Positions 1 through 64,000 of a stretch of 64,000 nt of DNA are shown here, piece after piece. The position numbers and the translations under genes were made by a program. The stretch is from Moniliella sp. 'wahieum' (lineage: Eukaryota). The stretch covers positions 186,001 to 250,000 of the forward strand of contig RSEE01000023.1 of the NCBI GenBank assembly GCA_003971905.1. Direction: 5' to 3'. The first letter of the stretch is position 1, and the number at the start of each line of letters is the position of its first letter. Below the pieces are notes generated by a model. That model ran no database searches and was not told the origin of the DNA. It saw only the letters and a list, made by a program, of their open reading frames with translations.

Positions 1-1144
1 TGCACAATAATCTTCAACGTCTCATGATATGTTCCACGTTGCTCCAACTTGGACCCCTTCTACTACACTTCCCGCTGTTATTATCTCTCGTTGTGTTGAT
101 GCATTGATGCCACGTTACGATCTGTCAACGGTATGCTACGCGCAGTACACTACTCAATACTCGCCTTTCATGGGGCCTTGGCGTTCTAACGTTTCTCGCC
201 TCCCACCTCACTGCGGGCGATATATCCCTCCCGTCCGATGACTTAGTATCTTTTCCTGTGGCTTTCCCCCATCCCACTCTGTGCTCTCCTCGTGCGTTTT
301 GGCAGGCTGGCTTGGGCGGTTCGACCTGTCTTGTATTCTGCTCAAAATCAACATTGATGCTCCCACATTTTCAGTCCTTCTGATGCCACATGGTGCAGGG
401 CATGCATGTAATAGGATAGCTAAGTATACTAGCCAAGCCACCCGCGCGCGCGCGTGCGGTCCCTTTTTCCCTCTCACTCTCCCGCATGTCCTCTCCTTTT
501 TCTTCGCCGCCACCTCACCTTCCTTCCCTCTCTCTTTCGCTCGACTCGATATTAATCGTACTCGTTGTTCGATAGAGGCTGGGTGTCTCGACGATCGTGT
601 CCTTCTGCGTCGCTCCACTTGTTACTGCTCCTCGTGGGGTTAGTGGGAGACGATCGGCCATGGTTGGCGTTGTACTGACCACACGGTAACATATTAGTTT
701 CAAAGATGAAATTCATTTCAAATTGCAGTGGCGCACCTTGGCTTGCCTCCACTCTGCCCCACTTGGGCTTGCCCCAGGATAGTACCAAGAGTCAGCCAAG
801 CACATCCAACTTCTTAACGTCCCAAGTCGAACCTCCAACCTGTTGCCAGCGCCTCCCTCAGAGTGTAGCGATGACGGCTGCCACTTACAGCACTCCTACG
901 CCCACCAACAGGCCATTGGACAACCTAGGCGTCTCGCCAAGATCCCCGTAGCCATCTCTCATTTGTTCTCAACCACCAGCGCCACACAGGTTGACACGAC
1001 CACACCGGCCAATGCGACCGCTACCTCGCACGCAATCTCGACCGCCACTCCTTCGTTCTACACTGCTCCAGTGTATCTGTCACCTCGGTTGCGCCTGCTG
1101 CGTCGGCACTGAAGCCAACACCCATCGCTACCAAGCGGCCCAGG

Positions 1145-2095
1145 TGGCGCCGAAAGTGCTGCCAGGGTGGCAGTCCGCCCTCCAAGGGCTAACGCACCAC
1201 ATCCCTTTCTTCCTTCGATCCCCGGCCGAGGCGATCATTGGCACGGTGCGGCTTCTTTTCTGACGCTCGGATCTGTTGAGTATCGCTCTGACTGACTCGA
1301 ATGGATTTTTAGGAGTGCTATACGACGTTGATTTACGATGCCGATCTCACTTCAACGTATTGCATCCGGCTGTCGATCTCCAAAGGCCTCGGACTGGGCA
1401 TCGTCGTCTTTGGCTCCATCATGAAGATCCCTCAAATCCTCAAGATTATCAAGGGTCGTTCCGCCCGCGGGATCAGCCTCAGCATGTACGCTCTCGAAGT
1501 GCTGGCATATACCATTAGCTGGCCTACGCTGTGCGCAAGCAGATCCCCTTCAGCACGTATGGGGAAAATGCAAGCTTAACAGTTCAAAGTAAGTCATCCT
1601 CTCCTATGCCCCCCCACGTTTTCTGACAGGCGTCTTGCAGATATGGTGATCACTCTTCTGATCCTTGCCTATGCGCCCATCGCGCCCGGGTCAACGGAGC
1701 AGGCGCGTCGAACACGTGTCCTGGTCTCTGCTGCCTTAATGGCCGCCCTTGCCATCTTGTTCTCCCCCGCCCTGTGTGCGGCAGGTCTACTCTCCTTCCT
1801 TCAAGCGCTCACCATTCCCATCTCCCTCATCAGCAAGGTGCCCCAGATGGTTGAGCTGCACACGCGCAAAGCCCCGGGCCAACTGAGCGCGATCGTTGTC
1901 TTTTCTCAATTGGCCGGAACAATGGCAAGGGTGTTCACCACGGTGACTGAGACCAATGACTCGCTCCTGTTTTGGGGATTTGCGTTGGCTACTGTCTTCA
2001 ACGCCATCATCTTTGTCCAGCTGCTCGTCTACTGGAACGGCAACGAGCGCAACATGGTCATTGGCCTCGATGGCAAACCCCAAAAGCTTGATTGA
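1145..2095 (+). CDS. MPDU1: Mannose-P-dolichol utilization defect 1 protein (PQ-loop membrane protein, MPDU1/Lec35 family); start uncertain
   Basis: Spliced reading gives ...PFFLRSPAEAIIGT|ECYTTLIYD...SKGLGLGIVVFGSIMKIPQILKI...FSTYGEN..VQ|NMVITLLIL...ISKVPQMVELH...GQLSAIVVF...ARVFTT. Two PQ motifs. Introns 1246-1312 (gtgcgg..ctgac..tag) and 1589-1640 (gtaagt..ctgac..cag). One frameshift near 1520. Confidence 0.9.
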
Positions 2096-2540
2096 ACTGG
2101 CACTCGGCTACTCTGGAGGCAATGCCGACAGAATCCAACTGATGGACTTTATCGCTTCCTTCGTTCGTGTTGCAGTGTGTATGGGGAGAGGGGTATGCTG
2201 TGGCGGGGAGTGGGGGGGAGAACCACATCGCGCCCCAACTGGTAGCAGCAGCTGCTACGGCTCCGGCGTTCTTGGTCACCTGACCGCCCGGAAAACCCAT
2301 CGGACGCGGAGCTGGAGTTTGGATTTGAAATGTGAAATGGAGAGACTGAACATTTCTGAATGTTGGCTAGCTTCTACCGGAGGCGTTGACACTGGTCCTG
2401 TGCGACGCGTGCTGCGAGCGGGCAGGAAGCAACCAGCACACATCAGAGGCGGGTGTTGTCGTAGCTTCCCTCTTGCCGCCCCCTTGGTCTTCATCGCCAT
2501 CGCCATCGCCCTTGCCACCCCACCCAACTTGACACACATC

Positions 2541-5500
2541 ATGCTACCTCAAAGCCCTTCCGGCGGTCCACAGCGACGCGTCCGCCCGCCAAAATGCTGC
2601 GTTCCAAGATTGTCGTCCCGTTCCCCTCTGCCTCTTCCACTGCTGAACCCATCAAGTAGGTGGACAGCATGACCTGGTGTCCGACGAACCGTACACTGAC
2701 ATTTTTTTGATTAAACCAGACCTACCTCCGTCTCCGTCCAGCACACCCTCCAAATCCGTTACCGAGCCCTACATCACCGTTCACAATGACACTGACATCG
2801 TCATGAAGCCCCCTCCCGATGTGCGCCCACTCTCTTCCCGTCCCCTCTAAGTGTGGTTGCTGCACATGGAACTCTCCCTGACCCTCTTTCTTCCCCATAG
2901 TTGCCCCGCCCTCCGCAACAGTACTCCTTTGCCAAGGTTTTCCAACCAGCCGAAGCCGAGGAGGCACACAATTCCCAGTCGCGTTTCTTCCAAGAAACTT
3001 GCCTGCCCATGGTCCAGGGGCTCCTGAACGAGGGTCAAAGCGGTTTGTACTGCACCTACGGCACCACCTGCAGTGGCAAATCCTACACTGTCCATGGCGG
3101 CCGTCGAGCTCAGGAGGCCGGCGTGCTGCCACGTACCTTGGATACCATCTTCAACTCGCTCGACGGTTTGTTCAGCTCGCGTCGCATCCGCCCCAAGGGT
3201 CTGAATGGCGTTGAAGAGCTGGTGCACGAGGGCAAGATGGGCCGGAGGAGTTTGACCCGATGAGTCTTCCTCCCCTTCGACGACTGATGGAGAGCAAGAC
3301 CGTTCCTCCCCGCTCGGTTCTGGGGGCTCTATGCCCGAGTACGAGCATGACAAGACGGTCATCCCGGTAGACAAGAATTACCGCTTCAGCGTCTGGGTGA
3401 GCTACCTCGAGGTGTACAACGAGAAGCTGTATGACCTTCTTGATGTGGGAGCCGACCCGAGTAGTGCGCCGAGAGGCACCAAAACTGGTCCCTTGGTGGC
3501 CGGCGTATGGCCAGTGGCGTCGGGTCCGATGCATCGGGCCCTTCGAGTACCGGGCCGGTGCTGACCCGCCACGCCTTGGCGTTGCAGAACGATACGGATA
3601 CGACGGGGGATGCCGAGGGGGTGTGTAAGTACGCGGCGGGTCTGTCCGAGCATGAAGTGCGGTCTGCCAAGGAGGCCCAGGCCCTCATTCGGCGCGGCGA
3701 ACAGAATCGTGCCGTGTTTGGCACGATGGCAAACCGCGTGTCCAGTCGCAGTCATGGCGTCTTTACCGTCCGTTCATTCGCCACCATGCGGGCGAGACTG
3801 GGGCGGAGGCAATGTACACCACCTCCCGTATGAGCATCGTTGATCTGGCCGGAAGTGAACGAATGGCCCATACCCAACTCACCGACAGTGCTCGCATGAA
3901 AGAAGCAGGCAACATCAACAAGAGCTTGATGAACCTGGGGCACTGCATTGAGAAGATTCGCTCCAACCAAACCCGTCTTCAGACCGCCTTGGCAACGGGG
4001 GCGTGGAGAACGCCAAGGCCGAGATGGTTCCGTACAACTCATCCAAACTTACCTCGCTCCTGAAGAGCTACTTTGTTGGGGAGGGGACAACGGTCATGAT
4101 CATCACGGCCAATCCGTTTGATGGGGGTTCTACGAGAATGCCCAAGTGATGAAATTCAGCGCGACCATTGGCGATGTTGTCAAGCAGCGCCAAAGTGCCA
4201 TCCCACGCAGTCCGACCAAGATCAGTCTTGCCCCTCTGGCTGGTCGGGAAAGGAAGAACAGCTCGCTGGTCGCCCCACGTTCGACGGCCTCCAGCCGTGT
4301 TCGTCCATCTGCTACCCCGCGCCCTACCCAAGCCTCCACCCTCGATCCCAGCGAGATGGACATTACGATCATTGAAGAAGGCGAAAGGAGGAGCAGGACC
4401 CGTTGGTGGACTTGCTGCTTGCCAAATGTGAGGAACTGCAACAACGTCTCTACTTGGCTGAGCAGCGCGCTGCCAAGTGGAGGCCGAGGTGCGCGCTGAA
4501 ATGGCCGATGAGATGGAACGCGCACTGCGAGCGATGAGTATCATGTACGAACACGTCTTGAGGAGGAGGTGCGTTTGAGCGAACAGGTGACGAACAAAAA
4601 GCTTGATTTGCTCAACGACCTGTGCCATGAGGTGGGCTCCTACGACCAGTCTGCCTCCGCGAGCGACGCTTTCCAGTCCATGGACAAGTCTCACCCCACT
4701 CGCTCCGCCCGAGCCAGCACTCGCGCCCCTTCCTTGGCCGAATCGGACATCCTCACCCAAGCTTTGGACCGCGTTCGTCTTGTGTCGGATCGTACCCCGG
4801 CTACCCCCGGGACGATGATGCCCCCATGATCCCGGAGATCCCTACAGCGGGGGACCCCTTCCGCTCCATTGGCGTCACTCCCAACGCCCTTGCCCCACGG
4901 GGATCATTTGGGGCCTCTCCTATCCGTGCCCACCCGAACTCACAAGGGGCTACTCCGCGAACGAGTTTGGCTTCTTCATCGACATGCCGGAGCTGAAGCC
5001 GTCCCTACTTTCTGACCCAGCCAATGCGACAACGATCGAGGTCAACACGTCGGGGGTGACGGAGGACAAGGCGAATGAAGACGAGCCCGAGAGTGACGAA
5101 GAAGGGCCAAGGATGTGTTGGATATTGGACTCCGCGCCTGCCTAGCGGGGGCTCCTCTAGGGCGTCCCAGGGGAACGACGGCACCAGTGCCGAAAGTGAG
5201 GACTCCGACACGAAGAGGAGAGGAGAAGAAGAGAGAAGATGATGATGATGAGGGAGATGATGACGATACATTCGACCCCACCAACGATGGTTCGGCTGAA
5301 GATGTTACCCCTCCGCCGCGGAAACGACGCAGTGCGCGGGCCAGTACGGCAGCCAGCACGCTTGCTTCCAACACTCGGCACAGGGAACGCGTGTTGTCCG
5401 GGAGCAAGTGGAAATTTCGCATTCGGGTTCCAGTTCGGGGTCAGTTACAGACGAGAGCACCTCGCAAGGCCGCCCCTTCTCGCCCCCCACCCCAAAACGC

Positions 5501-5841
5501 TGCCCAAGACGCTGCTCCGATCCACTCGCCCCTCCAAGGCAGCCATTCAGGCCGCCGCAACGCTCGCACCTGTCGTCAAAGGAAAACGCTCGGTGTTGAA
5601 CCGTACCAGTGGCAGCCCCGTCAAGCGCGAACGCAAACAAGTTCTGGGCGGATGCTTCGGGCCTGTTTGCTGACGCAACCGCCGAGCTCAACCGCCGTCC
5701 GACGACCACCCACGTCGAGATGGACTTGTCGGATGTGAGCTTGTTGAAGCCTTCGCACGACTCACCCAAGAAGAAGCGCAGGGCGCTCCGTCGTCTGCGG
5801 CGGTAGACGAGGAGGGCATGGCGCTCCAGCTGGATGCTTGA
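2541..5841 (+). CDS. Kinesin motor protein, kinesin-6 (Klp9/MKLP)-like, with coiled-coil and low-complexity tail; multiple frameshifts
   Basis: EPIK|TYLRLRP across intron ~2656-2719; P-loop YGTTCSGKSYT; VWVSYLEVYNEKLYDLL; NRVSSRSHGVFT; SIVDLAGSER; KEAGNINKSL; VPYNSSKLTSLL; ENAQVMKFSA. The long insert between the P-loop and the YxEVYNE motif is typical of kinesin-6. Confidence 0.88.
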
Positions 5842-6657
5842 TGCGAGTTTGTCCAGCTGGAGCTCCTCACTCCACATCCCAGTTGTTCTTTCGTATCTCT
5901 TCCATCAGTCCTCTCTTCCTTGCCTCCGCAGTCTTCCACTTCGTTTTCTCTCATGCCCACTGAACATCGGTCAGGGCTTGCCTGTTCTCTCAAACCTCAT
6001 TGCCTCTCCGATCTCATTGCCCATTCTGAATTGTCCATGTGGCGAGCATCGCGCTCGCACACGCTGCACCATTAAATCTCCAGCCACTGCAGGGGGTCCA
6101 AGTGGCCCGGCGCTGGCCGAGGCCGGGCGCGGCGTTAGTTATAGCTAGAACAGGGCCAGTACTCGACTGAGTACACCGAGTGCGGGAAACTGTCACTGTT
6201 GGTCAGCAACAGCAAATTAGCCGCTGGTAGAGCGTGGAACGTTGCGGTGCTCGGCTATAAGCCTCAGCCTCAGCGCCTCTGCCGCTCGGAGCACTTGGTC
6301 TTGAGCTTCATCGATCGAGGTTGCTTCCGCGAGTACTTTCACTAACCATAGCCACCCACGCGTCACTCGACAGAGCAGATGCTTCCGACAGCCACCCGCA
6401 ACCCTCCCCGCCGCACCCTGTACCCGCCACCGACCCATCGGGCTACCTGCAGCCTCAGCCTCAGCCTCAGCCGCACGCCGGCCGAATCGATAGCGAAACT
6501 CGATAACCGAGCAATCATCCATTCCACCGCTCGCCGCTCTTCCCCGCAGCGCCTGTTATATTCCCGCCTCCATTCCTGCGCCCCGCCCCTGCCTCCCCGC
6601 GCCGCAGCAGCCTCGCACACCCCACCTCTCCCTTCCCAACCACCACCTGCCCTCGCC

Positions 6658-8601
6658 ATGCGCCCCGCCGCCCGCCCCGCCCCCCGGCCTGCCCTCGCCA
6701 CCCGCAGGAGACAGAGTGTGTCTCCGCTCTCCCGCCACTCCTCGTCCTCGTCCTCCTCCGACGATATCTTCATCCGGCAGCTCGGTGCCTCCCCTGCTGT
6801 TTATACCCTCGGCCAGCCGGCGAAACACTCCCGCGTCGCGGATGGATCCGCACTCTTCGCTTCGCTCGGCGCCAGCGCCTCCAGGAACATCCGCCCACCT
6901 CTTTCCTCCCCTTCCGCTCTGCACACCTCGCCACCCGCATCCCTCTGCCCCTGCCATCTCTCCTACCCCGCCGCCCTCGGGTCCCTCCCATTCCCAGTCC
7001 GCCTCACACCTCTGGCGCAAGGTCATGGCTTCTTCATCGCCTGCTTCGTCCCTCACGCCCGGCCAGCAGGCACCATTCCAACCGCATGCCTCGACGCCCA
7101 GGTACAAGTACGCTTACACCTATGCGCCATCCCGCAGCCGTCCAGTCAGGGACAAGGCAGGCAAAGGGAAGAGCAACGACAATGGTAAGGGCAAAGGCAA
7201 AGGCAAAGACAAAGGCAAATGGAAAGGCATGGGCAATAACGACATGACCGACCGCGCTTCCGATCCCGACCCCGCCATGACTCTTATCAGCGCCGCCCCC
7301 TCCCATTCCCCCCCACTTCCAAGCCCTTCCTTGCGCTCATTACCTTATTCTTGTTATGGGTCTGTTCCACGACCTTCTCTACTCTGGGACCGCCATCTCT
7401 TCGCCACGCCCCCCCACCTTTCTTTCCCGTCATTGCCCAGCACACCCACCGCAAACTCGCATTCCCCCACTATTTCTCAGTGCGCTGCAAGCGGCGGCTG
7501 GACCTTGGTCGCGGCCCTGGGCGCCATGATTGTTGTTCCGCTATGCAAGCCTGTCACCAATACGTATGCGCGCTCCTCGGTCAACAGGTGGCTCTTGGGC
7601 TTGGTGGTCTTGGGCGGCCTGTATGCCGCCGAGACGGCACTTTTTGCGCAGGGGCTACAGAACACTCACCTCGCTACCATTGGTCTGGGCCGGGTTCCTA
7701 CGGGCATCGTGGCTCTTGCTTCAGGTCGCTGGATGCACGCCCGACGAGGGGGGGCGGCTCTTCTTGCTTGTGGGGGAATGGTCGTCGTCGATGGTGACGG
7801 GTTCGGTCGTCTTTCGAAGCATTGCAACAAGATGCTGGGAGGGAGGGATGGTGGTGCTGGCCTCGGGGGTTGTGGGGGTGCGCTGGGCTGTGACCCAAGC
7901 ACTGCTAATCCCCCTCGTGGACATGGGCGTGCCATCGCGTCGGGTTCACCCGCTCGTTGTCACCGCTGCACCGCCTGCCTCGCATGCCTTGTCTTGGTTG
8001 CACTCAGCTCGCTCCGCTGGTGCCGGTCGAGCAAACATACCTGGGATCTCCTCACCGGCAATGGGGCGAGCACGGACCCCAAGCGCCTCCCATCGCTGCC
8101 CCAGTGGCAAGCCCTCCGGCCGAACACGACCACCTGGGCCTGGCTCGTTCTCGCCTTCATTCCTGGTACATTGCAAGCGTCTGCATGGGCCTCTGAACTG
8201 GCGTTGTTGCAGCTGCCTTTGGACTCCGTTGTGGCCCTGGATGCGTTGCGCGTGAGCGTCCAAGTAGGGGCAGCGAAACTTCTCGATGAAGATACCTCCT
8301 CGCCCTTTCCGGTGGGAGTTCAAGCGGTCCAGGTCCTTCTCGGTCTGGCCCTCTTCCTGCCTACCTTGTTTTGGCTTGCCATCTCCCCCTCGCCGGAGCA
8401 GCAATTCTCTCCTCGCCGCCAAACCCAGATAGATACTTTGGCACGTTTCCCGCTACGCCAGACGACTCGTCGCCTCCACCTCAGCCCTCAAGGCCCAACT
8501 GGACCCCGAGCGTGCGCGTCAATGGCGCAAGAATCGATTTTGTCGTGGACGGGTGTGGAGTGACAAACACTGGGGATGGCCTGTATGAAGAGCATTGTTA
8601 A
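6658..8601 (+). CDS. Multi-pass membrane protein with long S/P-rich N-terminus; possibly a DMT-superfamily (nucleotide-sugar/triose-phosphate-type) transporter
   Basis: 615-aa ORF 6716-8563 has several hydrophobic segments (WTLVAALGAMIVVPL, WLLGLVVLGGLYAAETALF, WAWLVLAFIPG, VQVLLGLALFLPTLFWLAI). The family call rests only on general resemblance. Confidence 0.45.
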
Positions 8602-9399
8602 CTAACGTTTCCAGTGCCCATGCATGTGTATGCCTAATACGTCTCTAGCCTCTCCCCCCCTTGCTTTTTGTCTTCACACGCACGCTAATCCCCGATCTCT
8701 CATTATCAGTATCAGTATCGACCTCCCCTGTTGTTTACTTTACCTTTTTCGTTTCCGACCGCATTTCGTATCTCGTACTACATACCATTTGAGCGTTTGG
8801 GCTCGGCTCCGAAAGGGAATTATAGGACTGCCACCAACTTCAATGGCACCTCAACACTGGACCAATGTTAGCACACAGCCACATGTGCAGATGGAGAAAC
8901 GTGTAGCTGATTGCCAACAGCCATGTGTTGCATGCTCTTGAATAAGGGGAGGGCATGAAGCAACATGCATGTGGATGCCAGTCAGTGATCTTTTTGCCTA
9001 TATTAGTTGAGTGCCTGAACCTTCGACCACCTAGTACTACTAAGTACCATGACTATAGTACGGCTATCAAAGGACGAGGAGGTGCTCTATCGCATCCCCT
9101 TTCCAACTAAGTGTGGGAATTCGGCATACACAGGGATGAAGAAACATATAATAATGATTTTGGCGTCTTGATGCGCGTGTACACATGCTCACTGGTCTTG
9201 GAAGGGAAACAAGGAGAGACAAAGACACAGAAAGAGGGGACTTAATCAACCCATAATAGTAGTACGACACAGAGTATAATATCACAGGTATCATAGAGAG
9301 AGAAGGGTGGTGCCGAGAGGAAGACCAGTGCCCTGTGCTGTCTTGATTCTTCTGGGCAGTCGCAGCGGGGGAGGGGTACTGGCTGGTTCTGCAATCAAC

Positions 9400-12300
9400 C
9401 AACCCATTGAAGACCTACCCACCGCTGAGGGGGGAGAACCACAGCCATCCCTACTCGTCCTCGGTTGGGGGCCAAATGTGCTCCTCTTCCCTGCACCAAA
9501 GGGTGCCTCTTGCCCCGATCTTCTCTCGCTTCTGAAGGAAGGCTCTCACTGGAGCGTTGAGGGGAAAGGGAAGGTAAAAGCTCCGCCGCTGCGGGTGGAG
9601 GACCAGGGTACGGACGTGGGCCCCAAACACGGCTGGCACGTCTTCCACTACCTGAGCCCGTGTGGGTTCTGGTAGCCTCCTGTTCACCTGCCGGTGGAAT
9701 CGCTTCCAATCCTCCTTCCTTCTTCCCGCGGCCAGGGGAGTCAAGGCCCGTCATGGTACCTGGTCCAGCTCGCTCTTCGCCATATGCACCATCTTGGACG
9801 TGCCCACCCTGGTCATCAGAGCCAACCGGATAGCCTCCGGGGGTAAGTTCTCTGGCGACCTCTCCCTCAAAAGGGGGGACTCTGCTTCGGCTCCAGGACC
9901 GAGAAGGTTGGTATGAGCTTCAAAGGGGGAGTAAACGGAATATCTTGGTCCAGCCTCCGTGGTCGCCCCGGGGAAGGGGTTGCTCAAACCTGTAGAAGGG
10001 GCAAGCATTCCCAAAGCCGACGCGGGGGCAAGCAATTCCTCGTCCGATACATAGCGGGCGTGGGGCGGACGAGTTTCTTGTGCCTCATCGGCCCACCTCC
10101 CGGCCTGGCATATGAGCTTGGAGCACGGGGGTGGTGGGAATAGGCGTTTGAGCAGCATCGAACCACTGGTCCGGTGTGGAAGGTATGGTCGAGTAGGCTC
10201 TTTCCCCACCATGGCTTCCAAGGGAAGAAGGGCGGAATCTTCTTGTAATTGCCACCGGAGGATTGCTTGTGGGATTCCCCTCGGGTAAAGCTCGTGTACT
10301 CCGCCACGCTTCGTCATCTACGCCCTCTGCTCCAAGGACTGGGACGGAGAGATTGGCATCTTGTCCAGACTGGGGAACGGGGGGACTGAGAAGCTAGGGG
10401 AGCGAGCAGAGAGACGGTAGGTATCCGTTGGGGGATGGTGCGAACGGTTTCCACTTGCTTCCGATTGCCCTTCCGATTGCCCTTCCGTACCTGCCGCACC
10501 CACTCCACTGGCGACTCGTAACGTTGCAAGGGACCCAACAGTCGATCGTCCCGTGTCATATAAGTCACCGCCCGGGTGACGGGGGAGATGGTGGGCCGGT
10601 GGGTGAAGAATGAGGGCGCCATGTCAAGGAGGATGTGATTGAACGGTGGCGATTATACTGCTTGGCGACCGCGGCAGCGAAGAAGGGAGCAACCCGAGAA
10701 AAGCGTTTGCCCCTCCTTGCCGCGTCTTCCGCAAGCACGGCAGCTTGAGCCTCGAACGCAGTTGTTTTGAGTGGTTTCCGGGCCGAATTGCTTCGCCCGC
10801 TCCTGCGCTCGTGGCATCCACGGAAGTATCAGCACCCAGAGGCTCGCCTTGGGCCGCCACGGGGGCATACCCTCCCCGTCGAAGTACGCGTCGCCTTGAG
10901 CTCGGTGCGGCCAATACGGAGGGGAAATAAGGACCGGAAATGTCTCCAGGATGGTGGGTAAGAAGGGCGCTTTCCTACAGGTGCTCCATCTCAGCCGCCT
11001 TAATGTAATCACGTCCTCGTTTGCGGCGGCGAAGAATGAATGCAAGCAGTGCCAAAATCAGGAGGAGTGCGAGCGCGCCAAAGACACTGCCGAGCACGAT
11101 TCCCGCAATTTGTCCCCGGAGAGGTGGTGATGGTGTTCATGCAGTCCTGTGGGGGTAGACAGAGAGCTGGAGGATGATATCGTACGGTGGTAGCCGACGT
11201 TGTGGCAAGTGAACTGGTGGCAGTATTGGATGGGGAGCTTGTGAAGAGGGTGCTGGCGATGGGGGCAGGCGAGCTCAAAGTAGATCGGGGAGAGCTGGTG
11301 CTTGTGGTGGAAGTAGGGAGCAGCGATGTGTTGAGGCTCGAGAGAGACTGTGTGGGGTGAAGAAGGGGGGGGCGAAGAAGGAAGGAGTGAGGAAGAGGAG
11401 GGTGAAGAAGAAGGAGATGAAGAAGGGGGGGAAGGAGGTGGGGGAGAAGAAGGAGAGTGGGAGAAGGAGAGTGTGAAGAAGGAGAGTGTGAGAAGGAGGG
11501 TGAAGAAGGAGGAGGTGTGTGACGAAGGAGGATGTGAAAAAGGAGGGTGTGAGAGAGAGGAAAATGAAGGGGCGGGTGAAGAAGGAGGGTGGAAAGAAGA
11601 GGGTGTGAAGAAGGGGCGGGTGAAGAATGAGAGGGAGATGAGGAAGAGGGAGATGAAGGAAAGGGAGATGAAGAAGAGGGAGATGAAGGAAAGGGAGATG
11701 AAGAAGAGGGAGATGAAGAAGAGGGAGATGAAGAAGGATGGTTGAAGAAGGGGGGTGTGATAAGAGGAAAATGAAGGGGCGGGTGAAGAAGAAGGGACTG
11801 AAGAAGGAGGGCGTGAAGAAGAGGGAAATGAAGGGGCTGGTGAAAAGGAGGGGGTGTGAAGGACGAGAGGGTGAAGAAGAGGCGGGTGAAGCAGACGGGG
11901 GTGAAGAAGAAGAAGACGAGGGTGTGAAGAAAGAGGGTGTGAACGAGTGTGTGAAGAAGAGGGAAATGAAGAAGGGGAGGGTGAAGAAGGAGGGCGTGAA
12001 GTAGGGGGATGTGAAGAAGAGAAGGTGAAGAAGAGGGAAATGAAGAAGGAGAGGGTTGAAGAAGGAGGGCGTGAGAAGAGGGCGTGAAGAAGACAGGGTG
12101 AAGAAGAGGCGGGTGAAGAGGGAGGATGTGAAGAAAGAGGGGGTGAAGAAGAGGGAGATAAAGAAGAGAGAGATAAAGAAGAGGGAGATGAAGAAGAGGG
12201 AGATGAAGAAGAGTAGGCCGAGGAGGTGAGGGTTGAAGAAAAGTGGACCGAGGAGCTTAGTGATGAAGAAGAAGGGACCGAGGAGCTGAGGGATGAAGAA

Positions 12301-12977
12301 GAGGGGGCCGAGGAGCTTAATGATGAGGAAGAAGGGACCGAGGAGCTGATGGATGAAGATCTCGGTGGAGGACGTTGGAATGGGTGAGGTGGTGCTAGTG
12401 ATGGTGCTAGACGATCGGGATGTTGAGGACGATACGCTTGACACAGAGGTTGAAGAGGGGACACTCGTAATTGCCGTCCTCGAAAGGATGCTTCCAGGGG
12501 GAGGACGCTTTGGAAGCTTTCGCTTCTGAAGATTCACGACTGGCGCTGCGGCTCGAGTTGTAAGACGAGCGCGAGGGGATTTACTCCCGACTACGCTTCT
12601 GCTTGCACTCTTGCTAGCGAGACTGGCGCTCCTGCTTGTACTTTTGCTGGCCCGGCTGCACTTCTGCTTGCACTCTTGCTAGCCGGCTGGCGCTCCTGCT
12701 TGCACTCTTGCTGGCCAGGCTGGCACTTTGGGACGGATCCATCTCAACCTCCGCAGCCTTGGGGCCCGCTCCAAGACGTTGAAAAAGTGTGATGGCACGG
12801 GGGACGCGGTAAGACGCGAGAGTAGAGCGGGTGTGGGATGGTGGTGGGGCGGGGCAACAACAACGTTTGTTTTGCCTTCGGCCGGCGTGAACGGGTAGCG
12901 GACGTTGGCAGCGATGGTAGTGGCGAGGGTGGTTAGGGGGAGAAAAGAGAACGCAAGGGAAGATGGAGGTTGAACAT
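9400..12977 (-). CDS. Type I transmembrane mucin-like surface protein (signal peptide, Ser/Pro/Thr stalk, single TM helix, long cytoplasmic tail); Mid2/Wsc-like architecture; frameshifted
   Basis: ATG at 12977 followed by a hydrophobic leader (MFNLHL...LTTLATTIAA after frame repair). Ser/Thr/Pro repeats at ~12480-11140. A frame not shown in the ORF track at ~11115-11020 reads GQIAGIVLGSVFGALALLLILALLAFILRRRKR. Downstream fragments (e.g. RRGGYAPVAAQG) continue to ~9400. The 3' end is uncertain. Confidence 0.65.
11340..12360. repeat. ~1 kb purine-rich (+ strand) coding minisatellite: degenerate 15-bp GAAGAAGAGGGAGAT units and five 30-bp units at 12211-12360
   Basis: Directly visible, e.g. 11630-11740 and 12150-12210 (gaagaagagggagat)n and a 30-bp period ..ccgaggagct..gatgaagaa.. 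On the - strand it encodes SSSPS / SSSLSSSVPS repeats. Confidence 0.95.
12595..12728. repeat. Imperfect ~36-bp tandem repeat (about 3-4 copies) encoding ASKSASRSAS-like units on the - strand
   Basis: ctgcttgcactcttgct(a/g)gc recurs at ~12599, ~12635 (variant), ~12664 and ~12696. Confidence 0.85.
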
Positions 12978-13723
12978 ACTATCCAGTGGGGCAAGTCCGG
13001 GCATGGGCTCTCCTGTGCCGCCCGAGTAGACTCTCCCTTGGGGGACACAGGCCCAGTGGCTGCACTCGACCCTGCCGTCACGACAGCGTTGCCCGATCGG
13101 GAAAAGAATGGCTGGGGCGTGGGGCGTGTGTCCTCCCGGGTGGGTGCACCGTCTGGCACAGGGACAGTCTCGCTAAAGGGATCGGATGGCTGAAAGTCAT
13201 ACAGCCAGCAGGGGGCGAGTGTGCTGCGCTGGGACCCTGCCATGTCGCGCTTTAAACATTACTCGATGCGTGAAGAAGCGCTTGCCCTGGGGATGGCGCT
13301 ACTCCGACGTCTTACCTGCTTCATCGAGCGTCGGCTAGGGGCGCGGAGGCCGGTAAGCGCGAGGCTGAGGAAGCAGAGGTGCAGCCGCGGCCTCTCACCA
13401 TCAATGCTCTGCATGAGCCCACTGAATCCATTGCACGCAGCAGCCTGCTTATATACCGTTACAGCCGACAGCCAAACTAGGAATCGATAACCTGCGTTCT
13501 GTAGGATCCTCCGCAATCAGAGGGAACCATTAACAACGACAACGATGGAATCATCGTAATAATAGTACACACAGTTTTAGTATACACTCGACCGCCACAG
13601 TCATGGACGATGCGTTTTATACGCGTTATACCGCGCACGATTCTGGTCCAACACCTGCTATACCCGAAGACGATACATCCTCCTTGTCTCCCCATCCATC
13701 TCACCGACAGCAGGCATGCTGGC

Positions 13724-14600
13724 TTATCTATAATCTCTTCCGTCTCCCCTAAATGGATGCCGACGCGCCTGGTTCAACGGCTTGACGCCCAATCCCCTTG
13801 GTGCACTGACCCCACCGATCCCCTTTGCGCTGCTCGGCCCAGGCCCTGGCCGCACTCCTGGATCCTCAGAGGGGCAAGGACGTTTGGACCCAGCAAAAAC
13901 GCGAACCTTATTCGGCGACGCACTCTTGGAGGGGGACAAGATGCGGCTGGGGCCCGAAGCATGTTCCCCTTTCTCATTTCCTTCAGTGGCAGAGACGACT
14001 TGGTCTTGTGCGGTAGATGCCATAGTGCGCGCTTCGTCTCGCTCAGCTTGCAGCACCGCTCGCTCAGCCTCGGCATGGTTCGCCTTGGCCTCTGTGGCAG
14101 CCAAGGAGCGGGACGATCGCTCGGCTTCAGCAGCATGAGAAACAGACATCTCGACCAGGCGGAAATGGAAGGCCTGTATAGCCTCGTCGGCCGCACAGAC
14201 GACAGCTCTGATTGGATCGTCAAGTGCGTCTTCCCCCCGAGCGGGAGAGGACGGGGCAGCATTGGTGTCTAGACCCATGGAGAGGCTGGCGTCAAAATCT
14301 GGGAAGAGTGGGGTGGGGGCGCAGCACCGATTCGTCGGCCGCGTACCGCCCCCAATCGCTGCCGTGCATCAAGGACAGATGCGGGGCGAGCGCGTCAAGC
14401 ATCTGGGTATGTCCATCTAGCTGCCCTGTCGCCGTCTCCGTGTCCTCTCCTGCTTTTTCTCCTGTGTTTGTGGCTGATGGGACGGGAGAGAGGGAATGGT
14501 TTCTCTGCGCCTCCCGGCTGAGGGCTTGGGCCAGACGGCGTAGTTTGGCCTCGCTCGCCCTAAGACATGCTGCTAGACGTGCTGTGGACACCCACAACAC
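13724..14600 (-). CDS. Uncharacterised protein with coiled-coil segment; boundaries approximate
   Basis: Adjacent - strand ORFs 14292-14600 and 13724-14278 (..SHAAEAERSSRSLAATEAKANHAEAERAVLQAERDEAR..), followed by an AT-rich, 3'UTR-like tract near 13530-13630. Confidence 0.45.
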
Positions 14601-14862
14601 ATGGGGGCCACATTAAAAGTGCCGTTTAGTGTGAGGCGTTTGTCGGAACGCGGATGCATCGCGTGGCCCATAAATCACCTGTTCAATTTGAACGTTCAAC
14701 ATGCAATCTATGGGGATCTGGCCGATGCAGTTCTGACTGGGGTTCCATCAGTTCTCTCCATCTGCCACCTTCTCATTTGAGGTTGAGGCGGTACCACGGA
14801 TGTCAGCCTCTATGCACAAGCAAAGTAAAGGGGAATGGGAAATTGATGTATCAGACTGTGGA

Positions 14863-17102
14863 TTACGTCGCCCAATGCTCAATTCTTCGTCTTTGCCGCG
14901 CGCACCTGCCTTCGGTCTTGATGAGGCGAACGAGCGAGACGAGCAAGGGCACGGCGCAGGGGCAAAGAGAGGGGTGTAGATGGCGTACTTGTGTTCGTCG
15001 GGGAAGTAAAGCTGGGCAATCATAGAGGGGTGCAAGAAGCTGCGGGTGGAAAGGTAGGAGGCGTCCCATGCGTGGCGCAGCAGTTGTCGCAGTGGTTGGT
15101 CCGATAAGAGCGAGGGAGCAGCGGCCATATGCAGTGCAGCAAGCGCCGCTTCAAAGTCAGCATGCACATGGCGGTCCACTCCCAGCGCCTCCATCTGTTG
15201 AATCAGACGGGTAGTGGAGCGCAGCGTATCCCGTGCCGCCCGTACATTTTCGTGGATCCGAGCAAGAGCGAGAAGATCGGGGGCAAAGCGTGGGCTACTG
15301 CCGCCCTTGACCAGGGGATACCCAACAGCTTACGAAGCTGCTTGTCCCACAGCAGCAGCGCATCGTCTAGCCGTTCGTGGCTCAAGGGTACAGCGTACCC
15401 GGTTTCTGGTTTTTGCTCCAGCACCACCCCGCCCCCTGGGGAATGACCCAGCTGTGCGATGGGCTCACGTCCCCATCCCCACCGCGGACAAACAGGGGGC
15501 GGTGCCTTGGCGCAGGACATAGTAAAGCATATGCAGCGTCTGTGGCTCTTCTTGTCTCTGTCCCGACCCTGGCGGTTCAGTCGTCTCCCCGCCCATGGAG
15601 TAAGGGTAACGGGAAGACTTCCTCCTAAGCTCCAGGCTCCGGCATTGACAAACGTTTGCAAATCAGCCGGCTCCACCACTGAACGGGTGGCGGTGTGATT
15701 GACGTCTTGCTCCTCCATAAACCACTGCAGCGCAAACGACCCATCGTCGGCGCCGGAGTCAGGCCCAGACTCCTTTTGCTCAGAGCCCACCTCTTCTGTA
15801 CTTGATGCGTCTGCAAGAGCTGGTGGCTCCTCGGGGGAGGTGGGGAGGTGATCTTGGGACGAAGTATCCTCGGAGTTCTCGTCCTCCTTCACTGGCTCTG
15901 GAGAAACGTCATTGGGAGGAGGCAGGGATTCCGGAGATGCGGAAGCAACGGGAATCGCCCGCTGAACTCGGACATACTCCTTGGCAGTCCAAGAAACCGT
16001 GTCGAGGGTAGGCTCAAAGGCAAGTGGAGCATGGAAGAGCATCTGTGTCGTCACCTGAAAATGGTGCAGTCCCAACCGGGAAAGCGAGGCGAGGGTAGCT
16101 GCCAACCTGTCAGCTCCGTTGGTTTGCTGTAGTGTATGCTCTCCTTCGAGCACAGCAGGTGTGCGAGGATCAGCCTGTTCCCGGGCCAGCGACTGCTCCA
16201 GTGCGTTGGCCAAAGACCAGAAGTGTACTGGCGAATCGATCTCATCTCTTGCCGTGGGAGTTCCACGGGAATCAGTTGTATTGTCAGGGGTTGCAGCGAC
16301 ATCGAGATCGAGATCGGAATCAGTTGGAAGGAAGGTGGTGTCCTCCTGCACGAGGCTGAACACAATCTCGACTGAGCGCATGTACTGGATCGCCTTGCTC
16401 GAGGCTTCTCCCGCCGGATCCGACTGGCACACTCCCCCCGCGTGAGAAAGGCATGAGATGGGGAACAATTCCAGGAAGCCGGCAGCAATGTTGGACCCGG
16501 CGTTGGGTGCTGCTACATCCACACTCAGGGGGAGAACAGCGGACAACTCGGCGGCCGCCGGCTGGGAGGTGCTTTGTGAATCACCACGCCGCGATGCGGT
16601 AGTCTAGCACATACCCATTGTGAGGTCCTTCCCAATCCGTTTCGTTCGAGCCGGAGAGGGAGTGAGTCAAGGCTTGAAGAGGAGTGGGGTACTCGTCTGC
16701 TTCTGAGGCGGGACCACATCAAAGCGGATGCAGGCTGCAGCGCCACCATCGCCGCCGGACAATCGGTCGGACTCAGTAGCTTGGCTAGCAGCGTGGCGGA
16801 GGACATCCTGGGTGTCTTGGGCAACAGCGACCCAATCCAATGTGTGTCCTCCATGGGGAACGAGGCGAATGCGGATCGGAAAGAGGGCAAGACAGTCTGG
16901 GGTGTCGGCGGGATCGGCATCGATGATGGGGTCGGCGGGCAAGCGCGGCGCTCGATGGCAGTGGTGTGCCACCAGGCGGGCAAGCAGGCGGCGGCGAGCA
17001 GCAGCACACTGCACAGGATAGCGCTGCGTACGCCCAGGCCCTGGAACGCATCAAGGCGCTTGCTAGGCGCCGAAGCGCGGCAGCCAGCGACGCAGGCGTC
17101 AT
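14863..17102 (-). CDS. GPI17: GPI transamidase subunit PIG-S/Gpi17
   Basis: N-terminal TM ..LLLAAACLPAWWHTTAIERRA; WDKQLRKLLGI; C-terminal signature SFLHPSMIAQLYFPDEHKYAIYTPLFAP followed by TM AVPLLVSLVRLIK. Several frameshifts. Confidence 0.9.
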
Positions 17103-17265
17103 GGCAGCGCAGCCGGTTCGAGATGGGGGGGAGAGGTGGGGGAAGGGAAATGGGAGGCGGGCGCGCCAGCTTCCGGCGGCAAGTCCAGGCTCAGTCTCGG
17201 GCTCAAGGCTCAACTTGAGCTGGTCAACCTGATCACGGGCGTGGTTAGCTGGAGCTCAGCCTCGA

Positions 17266-17306
17266 CTTGAAGTTGAAGGTTGAAGGTTGAAGCTTCAAGC
17301 TTCAAG
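17266..17306. promoter_or_regulatory. TTGAAG(C/G) heptamer array with inverted centre (TTGAAGCTTCAA) in the divergent GPI17/BST1 promoter
   Basis: cttgaagttgaaggttgaaggttgaagcttcaagcttcaagg; the same motif recurs in other intergenic regions. Confidence 0.5.
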
Positions 17307-17576
17307 GCCCAAGCTAGCCAAACGCTGCCAAACGCTCGCGCTGCTCACGCCTTCCTGGACGCCAGGCGGGGCGTGTTCCACCCCGGCAATGTTGCAACTG
17401 TTCAATTGAAACGCACTCTTCGTGCGATGATCCGATGACGACCAGTGACTATCGATGACAATCCTGAACGTTCAATATTCAATTGAGACCTCCCGCTAAC
17501 AGCAGCGCAACAGCAACACCACAGCAGCAGCCGTGTGGACCCCACCTCCGTCGCCACATCCACCACCGCCTGTCGC

Positions 17577-20500
17577 GATGGACTGGGCCGCTGGCGCGTG
17601 GGTCCGCTTGACGCGCACCAGGCTCAATGTACTTCTGGCCGCCGCCGCGCTCTATCTACCGCGCTGTGGTGGGGGCGTGGGTGGGTGGTGGCGGAGCTAC
17701 CCAACCGGTTGGGGGCGACGCAGGCGTGCGAGATGAGCCGCATGTGGCCGGCCTACGCGGACTATACGCCGCGGATGGTCTCGCCCTCGGGCCTGGCGGC
17801 ATCTGTGCCAGGACGGGCCGGGAAATACCGCCTGCTGCTCTACCGTGAAGGCTACCTTCAGCCCAGCATCCAGATGCCTTCCCGCCCTCGGGCCAGCCTG
17901 CCCTCTTTGTCCCAGGCAACGCTGGCAGCTACGGCCAAGTACGCAGTGTGGCTTCCAGCGCAGCGTACCAGTACTGGTCCCATGACTACGTCGCAGACCC
18001 TTCTGCCTTTGATGGCACCCCTCGGCCCGAGTGGAGCAACCTGACTGCCCGCGGCATCGATTGGTGGACATCGACTTTAACGAAGACTTTTCTGCCCTCC
18101 ATGGTGACACCCTTGTTGAACAGGCCGTCTTTGTTAATGAGGCGATCACTTACCTCCAATCCCTTTACCCAGGCGATCACGTCCGTGTGCCTCTTCTGGC
18201 CCACTCCATGGGTGGAATCGTATCCCGCCTGGCCATGGCTCTCCCTGAGCACCCCCCACGCAGCGTCGACACCCTCGTAACCCTTTCCACCCCTCATGCA
18301 TATCCTGTTTTGGCTTTTGATGGAGGGATTGCAAGTGTCTACCGCCTCATCAATGCTGCGCCCGCCTTGCCCGAACCACCGCTGTTGGTCAGCATTGCGT
18401 GGTGCGTTGGATGTTCAAGTTTCCCCTGACGCTGCCAATATCGCCGTCTCCCCCGTCTGGAAGGGGGAAAACATCACCATCTCTAGCAATGCTGTGCCAG
18501 GAACGTGGTGCAGCGTCGACCACTTGGCCATCATGTGGTGCCACCAACTGCGTACCCGCGTCGCTACCGGTTTTCTGCAGTCGGCATTGCCCGGGTACAG
18601 TAGCCAGCGGAAGGCCATGTGGCTCAAGGCCCTGGGAGTGGTCAATGATCAAGTCCCCTTCCTCCCAGCTGGCGAAGATGTCGAGATTGAAGCAGTGGTA
18701 AACGAGATCTCGCTCGATTATGAGAATCCTGATTCGTCGCTGAGCCTGGTAACCAACAGAGCGCCCGCTACGGTCTTCCAGGTTAGGCTGTGCCACCAGC
18801 CTGTAGGTGGGCCGTGCTATCTTCTTCCACCTGAGCGCTGGAGACTTATGCCGCCATCTTCCGAGTACGCTTTGGATTTCCCTGATCCCAGCGTGACGTA
18901 TGGTACTCAAGGTCAGGGGTTGTGGCACGCGTTACTCTCGGTCGGCGCGTTGCGCGCATTGGGATCCAGCAAATCTATGTTGAGCGTTTGGACCCGGACA
19001 TTGCTGCGTTCATGGAGCCCACGTTTGCTCCGCCTCCTACTTGGCCTCCGAGATCGCCGTGTCCACCATGGGTCGTACACTCGAGTTCTTCTGCCCGAGG
19101 TGGACTCAAGCTTAAAAGTGTTCGAGCTTGAGGTCGATATTCCTCCTCGCCATTGCTTGCCCCCCACCACATTCAAGATTGGTTTCTCCTTTGATTCGAG
19201 TCAGCAGCCAAAGCAGTTTGGATAGGTATGGTCCCCTTCTCTCAATATGGTGGGACCAATCGGCTTACGGTTGCGCTCACTGGCAGCGCACCGCTCTCAC
19301 CCCCGCTCGACCCTTCGCAACGAGGAGCACTTGTCGAGTTGTGGATGGACAAAAAGCCCATGTCAGGTCTGGCAGCCGAATGCGACCGAGCACCTGTGCG
19401 CATTCGAGCCAAACGCCAATGGATCGCTTCGGCAGGGCGGGTGTTTATACGTACGCACCGCGCTGGTTATTGTTCCGATCATTCAGCTTGCCTTCGTCTT
19501 AATTTTGGCCAAAGTATCCCCATCTGGTATGTCGGCCTGCCGTCTTGATCCGTTCCTTTTCTCTGACTGTTCCTTTCCAGCCGGCACCACAACCCTCATT
19601 TTTCAATCGCTTTTAGCATCAGGGGTTGCCTCGGCAGCTGTCCTTATCGCGTGTGACTTACTCGCCTCTGTCCTCCCTGCTTGGTCGGTCTACCCTTTCT
19701 TTAGCACAGGCACCTTGGGGCTAGGCCTGACGTTTTCAGGGTTAAGCCTACCGGAACGAGTTGGGACTATACTACTGGTCGTGCTGACGGGCCTGGCACT
19801 GACCCTCGCTGGTACGGGGATTTTAGGCATTCTCGTCACACTATTCCGGCTAGGTGCCAAATGTCTACCCGCCCATACCCTCACCAGCGGGCCAAGTGCT
19901 GGCTCCACCAGCTCAAGCTCTTGGGGGTGGACGGTCTTTTGGCGTACGCTGCCCAGCGTAGTGATTGCACTTGCTGTGGGCTTGTTTGTTCCCCATCAGG
20001 TGGTGATTGTCGTCCTGCTGCTGATCCAGCTTGCCCTTGTCTCCGTCTTGCCCAATCGTGGGCCGAACAGCCGAGCTGACGCTTTGTTGCTCTATGTCCT
20101 CTTTTGGCTCATTCCTCTACGGGGCCCCGGGCTGTTTGTCTGGGTGCGCAACATGATCTTTGGTTGGTCGTCACCGGCCGGCATCAAACTTACCTCAATG
20201 CCTGGGCTGAGCGAGGCAAGTGGGGACCACAACCCGTTCTTTATCCTCCCCTTTTTCGCCCTGGTTCAACGGAGTGTGTCTCAGTCTTTCCGTCCCATGT
20301 CTGCCACACCACCAAATGGGCCAGGTCGGTTCCCTTACCTTGAACTCGCTGCCCTTCTTGTCGCGATCGTTGTGGTTGCTGCCTTGGCGCCGTACAAGAC
20401 CTACTTGTGCTTTGACGTGGTGTGCTTCCTCCTGCTGCGGCTTACTGGGCCACGACAGCGCACTGGCGACCAGCACCCAAGGCTCGCCCCGACGTGGTGG

Positions 20501-20600
20501 AAGGCTACACTTTCTCTCCGGATCAGCGCATTGAGCTGGGACCTCTCCTTCCCAGCCAAGTATCTGCCGCTTCTTCCCTGCCTGCCGAGTTGATCCCGCC
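17577..20600 (+). CDS. BST1: GPI inositol-deacylase (PGAP1/Bst1)
   Basis: CEMSRMWPAY; KYRLLLYREG; LFVPGNAGSYGQVRSVAS (after frame repair); DFNEDFSALHG; lipase box LLAHSMGGIVSR; LVTLSTPH; VDHLAIMWCHQL; multi-TM C-terminal half (ORF 19247-20593). Confidence 0.93.
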
Positions 20601-20691
20601 GGATCTCGAGAGTGCAGGTAAGGGTGCGAGCAACGTCGAGCGCATCGCCGAGACGGACAAAGAGGAGAAGCCCGACGAGCCCGAACATCTC

Positions 20692-21342
20692 ATGGAAAGA
20701 GCCAGGGAGGAAGCGTCGGTGCCGCCCTCACCCCTTACTCCCCCTCCCAGCCCACCGGTCCAGCTGGATCGTGCGATCAAGGTGTACCTGGACGAGGTAG
20801 ATGTGTACGAAGCGGCACGGGAACGAGCCCATGCCGCTCTCACAGGGGGCTCATGTCACTTGCCAAGGCTCGGATGGAGGTACCAGCAGGGGCTGGGCGC
20901 GCGAATCGGCAAGGACGGGTTGGATGCGCGCGTCCGCACAGCCAGCTTGCACGTGCGGGTAGAGCAAGAACCTGATGGCCCCATTCGCTGGCGACTGGTC
21001 AAGCCCCCACCCCCGCCTGCACCCGAACCTTCACCCGAACCCGAATCCGAATCCAAAGGAGAGGGGAACAAGACAGAGAAAGCGCCTCCAAAAAAGACGC
21101 TTCGCCCGGTTGACCCTCTTTACCAGTTTGCTGCCCTACCTCCTCCGGCGCTGAGAAGGGCCCAAACGCAGTTCCGCGAGGCCTTGCTTGCCCTGGTAGG
21201 GCCTTTGGAATCTACGGCCTCTCCAGGATCTGACAAGGCCCACACGGATGGGGAAAACGCGCCCAAGCCTAGTATGGCTGAAAGCATTGCTGCGCTCAGT
21301 GGGCTGGCTGACCGCGTCCAAACCGCTCAAACGGAGCTATAA
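20692..21342 (+). CDS. VMA22: Vma22/CCDC115-like V-ATPase assembly factor domain (possibly the C-terminal part of the BST1 polypeptide)
   Basis: LDRAIKVYLDEVDVYEAARE..LTGGFMSLAKAR (after frame repair) and C-terminal VDPLYQFAALPPPALRRAQTQFREAL match the Vma22/CCDC115 DPLxxFxxLxPxxLRxAQxxF motif. Confidence 0.75.
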   Translation: MERAREEASVPPSPLTPPPSPPVQLDRAIKVYLDEVDVYEAARERAHAALTGGSCHLPRLGWRYQQGLGARIGKDGLDARVRTASLHVRVEQEPDGPIRWRLVKPPPPPAPEPSPEPESESKGEGNKTEKAPPKKTLRPVDPLYQFAALPPPALRRAQTQFREALLALVGPLESTASPGSDKAHTDGENAPKPSMAESIAALSGLADRVQTAQTEL

Positions 21343-21578
21343 CCCCCGCCCATCTGCAAAAAAGACTGTGCCTGGATCCCTCGTGACATGGATGCAATTA
21401 TCGTCAGGTCTGTACGATCCATGTGCGATTGGCATGACCAGGGGGAATGTTGTCCAAAGAACATGTACGTTTGAGCCGGTATCGAACAAGGTAGATGATT
21501 ATAGATCAATCCTCGAAAATTACTTTCCTTCGGCGGGCGATGAGAAAGTAAATAGAAGCGTGAGCGTCACTCGTCCTT

Positions 21579-22855
21579 TCACTCGTCCTTACTCTTCGCC
21601 TCATCGTTGGTCGCCGCCTGCGAGGCCACTTCCCGCAACCAAAGGTAGTTGCTGAAGAGCCAGCCAGGACCAAAGAAGACGAAATGGGGAGCGGAGAAAT
21701 CCACTGAGGCAAGACCGGGGGTCAGCATTCGGTCCCTGTAGCAGGAAGAAGGAATATGGACTTACGTTCAGCACGCGACGTCGCGGGTGGATTTGAACAA
21801 TTTTGGTTTGTTCGACTTGCAGATCGTCGGCATATGCGTCAATCAACACCACCCAGTACTCGGCTAACGCGATCGCCAGCGTATCAAACAAAAGCAGCCA
21901 TTCTCCATCACTGCTCATACCACCCTTTTTGACCAGAGCATAAACGGCGCCCAGATAGTCCCGCGGGGACGAAACCAGCGTGGCACAGTCAAACAGAGCG
22001 TCACGACCATCAAACAATGTCACGAGAAGTGTCTTTCCTTCGTGCCACATTAGCCACATGGAAAACATGCAGCCCAAGTAGGACATAATGCTGTTGTTCC
22101 AATACAGGTCGATGATCGCCGAATGGTTCTTCTTGTTGCCAGCGTGGCTTTAACGAGCTTGGCGACCACAGGCGCCAAAACCAGAGGGAGGAAAAACAGA
22201 GGCGAAAACTGAAAAGCGACATTGGTCCACACCCACTGAGGGTGGTCCACCCCCAGGAACGTAGTCAACATACTACTCCCCCAAAGGCGGCAGAGGCAAT
22301 TTGCAAAAACACAATGGCCAACGCCGGCGCGGGCGTACGAGGCACAAAGGCAGGGGAGCGGGCCTGGCGAAGGCGGTACCAAGCGTACCACGGGATGTAG
22401 AGGATGTTGAGTGCAGCACCCATCATGATAACCTGCCCCATCGACAGAATCAAGACGAACCACGAGACCAACAGGACCGTACAGCTCGGCTCCCGCAGCG
22501 CTTCCACAAACATGCTGGACACCATGGGCGTGGCTGCCATGCCGATACACTACCTCCCCGCGACCAAAGCGGGTGGCAAGCATGTGCTTGAAGAATAAGA
22601 CGAGCACCCAGAAGAAATTTACGGCTGTGTCCCATGCGGTAGCAAGAGGGGCGGCAGGCGAGTCAGGGTCAAAGAAGGAGGCAAATGTGCCCTTGGAAGG
22701 AGACAGGCCCAGCTGCCGCTTGACATGGACGGGGCCTTTGCGGAGGCTGTGTTGCATCTCGCCAAAGGGGCCGTGGTTGCCGCCACAAAGACGGCGACGC
22801 CCACCGCGATGCCAAGCAAGGCAGTGGTAACAACGCCTCTGACTTGGCCGGGCAT
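21579..22855 (-). CDS. Uncharacterised polytopic membrane protein (weak resemblance to fungal CtvD/AurD-type membrane proteins)
   Basis: Chain of hydrophobic - strand ORFs from MPGQVRGVVTTALLGIAVGVAVF.. to ..LLLFDTLAIAL.. and a terminal FVFFGPGWLFSNYLWLRE. The GPG..W.RE ending is the only family cue. Confidence 0.5.
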
Positions 22856-24893
22856 GAGCGGTGAGGCCAGAGGGCGGAGGGCGGGGGAAGGGAGAAGAGG
22901 GTGGTGGCAGAGGGCAAGGGGATCCTTTCGCATGCGCTATAACCGAATCGGACGAGCGTTAGGGATGTCCGATGGGGGCTGGCAAAACAGAGACCAGAGC
23001 GCCGCGGTTGGGGTAAAGAAGACAACCGTGCCCTTTCACGAGCGGTCACCGGTCATCACGCGTCGCGTCACGCCGTCAGCGTTCAGCCGGACCGTCACAC
23101 GTTACACGGATTGTCACGCGCCAAGCCCCGGCTTGGTATGCAGTGACTAGCACGTCCAGTGCCTCCTTCGTTGGACGACGCGTGACGCGGGCGTAACCGC
23201 GCAACACGTAACGCGTAACCCCGACTCGTCATCTCGACGTTGAAGCTTGAAGTTCAACAACACTGATTCCATGCATGCCATAGTAGTAGCGTTGTTCGTA
23301 GCACTCTCCCTCTTCCACTGCGCTTCGGCACCCCCACCTCCCACTTGCTGCTACTCTAGGCCTCCCCCGAGCCAGCAGTCGACAGCACTGGGTGTCTGGC
23401 GGTTCCTTCTAAGTTTTACGTCCTTTCATTCGCTGGTAACGATGGCCAACAAATCCCGGAAGGATCTCAGATCTCATCAATACTACTTGCATCATCAAAA
23501 CGTTGTTTAACCTTCAACAAACGTTCAACGCCAACAACCATATTGGCCTGCCTGCGCACAGACCCCACACAGACGGGGAGGTTTCCGCTTGTTCAAAGCC
23601 GATTGCCGTCAATTGGTTCGATCGTGTCACATACCCAATGCAACGAGGACGTTCAGGCTGAGCCTTAAGCTAAGCTTAGCGCTGTGCTGCTGAGCCTCAG
23701 ACCCTCCCTCAGGCCTCGGCCTCAACGGTCCAGCTGAGCGGCGAAGCACGGAGCGGCAGAGATGCGTCTCGTCTCTTTGGTCGGGGAACGGTTGCCGGTT
23801 ACCGGTTGACCGATGTTGGCCGAGGCAGCAAGATCTGCGTTGGGGCTGCCTGTGTTCGTGATAGTGGGTCGCACGGATGCCACAAGTGTAATAAGCTCCT
23901 ACCATCCTACCTGCCATGTGTACTCGCTGAGTTGTGACATGTGAGTGTGTGAGTGATGCGTTCACAGTGTTGTGAGTTGTGAGTTGCGAGTTGTGAGTTC
24001 TGAGAAGTGAGATCGATGTGACGTAGTGAGAGCTCAGTCTGAGTACTAGTATGAAGCGCTAAGCCTTAGCGCTAAGGCCTAAGGTTTAGGCTAAACTCTA
24101 TTCACATATTCACAGTGCTGGTCCGGGCACGGTCACGCGTCACGCCACGCGTCTCTTGATTATAGTGACTAGTGGAGTCACTACTTCTAGTACTCTAGTA
24201 GTTATATAGTTTAGTTACTAGTTACTAGTTAAGCGACGCGCACACGCACCCATCTAACTCAAGGCTTCAAGCTCGTCAAGCGGCTGACCAAGAATGGTGC
24301 TCAAGCTCTCAAAGAGAGGGGCCTGAGGAGCCCTGCCTGGGGAGGATCATTGAGAGTAGGATGGAGCAATGAAGCTTGGATGAACACGATCAGGCCGAAC
24401 TCCAATGGTCCAGGGCCTCATCCTGTGAGCAATTGGAAGTTGTGCCCACCGGATCGTGGTGCAGCGCGCGAACCAGGCGCGCGCGGGGGGGAGGGGATGA
24501 TGAGGAAAGAAAGAACTGTAGTCTGTAAAGAAAAGAATGGAAGAGTAACTGATATCCCGGAAGAAAAACTAGAAATCCATGATCAACACGAGAACTGAGC
24601 CGTAGCGAGATGGAAAGGGGGGGGGGGAGACGTCGACAGATCCGTGCAGGTGGGTCTGGCGTGGGGGGGGGCATATGCTGGGAGAGGGAGCGGGGGTAAA
24701 ACAGGATGGGGCATGGAGGATGGGGGGGAGGGGGCAGGTTGCAGGTGAGTAGGTAGGCATAAGGGGATAATACATCTGGGAATCCATGGCCAGGAGTCGA
24801 AGTGACATGGTACCCAGAGATCAGGGTACGATGCGAGGCCAACTAGGACGGCATTCACATAAAACAAACAAAAGAGAAAGGAGGTGTGTGCAC

Positions 24894-25747
24894 TCATGCT
24901 CGGAAGTGGCGACGGTGACGCGGGGCATTGGTGTTCGTCGCGGCAGCACCCGATGATGAAGCCAAGCCGGCCGAGTTCAGCACCTTCTCACCCAGAACTT
25001 GGGTTGGAAGCATGTTTGGAGGCCGCAATTGAAGGTACATGACAGACTGTAGGAAACATCCGGTGGTCAGTATACTCTTTTGGCGGGAGGGGGAGGCACA
25101 AGGACACAAGGAAACTCACCATTTTCTGCCCAGCCTGGCCACCGCCGCCGTCTTGGAACATTTGCAGAGCATACGCTGCGCTCCCGTTGGCTGGATCGTT
25201 CGCTCCAAAGCCCGAATCAGGCTCAATGTAGTTATACCACAAGGGGATGAGTTCAGGCTGGTAGTAGTAGTACTGAGTGAGTGTTTGGGCACCGCAGGCA
25301 TCGATGATCATGATCTTGCCATCCGTCTTCCAGGGCTGAAGCGACAAACTTCCATTGGAGTTGATGAGGTACGTGCCATGCTGCCAGATCAGGGAGGCTT
25401 TAACGCATCGGTTGACGGTAGCTACGATAGGTGTCAGACCAGAGAAATTCAAGAAATGATACGTGGGCAAGGCGGAGAGGACGTACCATTGGAAGTATAA
25501 ATGTACTTGGATTGCTCAAAGAAGCCATCTTCGGTGAAGGAATAGGCAATGCCACCAGATGCTGGGATGGTGAACGCGGCCGTGCTGGGGTTGAAGAAAG
25601 AAAGGCCAGTAGTGACATTGCCGGAGCCGCTGGACCAAGTGCCTTCGAGGGGAAGTGACATTGTTAAGCGCCTGCGCATGGGCGGGCAGGACAGCCAAGC
25701 TGGCGGCGATGAGCAGCGACAGCAGTGGCGAGAGAGCGGGAGAGCAT
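24894..25747 (-). CDS. ROT1: ER chaperone Rot1 family protein
   Basis: Signal peptide, then SLEGTWSSGSGNVTTG..FFNP..GIAYSFTEDGFFEQSKY, LIWQHGTYLINSNGSLSLQP..DGKIMIIDAC, MYLQLRPPNMLPTQVL. Two introns (~25425-25485 and ~25050-25118). Confidence 0.93.
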
Positions 25748-27406
25748 GATGGATGATGGGGCGGGGGGGAAGCAAGGCGACAGAGGCCTGGGGGTCGCGG
25801 TGAGGCAGCAGGCCGAGGGGAAGGGGGCGGGGCAAGAGGTGGAGGGGAGAAGAGAGCGGGAAGGGCGGGCAGGCAGAGGGCACAGGAGCAGCTCAGAGAG
25901 CGGCCCAGGAAGATGGCGTGGTGGAGGCGGTGGAGGCGGTGCAGAGGGCAGGTTGGAGCGCGTGGCGAGGCCACCGACTGGCTCGGGAAAAAGGCGTTCG
26001 CAACGCCTCGCGCCGAAGGGCCAAGTTTCAAGGCGCGGGTTAGCTGACGGCCGCCCTGCGCCCCTGTGCGTCTTTTGGGGGTGATGTGTGATGCATGATG
26101 CGTGGTGTGTGGTCTGGTGTGGCTCTGGACGCGAGCGAGGCGAGGGCAGGAGGCACGAACAGCTGGGCCCAGCCGCTGGCCCGCACCGCCGCACTGGCCG
26201 ATCGCAGCCGCACCACACCACACACCCAGCCGTGGGGCGGCGAGTGCCGGCCAGCGCCCCAGACCGCGTAGGAACATAGTGGGGGAGGTCCGGCGCACAG
26301 GGGCAGTGTGCTGCCAGCGGCGTTGTTCCGAGCTGCAAGGCAGTCGCTAGTCGCTCCCAGCCCTGCGCTGGGGGCTCAGGCGGCGCCCCCGACAGTACGT
26401 TAAGTAATGAGCTGCTGTGCTGCTCCCGCGCAGCCAAGCGGAGCGCGCGAAGAGCCACGCCATGGGATTGTGCCTCCAGAACTTCAGCCTCAGGCCCTCA
26501 GGACTGCTACTAGGAAACCAGCCACCCAAGATGAGGTCCTCCCTGTTTCTCCCGGCATCCGCTCCTCTCACCTGGCCCAATGGACACCCCCAGATCCGCA
26601 CCCAGATCCCAGATCCCAGATCCCAGGCCGATCCTACAGCTGAAAGGGCCTGCACCCACCCTACGGTGCCAAAAGAAGCTCCCGTGGCATGTGCCAGATG
26701 TGCTCTTTCGCATACCAACGGAACGTGCTGTACTGAGGCATACTGAGGCCTGGGGCGGCGTGCGGGGTGAGCTGACGCGCTGACTAGTGGCCCCGTCGCC
26801 ACGCCGACAGTCTCCCAGGAGGACCGAGCGCTTTTCGTGCCATGGCATGGGATAGCAACGCCCATCGAGCCGCTGGCGTTGAGCGGTCAGGTGACCGCAT
26901 CGGGCAGAGTCAGTGACACGTGACATGTGACAGTGCAATTCGGCAGCACCTGGCCGGGCATCCAGATCGCAGGCGCCATGCTTCTGCCTGGGCGGCATCC
27001 CCGGGCCACTACACGCCTGCTAGTGTCACGCCATGTCACGGGCGTCACTGAGGCAGTCACTCACATGATCTTCAATCACCTTGCTCACCATCCATCGTGT
27101 AACGTGTCTGCCTCAGGGGCTGGCGGCCATGCAATGTGATGTGGTTAGACCGAGTGCGGGTGTTGCCGGTCGCTGGGACGCGCGAATTGAACGTTCACGC
27201 TGGGCATTGAAAGTTGAAATAGAGGCCGCACTTGCAGTTGGAAAATGAAACCAACACCTCGCGTGCCATTTCACACGACTGGTCCTCTTGGTTGAGGCTG
27301 AAGGGTGGGGCGTAGTGTTGTGCTACCCGCCTGTGGTACACCAAAATGTGCCCCGCCCCGTCGCACGCACCACCGCCACTCTCCTTCGCCCCCCCCACCC
27401 GGCCCC

Positions 27407-28859
27407 ATGGCTTCCGCCGCTTCGCAACGCCTCCATTCGCCTCCTAGCAACTCGGACGAATCCCCCGCTGTTCTTGAGCCATCCCCCAGCAGAAGGCGCA
27501 TCCACAGTACCGCCCCCCGCGCTCCATCCCGCACAGACCTTAACCTCCTCGCCTCGCCCCCCCGGCCTTCCCGATCTATGCGACGAATACCAGGCAAGCG
27601 CCTCACGAGAATGACGTGGGGTCTGAGCCATTGAGCTCCTTACTCGCCAGCCGTTTGGGTACCATCCTGGGCGTCTTTGGACGGCTCGAGGTTCCGCAGC
27701 ACATGGACTCCCTAATCGAATACCTCTCCTCCTGGGGTGGCACAGACAAGGCCCTAATGATGTCCCAATACGGAGCCCGTCTCCTTGTCGCTCTTTCTTC
27801 AATCCAACATAGGGCACGTGCATGGGTCTTTGCTGCGTCATCCGCCTCCTCCCCTACGGTGGATCTTCCACCGCCCGTCGCTTTGCTGCTCTTGGTGATG
27901 CCTGTGCCGACGCCCGTACGCTGTTCCGGGTCTTGACCATTCTCCCGGTCATTCGATGGGTTCGTTGATTCTCTTTGACCATGCCGTTCTAACATTGACT
28001 CTGTTTCTGTTGCAGATGATCCAAATCGAGCATGTTCAGCCACGGACAAGACTGCTGTCCAATGTTGAGCGTCTCCAAGGGTGGTCGCTCCTCTTCTGCT
28101 TCCTCTCGAGTTGGTCGCTTACTTGGGAGCCCATTCGGTCGTTCCCATGAGGCGCAGGTCCCATCGGCGTCTCGCGCTTATTCTGCCCGGTTTTGGGTCG
28201 CATACCTGCTGCTTCAATGTCTGCACTTGATGGAAGAAAATCGGCTCTGCCGGTTGCAGGCGCGCGCTTTGGAACGCACACGAGGACATCCCGTCCCACT
28301 CCCTTCGCTGTCTCCTCGACCCAGTGTGGTGGGCTTGTCCCCAGCCGAGGGTGCACCCACCTCTCTGTCCAGTTACTACCGTAAGCCCGAAGAGAAGCCA
28401 CCTCGGTTGCATGGCTCGGCCAAGAAGGCAGCCCAGCGGGCCGCCGTTCGACCTGAAATGTTTGAGGAGTATCAAAATGACCCCAAGGCGGCAGCAGAAC
28501 GGGCGGTAACAAGAGCGTTGTGGGACGAACTGGACGACAGGAATCATGACATTCTCGTGTCGCTTTGGTTGTGCTTAGGCTACCTTCCTCTCGTGCTTGG
28601 ATCGGCTACAGGGCTTCGACGTCGGCCAGGAGAAGCACCGGGTACCTACCGCATTTCCACCTTGTCAAACTTGGTTCAGGGCGCGCTGGGATCACTCACT
28701 GCCCTCTTCTCCTTCCGTCATGGCTGGCGTGTGGCCGCTGCCAAGGCCCGCAGTCGCAAGCAAGCTGCAGCGGCAGCTGCGACGAGTAAGTATGGTTACA
28801 CTGTCGACGGGGAGAGCCATTTGGCAATGACCGAGGAACGACCAGCTCTTGCCCTCTGA
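27407..28859 (+). CDS. PEX11-family peroxin (Pex11C/gamma-like)
   Basis: YLSSWGGTDKALMMSQYGARLL; DARTLFRVLTILPVIRW (after frame repair); intron ~27960-28015 (ctaac..cag); VERLQGWSLL; SARFWVAYLLLQ; LGYLPL. Confidence 0.78.
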
Positions 28860-29213
28860 TTTTGCCCCGTGAAAATTCAATCCGCTCCAGGGGGTCAATG
28901 TGTTCATATCCCCTGCCTGGCGAGACCTCTTTCTTCCATCCCATCATTTCGATCTAACCTTGGTCAATCGTTTCTTTTTACGACTTTTTTGCTCTACTCA
29001 TTGGTCACTGTCATTACACTCTGCACGCGAATGATGCCGGGACAAAGGCAGAGATTCAGTCAAACAATGCGCTTTTGGTTCTTTGGCTTGCTGGCCAGAA
29101 ACATCGGTCATAGGGCCAGACGAGGTCAGAACGGAAAAGGTAAGACCAAGACAAAAAAGAAACGCAGGTTAGCAGGTCAGTGAATGGAGTAAAGAAGGAA
29201 AGAAAGGAAAAAC

Positions 29214-32200
29214 TTATGTGTGCAGGATATGCGTGGTACTACAGTTACGGTAAGTGGAGTGTATCGGCCAAGAGACAATCAAGTTTGGCAGCAATCTGCA
29301 ATAGCTGGGTTTCGACCTTCGCGTAAGAGGCAAATGAAGCAGGAGGGAAAGGGGATGGCATGGGTGGTTGGTGGACATGCTGTTCCCCATCCGTGGGAGG
29401 TACAGCAGATATGCCACATAATGATGGGTTTGAAGAGAATAGGAGTTGTTCAGGCATCTTTTGATCTTGGTTGGTTGTCAGGTTCAGCTTACGTTCCGAA
29501 CGGAGAAAGAAGAAGCCTCTTCCATCAGGTTGTACATCAAGTCCAACGGACAATAAGGTGCCTTCCCTTCGGGCAGGTCGGGCACAGAAGGCACATTCTG
29601 TCCCGCAACCGGGATGGAAGGGCCCAAGGCGGGTTGGTTGCGGAGCAATGAGCCCAAGGCTGGTGCGGAGCTACCCACAAGATCGATGCTCTGGCTTCGG
29701 TGTATGTGAGACCAGCTGGGGAACACCAGAGTCGGGCTATCCCGAAGCGGCCCTTGAACTGAAAGTGAACGTCCATGAACCGGGGCATCCGTCGCTTCGT
29801 TGTCGGTTTTCGTCCCTGTGCTGTTTCACTTGACAATGTGGGAAGGGGGAAAGAAACAGACGAAGCAATGGAAGAGCCTTGGTTGACCCGGACCACGTAT
29901 GCCCGTTTGAGTGACTTTGTTGTCTGGCGTGTGGGGTCGACGGTAGCCTTGCCAAAATATCGACGCTCTCCAACCATCAATGAGTTCTCCATCGTGTGTT
30001 CACTGATCGAACGGTTGCCGTAGAAGAGCCACAGAGAAAGAGCGTTCGTCGGGACTGCTTGCAAGGACAGTGCACCGTCCTCGGTAGCGAGGAGAAAGCG
30101 CCGTCGGGGTTTGGGTCATCCTGATCCAAAGAAAAGAGCTGCTCCAAGAGGACTGGCGCCGAGGGGAAACTGTCCCCGCATCTGATGACCCACTGTGGTT
30201 CACTGAATCGTGTTGATCCAGACGATGAGATAAACCGGTGCGGTAGTCATCGTCGTCATCTTCGTTCAGCACAGCGTTCAGTATGTCATCGAGCATACTC
30301 TCATTTTCCGTCTGTTCCTCTTCGTTATCTTCATATGAAACAGAACGCTGGCGGTCAAAGGGGGACATTAACCCGAATGAGGCAGTCGAAGTAGAGTCGG
30401 ATGCTGAATCATGCGCCGTTGACCCAGAGCTTCTGGGCGTTGAGTTCAAGCCTTCATGGTGTTCAAGGTTGTTACCATCAAAAAATGTCATGGTATTGGG
30501 GCTGTTGTAGAGAGAATCGAGCAGAGACCGTCGCTGAGCGTCGTGCTTGGTGGATTCCAACCCTGGCTCCAACGTGGGGCTCCAACCGCGAACCGGACCT
30601 TTGGTAGTCACCACAGATGTGGACAACCGACGAATAGTTTCGGTCTGGCGGAGAATGAAAGTTGGGTCCGACGGACGCACGGCGGAGCAATGTTCTGGGT
30701 CAAGGGGGGACCGATGCCCTGATGTGTGGAGCCAGAGATTGAGGCCAAAGGTGGGGCATTGTGGAGGGGCGGTGGTTGGGAAAAGGCCTCGTACACCGAT
30801 GCACTTAGACGGAGAGACGTTCGGTGTTGTCTTGACCTACCATCGTTAGACCGTAACTCACCGTACCTTCTTCTTCCCCGGTGGGTGCTCCAGAAAGCCT
30901 GGCGGTCTCATCGCCCCGTCTGATACACCAGGCACATTAAAGTGCTCCAGGGCAAGTTCTACCAGTTCAGCGGCAGTAGCGGATCGGGTGAGAGTCAAAA
31001 CAGCTTCAGCGTATGATCTTCTCTGGTTCGTAGGGACACTGGTGGAATGCCTCTTTGTATCACCGTACCGGAGGCGTCCAGCGTCAGCGACCGAGGAAGG
31101 TCATCTATAAGCAGAACGATGCGCACGCCAAAACGCAACGGCGTGTGTGAAATTGATGGGAAAGAGAGTCTTGATGCGGAATAAGGGGCTACTCTGCTAC
31201 CCTTGGATGCACTAAAGTTGCCAATCGGAGCCAAAAAGAACTTGAATGTGTGGTCATCGTAAAAATCGCTACTCCAACGCCGCTCGGAAGAGGAGACAGG
31301 GGCACCTCCGTCTAAACTGAGAGCAGACCAACGCACTGATGGAAGGGACTTTTTCGTCAACCCTTCGTACACCTTCAAAGGATGTTCATCAGGTTCAAGT
31401 GTCCACTCATCACCATCCAACACATGAACTCGAAGGGAAAAGCTGCTTTGCAGCGACTTGCGGTTTCCCTCCCACTCGCCCCGGCCAGCGAGGCCGAACC
31501 GCTGGACCGCCTGAAGCACAATTTCTCGCGATGTCGTCGACTCGGTGAGAAGCACTGTCTTGTATGCCACGCTGGTGCCCAACATTGCCATAGCAAAACA
31601 CGGATGACATGGAGGGTGTACCGGTCTGCTTCGCCTGGAGGGATTTGTAGGCTCCCGCGAGTGCGTTTGCCCATGGTAGTGTCAACCAAATGGGATGTTG
31701 CGGCCCCTGCCGCATTGGAGGTGGAAACGCTGGGCTCCGTGATGAGAGTGTTTTGAGGCGGCAAGTTGATTTCCCTTATGGACGTAACCGTTGAGTCGTC
31801 AGAAAATGATGAAGTCGACAATGGCTCTGGTTGCGTCCTCGGGTCTGGGGGAAGAATGGACCCATTGTTTGATAGGGAGTTGGGCGCATCGAGGCTCCCC
31901 ATTCTGACCAAAGCAGTTGCATTGTTGACATTCGCCTCGTTCAAACCATTTGAGCTTGGCTGTACCACAGCAGCCCCATTAAGGGAACTCGTCATGGTGA
32001 GAGAAGAAGGCACATCCGATACGAGGTGTTCTTTGAATGTGATCGTTCGTATTTGTGTAAATGCGTCCTCTTGGTGCTGAAGCTCGAGCTGTGCGGCGTA
32101 ATAAGCCTCCTGCTGGGCGTAGTATTCGCTACTTCTGGAATGTGAAGAGCCTTGACCACCCGAAAGCCAGAGGTTTGGTGAAGAGTTGTTGCCCGTGTTG

Positions 32201-33391
32201 GCGTGGTGAACGGGGGGGTGCGGTTCAATACTTGTCGCGTATTGGGTCGGCGTCAGTTGTTGAGCTGGGTTATCAGAGTGATGAGGAGCATTAGCAGGTT
32301 CGAGTGGGGTCTGCTTCCCCTCTCCTCCAACGCAACAAGGTCCACCTCAAAAGCGGTTCCAGCGCTGGAGCTAGACCATTCGTCCTGGTCACTCAGTTCT
32401 TGCACCATAATCGGACCGAAATCAACCGATGGCTTGCTCTTTAGCTCTACCTTCCCTTCCTCCAGTACTCCGCCGTGACGCCGCGATAGGGCAGAGAGTT
32501 TTCCCGAGGTCGGATGCGGTTGAGCCTGTCCCCTCATTTTGATCAAGTGCGAATTGTGCACTCTGCGTTCCACCTGGACATTGTCCGCTTGCGTTGCCGA
32601 CGCTACCGCTATGTTGCGGTACCGATTAAGTCGAGCCAGGCGCTCAAAAGGGCTCTCAATGTTTTCGGCAGGGATGTAGCCCACTTCCTCAGAGTGAATC
32701 ACACGGACGAGCCACCTGTGGCGTTTGACGTACGTAAGGTTAATTCCTCTCTGTTATACGAGCCACAAATGAATGAAAACAACATACCAGTACGAGTTGG
32801 AGTCATCAAGGAGAACAAGCGGGTTTCCTCTGCAAACCGTAGCCTGGCCTTGGACTGTTGCGAAGAAATTGTGCAGGGCATAGACATGGTCGAACTGGAT
32901 GTCCTCCTCGGGGATTGAAGATGAGGAGAGGTAGTCTTCATCTGAATCTTCATCAGAATCTTGCTCCGGTACCTCTTCTTCGATACTGAGGTTCTCGTGT
33001 TGTGAGGAAATATAGTAACGCAGAGGAACAGAGCTGCACTATGCTCGGAGGTTGGAGGTGGGAGTGGGTCACGGTCGTCACCAGAGTCATCTTGTGTGTC
33101 CAGGAAGGACTCTTGAATGCCATCGAGATGTGAGTATGGGGCATGAAAGGACTGTTGCTGGTGCTGTTGCTGGTAGTGCTGTTGCTGGTGCTGTTGCTGT
33201 TGCTGGTGCTGTTGCTGGTGCTGTGGCTGTTGCTGCTGCATCCCTTCGATCCTGTCGTCAGGGGAAGGGGTTGTAGTACGAATGACAGCATCAAGGTAGG
33301 CAAACTGGGTGGAAAGTGGGGAAGACATGATGCTTTTGCTGTGCAGTAGAGGGTGTGTGTGATGCCTGGGGCGCCCGGTGTTGGGCAGCAT
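29214..33391 (-). CDS. SH3 + Ras-association-like domain polarity protein, Tea4/Bud14 family
   Basis: IEFDHVYALHNFFATVQGQATVCRGNPLVLLDDSNSY|WWLVRVIHSEEVGYIPAENIESPFERLARLNRYRN (Bud14/Tea4-type SH3, intron ~32719-32786); RA-like VAYKTVLLTESTTSREIVLQAVQRFGL; N-terminal poly-Q. Start is 33328 or 33391. Confidence 0.85.
33150..33240 (-). repeat. Gln/His-rich coding repeat (CAG/CAA/CAC) in the Tea4-like gene
   Basis: Encodes QQQQPQHQQQHQQQQQHQQQHYQQQHQQQ. Confidence 0.9.
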
Positions 33392-34175
33392 TCATGCGCT
33401 GGAAGATGGGGGGTTGGTCAGAGAATGGACGACAGCGTCGGGTGGTGGTGTGGTTCAAGAGAGGGCGCATGAGTCGCTAGCTAGTTGTACTCGTTGTACC
33501 GCCGAGATGTTGATCCCCTTTCGTTGCACCGAACAATCGTGCACTGGTTAAGCGCCAGCAGTTGGAGTGGCGGTGGCTGCGGTGTATATATTTTTAGTCA
33601 CAGAACCCACACTCTCGGCGAAAGCCCGATCACAGAGGAGAGGAAGGGACATTGCATATACGTCGCAGCAGCACATATCTGTTTGTTTGTGCGTGAGCTG
33701 AATGGGCCGACAGCTGCTCAGACGCCATACAGCCCAGAAGGTCAGGAGAAAGCGGTGGTCGCAATTTCCCATGGTCTGATGCACCTGATGGCCCACACAG
33801 AGTATCAAGGAGACGAAACATTCATCTCTATGAACCGGAAAAAGCGGATCAAGCTTTATCGGTCATCGATCAAGTCGTTCAAGAGAGAAGCGATGGGACC
33901 CTACTTGGGGAGGAAGCACACAGCTCCTCTCTGATGAATTTTGTGCACAGAGAGATTGCATGAGCAGGCCCCTATAAGACCTTTTGCCTTCAAAAGCGTA
34001 GAATGTGTGGTTGTTGCTGCTTACTCGAAATTATCACAGAGGAAAACGTTGCTGGCAAGGCCACTGCTCAATATACCCAAGCTATCCAAGGCGGCTCTCT
34101 TCTGAATCGGCAGCATGGAAAGAACCGAGAACAGATATTTTGTTCCAGGATAGCTTATATGATGTGTGAAGTGCA

Positions 34176-34212
34176 TGAAGCTTGAAGCTTGAAGCTAGCT
34201 TGAAGCTTGAAG
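34176..34212. repeat. (TGAAGCT)n array in the divergent Tea4-like/manC intergenic region
   Basis: tgaagcttgaagcttgaagctagcttgaagcttgaag. Confidence 0.85.
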
Positions 34213-34385
34213 ACGATATATGTGCCGATGTCCATGATCATATTCCAAGTGAAAACGAGTGCTCACTCGGATACGAAGAGCAGTCGATGCCTTATGGTAG
34301 GAGTGAACTGCAACTGTGCCTCGCTGAGCGCTGCCTTAGGCCTTGGCTAACAAAGCCTTTCGCATATAGAACCCGATGCGACGGC

Positions 34386-34467
34386 TAGTGACTTCCAGTG
34401 ACTAGGGTGACAGTGACTATTATAGTGAAAGTGACTATAGTGACTAGTGACTAGTGACGAGTGACTA
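34386..34467. repeat. (AGTGACT)n degenerate heptamer array
   Basis: ..agtgactatagtgactagtgactagtgacgagtgactaa. Confidence 0.85.
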
Positions 34468-35155
34468 ATGGTTTGCTGCGCCTGGCCCTGCGGCCCGCCT
34501 AGCCAACGATGTAAAAGATTGCAACAGTGCGCATGCAGAACGCAGCAATTTGTTTGTCCGTGATGATCACGTGTGATGCGGCGGTGACAGGCACGTGACG
34601 TCGACGGTCACCGGTCACATGGGTCACATGTCACACGGCACAGACCGAAAAACCCCCCAATGGCCGTGACATGGAGCTTTGTAATTTAGTCGTCGCAACG
34701 GAATGCCGGCGAGTGGCGCGAGTCCTGCGAGGCTGTCTCGCGTCAGATCGAAGCAGCCTGTACAATACGCCCAGCGACACTGGCGCCATGGAGTCCCAGC
34801 CGTTCTTGATCTCAGGGGCGGGGATGGGGAGCCAGGGTAGTCCGGTCACCGGTCGATCCCAGTCAAGGCTGGAACAGAGGTGCTCGCACTGCCCCCTTGG
34901 CCCCACCTGGCCTTTGGGGTTGTGCCAACACGACTATATTTTGCGCAACGAATCGGATTCACCTCGGCGACAGCCCACTCTCTTGCCCCACTGCGGCCTT
35001 CTCTGGTGCGTGCTGGGTGCTGGGTGCGCGCCGGTGCGCAGTCGGTGCGTGGCAAACTCGCGTTGGCAGCGCTTGTGGTCTCCCCATGCAGCACGACGTG
35101 CCCACTCTGCCCTCCTCTTTCCCAGCAACTCCATCCCGCCCTCCACACCACCATA

Positions 35156-36656
35156 ATGGCGCCTGCTCTGAGTCTGGCCCCGCCATCTCAAGCGCCGTAC
35201 AGCCCAGCCACCAACGGCCATTCTCCATCGGCGCCAGCGCACCAGGACCCGCTGGCCCAGATTCTTGCGGGGCTGCAAACTCTCCAGACCCAGCTTACCC
35301 ACCTCCACTCGCGCATGGACCATCTTGAGGAGACCAGCTCTTCCCCGTCTCTGGCACCCCAGCCCGGCCTTTCTCATCTCCCCAGCTCGTCCCATGGCCT
35401 TTCGCTCGCGCGCCCGGGCCCCGGCCTACTTCGAACCCAGTCTTTGACCTCTACCACCGCTGACCATATGGCCCCGCACCTCTCTTTGCCCACTGCCCTA
35501 AGCCAACCGGCGCCGATCCTAGCAGCGTCACCCAAACTCAACCTTTGGTGCGTTGTTCCCGCCGGAGGCGCCGGCACCCGTCTCTGGCCTCTGAGCCGCG
35601 AAAGGTACCCAAAGTTTCTACTTGACCTGACCGGAGCTGGACGCACCTTGCTCCAAGGCACGTGGGACCGTCTGCTGCCTCTGGCTGGGCCAAGTCATAT
35701 GATGATTGTCACAGGTGCGGCTCATGCCCCGGCTGTAGCCCACCAGCTTCCCGACTTGGACCCGAAGAACTTGCTCACAGAGCCTTCGCCCAAAGAGAGC
35801 ATGGCGGCCATTGGGTTGGCAGCTGCCGTGCTCTACCACCGCGATCCGGATGCGGTGCTCGGAAGCTTTGCTGCCGACCACATTGTCAGTGGCCGGGATG
35901 CATTCGAGTCGGCGGTACGCGAGGCGACGGCCGTGGCGGAACAGGGGTACCTGGTGACCATTGGGATTGCCCCCTCGCATCCGAGCACAGGCTTTGGATA
36001 CATTAAGCTGGGCAAGTCGCTGGTTGGGATCGAGGCAGCCCCTAATGCACGCGTGGTTGCCGACTTTGTCGAGAAGCCCGATGCCAAGACCTCGGCGTAC
36101 CTCAAGACGGGCGAGTACCGCTGGAACGGGGGGATGTTTGTCGTCAAGGCCAAGGTCCTGCTTGACCTCTTGGCTCACCAAACCCGAGCTTCACAAAGGC
36201 TTGCTGCAAGTTGGGGCCGCCTGGGACGAGGGGCCCGAGGCCAGGAAGGTCGCCTTTGCCGAGATTTGGCCGCAACTGGAAAAGATCGCGATCGACCACG
36301 CGGTTGCCGAGCCAGCGGCCAAGCTGGGCAAAGTTTCTGTCGTTCCGGCTACATTGGTTGGGACGACGTGGGCGACTTGCCTCGCTCGCAGGCCTGATTC
36401 CCGCGAGAAGGGCGAGGCGAGGGTGCTGGGGGACCATCGGTTGGTCATCACTGAGTCGCGGCGGGAGGGATCATGTACCGGCTGCGGGACGGCCAATAGC
36501 ATGCCTGGGGCTGGATGACGTGGTGGTAATTGACACACCGGATGCTCTGTTGGTCACACCCGCGCGCGCAGCCAAGATGTGAAGAAGGTTGTGGCGCGTG
36601 CCAAGATGGTGTATCCGAGCTTGGGCTGGCTCCCCACACCAGGGCACATACCCTGA
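35156..36656 (+). CDS. manC: Mannose-1-phosphate guanylyltransferase, bacterial ManC-type, with an extra N-terminal coiled-coil/low-complexity extension
   Basis: VVPAGGAGTRLWPLSRERYPKFLLDLTG; EPSPKESMAAIGLAA; GSFAADH; LVTIGIAPSHPSTGFGYI; DFVEKPD; WNGGMF; IAIDHAVAEP; GWDDVGD; LDDVVVIDTPDALLV. No introns seen. Confidence 0.93.
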
Positions 36657-37419
36657 TGGTCGGTCTGATTGAGATTCGTTGCTAATCTTCGGGCGGCTTA
36701 TGCAAGGGCTAGTTCCCGGCTATCGATATTGCCCTTCCGACGACTTGCTCATGGACACTATTGTATGGCTCGCGCTCACCGCGCGTGTCCTTGGCCAGCG
36801 CATCCTGTCTGCCAAGACAGGCGCTGTGGCGCGCCCACAATAATTTGCCTGACATCTTGTTTCTGCACTCGTATTGCAACCCTGTGCACCGTAGCCAGCG
36901 TTGCCAGTTGGTGTAGCGCGGGTATATCCATCGACTAGCTGGGGGAGCATGAAGCTTCAAGTGCGTGAAGTGGGGCAGGCTGGAATGCTGGCCACATAAT
37001 TATGGGGTGGTCAACCGGCCACGGTCACTGGTTGTTGGCCTGGGCCGCCAGGGGGGTCATGTGACTGGCCATGTGACTTGGCGATAGGCGGAGTAGTGAC
37101 AGCCACATGCGCACACGTGCTCAGCGCACGCGTCGATCTGATTGATGCTCTCGATCTGATCGTCGGTGCAACGTCAGCGTGCACGCAGGCACAGCACAGC
37201 CCTGGGCGATTTGAAATGTTGCCAGCGCACAGACGCCCCCCCCGCGTTGGGCCAGCGTCCACCGTGCCTCCTAGGGTTTGCCCCCACCGGGCACTCTCTC
37301 GCCTGCGCTCCCCCGGCCCGACCGCCGCCCGATTCTTCCCGGTGTGCGACTTATTATAGCCCTGCGTTCGCTGGGGCGCTGCCTTCTCCCCCCACACCAC
37401 CGCTCGCTCCCTGCCCCCC

Positions 37420-38154
37420 ATGTTCGCCCGCACCTTGTCAACTCGTTCCGTGGCCAGGCGTCCCGCTCGGCCAGCACGCTCGGCCGCGTTGCTGCCCCCC
37501 CGTGCCATGATGTGGGCTGCCGGTGTGGCCGGTGCGGCGGTGGCTACTGCCGCCATTGCCCGCCCCGCCCCGCTGCACCTCGAGGGCCCCAAGACCATTG
37601 CTGGGGAGGCCAAGACCGTGTCGGAGCGCAGCTACATCATGATCAAGCCCGACGGCACCGCCCGCCAGCTCGTGGGCGAGATTATCTCGACGTTTGAGAA
37701 GCGCGGCTACGTTCTGGTTGGCTTGAAGATGGTCGTGCCGAGCAAAGCGCTGGCTACGGAGTACGTTCTGTTCTGTTCCTGCTTGTCTGCTGTCGATTAC
37801 TGGTTCACTGACCTTGCCTTGGATTAGGCACTACGCCGACCTCTCGTCCAAGCCTTTCTTCCCCTCGTTGGTCGAGTACATTACCAGCGGTGTGCCCGTG
37901 GTTGCTATGGTGTGGGAGGGTAAGGATGTGATCAAGCAGGGCCGCAAGATGGTTGGTGCGACCAACCCCCTTGCTGCCGCCGACCAGCCCGGAAGCATCC
38001 GTGGCAAGTACGCTATCTCGTCGGCCGCAACCTGATCCACGCCTCGGACAGCTTTGAGTCGGCGACCAAGGAAATTGGTCTCTGGTTCAAGCCTGAGGAG
38101 CTGGCGTCGTACAAGACGGCCAACTACGACTGGATCTTCTTCTCCGACAACTAA
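37420..38154 (+). CDS. NDK1: Nucleoside diphosphate kinase with bipartite mitochondrial presequence
   Basis: [24 protein letters not shown]; intron 37761-37827; [39 protein letters not shown] (catalytic His, after frame repair); EIGLWF. Confidence 0.96.
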
Positions 38155-39102
38155 ACTGTTGGCCGGGAAGTCCCGCGCAGTGCGCCCCCATCCAAATCGT
38201 CTCGGATGTATCATTAGCAGGTGCTCGAACCAAGCCTGCTTCGTATGACCTTCCCAGGACATGCGCAATTTTCTAGTTCCCACAAGCGTACCTCACGCAC
38301 CGTTATTGCATTCGCTCGTTGGCACAACAGAGGCCTGTTGCGGCTTTGCTGCACTAAGATATAGACTCCTATGTAGTTGTACGCAACGTAACCGGTAACC
38401 ATTCAGTGCACGACCCTGGTTGGCTGGTTGTGCAGATGACACACCGGAAGATGTATTTGCATGTCATTGGGTCTTGGTATTAAGGGGGCATGCCCACCCA
38501 TGTTCGTTTCCCTCGTCCAGATGCCCATCGTTGCACTGACTTTAGTCAAGCGTATACTCAGCGTGGTAGAGCCGCTGACAACTTTTGCGCATCACAAAGA
38601 AGGGCGAAGTGGGCACGACAAAACAATGCTAATAGGCGCTAATTGCTGGTAATGCTCACTCTGTCGTTTTGACCCGCTGGCGTGCTGGAAGTCTGATACA
38701 TGATGGAACGATTCTACTGCGGTCACGACACTACGGCAGAAAAGGGAGCACTACATCAGCCGTTTCATCAGAATACCATAGCATAACAACCAAGTGGATC
38801 AAACAATCCCGAGCTCAGCGTCAACGCACAGCAGAGACTATAGTGACCACTGATGATACACTCGTTGAACCTCTGCTATACCATTGGAGGGGCCGGTCTT
38901 GGCATCAGGAAGCTTCCCTGTGAAGAAAAAGTGAAGCGAGGCGCCGCTCCCAACTGTCAAATGAGAGGAGAGAGGCACCACGCGAATGAAAACAAAGAGA
39001 CGGTGCGTAGAGTGGAACCCGTTGCACCGGGGTAGGGGAGAGTGGGAGAGATGGTCCATGCAATGCGTTTGCCATCGATTGCGAATGGGAAAAAAAGGTG
39101 AA

Positions 39103-40093
39103 TTAAGGCTTCTTGATAGCCGGACCATTGGTGACCGAGGCGTGTTGGCGACAGTTGGAGCTCTTGCCAGCTGGCTGGGCCGAAGGCGTAGGCTCGATGC
39201 CCTGGTACCAGGTGCTACCGCCATACACGCCAGGGGGGTGACCCGACTCGCCGTCGCATTGCTCAAAGCTGTTGCCATAGGACGCAGGCTCATTCCAGTA
39301 GCACCCCATGACGTCGTAAATGTGGGGGCAGTAACGACGCGCCGTGGGCGAATCGCCAAAGCAGGCGCGACGGAAACAGTATTCGTTGTGCGACATAAAG
39401 GATTGCCACTCGGAAGGCGCTCCCAGTTGCCAGTGCGGGCACGTGTGAAACCAGACCTCCAATGGGGTTGCCGGATCCGGTGGCACCATGAGGGTCGAGC
39501 TCGCCACCCTCGTCGCCAGGCTGGATGTTCAGCTTGGTAAAGTCGCCGTGGCCGGTGACCTGACAAAGTGAGGCGTCTTGAGGAATGAGCACCGTGGATG
39601 GTACCTTCAGGAATGAGCCGAGTACCGTATCCCGACTGGACGAAAGGGCAAAAAGAAGGGAAAAGAAATCAGTTAGCTCTTTCCCCCTTGTCGATATGGA
39701 CGTATGGAGAGCGGGTTCGTACCTTGAGACAGTATGAGATCATCTTCTCCTCCAGAGCTCCCACGGTGCCACCGGGACCGGGCTTGGCCTTCCAGGGGGC
39801 CCAGAGACAAAAGTCCTTGACACTGTACGAAAAGAAGGAAACAAGGATTAGGAAAGATGCGAGGGTGAAGGAACAGGATCTAGCAAACCTGTTAATGTAG
39901 GCGTTCTGGCAGTGACCCTTCTTGGTCGAGTCACCGTACCGCTTCGTACAATCGTTCCAGCCAAACTGACCGCCCTTTTTGTCGACCTTGGCGGGCAGGT
40001 TGGCGGGGTTTTGGTACTTGTTGCCGTATTGGTCTTGTGCAACGACCGAGACGGCGCCCAGGCAAGGACAGAAAGAAGGTTGCGCAGCTGCAT
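39103..40093 (-). CDS. Secreted basidiomycete MP88 / macrophage-activating-glycoprotein-like Cys-containing protein
   Basis: GQFGWNDC; CQNAYIN|SVKDFCLWAP; SYCLK|SGYGTRLIPEGT; QVTGHGDFTKLNIQPGDEGGELDPHGATGSGNPIGGLV; EWQSFM..CPHIYDVMGCYWNEP; two introns. Confidence 0.85.
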
Positions 40094-40957
40094 GGAAAGG
40101 GTCGCGGAGAGAAAGACAGAGGTGTGGGGGCAGGCTGTCGGAAAAGAACGGAGAGAATAGGAGGGGGGAGGAAGGACAACAAGAGTGGAGGGGCGGCGGG
40201 GATGATGGCAGAGATCCGGATGAGTGTTCGGCCCCTTAAATATATTCACGTTTGGTGGGTACTATAAGCGTCCCGTGTGTTGGAGGATGGGCGGGGTGGC
40301 CACCTGGAATGCACGGAATGTATCTCAGATCCATAGGTCTCGAGTAGTGGGGTGTTCCACCCGTTCCTACTACTGGGTCTGTAGTGGCTAGTGACTAGTC
40401 CACCGGCGAGTGGCGCCGATGAGGCGGTAAGGTAGGGAGCCACGGCGGTATGGGACGCGGGAGATGCGCTGAAGGGCTGAGCGGCCCCATGCCCGAGGGC
40501 CTCAGGCGCCAACAGATCTGCGAGTCCTCCGTGGCTGAAGAGGCGCTGAGGCGACTGTGACCAGGCTTGGGGATTGCAGGGTGACACAAGTGACATGTCA
40601 CGCTAAGGCGCTGGGGAGCGCAGCTGGCCCAGAGACTGCCACACGCAGGCCCTGCGGTCGATGGCTGGTGGAGAGAGGAACTACTTGTGGCCTCTACGAT
40701 CTGCGACCGCCTTGATGGCCTGCGCGGAGGCTGCTACCGGCTGCTGTACCCTATGCTACTCAGGCCCCAGGCACTGGCCCAATGCCTTGCTTGGCCGTTC
40801 TTGGCTCTTTCTGTCCCTCCCTCTGGCCGGGCCTGTGCCTGACTTTGCAACGTGCCAAGTCTGTGACGTTGAGGTAAAAAGCGCCAAGACCGCTCTACGC
40901 TCCAGCTCCAGCCCTCCTGCCTCCAACAGCTCAAGTCCCCAGATATCAGATGCCCTG

Positions 40958-40993
40958 GATCATCGATCATCGATCATCGATCATCGATCATCG
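40958..40993. repeat. (GATCATC)5 heptamer array
   Basis: gatcatcgatcatcgatcatcgatcatcgatcatcg. Confidence 0.9.
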
Positions 40994-41160
40994 CCCTCGC
41001 TGGAGTGTTTCACCACCTGGTAACCACACGGAGCATCTTTGCGCGTTTACATTTTTTACACGATCATCTCCCTTGAAACGTCGAAGCTCGAGCGCTCGAG
41101 CAGAGGATTACCTTGCAACTCATGCACTCGGGGGCGGGGTCGCACTAACAAACACCATAA

Positions 41161-41190
41161 AGCTCAAGCTTCAAGCTTCAAGCTTCAAGC
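41161..41190. repeat. (CTTCAAG)n array (reverse orientation of the TTGAAGC motif)
   Basis: agctcaagcttcaagcttcaagcttcaagc. Confidence 0.85.
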
Positions 41191-41462
41191 CGCTTCGAGA
41201 GCAAGTAGCGTCCATCATTGACATCGCGAACCTCGTCTTCAAGCTATACAGAAGGCTACGCAGGCAATGGGTGGGAAGACCATATTATAGGTACCACATC
41301 TTTTCGTCTTTGCTCAGTTGAACGAGCACTGGCTGGGTCGTGGAGAAACGTTGAAGCATAGAAAGCTTTGGTATCCGTAGCTTATTCTTGTGGTTTGGGG
41401 TGGACCATGGATCCTCTCGTACCATGCAATACAGAGGGAAAGGTCGTGTCCCGAGTATTAAG

Positions 41463-44400
41463 CTAGCTACGCAGCAAGGCCTTGGCCTGTACAATTGGTT
41501 GCCAACTTGCGTGTGTTCGCCGCTGCGATGATCACATCCGGGTCAAAGTCCACGTTAAACGAGGTCCGGATGGCCGTCGAGAGAGCCTTGGCTTGAGCCA
41601 CGTTCCAAATGAAGAAGTCGTCCGCATCCGCCTTGGCTGGCGGGCCCTCGGCCGTGCTACTTTCCGCCGCGTATTCTTGTTCCGAAAACTTGACAATCGG
41701 CGCAAGCGCACCATACACTTCGGACTCCGTCTTGGCCGGGTGCACTGAAAGGGAAGAAAGGGAAACATTAGCATCCTTTTCAGGGCATCGCAAGAGGCAT
41801 CAAGACAAGAACTCACCATAGATCTCAATCACGCTCGACTTTGCCAGAACTCCATGCTTGCCATCATGGTGATAGCGCAACTCGTACAATCCGGGGGCCC
41901 AAACGAGCTTATCGCCTTCAAATACGACCGTGCCGTTGTCCGAGCTAGCTGCACCTGGGCGATCAATCAGTTGGTCTCCCTGCCACTGGTCGGGCGCCAC
42001 ACCAACCCACTTGCCTTGACTCGTAATGAGGGTCACTGTATGACCATGGTTCGCCGTCTTCTCAGCCCCCGCTGCTGCCAGGCGGTTGAGAGAGTAGAGA
42101 CCAATCCAGTCCGCTCGGCTGTGGCTCGCTTCAGCCGTCCATGTCGCCTTGATCGGCTCGCCCACATAAAACTTGTTCGCGACGGGCGAAAGAGAGTACC
42201 GAGCCAAGTCCAAGCCCGAAATCTCATCGTCCTTACGCACAATCAGAAGCTTGTCCCGGCGTGCCTGAATCGCAGCCTTGGTATCTGTCACTCCGGTGCT
42301 AACTAGACCGCGGGACCGATGGACGAGTTGCTCCAATGCACCCTGCGCATCGCGATATGCCTCCTCAAAGCTCCCCGTCAGCTCGCGCAAGCGTGGGTTA
42401 GCCATCGTCGCCTTGCGCAGCAAACTTGAACTCCGCTGTTGAATACCAGCCCGCTTGATCTGCCGTGTCACACCCGAGTCTTTGCGCACGGCCGCTTCCC
42501 CATAGAGCTTGCGCATATGCGGTCCTTCGACATAGGAGAGGAACCACCAGTGGGCCAGGTGGCTAAGCACAGCAATGACCAACACGAGTTTGCTCCCGCT
42601 AATCAAGACGCCGCCAAAGAAAGCTGCGCCGCCCATGGACCTCTCGGGGTTGTTGAGGAAGCGGTAGATGCCCGTGTAATACAGTTGGTGGGTAGTCGTC
42701 GACAAAGAAGTCGCCATAAAGCCAGCCAAAGGGCCCGAGGACCTTGTACGAGCTATGTGCCGCCCATACATGAAGGGCGAGCAAGAGAGCACCAAGTGTG
42801 GCGGAGCAAATCGGTGCCAACCGTGTAGTTCGATCCAGACAACGGAATGTAGCAGTTCCAGCACAACACCCCAAAGCTGGCGTATGTCAGGATGAGGGAC
42901 GTGTTGTAGATCACCTTCCAGTTCTGAAACGCTTCCAGGACAGCGTCACGAGGGGTGGTGTAGCTGTAGTGTTTCACATAGTGCCGCACCATCCAGCGGC
43001 TTTGAGACTGCTCATGCAGTACTGCGCCGAGACCAAATGAATGCAAGAGGCGCCAGAAAAGAGCATTGACAAACAGCAATCCCAAACGGGTCCGTGGGCC
43101 CATTGCGGGTAGCACCCACGGCACCACTGCATACACCACCGCGGTCAAGAGTAAAAAGTCCGAGCCGCGGAGGAGGTCAAGATTGTTGAAAATGACCGTG
43201 TCCTTGCGGAAGAGGCGATGGTGCATGTCGTGGAGGGTCATGGTCGTTGAACGCTCGGGTTGCTCGGTGTCTAATGGGGTCTGCTCGTGAATGGTATCAG
43301 TGTCGATCGAAGCACGAGATCCCGTTACCGTGGTGGTATCTGCCTTCTCTTCGTCTGATAAAGCCGTACTTCCGCTTGTTTGACTTGGCGTAGGGGCGTC
43401 CGCCTCCGAGACAAGAGAACTCGAGTGAATATGACGGTAGCTGGAGGCTGGAGAATCGGACGAAGAATTGCTGCCAGCGGGGAACGAAGGCTCGATTCCA
43501 GCAGCAGCCTGGACAGACGCCTGGTTATATAATGCCTTATTGAGGGGATGCGTGCGGCGAGGGGCTTCTTCTCCCCATAGACGCGAGAGATGTGGGGGTT
43601 CTCAAAGTAATTGAGGAAACAGGCTTGACCAAAGTGGGCTGCGAGGGATACGAAGAGAACAGCATAGCTGCCCGACATCAATGACAGGCCATAGTAGCCG
43701 GCATAGCCAATGCTGTACATGGGATCGGGAGCAATTTCGTACACTCCGTCAAAGACCAAGTTTTGAAGCATGAGGAAGAAGCAGTCGCCCCAGTACCATG
43801 CAAAATCGCCCACAATCTTGTGAGCATCAACTTTAACCCAGAGGTTGAAGAGAATGATGACGGTGCCAACAACGTAGCGGGCGAGATGCATGAGCAGGTT
43901 GTGGCCCTCGGGCAAGCGGAAGCATGAGAAAGCAAAGAGACTGTAGGCGACAAAATCGTTAAGCAAGATCACGTCCACCAGTGAACGGAAGAGGAGCCAA
44001 ACGTTGTAATCGAGAGGTACAGCGTTAAAGTCGTAGTCAGCGCCCATCTTGACCTTGAGTTCATGCTTGATCATCTGGGCTGCTTGAGGACGGCGCTTCT
44101 CGTCAAACCATCCCTCGCGTTTGACCGTGTTAACAATCCAAGCCCGCTCTGACTGTTGCTTGAGGACCCAACCCAGACCACCATTATAGGCAACGCCAAA
44201 AGGCAAAGGTGAGCAAAAAGCTTCTGAGCAGTAGACCGTGACACAAAGAGGTAGGTGAGTACCTGCAGGCCCAGCAACCCAACCGTCAGGAGGTCGAGGG
44301 GTGTCTTGGGCTCGCGCGGGTCAAATATAGAAGAGAGGACGTCGGCGGTGCGGGGAACGACAAAAACTGGGGCAAAGACCGTATGTTAGTCCATGTCAGA

Positions 44401-44757
44401 TCAAGCAATCAAAAAATTTGGCATTCGTCCAAGAAAGTAGTGACACGCACCTGTGCCATCAAAAGTGCGGCCCATAGGCCGGCCGGGCGCCTGCTTCTTG
44501 GCATGGTCATCATGGGCGACACTGTTGGAGGGTGCAGATGGCGAAGGAGTCGCAGCAGCCGCAGATGGGGCCTCCGGAGCAGCAGCGGGAGCCACTGGCC
44601 GACGCTGGGTGAGATGTGATGTGGACCCCACATTGTCACTAGCACTGACGTGCATGCCGTTGTCAGCAGCAGTGGCAGTGGCAGTGGCGGCAGGGCCAGT
44701 GCGAGCATCGGCATTAGCGCCAGCAGGCACAACAGGTGCGACGGCCGACGAGCTCAT
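41463..44757 (-). CDS. CHO2: Phosphatidylethanolamine N-methyltransferase
   Basis: GRTFDG|VFVVPRTADVLSSIFDP; YNVWLLFRSLVDVILLNDF; DAHKIVGDFAWYWGDCFF; FDGVYEIAPDPMYSIGYAGYYG; FENPHISRVYG; FGWLYGDFF; YTGIYRFLNNPE; VEGPHMRKLYG; YELRYHHDGKH. Confidence 0.96.
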
Positions 44758-47700
44758 CAGCGGCGATGGGGACGGCAGCAGTGGCGGTGGTGGTGGCAGG
44801 GAAGGAAGAAGAAGCAGGCGAAGCGGGAATGGGCATGTGCGGACGAAGCTTTTGCGCCATCCATCGCGCTAGCGGTGGACGAAGCGTAGAGGCCGCAGGC
44901 ATTGGGCCTTAGGAGGGAGCACGGGGCACGGGGCCTGAGGCCGCCGAGTGCGTGCTAGTGCGCCACGTGCTTGACACCGTGCTGAGGCGCGGGGGGCGCC
45001 AGGGCCAGCACGTGTGGGCTGGTGCCTGCGTGGCTACCACCGGCCGGAAGCGGCCCGAGCCATCTGCAAGTGGAGCCCTCCCCCCTGCAGAGCGCCAGTG
45101 TCCCGTTACCGACGCTGTGATTACGTACCCCACACGACCAGCCACGCCCGCACGGCGCCACACTCCACCTCTGGCACCCCCGGCACCGGGGCACTGACCG
45201 TACGCTGGCGCTGAACCGTGCGCGTGATCCATCACCGATGGCCGGTGATCCCGCCCTCGACCAGCTTTCATATGCCACGCACAGCACCAGTGTGTCCTGC
45301 TTTGCGCCGCTGGGGTTTACGTTTCATATTTCAATTTCTGCTTGCGCTCGTCATTCAGCCTTTGTGGCTACGGCGGATGCGTGGGCCCAAGCGCTCTCAA
45401 GCTTCAAGCTGGGCCAGTGCTCGGGAGGCCTCGGGCCTGAGCCTCAGGAGGCTAATAACCGGTTCCCGATGCCCCGGTAACGCGCGGAACGGAGATTTAA
45501 TAGACCGGCTCAGGCCTTCGTCCACAACCTCGGCGCTTTCATCAGTGTAGACAACGCCCGTCCACTGGCGAGTCCTAGTCATGGATCAGATCATGGACCA
45601 GGCCAGCCATTAGTCAGGCCTAGTCAGGCACCATGCACACCGCCCTAGTTCTCGAGGCTTCAAACTTCATCAGTTTAGTTTGGAGCCAGCGTTTGATGCC
45701 TTGAGAAGCTTGAGGAGCTTGGGGTCTAGCGACGGACTAGTACGGCAGGCAGATGGCGCGGTCTGAGCTACCAGAAGCACCAGAAGCAGATGAGCGAGAA
45801 CGAGGTAAAGAGTTGAGGGAAGAGGCGGGGGTGGTCAGGAAAACAAAACAGGAATGCGCCAACGGCGTCTACAACAATACAGTTGGAACAAGATGGAGAC
45901 GCCGTGTGGGAGCGCGGTGCAGGCCTCAGTCTAGACCAATAAACCTCCAACGATACGGCAGTGCCACACTCACAGCAGCCAACATGGCACAGCAGATGCT
46001 TCACATTGTGAAGCTGGAAGTTGCTTGAAGGGCGTCCTTGTCCGCTTCTTGATGTTATAGCGACCCCCTCTGTCACATCAGCAGTACAAGAGCCTAGGCT
46101 CCTTTGGGGATAAAGGCTTTTAAGCGGTACTGGCATACTAGTGATTATGTCTCTAATCGCCATGGATAGACGGATATGATGAGAGTGCAACGGAGACATG
46201 AAACCCCAATAGCCAAAACGCCATTCATAACAGAGTGTGATTGAAGCCCAACAGCTATCCACCTGAATTGTGGTCGATCGCCATTACCATACCCATATGA
46301 CGACGCTTTGGGCGTGTGTTCTCGATCATATAGACTGGCCACACCAAGAGGTGTCCGTGCTACTGCCGACGCTGAAGTTCTCCCTCTAGTTTAATGTGGA
46401 ACGGTGGCTACGGTGTGGCGACGGTCGCCCAGCGCAACATGTTGGGGAGAAGCCCCAGCTAACCGGGCCGTAGGCTCGATGGCCTCCTAGTATACATATA
46501 GCAAGAGAGCTACTCTCCATCATTCTATGAGACGAGCCTGTTATTGACCCTCCGCTCCAACCATATGCACGGATTATGATCCCTGCCTCTTGTGAAGCGT
46601 AGAGTATCATGACTTCATCACAGTCTTCATTCACAGCACCCTATGGCACGTCGAAGTCTCCCACATGCCTTTGGGCTTTGTGTTCGGAGCCCCGCAGTAT
46701 GATTTCCCTCTGGGATGGACGAGAATGTCAAAACTAATATCTTTCCTTATCTGCTTCTCTTTCCTGAACTCCATCTCCCCAGTCAGCTACAGCGAGGGCC
46801 TTCCTGACGGCATAAGCGCGCTTTGGCCATATATGTAGAACTATAGTTGGGGTGGGTGGGTTCGCCTGAGCACCATATTCGTTCGCAATATGGTAGGCCA
46901 AAACAGAGCACAACTTCAATCGGTTGCCTGATACTGCGGACTCAGACTGACATATGAGAGACCGTGGACCGTATGCACGCTCCTTGATTTCTCTCCCCCC
47001 CTTCGGGCCTCCTGTGTCTGTCGCCCATGCGGTCATAACCCCCCGGTATCAGCAGGACGTCTGTTTCCGAAAACTTGGAATCGCGAGGACTGTATACACT
47101 GGGGCTCGAATAACCACTTTTGGTAGCGGTTGAACCGAAAGACCGCTGTGTCACAATACAAAAAATCACGCCAAACCTTCTTCTGAGATCTGATGCAGGC
47201 TCTCTTAATCTTTGACTTCGACAAAACTCATCTCTTCGCCACAGTTGAGTGACCCACCGGACCGGAGGCCGTCTTGTATGTACACACACCATCTTTCTCT
47301 CTCCCAAACCGCTGAATATACGGTTCTACCTGCCATATTGGTCTCCGATTACCCTCTGAAGCGAACTGCCCCTTTTCATGTTTCGACTACTCTGCTACAA
47401 GTGCATGCTATTCGCGAAAGACTCATTTAGGCTTTCATTAGCCCCTGAGCGTTGTCTCTGTGCATCATTATTGTCACACAAAATATATTATGGAACCCGT
47501 ATTAAGCCGGCTGCCCTGGATGAGTTAGCACTTAGCGGTCGGATGTTGGAAGCCTATTACTATATTACTGTGGCCACTGCGTGTTATTCACACAGCATAA
47601 CAACCAAAAAGACTGCACAGCACCAACGTTATTACTGGCCGGGGTCGCTTTTGGAGATGGGCACTCACCTATATTATACAACTGCCTGAAAGAAAAAAGG

Positions 47701-48066
47701 CAAGAAGACATACTCGCCCCGAAGTCGTGAGATAGAGATGTGTCCGCAAAATGGAAACAAGCCACTGTTCTTATATATTCCCGCCGATATAGACAACGGA
47801 GATCGATGGGTCTGTGGGGTACACAGAGAAAGGATCTATACTGCATCCATATCATTGACAGAGCTTGTTATTAAGGCTGGCACAGAGACACGCTAAGCCT
47901 AAACCGACCCGTTCATTTTGCGTGAGTTACTTGGCGATTCCCCTGGTCCCCTAACAGTGGTGGCGCTACCGAGATATCAAGACCCTCTGGTGCTCGCCAT
48001 ACCTATACTGGAGTGAATATCGAAAAGGTGCTGGATATCACCTTCTTCTGAACCATATATCTATTG

Positions 48067-48094
48067 TGAAGCTTGAAGCTTGAAGAGCTTGAAG
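48067..48094. repeat. (TGAAGCT)n array
   Basis: tgaagcttgaagcttgaagagcttgaag. Confidence 0.85.
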
Positions 48095-49061
48095 AATGGT
48101 CGTTTAACATTTAGGGTTTAAACGCGGCCATCTTCTATTCGAGGGAGGGGCAAGATGGCGACGGACAGCACACACGCCGATTAATGAGCAAGAGTTGGTA
48201 TGCGACACAGCGTTTCTTTGTCCTTAATTTTAAGCTTCGCAAATGATCCGAGTGCTGCAACGCAACTTCAGGATTGCGTGTGCGATATGTTGCTGGGGCA
48301 AGTATTGGGTGTGCGTTGTGTTGTTGGGACAGACACAAGCCCACACACGCTTGGTGCTGGGTGTTTTGTGTGCCAAAAATGCTATTGCAATTAACAACAA
48401 ACGCCCGGCACCTTGGCTTGGTGCGCGGCCAACAACTGTGGAATGACTTTGGCTCATTTCGTCCGCCTCAGCGGCCCTGCGCCACATGTTTCAGAATGGC
48501 AGGGCGCGTGGGCCTATTGCAAGGACCTATGGTCGCCGTCGGCGCCTGGGATCCGATATCGGACGCACAGCGCCAAGTGTAGCGCCTGGCGCCAGTACTC
48601 AGTACTCCGTATACACGACAGTTCTCACGCCATCACGCCTGCGTCGCGGTCCGACCCAGCACGCCCAGGTCTCCTGCCAGCTCCTGCCCGCCAGATCAGT
48701 CAGATCGCCACACAAGAACGGCGGGTGGGCTTCATTAAAATAGGCTTTTGTATGCGTGTGGGCGCTTGAGCGCTCGAGTGCCGGAGCCAGCGCCCCTGTG
48801 CCAGCCAGCTGCTCTGTCCTGAGGCCTGAGGCAACTAGCAACTAGCAAAAAGGAGCCATACCCAACTAGTCAATGCACATGAGCCACGCCCAGCCGCCCC
48901 CCCTTCCCCTCCCCTGTACGTGAACGTTCTTGGGGGGTGCCGGTGTGTAGTGCGTTTGGCAACAGGACTACATCCCTACACCACCACCACCACCTTCTCC
49001 TGCTCTTCCTTCTTGCCTCTCTTCGTGTTGCCTTGGACCGAGACTGTGGCGTGGTAAGCCA

Positions 49062-50478
49062 ATGGGCTTCTATGCGCTGACTACGATGCGCGTCGTGCCC
49101 GCCGCAGTGCGCGAGTTGGATCCCCACGATGCCCTCCTGGGGTTGCCCCTGCCGCCCCCCCTTGCCCACCGGCGCAGCATCGTGGGCGATACCCATATTC
49201 AACCCCAACCCCCCCGCCCGCACCATCATCACCGCCTCACTACTATCCGGCCACCCCACCACCACCATCACCACCTGTCGGAGCTGCCTCCCCTGTCGGC
49301 GGAGGAGCAGGCAGATGAGCATGCTCTGTCCCGTGTTCGCGCACGCATTCCCATGGCAGATCGCCACATCCAGCGCCTCGTTGACGCTGCCGCCGACTGG
49401 GCGTTCGAACACCCCTCGGTCGTAGCCCCTCCTCCAGATTTTGAACGCCTGGTATTGCACAAGCTCGATGCCCACCTTCCACTTGATGATGGGACGCACT
49501 ATGCCCTACGCCTTTCCTTTCGCACTCCCTCCCTGTCCCGAATAACCTCGCCTGGACGACGCAGTGCCAGAACAGCTTCTCCAGCCGACTCAGAGTCCTT
49601 ACAGCTATCTCCACGCGTATCTTGTTCTTCCTCACTCTCTTCGTCGTCATCTGGGCACGCCCCCTGGGGGCTTACCGCCCACATATCGGTCGCACCCTAT
49701 ATGGGCAACACCCCGCCTTTGGTCCGACTGGACTGGGTACCTTCACGCCGGTTCCCAAGTCATCCGGTTGCCAATGATATCCCAGCAGCGTTTGGTGTGA
49801 TCCACAAACATCAGCACGGAACGGTACGAGGCCGCGCAAGACCGGGTTCAAGCCAACTTGACCCAGCACTTTGTGCGCAATCCTCAGCGGATCTCCTGGC
49901 ACCTGTCTCAGCACCGTTACAGCGACCGTTTTCAGAAAGCGCGCCAAGGCGCTCGTCATCGTAGTGCCACTACGACGAGCGCCTGGCCACCATCTGCTAG
50001 CTCGGCCACCAGCTCCAACACAGAGCAAGTTGTGGGCGCAGCGGCGGATTCCGCTTCTAGTCGCCGCACCAGGGGTATGTCTCTCTCCTCAGGTGGGCCG
50101 AAGGGTCCGTACTCAGCTTCTCCGGACGAGGTGGAGCACCGTGCTCAAGAGGGGGATGCTCAAGGGTACGTTTGTGTTCGATGCACTTCTCTGGTCTCAG
50201 GATGCGATGGGCCATACCCGTCTGTTGGAGTCGGGCATTGCCAACTTGATCCTCGAGGACACCATTTTGCCCGAAGACAAACTTGATCGATTTATCACGC
50301 CAATTGTCAAGACACGGGATGGGCCGTTGCCGGCCTCCTGCGCGCCGAGTTGCTTGCTCGTGGCATCATTTCCGAAGGCGATGTGCGTGTGCAAGACCTT
50401 GTTCAACAGCCGGGGCGGTGGCGGATCTATTTGTGTAATGCGGTGCGGGGTGTGTTTGAGGTGGAATTGGCTACTTGA
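49062..50478 (+). CDS. PLP-dependent class IV aminotransferase-like protein, aminodeoxychorismate lyase (Abz2)-like
   Basis: DRHIQRLVDAA; HKTSARERYEAA (after frame repair); FDALLW..LLESGIANL; FITP; ELLARGIISEGDVRVQDL; IYLCNAVRGVFEVEL. Confidence 0.75.
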
Positions 50479-50711
50479 TTGTCTATTGCACCTGTCCCCT
50501 GGCTTTTGCCAGAGGGACTTTCCTTCTCTCTTGACGCGACACGGTGCATCGTGTATCATAATATTTTGATCGTTTTGATGACTCTACGTTGTAGAACGAT
50601 GCGTTGGTCGCGTAGGAGAACATCATCAGGACAAATAAAGGCATAACACGGGGGGCGAGATAATAGACAGGTATTGAAAGAAGAGGGACAGGCTGAATAG
50701 GGGTGAAGCAA

Positions 50712-52731
50712 TCAATATTCTCCCGAGACCGTAGAGGCATCATCGCGAGTGCTGCTGGCCTCGGACGAGGCCATGGCGGTCGACTCTTCGGTCGCTTCGG
50801 TTACCCGCCCCAAACTGTATGCTCGGGACCGAGGACGAGGCTGGTTTGAACCCCATTCGGGTACCTGGACAGCGGTCGAATGCGCTTGGGCCGACCTTTC
50901 CGCTTGCCAGGGCTGGGCCAAGAGAGTTTCAGGGTAATCTTCGTCCTGGGCTTCAGACTCGGTCAGGTCGTCTTCATCCTGCACTTCAAGTTGGCTCGAG
51001 GACATTTCACTTGTCCTGGTCACTGTTTCCCCATCGCTACTCGTCACCTCTTCCTCAGGTGGAGGAGACGGCGGCCGAACATGTGCGCGCAAACCTGTGG
51101 ACGGGGACGTCTTGCTGGTACGGGATTCACTTCGGCTGCTTCCCCCCGTCTCAATACTTGAGCTGAATCGACCTTGGCTTGAGCCAGTGCTTCTCATCAC
51201 CGAGTCGGACGAGAAGATGCACCTTCTTGGGTTATGGCCTTGAGCGTGTTGGATGACCACAGCGATACAAGCGCCCACAGGAAAAGTGCCACATTCAACT
51301 CTAGTCCCATAAATAGGGAGGTAAATACCAAAAAGGACAAGATGGGGTGGTAGTACAACAACCACCTGTCATAAAATGAAACGGAGGTAAGCATGTAACC
51401 CAGAGGAGAGACAAATGGAGGCGTGTACGTACCGAAGACCCGTAATGTGAGCGTCAAACCGGAGCACAGCACTTTGCGTTTGTAGTTCCCCACGAGACTG
51501 GCCCGAAGTGCCCAGCAACCCATCGGAGGAAGGCTGGAGATTGATTTGGATTGATTGGCGGGTGGAATCAAAGAGGTACGCGTCCGGCACCCCAGTCAGT
51601 AAGCCAGACGTGACCCGTAGCGAAGTAGGTGTTGTCCATTGAGACCGCTCTTTGCCTACATCACGGTGGCTCACAGTACCCGGGTCGAGAAATCCGAGGG
51701 GCCCATGCGAGGGTTGCAGCACCTTCCTTCGTAACAGGGGCACCGATATAATTTGTGTCGGGATGGACCACATTAAAGCTGTCACAGGCGAGGAACCTTG
51801 GGTACCGGAGCCACCACCGGCCAACCAAGTTAGCAGACCTGGCATTGAAGGCTGGTTCATGACCCGAGATAGGCTGGCCAAAGCCCTAACGGGAGCAGGT
51901 TCTTGCAAAATGATAGACTGAATGGGTTCACCCGTTAGCTGTTAATATACACATACGGAAAAGTACGTACTGGACGCGAAGCCCGCCAAACCGTAGACCC
52001 ATTTGCGTTGTACAGCTCAAGTGTGGTCATAAAGTTACCCAGACCGACATTGGAAGCAGTGACTGGGACGATGAGGTCAAGAGTCACGTCATAGGCTTGG
52101 TCGTCAAGGAAAAAGGCATGTTGACCATCGGGAAGTCATCGCTGTCTACGAATCGGCTGTGTTGTGATGTAATTCCCGGAACAAAGTGGAGATGAGCAAA
52201 CGGCGCCCTCCCCTCGCTTGACGAGCATGCCGTTAGTAGAAGCAGGCGACCAGCAGGCAAGATCACGTACCCGTATTGGAGCCATACCACCTTCTTGGAT
52301 CCCGCGTGAGGAGCCCAGACGCTTACAAAACCAACGTAGGCCAGGATGGCCATGAATAGGGCGGCCACATACAGGGGCCAAAACAAAAAGGCGGAGCACG
52401 AAACGATGCGTGCGGCGCGAGGTGATCATCCCGACAAAAGCGGCCCAGACGAACGCAAGCGGGGCCACAACCGCGGTTTGGAACACAATTCCAGGCCACA
52501 TTCGAACGGGGGGGACCGAAGCGTAGAGCGTTGCACCAGTCTGGATTGCCTCCAGTGCCCTAGCCTCAACTTCGGATGCCAACTGTGAGTAACGATCATC
52601 GCGTGCCGGCACTTGCGGTGCTCTAGGCGGCCGGACTCCTGCGGCCTCCCCGGGGGGTTGGAGGCGGGAGGTGCTTCCCCATTCGGGGGTGTGGGCTCTG
52701 GCGCCACGCCTGGGCGAGAGCGATGGGACAT
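50712..52731 (-). CDS. SEI1: Seipin (lipid droplet biogenesis factor, BSCL2/Fld1 family)
   Basis: TM1 ..MAILAYVGF..VWLQYG; DQAYDVTLDLIVP..NVGLGNFMTTLEL; SAVLRFDAHITGLR|WLLYYHPILSFLVFTSLF (TM2); acidic C-tail; several introns. Confidence 0.88.
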
Positions 52732-53609
52732 GGCGCGAGTGCGTGTGTCAGTGCGTGGGGGGCGGGGGCAAGTGGCGGTGGTGGTGGGCGGGGCAAGCGT
52801 GTGTGAATGGTGTGCATGTGAATGGGCAACAAGCATGAATCTGAGATCTTGGAGCTCTCCGCAACCCCCAGGCGCCGGCCATCCGGTCTCCTTTTTCAAT
52901 GTTGTTATTGTTACTTGCTCACAAGGAGGCCACCGGCCCACGGCCTGGCTTGGTTGCGGTAGGGTCACCACAGGTCGCCACCGATCGCCCATCATTGCAT
53001 CGTACACCCCTACATCAACCACATCCCCACGCAGTGGCCTCTCCTTTCTTTTTCAGAGAAGCCAGCAGCAGCAGAAAGAACCCATTTCTGCCACAATTCG
53101 GCGGCTATGCTCGTGTGACTCTGCCCGGTGTCTGCTCTTCCGCCATGGGTGTCCTACGAACTCACGCACACCTCCCCCATTTCGCGCCTCAAGCAGGAAG
53201 CAGAGGGCAGGTCTGCCTGATCTACTAGATTCCATCGCTCCATGTTACAACAAATGATGTACATGATTGAATGGGTACTGGGACCGTCTGCAGAAGGTCT
53301 GCGCAGCCGACCCACTTCAGGATAATAGACCTGTCGCTAAAGGGAAGAGAGCAAACAGACTACCTGAACGGATTCATTGTCGACAACGCCGAATTCGCCA
53401 ACAAACTCGCCAAGAGCAGTTTCGTTCGCGACATTAGCACCCACCCGAGGTTCTACGCGCAACTTGCAACCCTGTTCGGTCTGGTCGGCCATTCCCATCT
53501 CCACAGCAACTGGGGACTCGATTCTCAAGGTAGTCGCGCGTTTTGGATCTCTTGGTTGTACCCTTTTTGGTACCTTGCAACAAGTGGACCTTCTTTCATG
53601 AGGCAGAGA

Positions 53610-53993
53610 CTAACCCCTTCCATGGAGTTTGTCCGACCAACGCTCTGAGGTCCACTTCTTTTTACAGATGCGACTGGGACAGAGGAAGGCAAAGGGGGGT
53701 GAGGTTAGGAGTGGACGGCTACAAACGGAGAATGGGAAGAGCGCATACTAGTCTTCAAAGAAAATCATGCAGGCACTGCGATCACCTGGGTTGTATTCGA
53801 GGCACGCCTTGGACGCCCGCGCGGCTAGTTCGCATGGGTCGGAGCTGGTGAACTTGCCGGCAAAGACTTCCCGGTAGTCGAGGGGGGTCTGGCGCAGCTC
53901 GCGCGACCTTGGATCCGTGCTGAGATCAGCATGAGGCCTTCCGCGCGGAACGGGGATGGGGATGGGAGGCGCTTTGGACGGCGATTCGGTCAT
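53610..53993 (-). CDS. COX23: Twin CX9C mitochondrial IMS protein Cox23 (cytochrome c oxidase copper assembly)
   Basis: MTESPSK..DPCELAARASKACLEYNPGDRSACMIFFEDY|RICKKKW; intron ~53673-53748 (gtatgc..ctaac..cag on the - strand). Confidence 0.88.
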
Positions 53994-54138
53994 GGCGGTG
54001 GCGGTGGATGCCGATGGGAGGGAGGGCCCAAGCGCCGGTAGGCTTCTGATTACGGCTTCCGCATTATGTGCGTTGCGCCGCAGCCAGACGCTGGCGGCTG
54101 GGATTCGGTGCAAGTGTTGGAGCGGCCGGGGCGGCTGG

Positions 54139-54175
54139 GCTTGAAGCTTGAAGCTTGAAGCTTGAAGCGTTGAAA
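54139..54175. promoter_or_regulatory. (CTTGAAG)4 array in the ~290-bp divergent COX23/PPR promoter
   Basis: gcttgaagcttgaagcttgaagcttgaagcgttgaaaa. Confidence 0.5.
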
Positions 54176-54282
54176 ATGAAATGAAACGTGAACGATCACA
54201 CCGTCCTTTAATTTTTGCAAGCAAGAATTCTTCGCAGTACCCCCCCACCGCCGTTGCTACCACGAGTGGCGTCGACGAGAAG

Positions 54283-57200
54283 ATGCTGGGCATTGCTCTC
54301 CGTGCTGCCCGAAGTCGGCGCCTCGCAGTGGCTCCTGCTGCAGTTCGCCCACAGGGAATTGCCGCGTTCCATGCTTCGGCTGCGCTGGCCGAGAAGGCCC
54401 GCCTCTCCCGCCGCGGCTTCACCATCCCGGCCGCAGCAGCAGCCTCAGCTCAGCCGCGCTAAAATCACACCCGATCTCAACCTGCGCGTCCCCCCGTCCA
54501 AGAGAGAGAAGCGCGAGCGTGCCAGTCTCTCGGCACTGCGCGAGCACTACTCAATCGGCCTCGGAAAGCTGTTGGCCCCCGTTCTCGACTCGACCACTAC
54601 GCAAGGCGAGCGGCAGCGGGCTATGTTCCACGCAGCTTCCTTTTTACCAACTCGACCCCTCGTGTGGTCAAATTGTCCGACCCTGCGCTGTGGAACCAGA
54701 TGCTTACTGCACTGGTGGCTGTCGGAGAGCGGCGGCACCCGATGAAACTCTTTGCCGTCATGAAGCGTAACGGCATCTACCCCGACATGGCCACCTTCAC
54801 TTCTGTTTTTCGGTCCATGCGCCAGGAACTGCTACGCATCCGGCGCGCCAGCGCTCCTAGCAACCCAGAAAATGAAGATAACCTTCCGGTTCCTTCCCAC
54901 TCTGCTCCCAACTGGGAAAAGACATTGGATCAGCGAGGCCCCGATGCCCAGCAGTGGATGCCTTCGTCAATGATCATCCAGCACCAGTACTTTGTCGCCG
55001 CCTTGGAAAAGTTTCGCATCGCTGTGCTGGATTTTTATCGCATGTCTCGCGGAGAGACAGTCGCCTCGACGGGACTACCCTCACCAGTGCATTATGTGAA
55101 CCAGCGTCGCAGTACCGGAAACACAATGCTATGTTCAATGCCCCTCGGTCTCAACTGCAATATACCTACACTGATGACCCTTCCGATGCAGCCTATGAGG
55201 CTGCGGCTTCCCGCGTCTCGCGTCAATCCCACGATCGCTCCCGTGCCATGGCAAGGAACAAGACGTCCTCCCTTGGCCGGAGAGAAGCCGAGGGGCCCAA
55301 CTTTCTTCCTGGCAGAGGTCAGGACCGTGCTCTCCCTCTCCCAAGAATGGTCATCTCGTTTCTGTGAACTCAGACGAGACCCCGGATGATACCGAGCTGG
55401 CGGCGATGGACCCGGAATTCGAGGAGTACTCGGAAGAAATGGCGGCGGCCCAGCGTAGGTTGAACCGCAAAAAGGACGATCCAAGCACGCTCCCTGCCAC
55501 ATCGGTTCAAGCCCTGGTTGAGCGGCACCACAGCGAGCTGGACGAGGAGAGCCGTGGACATTTGACGCCATGGCAACGCATGTACTTGACCAAACGAAAA
55601 GCCTTGCTCCGCGCTGCGCACAATGGGACGAGTTGGCGACCTTACGCTTGGCCATCGGACTGGGATCGATGCTCGGGCGACCCAATCAAGCCTGGGCAAT
55701 GTACAGCAACATTTCCCTTCCCGGTGCTCGACGCGGACTTCCATGGCCTAGTGGTCTCATCTTTTACACTGTCCTGCGTCACTTGACTCCTGCCCCAAAC
55801 GAGGCGCGTGACCTTGCTCGAGCTGAACGCGCGGATCTTGCCGCCAAAGAGAAGAACCAAGGTCTGCGTCCGGACGAAATCATCTCCAACTTTGATCCCT
55901 ACGCTGCCCTGGGGCCCAATGCGCTGGACAAGAGCTTGACGGCCCACGATGCGGCGAGGGTCACTCTCGAAATGTGACGGGGGGATCGGGAGCCGGGCTA
56001 ACGCCTACGGGCCGACCGTTTGAGGCCGACTCGAGCGATGGGAAAGATGCTGCTGCAGTGGCGGCCAAAGCTTCGCGCTGTGGTGGAGGACTGGCTGACC
56101 GTCCTTTACAAAACGGCTCGCACGGTGGATCCACCCGAAAGTTCTCAATCAGTTTGGATGGACGCCCATGCTTTGAACCAAGTGGTGCATACTTTGACTC
56201 TGGTACGTTTCCCCTCCTCCTTTCTGATCCATCACGAGCTAACCTATTCTACATGCAGATGAATGACGAAAAGTCGGCCACTCTCGCGCTGCGCTTAGTG
56301 GCGGGCATGTTCAAGGTGTACGGCAACCTTCCTGTGCCTGTAAAGAAGAACCACAGCCAGCCACCAAGCCAGACCCAGTCTCTGTTTCAGAGCCCCCCTG
56401 TTCGAGAGGGGACCTGGGATGCGCTCGCGGCAGCCGGTTTGGTCGAGCCCCCTCGTTTGAGATGGATCAAGAGGAGCGTCTTTCCCCGCGCAGCAGTCAG
56501 GAAGAAAAAGCGGACAACCCTTGGCTCACACCAACGGATATGGCGAACAACGCAAGGCGGACCTGATGACCGAGGAGAGTGACTTCCCTGATGAGGTGGT
56601 GCGGGACCAAGACGCCAAGAAGTCGATCTTTGCCATGACAAGTGGCATGGAGCAACCGCCTTCACCGGCACAGAAGAGTCGTCACTTCCATATGATATGC
56701 CCGACCCAGATGAGGATAAGCCGTGGAAAAAGGGGCCGCGAAGGTACCAAAAGGGGTTCAAGAAGGGTGGGAAGCCCCGCTCTTTGGACCCATTGAAGCG
56801 GCGCGGCTACGTGCCCGAGGGCCAGGAGCTTGATCGCTTCCTTACGGGACCTCTCTTTGCTGAAAAGGGGGATACGTTACCTGTGTACACGCGGCGGAGT
56901 GAGTTACGGAGGAGCTGCGGAAACCCCAAACAAAGCTATGCTTCACCAGTTGCACACCAACATTATGGTCTGCAGCCACATTGTGGGTCGACCGGAGTTG
57001 TACTCCTGGTTGGCTGAACACATGGGTGCCGCCGCTCCCAAGACACCGGAAGTGGATCTGCATCGATGACGCGCGGTATGTCGTCGGCACGGAGAAGGAA
57101 GGTGGCGGCGAAGCTGCACAAATCCCCTTCGGTCGGCCGCCTACAATTCTGCCGTTCGACATGCGCCATCACCCTTTGGACGGACACGGCATCTGCGCAC

Positions 57201-57535
57201 CCCTCCTGCTCGCGATGGTCAATTGGTTGCCCCGGCTGGAACGAGTCGGGCGGGGAAAAGTCTCGGAACCGGCACAGGACCTTGGCCAGGCCCAGAGGGG
57301 TAAACTCCAGGGACGCCCTCTCGGCAAAGGCAGGCTGGGTCACACAAGTGGGGAGGACGAGCTCAAGTCGGAATTTGCTCGGTTCAGTCAAACCCAGGAG
57401 GGAGAACCAGAGGTATCGCCCGAGGACACGGCCTGGTCGACGCAACGCACCTGGGGTGTTGACTCTTCTTCGCAGTCTTCGCGAAACTCGTTCCCTGGCC
57501 CAGCCAAGTTTGCCCCGTCCAGGCGTCGTTCTTGA
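54283..57535 (+). CDS. Mitochondrial pentatricopeptide-repeat-containing protein; heavily frameshifted
   Basis: Presequence MLGIALRAARSRRLA..AAFHASAA; PPR motif LWNQMLTALVAVGERRHPMKLFAVMKRNGIYPDMATFTSVFRSM; further helical repeat-like segments downstream. Confidence 0.7.
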
Positions 57536-57862
57536 TCTGGACTGGAGTACCTGCCTGCCACCACTCGTGTGTCTTCTCATGTACGCCACTCATTGCACTT
57601 TTGGCATCCCAAAGACGATGGTCTCTTCACTATTCATCTGCACCCACTACGGTTTAGTTTTAAATGGTGGCGGAGAGGACGATGCAGCCAGTTAACAAAT
57701 GAAGCAAGACAGTAGAAGGTAGAGGGCCAAGGTAGATGACATGGGGGCTGCACTTCATCAGGAACGATGGGCTAGGCGCCGAGAAAGCGACAATAAGATG
57801 CGCCCATCAAGTGTCATTCGACAAGGACGAGGGGGGCATGGAAGGTGACAGATCTTGACCTT

Positions 57863-58342
57863 TTAGTTGGAGCAGTCGCATCCCTGGCCCGTGGGGCAGT
57901 CACCAGGGATGGTCGCCATGGCCGAGTTCGTAGTGCAATCGCAGCCCTGGCCGGTAGGGCAGTCACCAGGTACGAAGGAAGGCCGAGAGAAGGAGGCAAT
58001 GCCACGCGCATACAGCGCCGACGAAACAGGGGCCTTGACACTGGGACGAGAGGCAAACAGCCCCGTCTGGCGACCAAAGGAAAGACCGACCGTTGGAGCA
58101 GCCGCAGCCCGAACCCGTGGGGCAGTCGCCCGGCACGGTCGACGGCCGTGCCGAGTTGCTCGAAGAGCAATCACAGCCCTGGCCCGTGGGGCAGTCGCCC
58201 GCCTTGGCGAAAGCGCGTGCAGAGGCACTAAAGGTGCGCACCGTGGTCATTGCCATGGTACGGGATGTGCAGGAGCAGCCGCTGCCAGTGGGGCACTCGG
58301 TGAGGCAGTGCGGAGCGCAGGTCGGAGCGTGGCAAGCATCAT
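57863..58342 (-). CDS. Small Cys-rich repeat protein, five CPTGxGCxC units (metallothionein-like), with a presequence-like N-terminus
   Basis: Repaired reading: MMLATLRPALRTA-LTECPTGSGCSC-TSRTMAMTTVRTFSASARAFAKA-GDCPTGQGCDC-SSSNSARPSTVP-GDCPTGSGCGC-SN..KAPVSSALYARGIASFSRPSFVP-GDCPTGQGCDC-TTNSAMATIP-GDCPTGQGCDC-SN*. It needs frame changes near 58303 and near 58090 (the latter may be a ~50-nt gtcggt..cccag intron plus an indel). Confidence 0.75.
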
Positions 58343-59237
58343 GATGTTGGCGTGGGTGAAGCAGGAAAGTAGCGGAGTGGTGGGTTGGGGTTGTAGTGTG
58401 GTGGGAGAAAGCGAGACTTGGGAGGCGAAGCGCAGAAAAGGGGAGAAATACGGGTGGCGACACTTGGTGGCCCGCCGGGGTCCAAGATCCAATCGATGGT
58501 GTGCCGCTGATATCAGATGTCGATGTCAGCGATGCTGAAGATACGATCACACTGCCCCCGTGCCAGCGTAAAATGAAATTGCATGGGACAAGCAATAGTT
58601 GCCGATGGTGTGATGCCGACTTGGTTTTTTTCCAGGTGCCGGCCCAGCCACCCCGCCAACCAAAATCCTACGGTCCAGGCCCTGCGGCCGCGAGCGCGAA
58701 CGCTAACGTGTGAACGCCGGGAGCAAAGAGCCGGCTGACAATAGAAGCCCGTTGGCCACCGCAACCCAATCACCGGCCGACGGTCTTACTCTGAACAAGG
58801 AGGGAAGCGGGGGAGTATGCAGCTAGTTCGCCACGCCGGGCCCAGGTCACACAGATTTGTGACTCTTTTATGTCGAAAAAAGCTGTAAAACGATATGCCT
58901 CGATGGATTGTGTGTGTTTGTGATTGTCACCCACCATATCAGGGGAAAGAAGAACACAGTCGTCGGGATGGGACAAATAGAGTCAAAAGTGAATGCAGCT
59001 GAAGAAGAGATCTTGTGTCCATCTCAAGGGGAAAAGTATACAACAGGAATAAAAAAGGAACGACAAGGCGGGAAAGATATCAAGCTCACCAAACCTTGAT
59101 ATGACGGCATGGCGCCTACCTCCACGCGAAAGGCGGTGTGCGCGCGGTACGAATGATAGTGGAAAAATGCAGCGCGAGACCAGGTAATACCAGCAGCGAA
59201 GAGACTCTTGACAGAGAGACCTCTAGCCCCCCCCCGC

Positions 59238-60420
59238 TTATTGTCGAAAGACATGTATGACACCGTTAAGCCAAGGCTTAGCTTGGGGACTCAATGTGGG
59301 ACTGAGGGCAAACCAATCGCTCTCTGAAGAGAGAGCGCCTGAACGCGGAGTGGACCGGCCCGAAACAAGTTCAGCCTCATCCGCAGACTGTAGGGCCTCT
59401 GATGCGGGCAAGTTCAATGCTGTGGGGGACTGGGTGGGGTCATGTCGCTCCATGCAACCGAATCCGCCATGCCGACGGAGGGGGACACATTTTGGGAAGG
59501 AGTACTCAAATGGCGGGATGCATGATCATACCCGTCATCCGAGGAGTTCACCGTCGCTTCGCTGCGGCTTTGAGTCAGGATTGGGTGCTGAGCACCAGCT
59601 CCCTCCAAGGGTGCAGCAGACACCAAGCTGGCGTCTGAGATAACCGATTCGGAGCCCAGAAAGGTTACCGCGTTGTCCGACGGAGACAGGATCGGATCCG
59701 TCAATGAGTGGCGAGGGGACGAACCCGACTCCGCAGCAGCCACAATGGGCTCCTCCGCCCCGGCACTGGCCGAAAATTCTTGATCAACAGCATCTAGTTC
59801 CGCATGCATAGCAGACGTCCAAGCGTCAGCGCCATTGCCATCGCCTGTACCGTTCCCATGGCGGCGACTTGGTGCAGTTCCCTGAAGCAAATTGACGCCC
59901 GAAGCATGAGCAGTCGTGCGCGAGGCCATAATAGTTGTGGCTCCTTCAGCCGGGGACAGGTCGGACGCAGGAATGATAAACGGATTGCGGGGAAGAGGCG
60001 GGGGTGGAGGTCCGCGAACATGAGGTGGGAGAGGAGGAGGGGAGGACCACGATCCCACAAAGCATTCGGAGAAGAGGGCAAGGGAGGCGACCCGTGAGGT
60101 TTCATTGGCAGCGGTGGGGGAGCAGGTTCGTCCTTGTCATGTTCCGAGTCTGTGTCGTCGGCGTCAAATAGGGTGCGTCCAGCGTCCCCATAGACGTCCG
60201 TGGGGACATCCCATGGCTGGGGATGGGGTGGAGGAGGGGGCCGGCGCTGGCGCATTTCGTATCCCGCGGAAACACCAGATTCGTAGGCCATCTGCAGCGC
60301 TCGTTCGCGGGCGCGGCGTTCGCGCTCAGGGCGAAGGATAAAGATGTCCACGGCGATCGCAGCTGCTGCGCCACCGGCCACACCAGCGAGGATGGCGAGG
60401 GAGATGGGGACAGGAAGCAT
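59238..60420 (-). CDS. Uncharacterised protein with N-terminal membrane anchor and disordered Pro/Ser-rich body
   Basis: MLPVPISLAILAGVAGGAAAAIAVDIFILRPERERRARE.., continued by ORFs 59414-60058 and 59238-59453. Confidence 0.6.
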
Positions 60421-60903
60421 CCGGTTGAAAGGAGCGGGAGGAGGGCCGGGGAGGTGGGGGGGAGATGAAGGGGCTGTGAAGAGGCGGGCTGAGTGGACAG
60501 TGGCAAATGGGGGTGGCTGGGCCACCGAGTTATTACCACTTTTTACGCTGCTGCGGAGCCTGAGCGCACAGCCGGAGTCCGCAGAGGCTGAGTACTTGCG
60601 TCGCCAATCGATAACTGATCATCGATCATGGATCTCGATAACAAGCTCTTTCAACTTTCAAGCCGCAAGCCAGAGCAGCCAGGAGGCTCCCCGGCATCGC
60701 AGCACTGTACCGCATGCACTTTGCCCCCTGCATCCGCGCCTCCCAGCAGCGCATGGTACTCGACGTGACTAGCGCTGAGGTAAGCGGGCGGTCACATGAT
60801 GTGATGCATGCGCCCCCCGTCCCGACCCCCCCAGCGGCACGCGTCGTGTCCACGCCAAGCATCCCCAGCGCGTCGGCACAGACCCACGCCTCCCCCCCCG
60901 CCG

Positions 60904-62177
60904 ATGGACGTGCCGCTACATCTCGCGCCCGGCGTGGCTGCACGCGTACGCGCTGCCGCCGAGAAGCAGGCCGCCACCCGCTTTGCCCGTGCCTCTGCCG
61001 CCGCCACACCCCCAGCCGCCACGGTGGTCAAAGACGAGCCTGCCTCGCCCCCCGCCTCGGCCCCCGCCGACACGACAGCCGCCGCCGATGCCACCGCGAA
61101 CATCCTTGCCCGCGAGGCAGCCAGGCCTGAGCGACCATCTGATCTGGACGACCAATCCCTCGTCTGTCTCCCGCGCGAGGTGCGAGAACTAAATGACCTG
61201 GAAGAGGCTCAGGTGACAAGGTGCGTACCGTGTCCCGTCCGCCTTGGCTCTTACTTTTCTCTTGCTGTCTCCCTTATACTCACCCGCTCTGTGTCGGGCA
61301 GGACTATGCCCAAATTCAATCCGAAATCCAAGCCGCCACCTCCTGGCTCCCGGCCTCCGGGCCAGAACGCGACCTAGTCCTGGCCTTGCTCGAGGCGGCC
61401 GAGGCGGAAGCGACGGTGGAGCAGCTGAACCAACGCGCTACCCAAGCCGGTGATCCTGAACCAACCTCTACCAAGGACGACCTGAAAGGAACGGCGATTG
61501 GAGGTGGTTGGGGCACGGCAGGTGCGCGCCATGTTCTGGCCCTGGACAGGCTGGGCAACGTGGTGCAGTCCTTGCGCGATGCGTCGGCAGAGCTAACGCA
61601 GCAAGTCAAGGTCGCTGAGCAACGCTTGAGTCGCGCCCAAGAACTGCATGTTGGACTAACCCAAGTAGCTGAAGGGCTGCAACAACGGCAGACTTTCTTG
61701 GCCCGCAAGCAAGCTCCACCTCTGGACGCTAAAGCGCAACGAGCGTATGTATCAAATTCCCACTACTACTTTTCTTCCTTGGGGGACCATGGCTGACTCG
61801 GTTTTCCCTCTGCACAGGAGGCTCAAGAAACTCATTGCGTCCGCCGAGGAGGAGAATGGAATGTTGGTTCAAGGCGTGATGACGGTGACCAAGGTCATGT
61901 TTGCTAAAAATGAAGCACGTTTACGGGTACAACTGCAAACGTTGCTGGAGGTACGTCGGGTCTGTGGATTTACGTCTGGGGTTAGTGTACTGACACCTAG
62001 CTAGTTCCTGATGAACTTGGCTTTTGAGCGTCCCACCGATCCTTACCTCACAGTGGGAGGGACTCGACAAGTCGAAGAGCATTTCCCCAAACCCTTAGTT
62101 CTTTCTTGCTCCGCGCCGGCATCGCTGTCCCTCATCCTCGCGATGCGCGTCGCATTCGTCTTGCTAGATTTGTCTAG
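60904..62177 (+). CDS. CENPK: Inner kinetochore CCAN subunit CENP-K (Sim4/Mcm22)-like
   Basis: Coiled-coil middle; C-terminus LMNLAFERPTDPYL....FLLRAGIAVPHPRDARRIRL matches the CENP-K DPY..LLRxGIAxxHPxDxxRIRL motif; introns near 61221-61281, 61745-61818 and 61951-62005. Confidence 0.8.
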
Positions 62178-62313
62178 TTTCATTCAGATACTAATCGATC
62201 GTATTGGAATCTGAGCCGGCTGGGCTAGACAAGGAGGGGGCGGCAGTGCCCTGGAATGTGAAGCAGAAAGATATGCATAGTGGGCAAGTTCATCTCAAGC
62301 CCATGGGCTGGGC

Positions 62314-64000
62314 TCATCCGGTGGCCACACTTGATGGTATCGGTGCAGGCACAGTCGGGGTAGGTTGCGTAGGTTGCTCATCGATTGGGGCATCTAGATC
62401 AACCAATGAGGCATCGCCAGCAATGCCAGTCCCTGATCTGGGGATCGAACGTGTCGGAACCGAAGAAGGGGCGGTTGCCGCCTCGGTTGCGGAGGCCGTC
62501 TGTTCAGCTTGCTTTGGGGCGCTGCTCTGCCTCGTCCGCCACCTTGGTTGCGGCTGCAGCAAACTCTTCTTTTTGAGCCTCTTGCTCGGCTGTGATTTCG
62601 GCCGAGCCATAGCGCGAACTAAGAGGCACAGAGGGAACCACATTCTGCTTGAGTCCCAAGGCCGCTGGGGGCTAAATCCAGTGTTGGGACGCGATGGAGA
62701 AGCGGTCGCCATAGGGCGAGGCGGTGTGGCGGTGGACGTAGGATGCCGTAGCAGAAGGTCGAGCGGACGCTGTTGGCGTGGGATGGGCCCTGGGGCTTGG
62801 GTGGGACGAGGAGGGGCGGCAGTGGCGGTTTGGGATTGGTCGTGGTGCCTCAGATCAGCGGCAAAGGCTGCCGAAACAGTGCGGGCCACATCGGCCCCAA
62901 AGCATAGTACCCATCATTCTCTCCGGGCGAAAACATACCCCTGTGCGCCGAAATCTCGTCTGTCGCGCGGGTCGTGACAGCCGGACAAAGGCATGATCCA
63001 GCGTGGTGTTGGCGGGCGGGAGAATGACAAACGTGCGTGACTCTTGGTCTTGGGACGAAGACGTAGGGGGGATCAGGGTATACCAGCAGCGGAAAAACAC
63101 ATTGTGGGTGCGTACCAGGCGTTCAGTTGCCTCATTCGCTCGGCATGCCCCGCAGAATCCCACAATGTTCCTACAAATGCCATGTGCTCCGCCACCCAGG
63201 TATAGCTCTCCTCCAACGTCTGGGGTCGCGCACTCCAAGCGCCAGCGGCCAAGCCAAACCCGGCAACCGCCACCGCCGCTGCACCAGCTGCAGCCCACAA
63301 ATAGCCTCCTCCGGTGGAGGGAGAAGCTACTCCACGAGAACTGCTAGAGCTTCCCCAACCAAACGCATCCCCAATGGCGGAGCTGACATCCCGTGCCGTT
63401 GACACATACTGGTTGGCTGTGTTGAAGGTGGAACCGATTGCGTTGCGAAAGACGTGTGGGTGAACGCCAAAATAAGGGGTATCAAACGCAAGTACTGCAA
63501 GGACACGGGGCCAAAGGTCGGGTAGAGAGTGGGTAGGAAGAGCGGATGCAGCAGCATCTTCGAGCAGCATACGAGCAGCATCCGTGATCACCAATCCGCC
63601 CATGGAGTGGCCGCAGAGGATGATGCGCACCGAGCCTTTTCCGCCTCCCCCGGGATGGGACTCGCGCCGGAGAACCAAGCGAGTCAGCCATTCGGAAAAC
63701 GCCTGCACCGCATCCGCCAGCTGTCCTCTGGTGTCGTACGTGGGGTAGACGACACTCTCAACACGGGACAGGTGGGGATAGGTAGCCCGGAGAACAGACT
63801 CGATCCGTGTAGGGAAGGGCCCAAAGGTACGCTCCGCACTGCCGCGAAACCCATGAACAAAGACAATCAGAAGTTCGACCTTGTTTCCAGATTGCTTCAC
63901 CCCTTCACCTCCTGCAGCGGCAGCGGCAGAGGCTGCTTGTGCTGCTTCGGGAGCGGCAAAGTCAAACTTCTCTTGCGCGTCTTCAAATTCAACGTCACTG
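62314..64000 (-). CDS. DUF676-type alpha/beta hydrolase (putative lipase), 5' end beyond the window
   Basis: LLIVFVHGFRGS; ILCGHSMGGLV (GxSxG); VLAVLAFDTPYFGVHPHVF; EHMAFVGTLWD; Pro-rich C-terminal tail. Confidence 0.85.

Follow-up and report, generated by a model that had tools for sequence, protein, structure and literature searches.

Among the closest described counterparts of the gene reported here are the modular metallothioneins of fungi. In the accessible part of PMC4755600, CnMT1, CnMT2, and TmMT are built from tandem Cys boxes with C-x-C, Pro and Gly between the Cys residues, and spacers, all of which recur in the protein described below. TmMT likewise includes segments of 6 and of 3 Cys, and the assumption for its 6-Cys boxes is that they bind 4 Cu(I) (PMC4755600, in part). 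The short Cu metallothioneins of Neurospora and Agaricus and the heptaCys metallothioneins share with our protein an internal duplication and a similar cassette size (34 to 36 residues), and the available portions of the two sources describe no targeting sequence for them (PMC4755600, PMC12508003).

With respect to mitochondria, the available text of PMC9813906 reports thioneins in the cytosol and the intermembrane space, the latter being reached by yeast Cup1 through an unknown route, while the copper pool of the fungal matrix is attributed to a non-protein ligand whose identity is unknown. When Crs5 is artificially directed to the matrix of yeast, this pool is depleted, and respiration was inhibited in copper-limited cells (PMC9813906, same portion), indicating that thionein chemistry can work in the matrix and that a constitutive matrix Cu-thionein would be costly and would need regulation. 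The mitochondrial processing peptidase MPP, for its part, cuts internally at sites with Arg at −2 and an aromatic residue at +1 within presequence-like stretches; Arg5,6, Atp25, and Rsm22-Cox11 combine an N-terminal presequence with an internal stretch of this kind (PMC8734313, as far as accessible). A full-text literature search, mostly covering sources outside subscription journals and judged by titles and the openings of abstracts, brought up neither a natural metallothionein with a presequence nor a precursor of repeat peptides that is cut by MPP, and a lead on small proteins of mitochondrial appearance with recurrent His/Cys motifs yielded nothing relevant by title in the full-text literature.

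Here, we analyzed a 64,000-nt window of the Moniliella sp. 'wahieum' genome (GCA_003971905.1, RSEE01000023.1:186,001-250,000, forward strand) and describe an orphan gene that is real and of unusual design. The best reading of its product, which we put forward tentatively from sequence features, is a matrix-targeted, thionein-like metal-thiolate buffer.

Five cysteine modules and their arrangement

The minus strand between 57863 and 58342 carries five C-P-T-G-x-G-C-x-C modules with 15 Cys in the encoded protein, as the first-pass annotation had claimed; the module pattern has five matches in the window, while the maximum in 100 dinucleotide shuffles was zero. Across the 69.5-Mb assembly, the module DNA pattern gave 10 matches, five at this locus and five on contig C8, and its reversed control gave none. 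The modules, all on the minus strand, lie at 58269-58295 (module 1), 58167-58193 (module 2), 58098-58124 (module 3), 57935-57961 (module 4), and 57872-57898 (module 5), each with Cys spacings of 5 and then 1 (C-x5-C-x-C). Compared with the reference copy, their DNA is 74 to 81% identical and 7 of 9 residues are kept.

In order, the protein consists of 13 to 15 presequence-like residues, module 1, a 24-residue linker, modules 2 and 3, a 44-residue linker, and modules 4 and 5, followed by the stop. The start codons and the first presequence-like segment (58304-58342, minus strand; 13 codons with 2 Arg and no acidic residue) are identical between the two genomic copies, and module 1 falls inside the presequence-like region. 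Long linker 1 (58197-58268, minus strand) is amphipathic and contains in-frame Met codons at 58256 and 58250 and two R-x-F motifs (58227-58238 and 58206-58217). It is followed on the same strand by cassette A (modules 2 and 3, 58092-58199; 36 residues, 6 Cys, no aromatic residue) and by long linker 2 (57965-58091), which is rich in Arg, Ser, and Ala, begins with an R-x-F motif directly after cassette A (58080-58088) as a candidate internal MPP site, and has an amphipathic stretch near 57989-58009. Cassette B (modules 4 and 5, 57866-57967, minus strand; 34 residues, 6 Cys) is a duplicate of cassette A, and the TAA stop codon (57863-57865, minus strand) stands two residues past module 5.

The modules arose by tandem duplication: the DNA of the two cassettes is 76% identical across 110 nt, and the modules are also each preceded by ten mutually related residues. 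Each cassette has 34 to 36 residues, with 6 Cys (17 to 18%), 3 acidic residues, and 0 or 1 aromatic residue, and acidic residues throughout the protein are confined to the modules or their flanks. The whole protein has 9.4% Cys and 8 aromatic residues (7 Phe and 1 Tyr in the C8 copy), with neither a transmembrane stretch nor a signal-peptide core. A single-sequence AlphaFold model gave no confident fold (pLDDT 46.7), and the precursor is probably unstructured.

Reading frame reconstructed from two copies

Window positions 48038 to 64000 are collinear with positions 556000 to 572023 of contig C8, with 95.8% identity over 16 kb, so that a second haplotype is the simplest explanation of the C8 region. 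Three different frames are occupied by the ATG (58342) and the modules in the window copy; the C8 copy reads through from module 1 to the stop without a break, with 158 codons from stop to stop. At the first break (58296-58304, minus strand), different bases are missing in each copy, 1 nt near 58304 in the window and 2 nt near 58298 in C8, and the longer reading mends the frame. The second break (58075-58079, minus strand) consists of two 1-nt gaps and is confined to the window copy, since the C8 copy is in frame there. When the longer reading was retained at each of the 4 gaps between the copies, a single intronless gene of 483 nt emerged, with an open frame of 160 residues; the frame repair proposed in the first-pass annotation is thereby borne out, while its size of about 150 residues is too small.

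Over the 16 kb, 142 gaps separate the copies, including 115 of 1 to 2 nt, and 34 of the gaps lie inside the 3.3-kb PPR gene. Given how frequent such short gaps are in coding genes, frameshift-based findings in this assembly need a second-copy check. As a control, the longer-reading rule was applied in seven neighboring region/strand tests: the longest open frame was extended in three (668 aa for the PPR gene versus 308 and 317; 511 versus 337 and 395; 407 versus 274 and 391), unchanged in one, and shortened in three, with introns or noncoding DNA among these last. The breaks appear to be deletion errors in a long-read assembly that was left unpolished, and the first probably reflects bases lost during sequencing in both copies. 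Introns were rejected as the cause of the frameshifts: none of 4 donor-acceptor pairs had a branch site, and a 67-nt candidate would have cost half of module 4; the intron of the nearby COX23-like gene, by contrast, is ordinary.

The breaks of the two copies lie within about 7 nt of each other, and the first internal ATG is flanked by A at −3 and G at +4, as would suit a shorter gene in which the first frameshift is genuine and translation starts at an internal Met (58256 or 58250), leaving module 1 as a relic. However, the two breaks are not alike, the longer reading mends the frame exactly, clustered gaps occur at other places too, and in module 1 all 7 conserved residues persist alongside synonymous changes, which makes such a gene improbable. 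Even then, a presequence-like segment would follow the internal Met codons at the start of the product and both cassettes would be retained, so the targeting reading survives doubt about the first frameshift.

Coding strand and sequence constraint

Module codons vary mainly at synonymous positions, as had been noted in the first-pass annotation: codon pairs between modules show 26 synonymous versus 13 non-synonymous differences on the minus strand and 23 versus 22 in the open antisense frame. With three neighboring genes as the reference, the codon-usage score of the minus-strand frame was the best of six (0.12, versus −0.03 for the antisense frame), and 5 of its 144 codons end in A. A C/T-rich leader (58343-58450, minus strand; 75% pyrimidine, 8 G in 108 nt) precedes the start codon, and the 400 nt upstream contain a single ATG, at 58584. 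The two copies of the open reading frame differ by 7 substitutions in 478 nt (1.5%, versus 2.5% overall), 3 of them synonymous and 4 non-synonymous (in 3 codons), with none at Cys; these are too few for showing constraint and give no signal of strong constraint.

It is very improbable that the locus is instead an antisense-strand gene, a secreted repeat precursor (Kex2-processed or RiPP-like), or a noncoding repeat. The antisense frame is indeed open over the repeats, for 168 to 223 codons, but its start coincides with the sense stop codon, and both the codon usage and the higher synonymous share speak for the minus-strand frame. Kex2-processed repeat precursors carry a signal peptide and dibasic sites; in the present protein, a hydrophobic signal core is absent (maximum 9-residue hydropathy, 1.12), as are KR, RR, KK, and RK.

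Presequence-like segments and candidate MPP sites

Presequence likeness was assessed with a composition score built from the N-termini of the citrate synthase, ISU1, OSCP, and PPR genes of the same genome, which we take to be mitochondrial from family knowledge. This is a crude in-house test, trained on 7 sequences of 4 families with ends set by the analyst. When their own gene family was left out, the seven presequences scored 0.25 to 0.50, and three control N-termini scored −0.04 to −0.39. The N-terminus of the Cys-module protein, which is Arg/Ala/Leu/Thr-rich and acid-free as described in the first-pass annotation, scored 0.57, above all seven presequences and matched by roughly 0.2% of background windows, such shares being rough with a background of about 1,275 residues in overlapping windows. 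Two internal spacers had likewise been said to read like presequence ends. Linker 1 did so (0.17, roughly the top 1.8% of background windows), while linker 2 was borderline (−0.08, roughly the top 6.9%); the two short linkers fell at about 29% and 47%. Amphipathic stretches were found in the N-terminus and in both long linkers.

Two Arg-x-Phe motifs stand at the end of linker 1 and a third immediately follows cassette A, and the motif R-x-[FLY]-[SA], chosen post hoc, was observed 3 times versus 0.49 expected (P ∼0.01). These motifs are not independent, because the Arg preceding several modules belongs to the repeated unit. Of the MPP-type motifs previously ascribed to the spacers, the internal R-x-F motifs are present, while the part of linker 2 that had been quoted has no aromatic residue two positions after Arg. 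The R-x-F at 58080-58088 nevertheless places an Arg −2/aromatic +1 motif at the putative polyprotein junction, comparable to those of Arg5,6, Atp25, and Rsm22-Cox11, which differ in being fusions of two different folded proteins (PMC8734313, as far as accessible) rather than two copies of a short Cys peptide. Taken on these features, the protein is likely to be imported into mitochondria; a cut in linker 2 would be about half as probable as import, having roughly an even chance if import does take place. The twin CX3C and twin CX9C patterns of MIA40 substrates are absent, with Cys spacings of 5 and 1 in every module.

A cytosolic modular thionein-like protein, in which the Arg/Ser/Ala-rich linkers merely resemble presequences, would agree with the Cys boxes and spacers of described long fungal thioneins (PMC4755600, in part), with the linker ends being homologous parts of the repeat, and with the interruption of the supposed presequence by module 1. 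We regard it as unlikely, considering that the first 13 residues outscore all seven presequences of this genome, that linker 1 combines two R-x-F motifs with an amphipathic stretch, and that acidic residues occur only within or beside the modules.

Comparison with fungal thioneins and rival functions

The first-pass annotation had likened the protein to the design of the long Cryptococcus thioneins, a likeness weakened by its Cys content and by the lack of the 7-Cys box of Cryptococcus and Tremella thioneins. Among the features expected of fungal metallothioneins, five C-x-C among small residues are present, but Cys makes up 9.4% versus 25% in the TmMT candidate, and there are 8 aromatic residues versus none (PMC4755600, in part), the cassettes alone having 0 and 1. 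The 7-Cys box of Neurospora, Cryptococcus, Tremella, and Agaricomycete metallothioneins is likewise missing, the modules having 3 Cys and the cassettes 6, although C-x5-C-x-C is a sub-pattern of the Neurospora-type box (PMC4755600, in part). The boxes of CnMT1, CnMT2, and TmMT mostly hold 7 Cys, in contrast to the 3-Cys modules found here, and TmMT has 10 exons, whereas our gene has no intron; aromatic and Arg-rich linkers and a presequence-like start further set our protein apart from these three as presented in the accessible part of PMC4755600. No sequence similarity to CnMT1, CnMT2, or TmMT was detected. Also, the heptaCys motif of Agaricomycetes (PMC12508003, in part) is absent from our protein, with its 6 Cys per cassette. 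Among the Pfam metallothionein models, the best match was PF02068 (plant PEC metallothionein; E 0.23, 12.3 bits versus a cut-off of 31.8). Four metal-response motifs were not enriched in the 400 nt upstream, and the available portion of PMC13343922 gives no Cuf1 site sequence. Plausibly, the protein works like a modular fungal thionein yet belongs to no described thionein family. Its likeness to Cup1 and matrix Crs5 would be that of a thionein acting within mitochondria to reduce labile copper; Cup1 resides in the intermembrane space and matrix Crs5 is artificial (PMC9813906, same portion), whereas a native matrix presequence is proposed here.

The modules also share their C-x5-C-x-C spacing with the last three Cys of CGFCX5CXC in the CRR-B of HapX and Yap5 (PMC4232046, in part), and in HapX such regions are binders of [2Fe-2S] (PMC12390756, in part). 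Given this, an Fe-S-binding peptide is a real rival in the matrix: a mitochondrial [2Fe-2S]-type store or sensor whose modules act in pairs or with a preceding Asp as fourth ligand. The presequence-like features, moreover, point to the compartment that makes Fe-S clusters. Compared with CRR-B as covered by the available parts of these two sources, however, our modules have three Cys rather than four and lack CGFC, and there is no bZIP domain; no Fe-S family was matched in Pfam or PDB, and we consider this function rather unlikely.

Less likely still is a mitochondrial thiol-redox or structural peptide, whose Cys residues would cycle between thiol and disulfide or form cross-links and would bind no metal in vivo. 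Three-Cys modules with C-x-C spacing are better suited to metal-thiolate binding than to disulfides, and the twin-CX3C and twin-CX9C patterns are absent, even though the number of Cys per cassette is even (6), Pro-Thr-Gly-x-Gly would favor a turn, and the single-sequence model shows no confident fold.

Searches for relatives

No homolog was found at E ≤ 0.01 among 328 candidates of 79 to 252 aa, nor at E ≤ 10 among 38 shorter candidates. Longer proteins were covered solely by a search of 1.84 billion representatives, whose only match (P0003) was rejected, its Cys being out of register with the modules. The C8 open frame as a query against the Atlas gave no usable match; in PDB, there was one unrelated match (E 0.92), no Pfam family passed for the protein, and Rfam gave one chance match (E 0.64). 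The first-pass annotation had proposed a pattern search for relatives, and a two-module DNA pattern indeed hit 20 loci in metagenome contigs, none of which resembles the gene: 19 are simple Gly/Pro/Cys runs, mostly off-frame, and the last (L021) has no frame bearing modules. Within the genome, more than one module was found in the two copies only, and the single-module matches inspected (10 + 4 loci) were all unrelated. A comparable search with the COX23-like exon returned 1 match among 2 candidates, and as this conserved exon likewise found just one relative, the blanks are weak evidence. The gene is so far unique to this fungus.

Genomic neighborhood and assembly

The Cys-module gene is convergent with a PPR gene on the plus strand (approximately 54270-57600; PPR_2, E 4.2e−07) that has a presequence-like N-terminus. 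Beyond it, at 53751-53993 on the minus strand, a twin-CX9C gene resembling COX23/CHCHD7 has its first coding exon, so that a COX23-like gene does lie nearby, as the first-pass annotation had reported for COX23; it starts at 53993, 3.9 kb away, with the PPR gene in between. Its COX23 label is a weak one, based on the twin-CX9C pattern and on its single relative (P0004, 73%), which itself matched CHCH (E 0.043) and CHCHD7 (E 0.04) weakly. The proximity itself is no evidence and adds little. The COX23-like and PPR genes stand head to head about 0.3 kb apart (53751-54300) and probably share a promoter.

Both of these genes are, like the Cys-module locus, present in two copies in the genome. For ISU1 there are five matches and for OSCP three copies (DNA identity, ∼78 to 96%), more than the two of the Cys-module locus, and more than two sets of genes may be present in the assembly, possibly from a hybrid, a mixture, or old duplications. 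Elsewhere in the window, Pfam identified a phospholipid methyltransferase, a seipin, and a DUF676 hydrolase (43325-44320, 50700-53100, and 63073-63999). A purine-rich 1-kb tandem array at 11358-12359 (periods of 15, 30, and 58 to 60) probably encodes Glu-rich repeats, and there are many short arrays with a 7-bp period (17267-17307, 23969-24004, 34176-34467, 40958-41190, and 54139-54174).

Proposed function and implications

Under the matrix-buffer reading, a lineage-restricted, intronless nuclear gene would encode a 160-residue precursor whose N-terminal region of about 45 residues, module 1 included, would serve as a matrix presequence and be removed by MPP at an R-x-F site. Each 6-Cys cassette would then enclose soft metals in a thiolate cluster, with Cu(I) the most likely ion and Zn or Cd the alternatives, and buffer them in the matrix. 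An additional MPP cut in linker 2 might free two peptides of about 35 residues with 6 Cys each, but processing into such mini-thioneins seems doubtful to us. We judge similarly the full version of this scheme, namely a native matrix-targeted poly-thionein whose mini-thioneins, once cut out by MPP, would serve the matrix as copper buffers or as carriers of Fe-S clusters.

The gene is known from one fungus and one noisy assembly, which limits the generality of these considerations. If the reading is true, the locus would represent a gene-encoded matrix metal buffer and would offer a first-hand genetic handle on the buffering of copper, zinc, or Fe-S in the matrix, and internal cutting by MPP would be extended from two-enzyme fusions to repeated peptides.
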